Under the pieces are notes generated by a model. It was not told the origin of the DNA. It ran no database searches and worked only from the letters and a program-made list of their open reading frames with translations. This document shows, piece by piece, positions 1 to 64,000 of a stretch of 64,000 nt of DNA. The stretch comes from Euglena gracilis (lineage: Eukaryota), in NCBI GenBank assembly GCA_039621445.1, contig CP154954.1, forward strand, positions 17,824,589 through 17,888,588, in the 5' to 3' direction. The position numbers and the translations under genes were made by a program. The stretch's first letter is position 1, and the number at the start of each line of letters is the position of its first letter.

Positions 1-46
1 GGGAGGCGGATGGCACACTACGAAGTGCGCAACGAAGGTCCACGAG

Positions 47-3000
47 TTGACCCAGGTGGCGATGGTCTCCAGCCAAATCGGAGACTACAGGAATTCTTTC
101 TTGTACTCGGTGGCGTTAGCAGGAAGCGTGGAGGTACCCCTAATAGACTTGGGGCAGACAGCGGCGGACGTGGCGTTCAAGCTGGCTGATCGTTGGCTGA
201 ACAAGAGTTCGAAGAAAGACAAGGGGATGACGCAGAAAGCGGAGCGGTCCGCGATGGAGGAGGACGGAGAAGACGAGGAGGACAACGACAACGACGACGC
301 GGAAGAACGGCTCCCCTGGCAGGAGGAACTGGCGCCACTGGCGCCAGAGCTGGCAGCGTGCCTTCGGCACGTCGAAAAGGGAGTGAGAATCCCCTGGAAG
401 ATGGTCCTGGGAGAGCTGCCCAGGTACCAGGGGTTAAAAATGCGAGCAGAGGATAATAACCACAACCAGGACGGCAAAGGGGCCTGGGACAAGCAATTGA
501 AGGCATGGCAACAAAAGATGTTACACCTGGAAAGAATGGTGGCCTGCCTGTATGGCAGTGTGGAGACAGACTATCAAATATTGGCTCAACAATTGTTTTT
601 TGCTGTGGCAGAGCTGGAGCAGACGCTGCTGAGGGAGAGGAAGAAGTGCAGCATTCCAGGGGCCATCCCAAGTACAAACAACGGGCTGTTCTCCAAAGAA
701 GATTTGGCTGTTGACAAAGCCCAATGGGCTCTGAATCAAGCAGGCTTGGCAACAGCTTTCTCCAGACATTCTATGTCTCATTTTCCCATTCCCACAGGAA
801 ACAAAGGATTTAAATTCAAGTTTGGCAAAGGCAAAGGCTATGGCAGCCAATTCAAGTCTGGGAGAGGAAGAGGCTATGGCAGCCTGTGGAAGAGCCCAGG
901 AGGGCAGAAGGGGTATGGATCCCCTACTGAATCTTCCACCTCCCCAATCATGTCCCCAGGAAAGGCAAGGGCAAAGCATGAAGCATCAAAGACCCCAAGA
1001 AGGGGTGAAGCCATCAAGGCCAGACCATCCAGGGAGTGGGGGAGAGACCCCCCAGCTGAACTCCATGGAGGAGATAATCCCCCTGCTAACCCCTGCTCTG
1101 AGGCCATCCCCAGTCTGGCAAGAGATCCGGGAGACAGTGACCTGGCCCACAACAAACTCCCTACCAGAGAATGGGAGAAAGGAATCATCCAGGGCCTGGA
1201 TTTCAAAGAAAGGGCATGGCTGGGGGTGCCCTTGTTTCAGAGACTAAGGAAATGTCTGCCATGGTGGCAGGAGAATGCAAATCAGTGGGTAGTAGCACTA
1301 ATTCAAACAGGTGTGCAGCCAGACCAACCCCTACCCAGGTGTCTGTCAACAAGACAGCAGCAAAAGTCAGAACAAGAAGTCAGCGTGGCCTCAAAAATCC
1401 TAAGGGAGTACCAAGAAAGTGGGGCAACCAAAAAGTTGCAAAATGCCCAAGACACTGTCCACCTAGTGCCATGGTTTGTGTTGTCCAAACCAGAAGGGGA
1501 GGGGGTCAAGCATCGACTTATCACAGATTGTCGAGACCTAAATCAATTCTGCTGTCCAGAAAAGTTCACTTTGGAAAATATGTCCACAATTTTCCCTACT
1601 CTGAAAAAAGGGGATTGGGCAGTCAAACTAGACTTGAAAGATGCATACTTTCATCTGGGACTGGAAAAATATTTCAAAAGGTTTGTCAGAATTCAAGTGG
1701 GACCAGACCTGTGGGAGTTTCAGGGAGCCTGTTTTGGCCTAGGCACCCTCCCAAAATTGTTCATGTCACTGATGAAAGTTCTGCTAAAACTGTGGAGGTC
1801 AAAGGGAATGCAGGTGTTCGTCTATTTGGACGACATCATTCTGTTTTGTTCAACAGAAAATTTGGTGAAAAAACATTTGCTGCAGATGCTGGACACATTA
1901 GGGGAGGATGGGTTCCAGGTCAGCCAGAAAAAGTCTGTGTTTACTCCCACACAAAGGATACAACATTTGGGATTCATCACAGACTTGCAAAAAGGTCAGC
2001 TGGAGGTGCCCCCACACAAACTAAAAACTATCAGAAAGGAACTGGGCAAGGTGGTGATGGCCCAAAAACTGAGTTGCAGAAATATAGCCAGCATTCTGGG
2101 ACAAGTCAGAAGTTACCTGCCTGCTCTGCCATTTTTAAGACTGGTAACCCAGGAGCTTTTAAAGTTCAGCCAGATGCACCAAGAAAAGGGCTGGGATTTT
2201 TGCATCGACATTCCAGAAAGGCTGAAAGGGGAAATCAAAGTGCTGAAGGCATACTTGCAGCCAGGCCTGGGCAGGCCTTTCCTACAACAGGCAAAAAGGG
2301 TGCTCCATTCAGACTCCTCCACATGGGCATGGGGGGGAGTGCACTCATCCCAAAATCAAATAATCCAAGAATTTTAGAGGGAGAAAAATTGTTTACATAT
2401 AAATGTGAAAGAGCTGATGGCAGAAGTTCAGACCGTAAAAGCATTTGCCCAGCCGGGGAAAACAGTGCTGTTAAATGTGGACAATCAAGTAGCATTAAGT
2501 TATCTCACCAAATGGGGGGGAAGAAAACAGCACCTCAATCAGATTTTGGAACCCCTGTTTCATTGGTGTTGGGAAAACCAAGTTCAACTGCAAGTCCAGT
2601 GGGTTCCTTCACCAGCAACGTTGGCAGATCCCCTCACAAGATGGGATCAAGACAGGGGGGATTATACCCTGTGCCCAAACCTGTTCACCAAAATTTTGAA
2701 GTTTTTCAGAAAAGACATTGCTCCAGACACAGACATGTTTGCATCTCCAGGAAATGCAAAATTCCAAAAATATGTGGCCAGATGGCCCCACCACCAGGCC
2801 TTTCTGGTGAATGCATTGAAATGCGACCTGACTTCAGTCCAAGATGTTTATGCCAACCCCCCATGGAAAGTTATTTTTCCCTGGCTCATCAGACTGAGAC
2901 TGAACAAACAGGTGAAATGTCTTTTGGTGACACCCATGTGGGTTTCGAGTCCCTGGTGGCCCCTATTAATCAAAATGTCCAAACCAGGGACAAGGATGTT

Positions 3001-3145
3001 GGTTTTACCCCCCAGGGAAGGCATGTTCAGCAATTGTTGGGGGCAATCAATGCCAAAGCCAAAGTGGCCCCTGGCTTGCACAGTGGTATCAGGTTCCTTT
3101 TGGAACAGCAAAAAATGTCATATCAAGAGATTGAAAATGTCCTGA
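47..3145 (+). pseudogene. DIRS-A gag-like/RT/RNase H/N6-adenine MTase polyprotein, interrupted
   Basis: ORFs 47-2377 and 2405-3145 are in the same frame, separated by a TAG at 2375-2377 where the other copies encode Trp (DFW). Confidence 0.85.
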
Positions 3146-3990
3146 GGAGTTTGGGAACCCTGAAGCGTTATGACAGCGCATTCAGAAAGATGTTTGTAAT
3201 TCTACAACAGAAAGGATTGGAGCCCTTGCAAGTCTCCAGGATGGAGCTGGCCACTGCCCTTTTGGACCTACACAAACTGTCACAAGCTGATGCTTGATGT
3301 GCGTATGCCTCACAGCAGTATTTACCTGGGTTGGAGTCCATCAGATTTCATCCTTTACTGACAAAAGTGAAAAAGGAATGGAATCCTTCAGGGCTGAGGT
3401 ATGCTGTTTTTTGGGACCCCCTACCCATTTTGCAAAGATTTCAGAGCAACACAAAGATTTCTGACATGTCCATCGTGGTGTTGAGATGGAGAATCATTTT
3501 GTCTTTCAGACTTTTGGCTCTTCACAGGGGGGTGGACCTGGCCAGAACTCAGAGGACCATTTCAGTGGTGGGGGAAAAAATTTTCATTTTGGTCAGGAGA
3601 AAGGGTTGGCCTTCACCAAAGTGGGAGCAAGTGTTGAAGATTTATTCCCTTCCATCTTTGAGTCCATATCATTTGATGAGAGAATATGTTGGAAGAACAT
3701 CTCTCATCCCCCAGGGTGCCCCTCTTTTGTGGAGTTTGGATGGCAAAAAACCCTTGACCTCCAACAGAATCAACTCTTTGACAAAGGAGTTGTTGCACAC
3801 TTTTGGCATTCCCATTTCCCACTGGAAAGCCCACAGCACAGGGGGGGCAGGAGTTTTGATGTATAAAAAGTTCGGATTGTCCAGTGAGGGGTGTTTGAAC
3901 TTGGACAGTGGAAAAGTGCCACAGCTTTTTCAGCCCATTACTTACGATTGGGGGCGGTGGATTCAGCAACGAAAAAAAATTGAAAAAGGG
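3115..3990 (+). pseudogene. DIRS-A tyrosine recombinase, interrupted
   Basis: Homologous to the YR of copies B-D (RYDSAFR, FWDP, LHRGVDL, WKAHST). Stop at 3295-3297 and a frameshift near 3890 before GQW...AHYL. Confidence 0.8.
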
Positions 3991-4378
3991 GTCGTGCACA
4001 AAGTCTCACCCCCAGAGTGTGCGAAGCCCGAATGGTCGAGTACTCCCGGGAAGTCTGACCAGGGAGGAAATGACCATGAGGGCGGAGCACAAGAGGGGGG
4101 TGAGCCCACCCAACCCACCCGGAAAAGGAAAGCATCATCCTCGGTGGGGGGGGGGCGGAACGCCCACCCCAGCCCGGGGGGCCCCTGCGGTCCACCTTCG
4201 CCAAGTCGGTGTCGAAGAGCACATCATCGCCAACTCCGGCACCAAAGTCGCAGTAAGAAGCACCCCGCCAAAAGAACACAAACACAAAACAGCCGGCACA
4301 CAAAGCGGGATCTCACCCCCCTCTTGTGCTCCATCCTCATGGTCATTTCCTCCCTGGTCAGACTTCCCGGGAGTACTC

Positions 4379-4977
4379 AAACACCCACTCATTAGCCCCA
4401 CATCCTCCACCTGCACGGAAGTATTTTTCCATAATAAAGCCCCAGCCCCTCTGGAGCTGTGAGGTTTCCAATGGGTGATGTTAACCCCCCTCTGCTGAAT
4501 TTCCTTGCAATGCGGAGCCCGACTTGCCTCGGACTCCCACGACACGGGAAGGAGGAGGAATGGCCCAGGATGGCAGAGCCAAAGAAGATGGTGAGTGAGC
4601 CCAACCCCTCCCTTCCGAGAGAGACACTAGAAAAAGAAAGACGTCCCAGCCAGAAAGGGTGACCCCAGCCAAAAACCCGAGACCGTCCAACCAGAAAGGC
4701 CCCAAAAAGAGACAACAAACGCCGCCAGCGCGGGAGACACCCACAAAAGACAATTTGACACCACAGGGCGTGTCCACAATAGTTCAGTGTTGCCAAGGTG
4801 TCGGATGAGGCCTCATCTTCGCCAACTCCGGCAGCAAATGTGCACTTGCAAGCACCTGCACGCACACCAACCAGACGCAGGAGCATACCAGCTTGCAAAG
4901 AAAGCAGGACCTCACCATCTTCTCTTGCTTCGCCCTCCTTGTCCCTTCCTCCCCCTCTCGGTGTCATGGGAGTCCGA
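4379..4977. mobile_element. Degenerate DIRS remnant (inverted YR fragment plus ICR and right end of the B-type subfamily)
   Basis: About 4385-4507 reads THWKPHSSRGAG on the minus strand. 4507-4977 resembles the ICR, ITR and right end (...gggagtccga) of copies B-D. Confidence 0.7.
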
Positions 4978-5281
4978 CTGGGACTTTCATAAACTGCAGA
5001 GATACTGTGGTCTTCGTGGACCATTCGAGCTCCGCACTGCGAGATGGTGAGGTCCTGCTTTCCTTGCCAACTGTTCTGTTCTGGTGTGTTTGTGCGTGCG
5101 CGGGGGGTGCTTCTTACTGCTTTTTGTTGCCGGAGTTGGCTGATTCTTAATTCTGCACTTCGACCTCAAGGAGAAAGAATTTACTTCTACGAGTTCACCT
5201 GGAAATAAGTACAAGGACTATAATATTCATTGAAGACCGTCAACTTTTCAACTGGTGGATCAAACTTTTTTGCTGACCTTC

Positions 5282-5985
5282 TGTAGGGGTTGCCCCTCCT
5301 GAGGTCCCTGGGGAGGGACCCCTGGCGGCGCAACCCGCGTAGGATCGTTTTTGTTTGAGCCCGACGGGCCCACCTGGTGGGGGGTTTCCCCTTGGATGAA
5401 AAATGGGGTAGGGGTGGGTGTTGTTGAGGATGGTGATGTTGAAAATGACATACTTTTGAGGTCCAATCAATTGATCTTGGATGAATAACCAACAATACTC
5501 AATGACTTGAACTTGATTGTAATTTGAACTTTCCTTGATTTCTTTGTACTTTGAATTGGCTTTGCAATGCAAAACAATTGACGCCAAATGTCAGACAAAA
5601 CAGAGTGTGAACAGAGTGTAAACAGAGCCCTGTGAACAGAAAATGTACAATTGGAGGGGAGCTACAGCTGGGGGGGCTACTTGCTATACTTTGTGCAATT
5701 CTTAATGAATTGCGCCATACCAAGTGCCCACCAAGGGGGTGCGCATGCTTGCGCAAAGCCCAGCAGGGCTTGCGCATCCCCTTGGGGGTTGCCTGTTGGC
5801 CCCCTCAAACTGCCCCCTCCTTTACCTTCCCTTGGCTTGGTAAAAATGGGCTGTGGGGCCCCCTTGGGGGCCAGTGGGGCCTCAAAAGGCCCTTGGGGGC
5901 CTTGGAGCCCCCTCGCGGCCCTTCGTGGCCCCTTTGGGCCCCCTTGGGACCCCTCCTTGCGGCGGGCACCCTCGGACCGCGCACA
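5282..5985 (-). repeat. 3' LTR of the Gypsy element
   Basis: Direct repeat of 18256-18961 with scattered mismatches; TG...CA termini. Confidence 0.95.
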
Positions 5986-6003
5986 CTCCCCTCCTCAAAA
6001 AAA
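5986..6003 (-). promoter_or_regulatory. Polypurine tract
   Basis: Minus strand reads (T)n-GAGGAGGGGAG immediately before the 3' LTR. Confidence 0.85.
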
Positions 6004-6689
6004 TTGCCGTGCAATTTAAATTCGACTCCTTTGCTGGTCCGAGGTGCCGCCCCCCCCTCCCTTTTGCTTTCCCGCCTCCGAAAAAAATTGTATTTTTTTC
6101 TGGTTGAAACGCACAAGCGGTGGCGCCACATGCCATGTGTGGCGCGTGTTGTCGGGGAGGGGGTACAAGGGAGGGGCGAGAAGGGGGACGGGCGCCTCCG
6201 GGCTCGTGACCCGGGGAGGCACCGCTTGGGGCCCCTCCGCTCCCCCTCCGGTCCCGTGAGCCTTCTTGGCCCATAGGTAGGGGCGGACTGCCCCCCCTCC
6301 GCAACACTCGATGCCAATGTGTAATTGTGATTCCCTCCCCAGGCCCCGCTTGGCCCGGGGTGGAAAGCTCCTGCATGTTGAGAAGGAAACATTTGACCAA
6401 CCCAGCAGGGCCGCCCCGCCTTGCCCGGTATCCCGGGGCCAAAGCCCCCCGGGGGCTTGGCAGGGGTGCGTGCTGGAGGGGGCGCCGGGGAGGCGCCTTG
6501 GGTGGGGCCCGTTCCTTGGAGGAGGGGCTGCCCCCCCCCCCCGTGGAGGGCGTCGGGGCTGCCCCCCCCCGCGTTGTGAGCCGGGCCGCCTTGGCTGGGG
6601 CCCGTCCTCCTGAGAGGGGGCTGCCCCCCCCCCCCGCTCTCTCCGGTGTGGAGGGGGGTTGGCGCTTGCCCCCCCCCGGCGTGTGTAGT

Positions 6690-6995
6690 TTCAAAAATTG
6701 GCCGACTGGGTGTATATTTTTTTAAAAAAAATTGGTGGAAAAGCGGCAGGCGCCCCCCCCTCTCGGCATGGTGGGCCGAGGAGGGGTGTGGACGACCGCA
6801 AAAAAAAAATCGGTCAAAAATTGGCAGGCGCCCCCCCCCCCCTCCTTCGGCGCTGTGGGCCGATGAGGGGGGTAGCCAACCGTCAAAATCGGGAAGAATT
6901 GGCAAGCGCCCCCCCCCCTCCCTCGGCACGGTGGGCCGAAGAGGGGTGTGGCCAACCATCAAAAATTGAACAAAATGGGCACGTGCCCCCCCCCC
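6690..6995. repeat. Imperfect ~65-75-bp tandem repeats in the Gypsy 3' untranslated region
   Basis: Recurring aaaaattggc...cccccc...tcggc..gtgggccga.gagggg.gtg units. Confidence 0.6.
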
Positions 6996-7617
6996 CGGAG
7001 CCAACTTGGCCACGGGGCACCCCCACCGCCTAATGACAACGCAACACGAAAATGAAATGGAGATCGACCGAACACTTGAAGGGCTCAAAAAAAAGGGAAA
7101 AAATAATGCACACCCGGGAGCTCGTGGCACCCGTTGGGCCTCCGTGGCCCTGTGGGCCCTCGGGCCCGCAGGCGCCTGTGGACCCCCTGTGGTCCCCTCG
7201 GGCGCCGCACCGTGCGGTGTGGTGCACGTGCGGCGCGTGGGGGCGCCTCGTCTCGTGGGGCGCTTGCCCCTCGGGGCGGGTGGTGGGCGAGGCCAGCCTT
7301 GGGGGGGCTGTGGGCCCCCTCAACCCTAGGGACCCCCCCCGGTGTGCTCCTGTGGCCTGCTCGCCCCACCCGGGCGTCCCCTCGCCCCTCCTGGCCCCCT
7401 CGCCCGTAGCCAAGGGGCACTGTGGGGTTGACTTCGCTGAAATTGAAATTGAAATTGAGATTGAACCTGCGAAACACAACAACAACAACAAACAAAGGAA
7501 ATCAGCTCGGTCCCTCCATGGTTTCCGCACCAACCCCATTTTCTGCCCCCCCCCCGGTGGGCTAGCCTCCACAGGTAAGCCGGCCCAGGCTACGTCTGGG
7601 TCGACGGGGGGGGGGGC

Positions 7618-8151
7618 TTAGGGGTCCTCATCGGAGCCGGGCCACAAGGGCTCGAACTCCGCGAGGAGCAGTTGGAGCACCCCGCCGGGCTCCCCGACCT
7701 GGTCCCCTTCGGCGTCCTCGGCCTCGGGGTCCCCGGCCGTGGCAGCCGCGGCGAGGAGGTCCAACAACCCCGACTCGCTTGCCTTCTCCTCGCTCCCCTG
7801 GTCGTCCCCTTCGCCAGGCGCCTCCGCCTGCACCTCCGCATCCACCCGCTGCGGCGCTCCCTCGCCCACCAACCGCCCCACCACGCTCCGAAGGTGCTCC
7901 ACCTCCGCCGCCAGCCCCTCGAGGTAGGCCAGCAGGGAGCGGAGGTCCTCCGGGCGTGTGGGGGACGGTGGTCGGGGGGAGTCGGCCGGCTGGGGAGGTT
8001 CCGCGGGGGTGTCCAGGCGGGGGCGCTTGGGGACGGGCAAGAGGGTGAGGAGGGCGGCCTCTGCCTCGGCGGCCGATGGCGGCGGGGGGACGACGGGAAG
8101 AGGTCCAGGGACGTAGGGGCGACGGGGCACGTAGCGCTGCATCCTACGCAC
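7618..8151 (-). CDS. Extra ORF downstream of pol, unknown function (short coiled coil, acidic tail)
   Basis: 177-aa ATG-initiated ORF inside the element with LRSLLAYLEGLAAEVEHLRSVVGRL heptads; no family recognised. Confidence 0.4.
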   Translation of the reverse strand: MRRMQRYVPRRPYVPGPLPVVPPPPSAAEAEAALLTLLPVPKRPRLDTPAEPPQPADSPRPPSPTRPEDLRSLLAYLEGLAAEVEHLRSVVGRLVGEGAPQRVDAEVQAEAPGEGDDQGSEEKASESGLLDLLAAAATAGDPEAEDAEGDQVGEPGGVLQLLLAEFEPLWPGSDEDP

Positions 8152-8249
8152 AAGAGCGAAGGATGTGCGTGTGCTCCGTCACCACCACAATCCCCGCACC
8201 CGCCGTCCCCTCGCCTCCACCTCCTACCCCCCAGCCTTATTGACCCCGT

Positions 8250-9700
8250 CCCCGCCCCCCCCTCTTCCCGGGGCAGAGAAGTTCCCACCACCTCCAACGG
8301 AATCCCCTTGGCTGCACAATAATCAACCACATCCTCATTGTACGAGGGGAAGAAATCTGACCATGGCAGCCATTGGAGATCCGTCGGATCCCAATTTTTC
8401 CACCTCACCTGAAATTCCGGGACTCCCGTTTCCGGGTGGTTCCGGCTGCCCACAATCTCCTCCACCACCCACTCATCCGGTCCCACCTCCAGGGGGGCCG
8501 CCTTGTCATTGAAATAGAACAGTGGGAGGGGGTCGGTGGAGAACTCGTCCTCCGCGTGGAGCTTGAGTTGGTTCCGGTGTGTCTCTTGGCGGGCCCCTGG
8601 GGCCAGCTCCACCACATATGAGTGGCGACCCCGGCGGGCCACCACAGTCCCCCTTTTCCACTTGGTGGCCAACTTGTCCGTGCCCGGCTGTGTCTCGGGA
8701 CGGTACCACACCTTGTCACCGACCTCCAGGGGAGGTGGGTCCCTTCTCTTGGCGTTGATGGAAGCCCACCGTTTGGCGTGCAAGGCATTCAGGGTTGAGG
8801 CTACCTTCTCGTCCATAGCCCGCATCCGTGCCATGAAGTCGGCTGCCCCCTCGGCCTCTCGTGGGGGCTGGTGGGGCAGGCCTTGGAGTGGCCGGGGCCG
8901 CCCGAAGACCACCTCGTAGGGCGACAAGCCGGACTCCCCTGGCACATCGTGCAGGTGTCGGAGGGCCTTGCGTAACAGCACCACCCATGAGGCCTCCTTC
9001 TCCGACAGGTCAGCGATGAGCTTGGACAGGGTGTTCATCACCCGTTGGCCTGCCACCTCTGCCCGACCGTTGGCCTGGTGGTGATAGGCCTGCCCGTAGG
9101 CACGCCTCACCCCCATGGCGGCGCACATTGTTTGCCACCAAGCCGAGGAAAAGCGGGGGCCACGGTCCGAGGTCACCACGGAGGGCACCCCGAACATGTC
9201 CCAATGGCGGGACATGGACTTGGCCACCACCTCAGCTGTCAGGCCCTTGTACTTGTGGGGGGTGGCCACCGTCCACCCACTCTCACGGTCCACGCACAGG
9301 GCCAGATAATCATACACCTGGCCCTCGTGGGTCACCTCAGGCATGGCGAACAGGTCCACTGCCACACTGTCCATGAGGAACGGTGGCACAGGGGTGGCTT
9401 TGCGAGCACACTTGAAAGGAGCTCGAGAGGGGTCACAGGCTTGGCAGATTTCACATTGCCGCTGGATGCCTTTGTGTGATTTTCTCTGCCCCCCTTGGAT
9501 CTGCGAACCTATACCACCGCCCCATCTGGTGCCATAGCCTTGAGGCACCTGGGTGGCCCGCGTCCCCATGGTGGGCCCGCACAACCAGCCCCATCAGGCT
9601 GGTGGGCACACAGAGGAGCCCGTCCGTGTACATTTTGTCCCCGTACAAACGGACTCCCTCGGGCCAATCTCCCGCAGGGGCCTGTACACTTGCATAAACA
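8250..9700 (-). pseudogene. Gypsy integrase with C-terminal chromodomain (frameshift in the HHCC region)
   Basis: HHGDAGH and CEICQAC zinc motif split across frames; DDE core VAVDL, VTSDRG, ANGRAE; chromodomain WVVEEIVGSR...EFQVRWKNWDPTDLQWLPWSDF at about 8340-8480. Confidence 0.9.
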
Positions 9701-10249
9701 GGCCCCCACACCGGGCACGTCCCGTATGCCCGAGACCAATCCCTGTCCATCACTGGGATGGAGGGATCCTCCTCCACCTCCTCCTGGGTGTGCACCCCCG
9801 TGTCTGGAGAAAGTGAAATTGGTTCCCCCTCGGATTCCCCAAGATCCCCCCCGTGGGGATCGTTGATGGGTGGGGTCGACTGCAGGTCCTCACTCAGAAC
9901 TCTTCGCCCCGGTTGGTGTTCCTCAGGTCCCCCCTCTCTGGCCGGCCGTTCATTCCCGAATTCATCCACAAACTGATGGGCACGTGGGGAACCTCGTGTC
10001 TCCCGCGTGTCCAACCCAGGTACCCCAGGTCCCTCCCCTCCCATGAGGATGGGACCCGAATCTCCCGAGGGGGCGTCCACAGCCCCCTCCCCCCCCTGTG
10101 GGGTCAGGGCCAGGGCCCCCTGGCACTGAATCCTCAGCCCCCTCCCCCTCTGTGGGGCTGGGGCCATGTCTGTGCTGTGCTGCTGTGTCTCTCCCACTGC
10201 GTGTTGTTACCGCCACGTGGAGTTCCTCCCCGCCGTGCGGTGTCCCGCA

Positions 10250-11500
10250 TTCTCGCTCTTCCCTCCGTTCTTCTTCGATCATGGCCCTCATTGCCTCATC
10301 ATCCTCCTCGCTCCCGTGGAGGCTGATGTCGGCAAATGCCTTGGAGGCAGGATATGCCCATCTGCTCAGGGCATCCGCCACCACATTTTCCTTTCCCGGA
10401 ATGTAGACCACGTGAAGGTCAAACCGGGAGAACATTTCATGCCAGCGTCCCCGCCTTCCCGCAGGCTCGCTGGGCGTGTCCAGGGTTTCCTTGGCCCAGG
10501 CCTCCAGGGACTTGTGGTCCGTGAGGACCAACACCGGCTGCAGGCCGATGTAGGAGGCCCATTTTTGGAGGGCCAGGATGATGGCGTAAGTCTCCATTTC
10601 TCGCGGAGACCAGCTCTTCACCTGCCCAGCTGTGAGCTTCCTGGAGCAGAAGGCCACAGGCACGGTTTTCCGTGTGGTGGCCTCCACGGCTGTGGGCATC
10701 CCCTCCGTTGGCTCCAAAAACTGTTCAAGGGCTCCCCCCACCGCCTTGTCGCTCGCATCAACCCGGAGAATGAGTGGCTGGTCCGGGTTGATGGTGTGGA
10801 GCTCCAATCCCCGGAGGAGCTCCTGCTTCAGGGCGGTGAAGGCCTCCCGTTCCACTGGGCCGAATTTCACAGGTTTTTTGCTCCCCTTTTTCCCTTCCAC
10901 ACGTCCCACCTTGAGGAGTTCCATCAGTGGGGCTGCATACCGGGCATACTCCTTCACGTAGCTGGAGTAGTAGTTGGTGAAGCCCAGAAAGCCCCTGAGG
11001 GCTGTGATCGTGCGGGGCTCCTCCCACTTCTCCAGCGCCATGAGTTTGCCCGGGGCTGGCCTCCGTTTTCCTCCCCCCAGGATGTGGCCACAGAACTCCA
11101 CTTCTCTTACGAAGAAGCGGCACTTGTTTTTGTCCACGACCAGGGGGGTGCTGCAGCAGGTGTATGGGCGTGAGTCTTCGTGCAGGGGCACCTGAAGGAA
11201 GGCATCCTTGAGATCAAGGACGGAGAACAGGTACCTCCGTCCCTGATTCACCAGGATGTCTTCAAACCTGGGGAGGGGGTAAGCATCCGTCACTGTGGCC
11301 TCGTTTAATGCCCTGGAAATCCACAACCCCACGCCACTTCCCCTGTTTCTTGGCCACCACGAATGTGGGGCTGCTCCAGGCACTTGGCACCCCCTCCTCC
11401 ACCTTCTTGTCCCGAACCCACTCATCCACTAGGTCACACAAAGCCCTGTGCCTCTCCCCCGTCAGGTGGATGGGCCTCTGTTTCTTTGCCACAGATCCCG
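10250..11500 (-). pseudogene. Gypsy reverse transcriptase and RNase H, with internal deletion
   Basis: WSSPTFVV, YPLPR, LDLKDAF, FLGFTNYY, VDASD, TDHKSL, NVVADALSR. The segment between STPL and VVDKNKC (about 11140), which normally holds the YxDD motif, is absent. Confidence 0.9.
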
Positions 11501-11949
11501 GTTTTAATTCGATTTTCCCTTCCCCCAGGGGCCCCCGAACGATTCTTTCCCCCCAAATCCTGTCTCGGAGAACCTCCCCTCGAAGTCCCTCCGGAGGGCT
11601 GCCCGGAGCTCCTCATCCCGCTAGATGGTCACCTGTTCCCCTTCGGGAACAAGGATGACCCCTTGGGCTGCCCGTGCTTCGACCTCCCGGGCTGCCCGCA
11701 GGAGTTCCTTGGCCACTGTCTCCTGGGTCGCCTCATCCTCGTGCAGGGGGTTTTCCTCCCACTCAGGCTCCTCGGTGTCCTCCCCCAGGGCTGCCTCTGG
11801 CAAAGCAAGCCGCAGTGCTCTGACTTTTTCCACCATTTTCAGGTATCTCACTCGCTTTTGTGCCTTTTTGTGGGCTGCTGGATGAAATTGCTCACCCTCT
11901 GCATCATGTCCCCGAAGGAGGACCACCTGCTCTCCCCTCAATGCCAAGG

Positions 11950-12310
11950 CTCGGAGATGTGGAAACACCCCGAGCTGGTTTTCCTCCAGCCACGGAAAGC
12001 CGATGATGGCCTCCACGTGGATGTCTGCCTCATAGAAGGAGGCTGGGGCCGTCCACAGGGCCCCTTCCCCCTGACCCAGGCCCCCTCCCGCCGGAGGACC
12101 AGGCCCAGGGTTGCCTCACGTTCCCCCCCTTCCATCTTGGCTCCACTAGCCGTCACCAGGGACAGGGGCTTGGGGGCAGGCAGGAGGTATGTGCTGGGTA
12201 GCATGCCTCTTCGGACCAGGTTCACCTCTGCCCCTGTGTCAATGAGGGCGTTGATGAAGTGGGTCTGTCCGTCTGGCCCCCTGGCCTGCACCCGCATCAG
12301 CAGCTGCCGT
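11950..12310 (-). CDS. Retroviral-type aspartic protease domain
   Basis: NALIDTGAEVNL (DTG at about 12232-12240); AIIGFPWL flap motif in the shifted frame. Confidence 0.85.
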
Positions 12311-12427
12311 TCACTGGCACCCTGCCCCACCTCACGGAGCAAGACCGAGGGCACCCCTCGCTCTGTCTGGGGGTCCCGCTCTGGCTCCGGAGACCCGGCA
12401 GCGTGGGCCTCCGGTGCCGGTGCTGTG

Positions 12428-13032
12428 GCCAGGTCACGGATGAGCGCCTCTGGGATCCGATATTTCAGGTGCCTGGGCAGGTTTTGGTGTTTGCTGCTGA
12501 GCCGAATTTTGTGCCGTCCCTTTCGTCCCCCCTCAGGTACTGGGCTTTCCAGGTTGGTGCAGGTCCGGCCGTCACACACCCGTGGCCGGAGACCCAGGAC
12601 ATGGGGGCTGCCCCATATCCTGGTGGGCTTCTGGTAGCCCCAGACTGCATACTGGCAGTAATCCACGTCCACGTGTGGGATCCCTGCCATGTACCTGCGG
12701 GTCCGCAGGTACCCGTACCGGGGGTTTTCCAGCCACCACCGCCGTGGGCGGAGGTATCTGATGATGGCCAGGGCCCGCTGCACCAGCCGATCAGCCAATT
12801 TAAAATCTCGTTCCCTGGTGGTCAGCGCCAGGCTGAATTCGGTGCAGGGGACCCCGCACACCACCACCTCAAAATCCCCAGGCTGGAACTGTTTTTTAAA
12901 ATTCCATTTTAGCACGTCAACACAAATGTCTGGCCGCCACCTGGGGTCCACGTCCACCGACGTAACCTGGTAACCCAGGCTGCGGTAGACGTCCCCCACT
13001 GAACCTGTCCCGCAGAACAGGTCCAGCACCTG
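12428..13032 (-). CDS. Compact C5-cytosine DNA methyltransferase domain, in frame with the protease
   Basis: Motif I VLDLFCGTG, motif II VTSVDVD, motif IV GVPCTEFS (catalytic PC at about 12844-12849), motif VI WLENP, motif VIII-like YCQY...YQKPTRIW, terminal YRIPEAL. Confidence 0.88.
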
Positions 13033-13189
13033 CCTGGGCTGGTCCGCTCTCCGAAACCTGCCCCAGGTGTGCTGGCTTGACCTCCCATGTGGCCCCCCTG
13101 GTCCCTGGGGGTGGCTCTGAAAAATGTGGTTTTTTTCTCCCTCCCCCTTCGTGTCACCTCCTCCAGCGTGCACCGGTCTGGGTGCCCAC

Positions 13190-13585
13190 ACAGCAAAAAG
13201 GCTGTGATGGGCCACTTGGTCCCCCGGCACAACTCCTCCCCTCTGCCGAAAAATCGTGTTCCCTGAGGGAACGTGACTTGGCGCACTGCCAAGCCCCTGG
13301 CCTCCCTGTACCAACGCCGGCCCGGCCACCTGGGGATCACCAGGATGGCATGGGCCTGATCCCACCTTATTTTTTCGAGAACCTCCTGTATTTTTTTATA
13401 AGGTGGGTTGATCCACAAAACCTCCCTGCCCCAGTCCTGCTTGAAGGCATCTTCTCCCTCCCTGCTCCCTGGCCCCCACCAGCGGACGAACCTGCGGTTT
13501 TCTTTGGCAGAAAAGGCGTCGACCTCCGGCTGGACCCCCAGGCGGCGAAGTACGTCCCTGACGTACTGCCGGACGTGGTAGTCCT
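13190..13585 (-). CDS. N6-adenine (amino) DNA methyltransferase-like domain, Dam/DIRS-MT type
   Basis: DY...EVDAFSAKENRRF...DAFKQDW...WINPPY (NPPY at 13398-13409)...AILVIPRW. Same motif order as the DIRS MT domains in this window. Confidence 0.85.
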
Positions 13586-14256
13586 GGGGGATCAACCGGG
13601 TGGGCGACCTCCCAGACCCTGAGGAACGGGCTGGGAGTGGTGCTGGGGCTGGTTGTGGTGTGGGGGCTAAGGTGGAAGGTGCGGCCCTGACGCACCTCAC
13701 CTGGCGAATCGAAAAACCTGAATCCCTTTCCGTGCTGGGGGCGGTTTCATCCGTGCCTTTGCTGGTTTGGGGAACGTTGATGACCTCCCTCGCTGCCTCC
13801 CTGATTGATGCCTGTGGGAGCGTTTTGTTTTTTTCTTTTTCATTTTTTTGTTTTGTGTTTTCCCCTCCCTTCCTGGTGTTGTGATCTGCGGTAGACTGGG
13901 TGTGCTGGAACCCGAAGACCCCTGGGCGGCTTGCTGCGGAGGGCCAGCCGCCTTGTGTCCCTTCTCCCTTTGTCCCGTGCCTGGATTCTGACCCGAGCCC
14001 CCCCCCTGGACTGCCCTCACTGGTGAAAAGCGCAGACCAGGGGTTGGCAGAGTCGAATGAGAGGGCCTGCTGGCCCCCCCCTAGCGCCTTTTCGTGTCTC
14101 AGTCAGGGGGGGCTGGGGGGACCGTGCAGGTCCAGGTCCGGATCTGCCCTTGACCAAAACCCAACCCTCTCCGTGAGCCTGTTCCTTACCCCCCTTCCGA
14201 GGGCCGTGCTGGGGGCACCCTGGGCCCCCGTCCCCTCCCTTCTGGCCCCCGCTTTT

Positions 14257-16013
14257 TCAGGCACTCCCCCGCCGTGGGGGTGTGGACGCCCCCTTCCCCT
14301 TTCCCTTTCTACACCAGCAATATCGTGCCAGATGTCCCGTTTTCCCACACTCATAACATTTTTTTCCAGGGCATTCCCGAGACCAGTGATCTGTGGCCCC
14401 GCACTGGCTGCAGGGCTGGTCCACCGAGGGGCCACTCCGGGGGCTCCTCGGGGGGGTTTGTTCCCTGTTGGTGGCTGGGTGAGGGGTTGTGACCTGGCTG
14501 GGCAAAACTCTGAGCCGCCCTTGCCAGCCCCCTTGCCGAACCCCTTTCCCTTTTGCCCCGGGCGGGGTGACCTGCGTCCCTCCCGTCCCTTTCCAGGTGA
14601 CCCACCCCGGTGCCGAGATTGCCTGTCCTGTGGCCCCTCAGGGCCTTTGGGGGGTCCCGCTTTTGCTCCTCTCTCAGCTGGCTGTGAAACCGTTTTCTGG
14701 GGCTGGGCTGGCCTGGCTTCCTCGGATTTTACTTCGGAGATTGAAAAATTGTCGAGGCCCCCAGCCCAGTGGTCCTCCTGGTGGGCTGGGACCCCCCGTC
14801 CACCCCAAGAACGGCCATAGCTGTCAGACCGTTCCTGGCACCGCAGCTCATTTTCAGCGTGTCGAAAAACTTCTTCCAATCCCAGCTTTGTTTCGTGGGG
14901 GGTGATTTTCACTGTATTGCCCCCCTGCAGCGTGGCCCCGTTCCTCATCATCAGCCTCTCCAGCGCCCGCCGGCTGTAGAGCTTGATGAGGAAGGAGTCC
15001 CGGTGTGCCCTGACTGTCACCGGCTCCCCCTCACCCACAGCCTCCTGGGCGAGATGGTTTGCCTTTTCCGCCGTCAACCCAGGGATGTGCCACAGCCGCA
15101 CTGTGGGCGCATCCTGATTTTTCCGTGTCTGTTCCCTGATTATGGCCCTTCGCATGGAATCTGGGAGCTGCTGTAAAACCAGGGCCTGTGCTTCCTCCTC
15201 AGAGGGGTTTTCCATCCGGCAGAAAATTAATTTAAACTGACTTTCATATTCACGCCACGCTGGGAGGGTTAACTTACCCGTGTTAACTGGTCTGAGGGCC
15301 CTGAGCTGCTCATGCAGCGAGGCCTGGATGTCACCGCCGTATTTCTGGGCCAGCCAGTTCCAGAAATCCTGGAACCTGACCCGTTCCCCCATCTCCTGTC
15401 GCCGCTGGAGTTCCAGCCGGCTGCTGTGGTCCAGGCAGCCGGTCAGAACAAGCATTTTAAATTCCTCCCCCACTGGCTGTCCCATGGAAACCTGCTGCAT
15501 GTAAAGCTGAAATTTTACTGAAAAATCATGAAAATCCCCTTTCAGCTCTGGTTTTACAAGGTCTTTGGTGAGGAGTGTCGCCAGCGGCCCCAAAAACATG
15601 CTGGCTGCTGGGCTGGGGGCTGCTGGCGCCACGTGGACCGGAGCCGCCTGGACCCCCCGGACCCAGGCTCCCGTGTCCTGGGACCCAAAGGCCAGAGGGG
15701 CAGCGCTGCACGATGCTGCCCCAGCCTCAGGGGCCCAGGCGAAAGGGTCCATTGCCCCCGTGAACTCCCCTCCTGCAGGGAATCCACGGGGCTGGGGGGG
15801 CCACTGGTGTTCGGCTGGTGTCAGGCCAGGTTGATCCCTGCCCTGGCCCTGTAGATCTGCTGTGACTGATGCATATAGTTTAGCTGTCCTGGACTCTCCA
15901 GTTGTTCGTGAATTTTGCTGAGACTGTTGCTGCTGCTCCTGGGCTCCCAACCTGGCCAAAAAATTAAAAAATCCGTGAGCCTTAATCTGGTGTTCCGCTT
16001 CCTCCCAATCCAC
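14257..16013 (-). pseudogene. Gypsy gag with two CCHC zinc knuckles (frameshifted)
   Basis: Helical gag-like body in ORF 14103-16013; CSQCGATDHWSREC and CYECGKTGHLARYC in the overlapping frame 14257-14505. Confidence 0.8.
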
Positions 16014-18216
16014 CCCCTGGAACCCGAACGTGCCAGGTGTCTGGGCAGCTGGGGTCCCTCCAGCAGCGAGGACCTGGACGGGACTGCCCCCCCGCAGCCA
16101 TGGGACCCTGGGGCTGGCTGCCCCCCGCAGCCCTGGGACCCTGGGGCTTGCCCCCCGCAGCCCGTGGGGCCCTGGGGCAGACTGCCCCCCGCAGCCCTGG
16201 GACCCTGGGGCTGGCTGCCCCCCGCAGCCGTGGGGCCCTGGGGCAGGCTGCCCCCCGCAGCCATGGGACCCGGGGGCTGGCTGCCCCTTGGTCTCTGGGG
16301 GCCAGAACCCGAAAACCCATTGGGAAAAACTGCAGTCACAGAAGCTGGGCCCGGGGATACCACTTCCCCGGGCGTGTGGGCCACTGCCTCCGCTGCCCCG
16401 CTACTGGGGCCAGCAGAGAGCCCCTGGGGGGCCACGGGCCCCTTGCCTCCCAGCACGCTGGGATGGACTGGGAGCTGGTGCTGGGGGCCAGGAGGCATAT
16501 TGCCCCCCGCGGCACCCGAGCCATTGGCACTCTGGGCCCCCGGCGTGGACTGGGTCTGGGGGTCTGTGGTTGCCGGGGGCACTCTGGCTTCGGGGCCTCG
16601 GGGGTCCTCGCTCTCCGGCCCCACTCCTCTGGATGGCTGCGGTAGCTCCTGGATGGGGGGGCAAAAAATTTCAAAATTTTCGATTTTCTTTTCCAAAACG
16701 AAAAGCCGATTTTTTATTTCGGCATTTTCTTTTGGTGCCCCCTTTATTGTTGAGTCCACCTCCAGGAGCAGGGCGTTGTGGGCCTGGATCACCTGCCCGT
16801 GGGTGGTGACCTCGGCCCACAGCTCCTGCAGGCTGTGGCCCTGCCCCTCAGCCCTGGCCCTTAGCTCCCTTATGTATTCCCTTATGGTCCCTTGTTGTTC
16901 GGCCATGGCTGTGCCACGTCCTTCCCGCTCTGCTCGAAAATTTTGCAGGGCCTGTGCAATCCCTGCATTTCTTTCTCGCAGCCCCCCGAGTTCACCCGTC
17001 AGCTGGTTTAATTTTTGGTCCAGGGCCTCGGCCTGGGCCTGCTGCCGCCCGCTGGCCAGCTCCTGGCTCCTCATCACCTCCTCCGTCGTCCGGACGGAGG
17101 TGATGAGCAGCTCCTCAAAATTTTTCACCCGCCCAGCCATCGCCTCGTTGAACCCCTGCCCCTCAGCTGGCTGGTGACCCTGGCTGGCGATGGCCTCGAG
17201 CCCCTGGACCCTCTGGGCTAGTTGGGCCACAGTCCCGAGGCTTTCGCCCAGCCGGGTGGTGGTCACCAGCTCGCTCAGGGCTGTCATCCCCCCAGAAAAA
17301 ATTTTCCATCCGCTTCTGCTGCAGATTTTCGAAATTTTCCGCCAGCTGGGACGCTAGCCCAACATGGGTTCTTTCCATTTGCTGCACCACTCCTTGGAAA
17401 TTTTCAGTGACCCGCTGAAACTGCAGGGACACCAACTGCTCCAGGCGGCTAACTGAAGCAGCTGTGGTGGCCCCCGCTTCAGCAAGCCGACTTTGCAGGT
17501 CGCCAACCCAACCGTCCAACAGCTGGATCTCCTGACCCAGAACCACCGAGGCAGCGGCCTGTGCCTCCGCCTCCTCCCACAGCCTCTGGGGGGGGTGCCT
17601 GTGCCTCCCCTTCGGGCTCTGTTCTGGCACCAACCCCCCCTGGGCTGTCTGGTCCTCGTCCTCCATCAAATCCACTGCTGGGGGCTGCTCCTGCAGCTGA
17701 CACTGGGTGGCTGGGTCTGGGGCATGTCCTTGGGGCCAATCATGCCCGGGACCGGCATGCACCAGCGGGCAATGGTCGGGTCCTGCTGGGAAAAGCCCAG
17801 ACCTGACATGGCCCACCGGCGCATCTGCCGGCCCGGCATCCCCAGGGTTTTGCCATGGGGATCCCGCTTCAGTAAAAGCGGCTGGGTCTGGTTGAAAATT
17901 CCTCTTCATCTTCTTCTTCTGGTTCTTGCTCTTCTTCTTTGATCTTCCCCCGCATGGCGAATTGCCACATGACCTGCCTGGTCATGTCATGCACAAACTC
18001 CGGCATGACCAGGCTGGGCATGCCAGAGAGCAGTCCCAGGCTGCCGGGCAGTGCCAAGCCGGACCCAGAATATTGTTGCTGCTGGGGGTCCGGCTGGGCT
18101 GGCCAAGCAATGGCCAGGAGCTGCTGACCCTGGCCGTAACGGCTGGGGCTGCCATGGCTGTGGCGGGTGTCGTCCTCGTCCTCCTCCTGGTATCTGGGAG
18201 TTCCCCAGGGTCCCAT
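15821..18216 (-). CDS. Upstream coiled-coil/low-complexity ORF segments, probably an extended gag N-terminus broken by frameshifts
   Basis: Overlapping ORFs 17869-18216, 17163-17909 and 15821-17287 with long heptad-rich stretches. Confidence 0.5.
16084..16287. repeat. ~33-bp minisatellite (about 6 copies)
   Basis: Repeated ctgccccccgcagcc(c/a)tgggaccctgggg(g)ctgg units. Confidence 0.9.
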
Positions 18217-18230
18217 AGTGGGAGCTCACA

Positions 18231-18255
18231 GGGCTCAAACCCCCCTCTGCGACCA
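18231..18255 (-). promoter_or_regulatory. Primer binding site, probably initiator tRNA-Met
   Basis: TGGTCGCAGAGGGGGGTTTGAGCCC directly follows the 5' LTR and resembles the complement of the eukaryotic tRNA-iMet 3' end (TGGTAGCAGAGG...). Confidence 0.7.
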
Positions 18256-18961
18256 TGTGGGGGTTGCCCCTCTTGAAGTCCCTGGGGAGGGACCCCTGGC
18301 GGCGCAACCCGCGTAGGATCGTTTTTATTTGAGCCCGTCGGGCCCACCTGGTGGGGGGTTTCCCCTTGGAGGAAAAATGGGGTAGGGGTGGGTGTTGTTG
18401 AGGATGGTGATGTTGAAAATGACATACTTTTGAGGTCCAATCAATTGATCTTGGATGAATAACCAACAATAATCAATGACTTGAACTTGATTGTAATTTG
18501 AACTTTCCTTGATTTCTTTGTACTTTGAATTCGCTTTGCAATGCAAAACAATTGACGCCAAATGTCAGACAAAACAGAAGTGTGAACAGAGTGTAACAGA
18601 GCCCTGTGAACAGAAAATGTACAATTGGAGGGGAGCTACAGCTGGGGGGGGCTACTTGGTATACTTTGTGCAATTCTTAATGAATTGCGCCATCCCAAGT
18701 GCCCACCAAGGGGGTGCGCATGCTTGCGCAAAGCCCAGCAGGGCTTGCGCATCCCCTTGGGGGTTGCCTGTTGGCCCCCTCAAACTGCCCCCTCCTTTAC
18801 CTTTCCTTGGCTTGGTAAAAAATGGGCTGTGGGGCCCGATTGGGGGCCAGTGGGGCCTCAAAAGGCCCTTGGGGGCCTTGGAGCCCCCTCGCGGCCCTTC
18901 GTGGCCCCTTTGGGCCCCCTTGGGACCCCTCCTTGGGGCGGGCACCCTCGGACCGCGCACA
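18256..18961 (-). repeat. 5' LTR of the Gypsy element
   Basis: Direct repeat of 5282-5985, followed on the minus strand by the PBS. Confidence 0.95.
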
Positions 18962-19063
18962 CTTCGACTTCAAGAAGGAAGAACCCAACTCTTCGAGTTC
19001 AACTGGAATTATCCCAGAATATTTCAAATACGAAGACAAGTCACAACTGGACTTCCATGAGGA

Positions 19064-21926
19064 ATGAGCTGCAAAGAAATTGAGACTGCCAAGAAGAACT
19101 TCAACGAACTTTCAAGAAGACAGCTGAAGCTGGGGAACGTGGACACACAGCAGCTGCTGCAGAAGCTGATGAGGCGGCAGCAGCACGTCAGTCCGTGGCC
19201 ATCGCAACCCCCCCCCACCCCCCAGCACATCCAAAGTTTCAAATCCCCCCACTCAAAATGATGGCCATGGAACATGGACGACGGTGGTCAGAAAGAGAAG
19301 ACAGAGGGGGACTACCATCACAGGTCCAACAGACTCCACCCCTTTCCTCACTTCCTCCCCTTCCAGGCGAGAAAGCAAAGGCTATGGCAGCCTCTCAAGA
19401 AATATCAGAAATCCAAAGGATTCAAATCAAAATCAAGGCTATGGCAGCCATCATTCAACAGAGCCTGGGCCCCAGAATTATGGCTATGGCAGCCATCATC
19501 CAAGAGGGCAGGGGGCCCAGATGCAAGGCTATGGCAGCCTGTATCCCAACCTGGGAAGGTCACACTGGGGAAAGGTATGTCCAACTTACCCCACAGTCCT
19601 TCAGGGGAAGGCCAATGGAGGCCATTATATCCAAGAGGCCAATGGAGGCCCGGGCCAAAATATCAAGGCCAATGGAGGCCATTTCAATCAAAATCAGATG
19701 GCCATTGGAGGCCAATGCAGTCAAGACCACAGCCCTTGGGGGGGAGGCCCAAGATTGGCTACACCAGGGCCCCCCCAGAAGATAATCAGCCCACACCCCC
19801 CAGCTGTATATGTACCTCCCCACTGCAGAAACAGACCTTCCCCCATCTTTCAAAAACAGGGGCAAGGCCTGTCTTTGAGCAGCCCTACCCCACAGGTGAC
19901 CCCAGTGATGGGGCAGCCAGAGAGAACCCCAGTGATGGGGCAGCCAGGGGGAAGGACCCCAGTGATGGGGCCTGTGGAATCCCCAGACACATTACACCCA
20001 GGGGTGCCCCCTTTCAGAGCCCTGCAGGCCAGCATCCCCCATTGGGAAAAGGCAGGTGCCAGCAGAGAGGTATTAAACCTGATAAGGGAAGGGGTCATGG
20101 CAGATCTTCCCCTCCCCCCTCTAATGTCCTTAAAAGTTCCCTTCAAAACCCCCCAGGAAGTAATGACTGCCCCAAAAAATTCTGAGAGAATACGAATGTA
20201 CAGGGGCAACAAGGCAAATCCCCCCAGAGGAGGCAAAACATTTTGTCCCTTACTTCATCATTTCCAAAAAAGAAGGGGAAAAGACAAAGGAAAGACTGAT
20301 TTCAGATTGTCGACAGTTAAATCACTATTTCAACCCCCAGAAGTTCAGACTGGAACACATGGGAAACATTTTCCCGTACCTAAGAAAAGGATGGTTTTGT
20401 GGAAAGATTGATCTGAAAGATGCTTATTTTCACCTAAAACTGCACAGCAGCCTGGAAAAACATGTCTGCATGCAAGTGGGGGGGGGTCACTTGGCAGTTT
20501 CAAGCTGCATGCTTTGGTATAAGCAGCCTGCCACAGAAATTTATGACACTCATGAGAGTCTGGGAAAGAAAATTGAGAAAGGAAGGAAAGGTAGTTTTCA
20601 TCTACCTGGACGACATTTTGCTGTTAGCCCCCAGCAGAAAGACAGCAGCCCAGCATTTGGCAGAACAGAAATAAAGAGGGACCTTTTACTGGCAGGTTTC
20701 AGATTAAACCTCCCCAAATCCTGTCTGGAACCCACACAGGAGATAAAACATTTGGGCCAGTGGATCAATTTAAAAAAAGGCCAATTGGAAATTCCTCAGG
20801 AAAACCTGAAATCCCTAAGAAAGGAGCTAGGAAAAGTGCTCACAGCACAAAAAATGAGCTGCAGAAAACTCAGTTCTATTGTTGGACAAGTCAGAAGCTA
20901 TTTAGTTTCAATGCCTTTCCTCAGAATTCTGACAGATCAACTTTGCAAAATGGTGGATTTGCACACAAACTGGGTTTGGGATCACACCCTAACCATTCCC
21001 CAAGGGGTCAAAGATCAAATTCTGGAGTTAAAGGCATTTTTGCAGCCAGGTGTAGGCAGATCATTTCAATCACAGGCCTCTCAAAAACTCTTTTCAGACA
21101 GCAGCACCTGGCAATGGGGGGGGCTGGACAAAGATTCAGGCCAAAAGGTGCAAGATTTTTGGAAGGACTTACATGTCCTTCATATCAATCAAAAAGAATT
21201 GCATGCTGCAGTGGAAACAGTAACAGCACTAGCCAAGCCAAAACAAACGATTGTGCTTCATGTGGACACCCAGGTGGCTGTAAGTTATTTGACAAAGTGG
21301 GGAGGCAAAAAGCCCTACTTAAATTCCATCTTAAAACCCCTGCCGTATCATTGCCAAGAAAAGCAGATCAATTTGCAGGTGGTTTGGGTTCCCACAAAGG
21401 AACAATTGGCAGACTCCTTGACCAGGGAGCAAAAGGACCCAGGGGATTATACCCTCAATCTAAACATCTTTCACCAAATTCTTCAGTTTTTCAGAAAAAA
21501 CATAATCCCAGAGGTGGACATGTTTTGCACCCCCAACAACAAAAAATTTCCCCAGTTTGTTTGTCGATACCCCCACCAAGGGGCTTTGCTGGCGGATGCC
21601 TTAAAGGCAGATTTGAGGGGACTCCCCCCAGTTTAATGTAACCCCCCTGGAGCATCATTCCCCAAAGGGTTCAGAGATTAATGTTACACCCAGACCTAAC
21701 ATGTCTGTTGATCGTACCCCACTGGGCTTCAACATCATGGTGGCGCCAATTAATGTCAATCAGACAGCCAGGCAGCAAAGTTTTACTGGTACCCTCTTGG
21801 TGTCTGTTTACAAACTGCTGGGGGGATGAAATGCCCCCCCCAAGGTGGAACTTGGCCTGCTTGATTGTGTCAGGCAAATATTACAATCCCAGGAAGTTGC
21901 GATGCCCAGTATCGACACTTACATAA
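19064..21926 (+). pseudogene. DIRS-B RT/RNase H/adenine MTase polyprotein, disrupted
   Basis: Near-identical to the copy D ORF but split into several ORFs by frameshifts and stops. Confidence 0.88.
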
Positions 21927-22966
21927 AAAAACTGGGAAATGTCAAAAGATATGACTCAGCCTTCAGGGCCTTGGTGGGTCAATTGTTGCACAAAGGGGTG
22001 CCCCTGCAGGACTGCACAGTCCACCAGATGGCTGAGGCCATCCTTGGTTTGGCTGTTCACAGCCTCAACACTGCACGAAATGCATATGCAGCCGCATTGT
22101 TACTCCCAGGGTTTGGGTCATTGAGGTTTTCCCCTCTTTTGTCTCCATTGAAAAGGAGATGGAATTCCAATGTCTGCAAGTATGCCCATTTTTGGGACCC
22201 CACTGATTTGCTAGACAACATCATCAGAAATTCAAAACCCCTCTCAGAAAACTCTGTGAAAGAGCTCAGAAACAGACTCATCATCTGTTGGAGGCTTCTG
22301 GCCCTCCACAGGGGGGTTGATTTAGCCAGGACACAACGAAAAATCAGTTTCGTGGGAGAAAAAATTTTCATTTTGTTGCAAAGAAAAGGATGGCAGTTCC
22401 CAAGATGGGAGGAAGTTTTGAATTTACCACACAACCCCCTCATCAGCCCTTGGCATTTGTTGAAAGAGTATGCGGAAAGGACAGCCCCCATGGTTGGGCA
22501 CAAAAATAATTTGTTATGGTCTTTGGATGGTAAAATACCTTTGACGTCAGAAAGAGTGAATTCCTTTACCAAAGAAATTCTGCAAGAGGGGGGGGTGGAC
22601 ACCACCCACTTGAAACTCCACAGCACCAGAGGGGCTGGGGTTTTATGGTGCAAAAATGCTGGTTTACAAGTGGAGGAAGTCCAGCAATTGGGTCAGTGGA
22701 AAAATTTTGGGGCCTTCCAAGCTCATTATTTGAGGCTGGGAGTCGTATCAAAAATTCCAAATATTATGGCCCAAAGGGGGGTGCACAACTCCTCACCATC
22801 TCGCAGTGCGGAGCCCGAATGGTCCCGGACTCCCACGACAGAGGAAGGGGGAGGAAGGGACCAAGAGGGCGAAGCACAAGAAGATGGTGAGCCCAACCCC
22901 CCCACCCAAAAAATCAGCAGAAAAAGAAAAACATCACAACAAGAACGGGGTCCCCCGACCAAGTAG
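21902..22966 (+). CDS. DIRS-B tyrosine recombinase
   Basis: Catalytic R (LHRGVDL), HxxR (HSTRG), GQW and Y (AHYL) all present in one frame. Confidence 0.85.
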   Translation: MPSIDTYIKKLGNVKRYDSAFRALVGQLLHKGVPLQDCTVHQMAEAILGLAVHSLNTARNAYAAALLLPGFGSLRFSPLLSPLKRRWNSNVCKYAHFWDPTDLLDNIIRNSKPLSENSVKELRNRLIICWRLLALHRGVDLARTQRKISFVGEKIFILLQRKGWQFPRWEEVLNLPHNPLISPWHLLKEYAERTAPMVGHKNNLLWSLDGKIPLTSERVNSFTKEILQEGGVDTTHLKLHSTRGAGVLWCKNAGLQVEEVQQLGQWKNFGAFQAHYLRLGVVSKIPNIMAQRGVHNSSPSRSAEPEWSRTPTTEEGGGRDQEGEAQEDGEPNPPTQKISRKRKTSQQERGPPTK

Positions 22967-23625
22967 CCCCAACCACCCACCCAGAAACACACCAGAAAGA
23001 GACAGACATCCCTATCGAGGGGGGGGGGCCACCAAGCGGCCATGGGAGAGGGGGGGGGCAGGGCCACGACGGTTCAGCTTCGCCAAGGTGTCGGGCGAGG
23101 CCGACCATTCGGGCTCCGCACTGCGAGATGGTGAGGTCCTGCTTTCCTTGCCGGCTGTTCTGTTCTGGTGTGTTTGTGCGTGCGCGGGGGGGTGCTTCTT
23201 ACTGCTTTTTGTTGCCGGAGTGGGCTGATTCCTAATTCTGCCCTTCGACCTCAAGGAGAAAGACTTTCAACTCTACGAGTGCGGTCCAGACGGAAGACAA
23301 AGACATTAAAAAATCAAAACACGTGTTCAACGGACTTCAATGAAAGATGTGTTGGAAAAAATTTCATGCTGTCGAGAAGAAGTGGGAGCACAAGGAAGTC
23401 CAAGACAGACAGCTGAAGCTGGAAAACACCGAGGGGCTGCAGGCGCTGGAGCACCTGATGGAGCAGGGCCAACACGTCCGTCCGTGGCCGTCGCAACCCT
23501 CCCACTCCCCAGTTCGTCAGAAATTTCCTGTTTTCAGCAAAGCTTTTGTGACGGTCATGGACCCTGGACACTTGTGGTCAGAGTAAAGCGACGGAGAAGC
23601 CATCCAGGGCAAGGCTCATTGGGTC

Positions 23626-26403
23626 ATGGGGACCCATCACAGTCGTCAATCAAGGAAACATTGTCATGAGAGGGAAAAACAGGTCTGGCAGACTACCCAT
23701 CACTGTTCTCAGCCCCACCCCTATGGCAGGGGAAATATGACAAGTCCAAAGGGTTCAAGTCAGGAAGGTGGAGACCCTCCTCAAAATGGCCATGGGGGCC
23801 ATCTGTCAACAGGGCCTTGGGCCCTTCTCCAAGGCTATGGCAGCCATCATTCAAAAGGGCATGGTGCCCATTTTCAAGGACACAGAACCCAGAATCCCAG
23901 CAGGGGACCCCAGTGGGGAGAGGTATGTCCAACTATCCCCCCAGCACCTTCAAAATCATTCCCCCCAGGGGATGCAAGCCACCGCCAAGACAGGTGGCAT
24001 CAAATCCCAAAGGGAAATGCAGCCATGGTGGCTCATCTGGGGAACCAAGAGGGAAAAAGAAGGCACAAGAAAAGTGCTGGAGAGAAGGTCAATGGAGACC
24101 AAGAAGGACAGATGGCCCCGAAGGCCAATGGAGGCCATCACAATCAAGATATCAAGGCCAATGGAGGCCATTTCAAGCAAATTCAGTGCATTCAAGATAT
24201 CAGCCCTTGGGGAGGAGGCCCAAGATTGGCTACACCAGGGCCCCCCCAGAAGATAACCAGCCCCCCAGCTATATATGTACCTCCCCATTGCAGACACAGA
24301 CTTTCCCCAACCTTTCAAAATCAGGGGGAAAGCCTGTCTTTGAGCAGCCCTATGGCAGGGCCAGAGATGGCCCCAGTGATGGGGGAGCCAGGGAAGACCC
24401 CAGTGATGGGGCAGCCAGGGGAAAGGACCCCAGTGATGGGGCCTGTGGAATCCCCAGACACATTACACCCAGGGGTGCCCCCATACAAAGCCTTACAGGC
24501 CAGCATTCCCCATTGGGTCAAGGCAGGAGCCAGCACAGAGGTATTAAACTTAATAAGGGAAGTGGTCAGGGCAGATCTTCCCCTCCCCCCTCAGATGTCC
24601 TTAAAAGTGCCCTTCAAAACTCACCAAGAAATAATGACTGCCCAGAAGATTCTGAGAGAATACGAATGTGCAGGGGCAACCAGACAAATCACCCCAGAGG
24701 AGGCAAAACATTTTGTCCCTTATTTTATCATTTCCAAAAAGGAAGGGGGAAAGACAAAGGAAAGACTAATTTCAGATTGTCGACAGTTAAATCACTATTT
24801 CAACCCCCAGAAGTTCAGATTGGAACACATGGGAAACATCTTCCCATATCTCAGAAAAGGTTGGTTCTGTGGAAAAATCGATCTGAAAGATGCTTATTTC
24901 CACTTAAAGCTGCACATCAGCCTGGAAAAACATGTTTGCATGCAGGTGGGGGGGGGGAACATGGCAATTTCAAGCTGCTTGCTTTGGTATAAGCAGCCTG
25001 CCCCAAAAGTTTATGACTCTCATGAGAGTCTGGGAAAGAAAATGGAGAAAGGAAGGAAAAGTAGTTTTCATCTACCTGGACGACATTTTGTTGTTAGCCC
25101 CCAGCAAAAAGACAGCAACCCAACATTTGGCAGAAATGAAAAAAGATCTCTTACTGGCAGGTTTCAGAATAAACCTCCCCAAATCATGTCTGGAACCCAC
25201 ACAAGAAATGAAGCATTTGGGCCAGTGGATCAATCTGAAAAAAGGCCAACTGGAAATTCCACAGGAAAAACTAAACTCCTTAAGAAAGGAATTAGGAAAG
25301 GTGCTGACAGCACAAAAAATGAGCTGCAGAAAACTCAGCTCTATTGTAGGGCAGGTAAGAAGCTATTTAGTTTCAATGCCTTTCCTCAGAATCCTGACAG
25401 ATCAACTTTGCAAAATGGTGGATCTGCACACCAAGTGGGGTTGGGACCACACCTTGACCATTCCCCAGGGGGTCAAAGATCAAATTGTGGAGTTAAAGGC
25501 ATTTTTGCAGCCAGGTGTGGGCAGAGCATTTCAATTCCAGGCCTCTCAGGAACTGTTCTCAGACAGCAGTACCTGGCAATGGGGGGGGGGGGGGCTGGAC
25601 AAAGATTCAGGCCAAAGGGTGCAGGATTTTTGGAGGGACCTGCATGTCCTTCATATCAATCAAAAAGAGTTGCAAGCTGCAGTGGAAACTGTAAGATCTT
25701 TGGCCAAACCAAAGCAAACAATTGTGCTTCATGTGGACAGCCAGGTGGCTGTCAGTTATTTGGCAAAATGCGGAGGCAAAAAGCAATACCTAAATTCCAT
25801 CCTAAAACCCCTGTTGTATCATTGTCAGGAAAAACAAATCAATTTGCAGGTGGTTTGGGTTCCCACAAAAGAACAATTGGCAGACTCCCTGACCAGGGAG
25901 CAAAAGGACCCAGGGGATTATACTCTAAACCTGAACATCTTTCATCAAATTCTTCAATTCTTCAGAAGGGACATAACCCCAGAGGTGGACATATTTTGCA
26001 CCCCCAGCAACAAAAAATTCCCCAACTTCGTTTGTCGATACCCCCACCAAGGAGCCTTGCTGGTGGATGCCTTGAGGGCAGACTTGCGGGGCCTCCCCCC
26101 AGTTTATGCAAACCCTCCCTGGAGCATCATTCCCCAATGGGTTCAGAGATTAATGTTACACCCAGACCTAACATGTCTGTTGATCGTACCCCACTGGGCT
26201 TCAACATCATGGTGGCGCCAATTAATGTCAATCAGGCAGCCAGGCAGCAAAGTTTTGTGGGTACCCCCCCCCAATGGGGTCTGTTCACCAACTGCTGGGG
26301 GGAGGAGATGCCCCCCCCAAGGTGTAAGTTGGCCTGCTTGATTGTGTCAGGCAAGTATTACAATCCCAGGAAGTTTCGATGTCCAGTATCGACACTTACA
26401 TAA
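23626..26403 (+). pseudogene. DIRS-C RT/RNase H/adenine MTase polyprotein, frameshifted
   Basis: IDLKDAY, YLDD, YANPPW; frameshifts at homopolymers near 24950 and 26265. Confidence 0.88.
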
Positions 26404-27074
26404 AAAATCTGGGAAATGTCAAAAGATATGACTCAGCCTTCAGGGCATTGGTGGGCCAGTTATTGCACAAGGGGGTGCCCCTGCAGGATTGCACAATCCA
26501 CAAGATGGCTGAAGCCATCCTTGATCTTGCTGCTCACAGCATCAATACTGCACGAAATGCATATGCAGCAGCCTTGTTACTCCCAGGGTTTGGGTCATTG
26601 AGATTTTCACCCCTTCTGGCTCCACTGAAAAGGAAATGGAATTCCAATGTCTGCAAGTATGCCCATTTTTGGGACCCAACTGGTTTCCTAGAAAACATCT
26701 TGAGGAATTCAACACCCCTCTCAGACCTGTCTGTGAAAGGTCTCAGAAACAGACTCATCATCTGTTGGAGGCTTTTGGCCCTCCACAGGGGGGTTGATCT
26801 AGCCAGGACACAGCGAAAAATCAGTTTCGTGGGAGAAAAATTTTTCATTTTATTGCAAAGAAAAGGATGGCAGTTCCCAAGATGGGAGGAAGTTTTGAAT
26901 TTGCCACACACCCCCCTCATCAGCCCCTGGCATTTATTGAAAGAGTACGTGGAAAGGACAGCCCACATGGTTGGGAACAAAAATAATTTGTTATGGTCTT
27001 TGGATGGTAAAAGACCTTTGACCTCAGAAAGAGTGAATTCCCTTACCAAAGAAATTCTGCAAGAGTGGGGGGTG

Positions 27075-30000
27075 GACCATTCAGGCTCCGCACTGCGAGA
27101 TGGTGAGGTCCTGCTTTCCTTGCCGGCTGTTCTGTTCTGGTGTGTTTGTGCGTGCGCGGGGGGTGCTTCTTACTGCTTTTTGTTGCCGGAGTTGGCTGAT
27201 TCCTATTTCTGCCCTTCGACCTCAAGGAGAAAGAGTTTTACTACTACGAGTTCAAGTGGAATTGTTTTTTCGAGGAGTTCTGCCTTCCCGAGAACCAATA
27301 CTCTTACCAACTGGTGGACCGAACTTTCTGTGGAACTTCAACTTCCTGAAGGAAGAATTCAACTGGAACTGGAAGAAATTCAAGAAAAAAGAACAAGAAA
27401 TACAACAGATATCGACAACTGGATTTCCATGAAGAATGAATTTCAAAGAAACTCTGAATCTCAAGAAGAACTGCAAAGAACTTTCAAGAAGTCAGCTGAA
27501 GCTGGGGAAGGTGGAGTCACAGCAGCAGCTGCAGAAGCTGGAGGGGCGGCAGCAACTAGCCAGTCCGTGGCCATCGCAACCCCCCCACCCCCCAAGGCTT
27601 CTGAGATTTTCAAATCCCCCTCTCAACATGAGAATGGCCATGGACCATGGACAACTGTGGTCAGGAAGAGAAGACAGAAGAGGAATACCATCACAGGTCC
27701 AACAGATTCCCCCCCCTTTTCTATGTCCACCCCCTTCCAGGGGACAAGACAAAGGCTATGGCAGCCTTTCAACAAATCCAAAGGATTCAAATTATCATGG
27801 CTATGGCAGCCATCAACAAAAAGGACCTGGGGTCCAAATTCAAGGCTATGGAAGCCATTATTCAAGAGGGCAGTGGGCCCAGGGGACAGGCTATGGCAGC
27901 CAGTACCCCAACCTGGAAAGCGCCCATTGGGGAAAGGTGTGTCCAACTTTCCCCCCAGCAATTTCAGACACAAACCCCCCAGGAGCGGCAAGCCAATGCC
28001 AAGAACAGGCCATGGTGGCCTTTATGGGAAATCAAGAGGGACAGAGAAGAGACAGTCCCAGAGAAAAGGCCAATGGAGGCCAAGCAAGCCTGAGAGCCAA
28101 GGGAGGCCAGAAGGCAAATGGTGGCCAAGCAGGCCTGAGTGCCAGGGGAGGCCAGAAGGCAAATGGTGGCCAAGGCAATCACCACATCAGCCCTTGGGGG
28201 GGAGGCCCAAGATTGGCTCAGACAGGCCCCCCCCAGAAGATAATCAGCCCAGCCTTGTATATACCCCCTCATTTCAGGCACAGACCTTCCCCCATCATTC
28301 ACAAACAGGGGGAAAGCCTGTCTTTGGAAAGCCCTATGGCAGGGCCAGCTACAGCCCCAGTGATGGGGCACCCAGGGGTAACCCCAGTGATGGGGCAACC
28401 AAGGGGAAGGACCCCAGTGATGGGGCCTGTGGAGTCCCCAGACACATTACACCCAGGGGTACCCCCTTACAAAGCCCTGCAGGCCAGCATCCCCCATTGG
28501 GTCAAGGCAGGAGCCAGCAGAGAGGTATTAAACCTGATAAGGGAGGGAGTTATGGCAGATCTTCCCCTCCCCCCTCAAATGTCCTTAAAAGTTCCCTTCA
28601 AAACTCCCCAGGAAGTAATGACTGCCCAAAAAATTCTGAGAGAATACGAATGTGCAGGGGCAACCAGGCAAATCCCCCCAGAGGAGGCAAAACATTTTGT
28701 CCCTTACTTCATAATTTCCAAAAAAGAAGGGGAAAAGACCAAGGAAAGACTGATTTCTGATTGTCGACAGTTAAATCACTATTTCACCCCTCAGAAGTTC
28801 AGACTGGAACACATGGGAAACATTTTCCCATACCTAAGAAAAGGATGGTTCTGTGGAAAAATAGATCTGAAAGATGCTTATTTTCACCTAAAACTGCACA
28901 GCAGCCTGGAAAAACATGTCTGCATGCAAGTGGGGGGGGAAACTTGGCAGTTTCAAGCTGCATGTTTTGGTATAAGCAGCCTGCCACAAAAATTTATGAC
29001 TCTCATGAGAGTCTGGGAAAGGAAGTGGAGAAAGGAGGGAAAGGTAGTTTTCATCTACCTAGACGACATTTTGCTGTTAGCCCCCAGCAAAAAGACTGCA
29101 GCCCAACATTTGGCAGAAATAAAGCAGGACCTTTTATTGGCAGGTTTCAGATTAAACCTCCCCAAATCCTGTCTGGAACCCACACAGGAAATAAAACATT
29201 TGGGCCAGTGGGTCAATTTGAAAAAGGGCCAGCTGGAAATCCCACAGGAAAAACTAAAATCCTTAAGAAAGGAGCTGGGAAAAGTGCTCACAGCACAAAA
29301 AATGAGCTGCAGAAAACTCAGCTCTATTGTGGGGCAGGTCAGAAGCTATTTAGTCTCCATGCCATTTCTCAGAATTCTGACAGATCAACTTTGCAAAATG
29401 GTGGATTTGCACACAAAGTGGGGTTGGGACCACACCCTAACCATTCCCCAGGGGGTCAAAGATCAAATTGTGGAGTTAAAAGCGTTTTTGCAGCCAGGTG
29501 TGGGCAGAGCCTTTCAATCCCAGGCCTCTCAGGATCTGTTTTCAGACAGCAGCACCTGGCAGTGGGGGGGGCTGGACAAAAACTCAGGCCAAAAAGTGCA
29601 GGATTTTTGGAGGGACCTGCACATCCTTCACATCAACCAAAAAGAACTGATGTCAGCAGTGGAGACAGTAAAAAGTCTGGCAAAACCAAAACAAACCATA
29701 ATGCTTCATGTGGACAGCCAAGTGGCTGTAAGTTATCTAACAAAATGGGGAGGCAAAAAGCCCTACCTAAATTCCATTTTAAAACCCCTGCTGTATCATT
29801 GCCAAGAAAAGCAAATCAATTTGCAGGTGGTTTGGGTTCCCACAAAAGAGCAATTGGCAGACTCCCTGACCAGGGAGCAAAAGGACCCAGGGGATTATAC
29901 CCTAAACCTACATATCTTTCACCAAATCCTGAAATTTTTCAGACAGGACATCACCCCAGAGGTGGACATGTTTTGCACACCCAGCAACAAAAAATTCCCC

Positions 30001-31719
30001 AAGTTTGTTTGTCGATACCCCCACCAAGGGGCTTTGCTGGTGGATGCCTTGAAGGCAGATTTGAGGGGCCTCCCCCCAGTTTATGCAAAACCCCCCTGGA
30101 GCATCATTCCCCAATGGGTTCACAGATTAATGTTAAACCCAGACCTGACTTGTCTGTTGATCGTACCCCACCGGGCTTCAACATCATGGTGGCGCCAATT
30201 AATGGCAATCAGAAAGCCAGGCAGCAAAGTTTTGTTGGTACCCCCCCAATGGGGTCTATTCACCAACTGCTGGGGGGAGGAGATGCCCCCCCCAAGGTGG
30301 AAATTGGCCTGCTTGATTGTGTCAGGCAAATATTACAATCCCAGGAAGTTTCGATGTCCAGTATCGACACTTACATAAAAAATCTGGGAAATGTCAAGAG
30401 ATACGATTCAGCCTTCAGGACATTGGTGGGCCAATTGTTGCACAAAGGGGTGCCCCTGCAGGACTGCACAGTCCACAAGATGGCCGAGGCCATCCTTGAT
30501 TTGGCTGTTCACAGCCTCAACACTGCACGAAATGCATATGCAGCAGTTTTATTACTCCCAGGGTTTGGGTCATTGAGGTTTTCCCCTCTTTTGTCTCCAT
30601 TGAAAAGGAAATGGAATTCCAATGTCTGCAAGTATGCCCATTTCTGGGACCCCACTGATTTTCTAAACAACACCATCAGACACTCAAGACCCCTCTCAGA
30701 ACTCTCTGTGAAAGAGCTCAGAAACAGACTCATCATTTGTTGGAGGCTTTTGGCCCTCCACAGGGGGGTTGATTTAGCCAGGACACAGCGAAAAATCAGT
30801 TTCGTGGGAGAAAAAATTTTCATTTTATTGCAAAGAAAAGGGTGGCAATTCCCAAGATGGGAGGAAGTTTTGAATTTGTCACACACCCCCCTCATAAGCC
30901 CATGGCATGTATTGAAAGAGTATGTGGAAAGGACAGCCCACATGGTTGGGCACAAGAATAATTTGTTATGGTCTTTGGATGGTAAACGACCTTTGACATC
31001 AGAAAGAGTGAATTCCCTTACCAAAGAAATTCTGCAAGAGGGGGGGGTGCACACCACCCACTGGAAACCCCACAGCACCAGAGGGGCTGGGGTTTTATGG
31101 TGGAAAAATGCTGGGTTGCAAGTGGAAGAAGTCCAGCAGCTGGGTCAGTGGAAAAATTTTGGGGCCTTCCAAGCTCACTATTTGCGACTGGGTGTCGTTT
31201 CAAAAATTCAAAATATTATGGCCCAAAGGGGGGTGCACAGTACCTCACCATCTCGCAGTGCGGAGCCCGAATGGTCTCGGACTCCCACGACAGAGGAAGG
31301 GGGAGGAAGGGACCAAGAGGGCGAAGCACAAGAAGATGGTGAGCCCAACCCCCCCACCCAAAAATCCAGCAGAAAAAGAAAAACATCCCAACCAGAAAAG
31401 GGACCCCCAACCAAGCAGCCCCAACCACCCACCCAGAAACACAGAAAGAGACCACCATCCCCATCAGGGGTGGGGGGCCCCCACCAAGCGACCATGCGAG
31501 AGGGGGGGGGCGGGGCCACGGCGGTTCAGCTTCGCCAAGGTGTCGGAGGAGGCCTCATCATCGCCAACTCCGGCAACAAAGGCGCAGTAAGAAGCACCCC
31601 CCGCGCACGCACAAACACACCAGAACAGAACAGCCGGCAAGGAAAGCAGGACCTCACCATCTTCTTGTGCTTCGCCCTCTTGGTCCCTTCCTCCCCCTTC
31701 CTCTGTCGTGGGAGTCCGA
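27075..31719 (+). mobile_element. DIRS-like retrotransposon copy D (innermost, most intact)
   Basis: Left extension and ITR 27075-~27197, ICR 31244-31343, right ITR and extension ~31563-31719; uninterrupted pol and YR frames. Confidence 0.92.
27436..30378 (+). CDS. DIRS-D polyprotein: low-complexity N-terminus, RT, RNase H, adenine MTase-like domain
   Basis: 980-aa open frame with IDLKDAY, YLDD, FSDSS, HINQKEL, HVDSQ, LADSLTR, DMFCT, YAKPPW. Confidence 0.9.
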   Translation: MNFKETLNLKKNCKELSRSQLKLGKVESQQQLQKLEGRQQLASPWPSQPPHPPRLLRFSNPPLNMRMAMDHGQLWSGREDRRGIPSQVQQIPPPFLCPPPSRGQDKGYGSLSTNPKDSNYHGYGSHQQKGPGVQIQGYGSHYSRGQWAQGTGYGSQYPNLESAHWGKVCPTFPPAISDTNPPGAASQCQEQAMVAFMGNQEGQRRDSPREKANGGQASLRAKGGQKANGGQAGLSARGGQKANGGQGNHHISPWGGGPRLAQTGPPQKIISPALYIPPHFRHRPSPIIHKQGESLSLESPMAGPATAPVMGHPGVTPVMGQPRGRTPVMGPVESPDTLHPGVPPYKALQASIPHWVKAGASREVLNLIREGVMADLPLPPQMSLKVPFKTPQEVMTAQKILREYECAGATRQIPPEEAKHFVPYFIISKKEGEKTKERLISDCRQLNHYFTPQKFRLEHMGNIFPYLRKGWFCGKIDLKDAYFHLKLHSSLEKHVCMQVGGETWQFQAACFGISSLPQKFMTLMRVWERKWRKEGKVVFIYLDDILLLAPSKKTAAQHLAEIKQDLLLAGFRLNLPKSCLEPTQEIKHLGQWVNLKKGQLEIPQEKLKSLRKELGKVLTAQKMSCRKLSSIVGQVRSYLVSMPFLRILTDQLCKMVDLHTKWGWDHTLTIPQGVKDQIVELKAFLQPGVGRAFQSQASQDLFSDSSTWQWGGLDKNSGQKVQDFWRDLHILHINQKELMSAVETVKSLAKPKQTIMLHVDSQVAVSYLTKWGGKKPYLNSILKPLLYHCQEKQINLQVVWVPTKEQLADSLTREQKDPGDYTLNLHIFHQILKFFRQDITPEVDMFCTPSNKKFPKFVCRYPHQGALLVDALKADLRGLPPVYAKPPWSIIPQWVHRLMLNPDLTCLLIVPHRASTSWWRQLMAIRKPGSKVLLVPPQWGLFTNCWGEEMPPPRWKLACLIVSGKYYNPRKFRCPVSTLT

Positions 31720-31781
31720 GACACCACCCACTGGAAACCCCACAGCACCAGAGGGGCTGGGGTTTTATGGTGGAAAAATGA
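30354..31781 (+). CDS. DIRS-D tyrosine recombinase (domain ends near 31200; the frame runs on through the terminal repeats)
   Basis: LHRGVDL, HSTRG, GQW, AHYL; the frame is open upstream to 28761. Confidence 0.85.
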   Translation: MSSIDTYIKNLGNVKRYDSAFRTLVGQLLHKGVPLQDCTVHKMAEAILDLAVHSLNTARNAYAAVLLLPGFGSLRFSPLLSPLKRKWNSNVCKYAHFWDPTDFLNNTIRHSRPLSELSVKELRNRLIICWRLLALHRGVDLARTQRKISFVGEKIFILLQRKGWQFPRWEEVLNLSHTPLISPWHVLKEYVERTAHMVGHKNNLLWSLDGKRPLTSERVNSLTKEILQEGGVHTTHWKPHSTRGAGVLWWKNAGLQVEEVQQLGQWKNFGAFQAHYLRLGVVSKIQNIMAQRGVHSTSPSRSAEPEWSRTPTTEEGGGRDQEGEAQEDGEPNPPTQKSSRKRKTSQPEKGPPTKQPQPPTQKHRKRPPSPSGVGGPHQATMREGGGGATAVQLRQGVGGGLIIANSGNKGAVRSTPRARTNTPEQNSRQGKQDLTIFLCFALLVPSSPFLCRGSPRHHPLETPQHQRGWGFMVEK

Positions 31782-33253
31782 AGGTTTGCAAGTGGAAGAA
31801 GTCCAGCAACTGGGTCAGTGGAAAAATTTCGGGGCCTTCCAAGCTCATTATTTGCGACTTGGTGTCGTCTCAAAAATTCAAAATATTATGGCCCAAAGGG
31901 GGGTGCACAATACCTCACCATCTCGCAGTGCGGAGCCCGAATGGTCTCGGACTCTCACGACAGAGGAAGGGGGAGGAAGGGACCAAGAGGGCGAAGCACA
32001 AGAAGATGGTGAGCCCAACCCTCCCACCCAAAAAATCAGCAGAAAAAGAAAGACATCCCAACCAGAAAGGGGACCCCCAACCAAGCAGCCCCAACCACCC
32101 ACCCAGACACACCCCAGAAAGAGACCACCATCCCCATCGGGGGGGGGCCCACCAAGTCACCATGGGAGAGGGGGGGGCGGGGCCACGACGTTTCAGCTTC
32201 GCCAAGGTGTCGGACGCGGCCTCATCATCGCCAACTCCGGCAACAAAGGCGCAGTAAGAAGCACCCCCCCCGCGCACGCACAAACACACCAGAACAGAAC
32301 AGCCGGCAAGGAAAGCAGGACCTCACCATCTTCTTGCACTTCGCCCTCTTGGTCCCTTCCTCCCCCTTCCTCTGTCGTGGGAGTCCGATCATCATCGCCA
32401 ACTCCGGCAACAAAGGCGCAGTAAGAAGCACCCCCCGCGCACGCACAAACACACCAGAACAGAACAGCCGACAAGGAAAGCAGGACCTCACCATCTGCTT
32501 GTGCTTCGCCCTCTTGGTCCCTTCCTCCCCCTTCCTCTGTCGTGGGAGTCCGACTCCGCCCTCGGTTTCCATATCTTCCTGGTCGGTTTTTCTCGCGGGA
32601 GTGCGCGTTTCTGGAGGTTTTTTAGGAAAACTGACTTTTCACCAAAACTTTCACCCTTGTGGGAGTGCGACTCTTTTTGCCGCTCCGTGAGGGAAACCTG
32701 AAATAGAATGTGACAGCATAAGCCCGCAAACAGCAGGAGGTCTACATAATGATTGGCTTTGTGCCTGTTGAAGTAAAAGCTGGCGACTGATAAATGATGG
32801 CCTGGTGAACAACTCCAGTGCAATTCCAGATACACTCACCTTGTGTGGTTGATGTGGTTCCCATGGGTGGGTCAACACCCTTGCGCCCTGGTGCTGTCCT
32901 TGCCCTCTTCTCACTTTTCTGTTTGGAGGGGTTGCATGGCGCGGGCACAGCGCCATGACTTGAAAAATTCATTCTAATGTGACCTCACCACTGCCCACCC
33001 GGGGGGATTCGTTGTTTGAGGCTGCCCAAAGCCTTCTTGACGGGAATAATTCCCTCCTGAGCATTCATTGCTCAACCACAAAAAGCGACGGCCGCATCTG
33101 AAATGCTGCGCCGCAAGGAATGGAAAAATCAAAGTGGCGTCCCGCGGGGGCGGCAGTCAGTCGAGGGTCCCGGCGACAGGCGGGGGTTGGGTGGGGCAGA
33201 GTCACGTGTGTGGATGCGCGGCCCCGGCGGCCGTAACAGTGCCGGCGGCCCCG

Positions 33254-62805
<29,552 letters not shown>

Positions 62806-63013
62806 CCCCCCAGGGCCAGGGGCTTTTTCAGGACCCGGGGGGAGGAGGGGGGGTCCGGACCCACCCACCCACCCCCTGGGGGAGGCCCCCCGGGGGGGGG
62901 GGGCTGGGGGAGACCCACTTTTGGGGGTCAATTTTGGGTCTAAATAAAATTTTCGGCGAGAAGCACCAAAAAAAAAAATGCCTCCAGAGTACCCACCCAG
63001 CCCGACCCCCCAC

Positions 63014-63993
63014 CAGGGTTTCCCACTGATTCGTACTTGGGGACTCCTTTGCCCATTCGTACTTATTCGTACTTATTCGTACTTATTCGTACCTATTCGT
63101 ACCTATTCGTACTTCAAAAAAGGGCCATGTATGGCAATGGGTGACCATTTGGTATGCTTCCTTGGGCACATCTTCAACGTTCTGAAACCGGGAAAAGCAA
63201 GGAAAACAGGTCATTCACTTGAGAAACTATCTAAGTGACGAACTCATGCTGGCGAAATTTGTGGGGAAAAAATCGCGCTGTGAAAAAAAATACAAAACAT
63301 TACAGGAAAAACACATTCCTTCTTTGCGACTGATGTTGTCCAGCATGCCATGCACGAACAAATACTCAAGATGAAAAAGCGGATTGTTCAATTGTGTGCA
63401 AAGCGTTCTTCGCAGTCACCATTGCAAAACATGCCAACGGCTGCTTGCCGAAGGTTAGATGACATGTGTTGGCGGTTTTTGACATCAATCAGTCCTGCCA
63501 ATCTGAAAGACCGTTCAGACCAGGGCAATTCAATTTTGTGAGCCACACTTTCTTCCCGCTCAAGGATTTCCTTATGCTCGCAATGTGTGTGGTATACACT
63601 CTGTCCACTGACGGTGCAAACTACTCCCCTCTTTCACACTGCCATATACAGATGTGTACTTTCGGATGAGTCCCCTGATGGATGGATGGTCTAACTTGTT
63701 GATGGGCAAACCTAAAAATCATTTTCGGAGGGAAAAGAGGACATGAGGCGTCCTGCAGCGTAAGATATGCATCACATACAGAGAAGTGTGAGGGGCCCTT
63801 CAACTCAGTGCAATGGTGTAGAAAATTGTACCTTTTTCTACTTGGCAATTCGTACTTATTCGTAACTGGGGAATTTTTCATTTGTACTTATTCGTACTTA
63901 TTCGTACTTATTCGTATTTTGGCACATCTCGGCAATTCGTACTTATTCGTACTTATTCGTACTTATTCGTGTACGAATCAGTGGGAAACCCTG
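63014..63993 (-). mobile_element. Non-autonomous hAT-like transposon with transposase C-terminal remnant
   Basis: Perfect 23-bp TIR cagggtttcccactgattcgtac, flanking duplication cccccac, ttcgtactta subterminal repeats; SERSFRLAGLIDVKNRQHMS...FCNGDCEERF on the minus strand at about 63390-63520. Confidence 0.85.
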
Positions 63994-64000
63994 CCCCCAC

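What the first reader, a model, noticed from the sequence alone, without database searches (positions are those of the whole stretch)
12428..13585. Gypsy LTR retrotransposon carrying tandem adenine- and cytosine-DNA methyltransferases between gag and protease
Seen: inside a complete LTR element (LTRs, PBS, PPT, TSD) lie an amino-MTase domain (DAFS...NPPY) and then a compact C5-MTase (FCGTG, PC, ENP) in frame with the protease. One frameshift, probably at a homopolymer near 13130, separates the two. Known: Dam-like domains are typical of DIRS elements, and C5-MTases have been reported in retrotransposons of dinoflagellates and a charophyte alga. I do not recall both classes in tandem in a Gypsy polyprotein. 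Inference: the element could mark its own cDNA or new insertions with two modifications while the chromodomain integrase reads chromatin, giving a self-contained epigenetic toolkit. Both catalytic motifs are intact although the RT is dead.
Basis: partly seen in the sequence, partly recalled or inferred. Interest (0 to 1): 0.92.

Follow-up and report, generated by a model that had tools for sequence, protein, structure and literature searches.

The report
LTR retrotransposon carrying two methyltransferases
This is a broken copy of a very abundant Gypsy-type jumping gene that carries both an adenine-type and a cytosine-type methyltransferase plus a chromatin-reading domain, an unusual design that a 2026 preprint has already described under the name EpiLTR.

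Summary
A 13,680-bp Ty3/Gypsy chromovirus-like element lies on the minus strand (5282-18961). It has 97.5%-identical LTRs, a CTTC target duplication, a PBS and a PPT. Between gag (CCHC knuckles) and the protease sit a DIRS-type N6-adenine-MTase-like domain (DAFS...NPPY, 13140-13619) and a compact C5-cytosine MTase (FCGTG/PC/ENP, 12418-13056). Both fold with high confidence into MTase folds.

This copy is dead: several frame breaks and an RT deletion. The tandem is family-wide, not a copy-specific capture. 44 of 237 related database proteins carry both domains, and seven carry both plus RT and integrase in one ORF.

The novelty claim fails. A May 2026 bioRxiv preprint (de Mendoza lab) describes "EpiLTRs" with DAM + DNMT + chromodomain in Euglena gracilis and Cymbomonas.

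Three points are absent from that preprint's main text:
- The DNMT is a ~200-aa type with an invariant Cys3-His cluster, and its nearest non-transposon relatives sit in giant-virus contigs.
- The "Dam" domain is structurally closest to PCIF1, an RNA cap adenosine MTase, so a DNA substrate is unproven.
- Environmental relatives show shuffled domain orders.

The host was not identified by any tool.

The parts
18962..18965 (.). target-site duplication CTTC (5' side of the element)
   Evidence: same four bases at 5278-5281
18256..18961 (-). 5' LTR
   Evidence: 97.46% identical to 5282-5985 over 709 columns; ends TGT...ACA
18240..18255 (-). primer-binding site (starts TGG, abuts the LTR)
   Evidence: read; the tRNA it matches was not identified
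15821..17981 (-). two upstream open frames (272 and 510 aa) with no Pfam match, part of the family
   Evidence: summed contig depth as in the rest of the element
14640..16400 (-). gag-like open frame holding a 33/66-nt tandem repeat at 16070-16287
   Evidence: (no Pfam match)
14257..14637 (-). two CCHC zinc knuckles (nucleocapsid), in a different frame from the long gag frame
   Evidence: PF00098, E 2.3e-9, 2 stretches
13140..13619 (-). DIRS/PCIF1-type N6-adenine-MTase-like domain (DAFS 13506-13523, NPPY 13395-13412)
   Evidence: PF05869, E 4.6e-5, below cut-off. Relatives reach 29.5-45.3 bits. AF2 pLDDT 90. PCIF1 Z 10.3, EcoDam Z 8.4, T4 Dam Z 8.2
13041..13122 (-). linker holding the frame break between the two MTase domains
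   Evidence: tblastn frames -3 and -2 of P0001, P0151, P0153 and P0154; other copies differ in length at 13053-13055
12418..13056 (-). compact C5-cytosine MTase (FCGTG 13003-13020, PC 12838-12855, ENP 12715-12732, QKPTR 12616-12633, Cys3-His cluster)
   Evidence: PF00145, E 0.007. 3095 representative relatives. AF2 pLDDT 94. Foldseek top matches DNMT3B/3A/DNMT1/DIM2. Invariant residues
11783..12250 (-). aspartic protease (DTGA 12229-12246), broken by a frame change near 12055-12091
11144..11612 (-). N-terminal part of the reverse transcriptase; frame breaks near 11575 and 11314; central part missing at 11143/11144
   Evidence: RVT_1 profile positions 18-97 of 205 only. P0154 residues 829-942 have no counterpart. 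Loose ends at 11143/11144 in X7 and X16
10421..10861 (-). RNase H
   Evidence: PF17917, E 5.8e-19; PF17919, E 3.3e-16
9081..9356 (-). integrase core
   Evidence: PF00665, E 2e-8
8355..8471 (-). chromodomain C-terminal to the integrase
   Evidence: PF00385, E 7.3e-5, 23 bits, just below the 25.1 cut-off; relatives 26.5-37.5 bits
5986..5996 (-). polypurine tract abutting the 3' LTR
   Evidence: read
5282..5985 (-). 3' LTR
5278..5281 (.). target-site duplication CTTC (3' side of the element)

Best explanation
The region is the accessory-enzyme block of a degenerate copy of a highly repeated Ty3/Gypsy chromovirus-like LTR retrotransposon, of the kind recently named EpiLTR.

Shown. The element order is LTR - extra ORFs - gag (CCHC) - N6-adenine-MTase-like domain - compact C5-cytosine MTase - protease - RT - RNase H - integrase - chromodomain - LTR. 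Both MTase domains fold confidently as SAM-dependent MTases. Both keep their catalytic signatures: NPPY in one, and FxGxG, PC and ENx in the other. Related elements conserve them over 40-68% sequence identity, including inside single uninterrupted polyproteins. This copy cannot be autonomous. It has several frame breaks and lacks the RT core.

Inferred (about one chance in three for the exact substrates). In intact family members the two enzymes are made as part of Pol and released or held in the particle by the protease. The C5-MTase methylates the new cDNA or the fresh insertion, so that it resembles the host's heavily CpG-methylated DNA. The adenine-MTase-like domain marks either the cDNA or hybrid, or the element's RNA. 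The chromodomain steers integration.
For: - Anatomy.
- Family-wide tandem: the DNMT domain finds 3095 representative proteins at E<=1e-3 and 193 at E<=1e-30.
- Of 237 fetched relatives, 44 also hold the Dam-like domain: 28 in the order Dam>DNMT as here, 16 in the reverse order.
- Of the same 237, 51 hold RT/RNase H and 21 hold integrase. Seven hold Dam-like + DNMT + RT + integrase in one predicted protein (P0171, P0182, P0191, P0207, P0209, P0227, P0228; positions).
- In DNA run X1, 18,562 contig pieces lie on the element at >=90% identity. Summed depth over the MTase block is like that over RT and integrase.
- Catalytic conservation: Cys71 in 77 of 77 and Glu110 in 76 of 77 transposon-linked domains. 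NPP is nearly invariant in 17 aligned Dam-like domains.
- Folds: DNMT model pLDDT 94, pTM 0.90, with 217 PDB matches at E<=1e-3 led by DNMT3B/3A, DNMT1 and DIM2. Dam-like model pLDDT 90, with best matches to N6-adenine MTases.
- Prior description: preprint 10.64898/2026.05.21.726589, sections 7-10.
- The idea that cDNA is methylated comes from de Mendoza 2018 for other DNMT-bearing elements (passages).
Against: - No activity was measured here.
- The preprint's Dam-like domains gave no rise in 6mA in dam-deficient E. coli.
- This copy's Pfam scores are under the curated cut-offs for Dam, DNA_methylase and Chromo.
- RNA raw reads of run X24 gave only 21 reads out of 12.9 million records read, 20 of them only partly on the element. 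There is therefore no sign of expression in that sample.
- The compact DNMT lacks a recognisable target-recognition domain and motifs IX/X, so its DNA specificity, and even its choice of DNA as substrate, is open.
Confidence: 0.8

Rival explanations
1. The 'Dam' domain is not a DNA adenine methyltransferase. It is a PCIF1-type module. It either methylates RNA (for example the cap-adjacent adenosine of the element's transcript, or an RNA:DNA hybrid), or it only binds RNA or RNA polymerase II without catalysis.
For: - Foldseek: all 4 PDB matches at E<=1e-3 are the cap-specific adenosine MTase PCIF1/CAPAM (6irw_B, E 2.5e-5, TMq 0.60). Next come the rRNA adenine MTases KsgA, DIMT1, Erm and RlmJ.
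- VIA-align over 48,161 chains: PCIF1 Z 10.3 (146 residues aligned, rmsd 3.5), against EcoDam Z 8.4 (112 aligned) and T4 Dam Z 8.2 (108 aligned).
- Iyer et al. 2016 put the DIRS1 MTase in the PCIF1 clade and suggest transcript binding or PCIF1 mimicry (passages).
- The E. coli 6mA assay in the preprint was negative.
Against: - DNA Dam enzymes are the next-best structural matches, and Z values differing by about 2 do not decide a substrate.
- Pfam assigns relatives to PF05869 Dam above its cut-off in 8 of the 10 relatives that matched it.
- NPPY and the D-x-F motif are kept, which argues against a purely non-catalytic role.
- The preprint reports more 6mA on DAM-LTR insertions than on other LTRs in three species. 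That link is correlative.
Confidence: 0.4
2. The tandem is a chimera: a DIRS fragment or a host or viral gene nested into one Gypsy copy, or an assembly artefact. It is not a designed part of the element.
For: - The window is a nest of DIRS-like elements with their own MTase-like domains.
- The preprint itself warns of nested insertions and assembly artefacts in Euglena.
Against: - No tyrosine recombinase or second RT lies inside 5282-18961.
- The Dam-like domain is only 25% identical to the one DIRS copy it hits in the window.
- The same order is seen in 28 independent proteins, and in single ORFs with RT and integrase.
- Depth is even across the block in two DNA runs.
Confidence: 0.03
3. The compact C5-MTase acts on RNA (as DNMT2 and DNMT6 do) or on host chromatin in trans, rather than on the element's own cDNA.
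For: - The domain has no canonical target-recognition domain. In its place it has an invariant Cys3-His cluster.
- De Mendoza 2018 raise RNA methylation for a LINE-borne DNMT that failed to methylate yeast DNA (passage).
Against: - The best structural matches are DNA enzymes (DNMT3A/B, DNMT1, DIM2).
- The nearest standalone relatives sit in giant-virus genomes. DNA methylation is usual in such genomes (my own knowledge, not tested here).
Confidence: 0.12

Closest known systems
EpiLTRs of Euglena gracilis (bioRxiv 10.64898/2026.05.21.726589, May 2026)
   Same: An LTR retrotransposon with a DAM-type domain, a DNMT and a chromodomain. It keeps company with DIRS elements, shows low or no LTR expression, and sits in a CpG-depleted setting (CpG o/e 0.45-0.54). 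The last point fits the heavy CpG methylation the preprint reports.
   Different: The main text does not give the Euglena domain order, and the supplements were closed. I therefore could not check that this family is one of theirs. The preprint places the DNMT as sister to DNMT4. Here its nearest non-transposon relatives are ~208-aa MTases of giant-virus contigs.
EpiLTR of Cymbomonas tetramitiformis (same preprint)
   Same: A chromovirus-like element with DAM, DNMT and a chromodomain. The preprint says its DNMT forms one clade with the Euglena one.
   Different: There the DNMT is appended to the 3' end of pol. Here both MTases lie upstream of the protease.
KnitGypsy-Dnmt3, SymbioDIRS-Dnmt3 and SymbioLINE-Dnmt (de Mendoza et al. 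2018, PMC5890265)
   Same: Retrotransposon polyproteins that carry a C5-MTase. The paper's discussion proposes cDNA methylation for the pol-borne DIRS DNMT (passages).
   Different: Those are DNMT3-type or orphan DNMTs without an adenine-MTase partner. This one is a compact ~200-aa enzyme with a Cys3-His cluster. It is only 15-23% identical to DNMT3 and DNMT1 in structural alignments.
MTase domain of DIRS1-type elements / cellular PCIF1 (Iyer, Zhang, Aravind 2016, PMC4738411)
   Same: The same small N6-adenine-MTase-like domain with D-x-F...NPP[YF]. PCIF1 is the best structural match. The nearest ESM-Atlas clusters are ~150-180-aa eukaryotic proteins, one of them with PF05869 on 11% of its members.
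   Different: It sits in an integrase-type LTR element, not a tyrosine-recombinase element. Iyer et al. judged DIRS1 copies to be catalytically inactive, whereas here NPPY is kept.
Standalone compact C5-MTases of giant viruses (IMG/VR contigs, e.g. L002, L004)
   Same: 30-42% identity over residues 9-212. Same length, same catalytic residues and the same Cys3-His cluster.
   Different: They are free-standing genes next to NCLDV capsid, ribonucleotide reductase and helicase genes. None of the 80 loci has RT, integrase or a Dam-like domain within 5 kb. They lie on the other side of a well-supported tree branch.

Membership tests
Ty3/Gypsy chromovirus-like LTR retrotransposon | Two LTRs ending TG...CA, a target-site duplication, PBS and PPT | tested here: met
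Ty3/Gypsy chromovirus-like LTR retrotransposon | Order PR-RT-RNase H-integrase, with a chromodomain after the integrase and CCHC in gag | tested here: met
   The RT is truncated, and Chromo scores 23 bits against a cut-off of 25.1 in this copy. Relatives pass
EpiLTR (as defined in the 2026 preprint) | An LTR element that encodes a DAM-type domain, a DNMT and a chromodomain | tested here: met
   definition read
EpiLTR (as defined in the 2026 preprint) | Groups with the Euglena or Cymbomonas EpiLTR sequences in RT, DAM and DNMT trees | not testable with these tools
   Their sequences are in supplements that were closed. No genome is held for the window and run organisms are coded
C5 cytosine DNA methyltransferase (PF00145) | Motifs I (FxGxG), IV (PC) and VI (ENV-like) | tested here: met
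   FCGTG, GVPCTE and ENP; invariant Cys71 and Glu110 across relatives
C5 cytosine DNA methyltransferase (PF00145) | Pfam gathering score | tested here: not met
   16.2 bits against 22 for this copy. Relatives P0033, P0097, P0210 and P0191 score 27-36 bits
C5 cytosine DNA methyltransferase (PF00145) | C5-MTase catalytic fold | tested here: met
   pLDDT 94. Top Foldseek matches are DNMT3B/3A, DNMT1 and DIM2, E about 2e-8, TMq 0.50-0.68
C5 cytosine DNA methyltransferase (PF00145) | Target-recognition domain and motifs IX/X | tested here: inconclusive
   Pfam matches cover only profile positions of about 2-120 out of 324. The C-terminal 70 residues hold a Cys3-His cluster and a final helix instead
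Dam-type N6-adenine methyltransferase (PF05869) | (D/N)PP(Y/F) catalytic motif | tested here: met
   INPPY at 13395-13412; P72 and P73 nearly invariant or invariant
Dam-type N6-adenine methyltransferase (PF05869) | Pfam gathering score | tested here: not met
   23.6 bits against 28.1 for this copy. 8 of the 10 relatives with a Dam match pass at 29.5-45.3 bits
Dam-type N6-adenine methyltransferase (PF05869) | Acts on DNA | not testable with these tools
   Structural neighbours: PCIF1 (RNA) Z 10.3, EcoDam Z 8.4, T4 Dam Z 8.2. The preprint's E. coli assay was negative
DIRS retrotransposon | Tyrosine recombinase in place of a DDE integrase | tested here: not met
   The element has rve. The only Phage_integrase match in the window is at 28761-31778, outside the element
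DNMT3-type retrotransposon DNMT (KnitGypsy, SymbioDIRS) | Groups with DNMT3 in a DNMT tree | not tested
   No DNMT3 sequences were at hand for a tree. The structural matches to DNMT3 have 15-22% identity

The most novel reading that the evidence does not exclude
The cytosine methyltransferase of these elements is a giant-virus-type compact enzyme with a zinc-like Cys3-His cluster in place of the usual target-recognition domain. It was exchanged once between nucleocytoplasmic large DNA viruses and chromovirus-like retrotransposons. Its partner 'Dam' domain is really a PCIF1-like writer that acts on the element's RNA or RNA:DNA hybrid. The element would then carry a mixed DNA and RNA methylation kit. 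The clade would also be far larger and more modular than the two species reported so far: thousands of environmental clusters and at least three or four domain orders, one with an SLBP RNA-binding domain.
Probability: 0.25. Interest if true: 0.7.

Novelty: already known. Interest (0 to 1): 0.45.

Why it matters
A mobile element that brings its own writers of two different nucleic-acid marks, plus a chromatin reader, shows how transposons can manipulate host epigenetic control rather than only suffer it.

That idea is now in a preprint, so this window mainly gives an independent, fully dissected example: LTRs, target duplication, PBS, PPT, domain coordinates and the places of decay.

Three points may sharpen the open question of what the enzymes actually methylate:
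- the DNMT's kinship with giant-virus enzymes;
- the conserved Cys3-His cluster;
- the PCIF1-like fold of the 'Dam' domain, which offers an explanation for the preprint's negative DNA-6mA assay.

Tried and rejected
- Whole-genome search: no genome is held for the window.
- Naming the host:
  - Run organisms are coded.
  - Rfam found 0 matches and tRNA search 0 genes in the window.
  - 46 further ORFs outside the element gave only RT and tyrosine-recombinase matches and no host gene.
  - Cluster look-ups gave no organism names except two 'Genlisea aurea' records.
  - The host is therefore unnamed. Euglena gracilis is an inference from the preprint.
- First Dam alignment, A2: it mixed both domain orders and misaligned them. 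It was replaced by A3.
- Profile search of the PDB with A3: it returned only generic SAM-MTase and DNMT1 hits, because the profile was dominated by the DNMT part. Uninformative for the Dam-like domain.
- PDB sequence search with the DNMT domain: only weak hits, DNMT1 at E 0.09.
- Copy-specific capture and nested-insertion readings: rejected (see the rival explanations).
- CpG-context test of this copy's private T/A differences: 5 of 14 listed sites are in CpG context. That is too few to argue anything.
- NCLDV capsid search: 4 of 5 viral records were not held.
- RNA run X24 showed next to no reads on the element. This shows no expression in that sample but does not prove silence.
- X16 holds near-identical pieces of the DNMT region, but its RNA status is only a guess.
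Full report
**What is there**

The finding lies inside a 13,680-bp LTR retrotransposon on the minus strand, 5282-18961.
- Its LTRs (5282-5985 and 18256-18961) are 97.46% identical over 709 columns. They run TGT...ACA and are flanked by the four bases CTTC on both sides.
- A primer-binding site that begins TGG abuts the 5' LTR (reverse complement of 18240-18255).
- An 11-nt purine run abuts the 3' LTR (reverse complement of 5986-5996).

Reading down the minus strand, the open frames and Pfam matches are:
- two frames with no Pfam match (15821-17981);
- a gag-like frame (to about 14640);
- two CCHC knuckles (14257-14637);
- a Dam-like domain (13140-13619);
- a C5-MTase domain (12418-13056) in the same open frame as the protease DTGA (12229-12246);
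- a truncated RT, then RNase H, the integrase core and a chromodomain (8355-8471).

**State of this copy**

The copy is dead.
- Related proteins align to it in changing frames.
- At the same places the contigs of other copies differ in length from this copy. The places are about 13053-13055 (between the two MTase domains), 12080 (protease), 11575 and 11314 (RT), 13998 and 9471.
- The RT keeps only Pfam profile positions 18-97 of 205.
- Residues 829-942 of relative P0154 have no counterpart.
- Contigs of two runs run on into unlike sequence at 11143/11144.
- The break between the MTase domains is therefore in the linker 13041-13122, not at the homopolymer near 13130. It is one of several breaks.

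**Are the two domains real methyltransferases?**

In this copy both Pfam scores are under the curated cut-offs: Dam 23.6 against 28.1 bits, and DNA_methylase 16.2 against 22 bits. The case rests on relatives and on folds.

*The DNMT domain*
- It finds 3095 representative proteins at E<=1e-3, 1449 at E<=1e-10 and 193 at E<=1e-30 in a library of 1.84 billion.
- In an alignment of 36 of them the window copy keeps every invariant residue.
- In a wider set of 198 domains, the catalytic Cys71 is present in 77 of 77 transposon-linked, 59 of 59 viral and 62 of 62 unlinked sequences. Glu110 is present in 76 of 77, 59 of 59 and 62 of 62.
- The AlphaFold model has pLDDT 94 and pTM 0.90.
- Its best PDB matches are DNMT3B, DNMT3A, DNMT1 and DIM2 (E about 2e-8, TMq 0.50-0.68, 217 matches at E<=1e-3).
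- The domain is only about 200 residues long. Pfam matches cover only the first third of the PF00145 profile.
- Where canonical enzymes have a target-recognition domain, this family has Cys134, Cys161, Cys166 and His182. These are invariant or nearly so in all three groups (77 of 77; 58-59 of 59; 61-62 of 62). A zinc site is my inference. It was not tested.

*The Dam-like domain*
- It keeps D-x-F and NPPY.
- Eight of the ten relatives with a PF05869 match pass that family's cut-off.
- Its model has pLDDT 90.
- With Foldseek, all four PDB matches at E<=1e-3 are PCIF1/CAPAM, the cap-specific adenosine N6-MTase. rRNA adenine MTases follow.
- An independent alignment to 48,161 chains gives PCIF1 Z 10.3 (146 residues, rmsd 3.5), E. 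coli Dam Z 8.4 (112 residues) and T4 Dam Z 8.2 (108 residues).
- It is therefore an N6-adenine-MTase fold. Whether it acts on DNA is open.

**Is the tandem a property of the family?**

Yes.
- Of the 237 relatives fetched through the DNMT domain, a local phmmer search found the Dam-like domain in 44. In 28 it lies upstream of the DNMT as here, and in 16 downstream.
- 51 hold RT/RNase H, 21 hold integrase and 81 hold at least one transposon-type domain. The rest are mostly short fragments.
- Seven hold Dam-like, DNMT, RT and integrase in one uninterrupted predicted protein. Chromodomains were confirmed by Pfam in the five of these that were scanned (P0171, P0182, P0191, P0207, P0209).
- The closest relative (P0001, 68% identical in the DNMT) has the same Dam-DNMT-protease order.
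- In a DNA run of the coded organism A, 18,562 contig pieces lie on the element at 90% identity or more. The summed depth over the MTase block is like that over RT and integrase. A run of organism B shows the same evenness. Summed depth is not a copy number.
- Copy-specific capture and nested insertion are therefore rejected. No tyrosine recombinase or second RT lies inside the element.

**What is known**

- A full-text search led to bioRxiv 10.64898/2026.05.21.726589 of 22 May 2026. I read its abstract and outline, sections 7, 8, 9, 10 and 12 and several passages.
- It reports DIRS-derived DAM domains captured several times by Ty3/Gypsy elements.
- It names as 'EpiLTRs' those that combine DAM, a DNMT and a chromodomain. 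They are found in Cymbomonas tetramitiformis (DNMT at the 3' end of pol) and in Euglena gracilis (a 'structurally distinct configuration').
- It reports that DAM domains expressed in dam-deficient E. coli did not raise 6mA.
- It reports that DAM-LTR insertions carry more 6mA than other LTRs.
- It reports that in E. gracilis CpG methylation is nearly the default state and LTR expression is low or undetectable.
- The word EpiLTR occurs in no other paper of the library. A search for Euglena + retrotransposon + DNMT gave five papers, of which only this preprint describes such elements.
- De Mendoza et al. 2018 (passages) had described DNMT3-type and orphan DNMTs in dinoflagellate and charophyte elements and proposed methylation of the cDNA.

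**Is this window one of the preprint's elements?**

I could not test that.
- No genome is held and run organisms are coded.
- No host gene, tRNA or Rfam family was found in the window.
- The preprint's sequences and domain maps are in supplements that were closed.

These points fit Euglena gracilis:
- the domain set;
- the nest of DIRS-like elements around the insertion;
- CpG depletion across the window (o/e 0.45-0.54, with excess TG and CA);
- almost no RNA reads (21 of 12.9 million records read, 20 of them only partly on the element).

I put this at about three in four, as an inference.

A search of the main text finds no mention of PCIF1, zinc, metagenomes or RNA methylation, and mentions giant viruses only for DAM.

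*First, kinship of the DNMT with giant-virus enzymes.*
- A scan of IMG/VR found 121 relatives. The best 80 loci show 26-48% identity in the best segment, 30-42% for those spanning residues 9-212.
- None of the 80 has RT, integrase or a Dam-like domain within 5 kb. Seven of the 80 carry giant-virus MAG names.
- Both records that I examined are giant viruses. L002 has an NCLDV major capsid gene, a ribonucleotide reductase, and RING, GIY-YIG and ankyrin genes next to the MTase. L004 lies in a 182-kb record with inverted terminal repeats and six NCLDV capsid matches.
- In a FastTree of 198 domains, one branch (SH-like support 98) separates all 77 transposon-linked sequences (with 50 unlinked) from all 59 viral ones (with 12 unlinked).
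- An IQ-TREE quick run was made on 71 rows drawn at random after dropping the long-branched L066. It needs one change between the two labels.
- The trees are unrooted, so the direction of transfer is unknown. I could not include DNMT4, so the preprint's 'sister to DNMT4' is neither confirmed nor contradicted.
- ESM-Atlas neighbours are ~210-aa viral and archaeal DNA_methylase clusters.

*Second, the PCIF1-like fold of the Dam-like domain (above).*
- It agrees with Iyer, Zhang and Aravind 2016. They placed the DIRS1 MTase in the PCIF1 clade and doubted its activity (passages).
- It offers a reason for the negative DNA assay.

*Third, shuffled domain orders among relatives.*
- The orders seen are Dam-DNMT-PR-RT, PR-Dam-DNMT-RT, DNMT-Dam-RT and PR-RT-RNase H-DNMT-integrase. 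One relative has an SLBP RNA-binding domain between the DNMT and the Dam-like domain.
- The three order labels that were scored (Dam>DNMT 24 rows, DNMT>Dam 14, RT>DNMT 12) need 5 changes on the DNMT tree. The minimum is 2 and the shuffled mean is 21.4. Each order is therefore largely a lineage.

**How it most likely works**

*Shown:* the enzymes are encoded in Pol upstream of the protease, and their catalytic residues are conserved over deep divergence.

*Inferred:*
- They travel with the particle.
- The C5-MTase methylates new cDNA or the fresh insertion, so that it resembles heavily CpG-methylated host DNA.
- The adenine-MTase-like domain marks DNA, a hybrid or RNA.
- The chromodomain guides integration.
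- I give the identity of the element 0.8 to 0.9 and this mechanism about one in three.

**Verdict**

The thing itself is remarkable, but the architecture is already described in a preprint. This copy is a decayed member of an abundant family.

Noticed in passing
window 1-5281, 18962-23000 and 23587-32400: The LTR element sits in a nest of DIRS-like elements. These show RT matches at 2-2374, 24908-26338 and 27433-30375, and a tyrosine-recombinase match at 28761-31778. A further RT-like frame (20167-21633) and recombinase-like frame (21830-22963) have no Pfam match. One DIRS copy has an MTase-like stretch at 25910-26335, only 25% identical to the element's Dam-like domain.
   Followed up: partly
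window 33000-64000: 26 ORFs of 130 aa or more were scanned: 23 in this stretch and three antisense frames in the DIRS copies (22060-22692, 26537-27169, 30512-31144). None gave a Pfam match. No tRNA or Rfam family was found anywhere in the window. No host gene was recognised.
   Followed up: partly
window 12418-13056 (residues 134, 161, 166 and 182 of the DNMT domain): An invariant Cys-Cys-Cys-His set takes the place of the usual target-recognition domain. It is shared by the transposon-borne and the giant-virus compact C5-MTases, and may be a zinc site.
   Followed up: partly
protein P0182 (environmental relative, 1965 aa): The polyprotein has a histone stem-loop-binding-protein RNA-binding domain (PF15247, E 6.4e-23) between the DNMT and the Dam-like domain.
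   Followed up: no
proteins P0055 and P0235: Two records labelled Genlisea aurea (EPS62093.1 and M569_12800) hold the compact DNMT. P0055 also has the Dam-like domain clearly; in P0235 it is marginal (E 5.6e-4). As the plant is carnivorous, these may come from trapped protists rather than from the plant itself (my inference).
   Followed up: no
window 16070-16287 and 6806-6996: There are tandem repeats of 33/66 nt inside the gag-like frame (coding a Gly/Pro/Gln-rich repeat). There is also a 76-nt repeat (2.5 copies) in the GC-rich stretch between the chromodomain and the PPT.
   Followed up: no
window 15821-17981: Two extra open frames (510 and 272 aa) lie upstream of gag with no Pfam match. 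They belong to the family by contig depth and help make the element unusually long (13.7 kb).
   Followed up: no
whole window: CpG observed/expected is 0.45-0.54, with excess TG and CA, inside and outside the element alike. This is as expected in a genome with heavy CpG methylation.
   Followed up: partly
window 14103-14105: The long gag-like frame and the frame of the Dam-like domain are the same reading frame, separated by a single stop codon. The CCHC knuckles between them lie in another frame. How gag and pol are joined in intact copies was not resolved.
   Followed up: no
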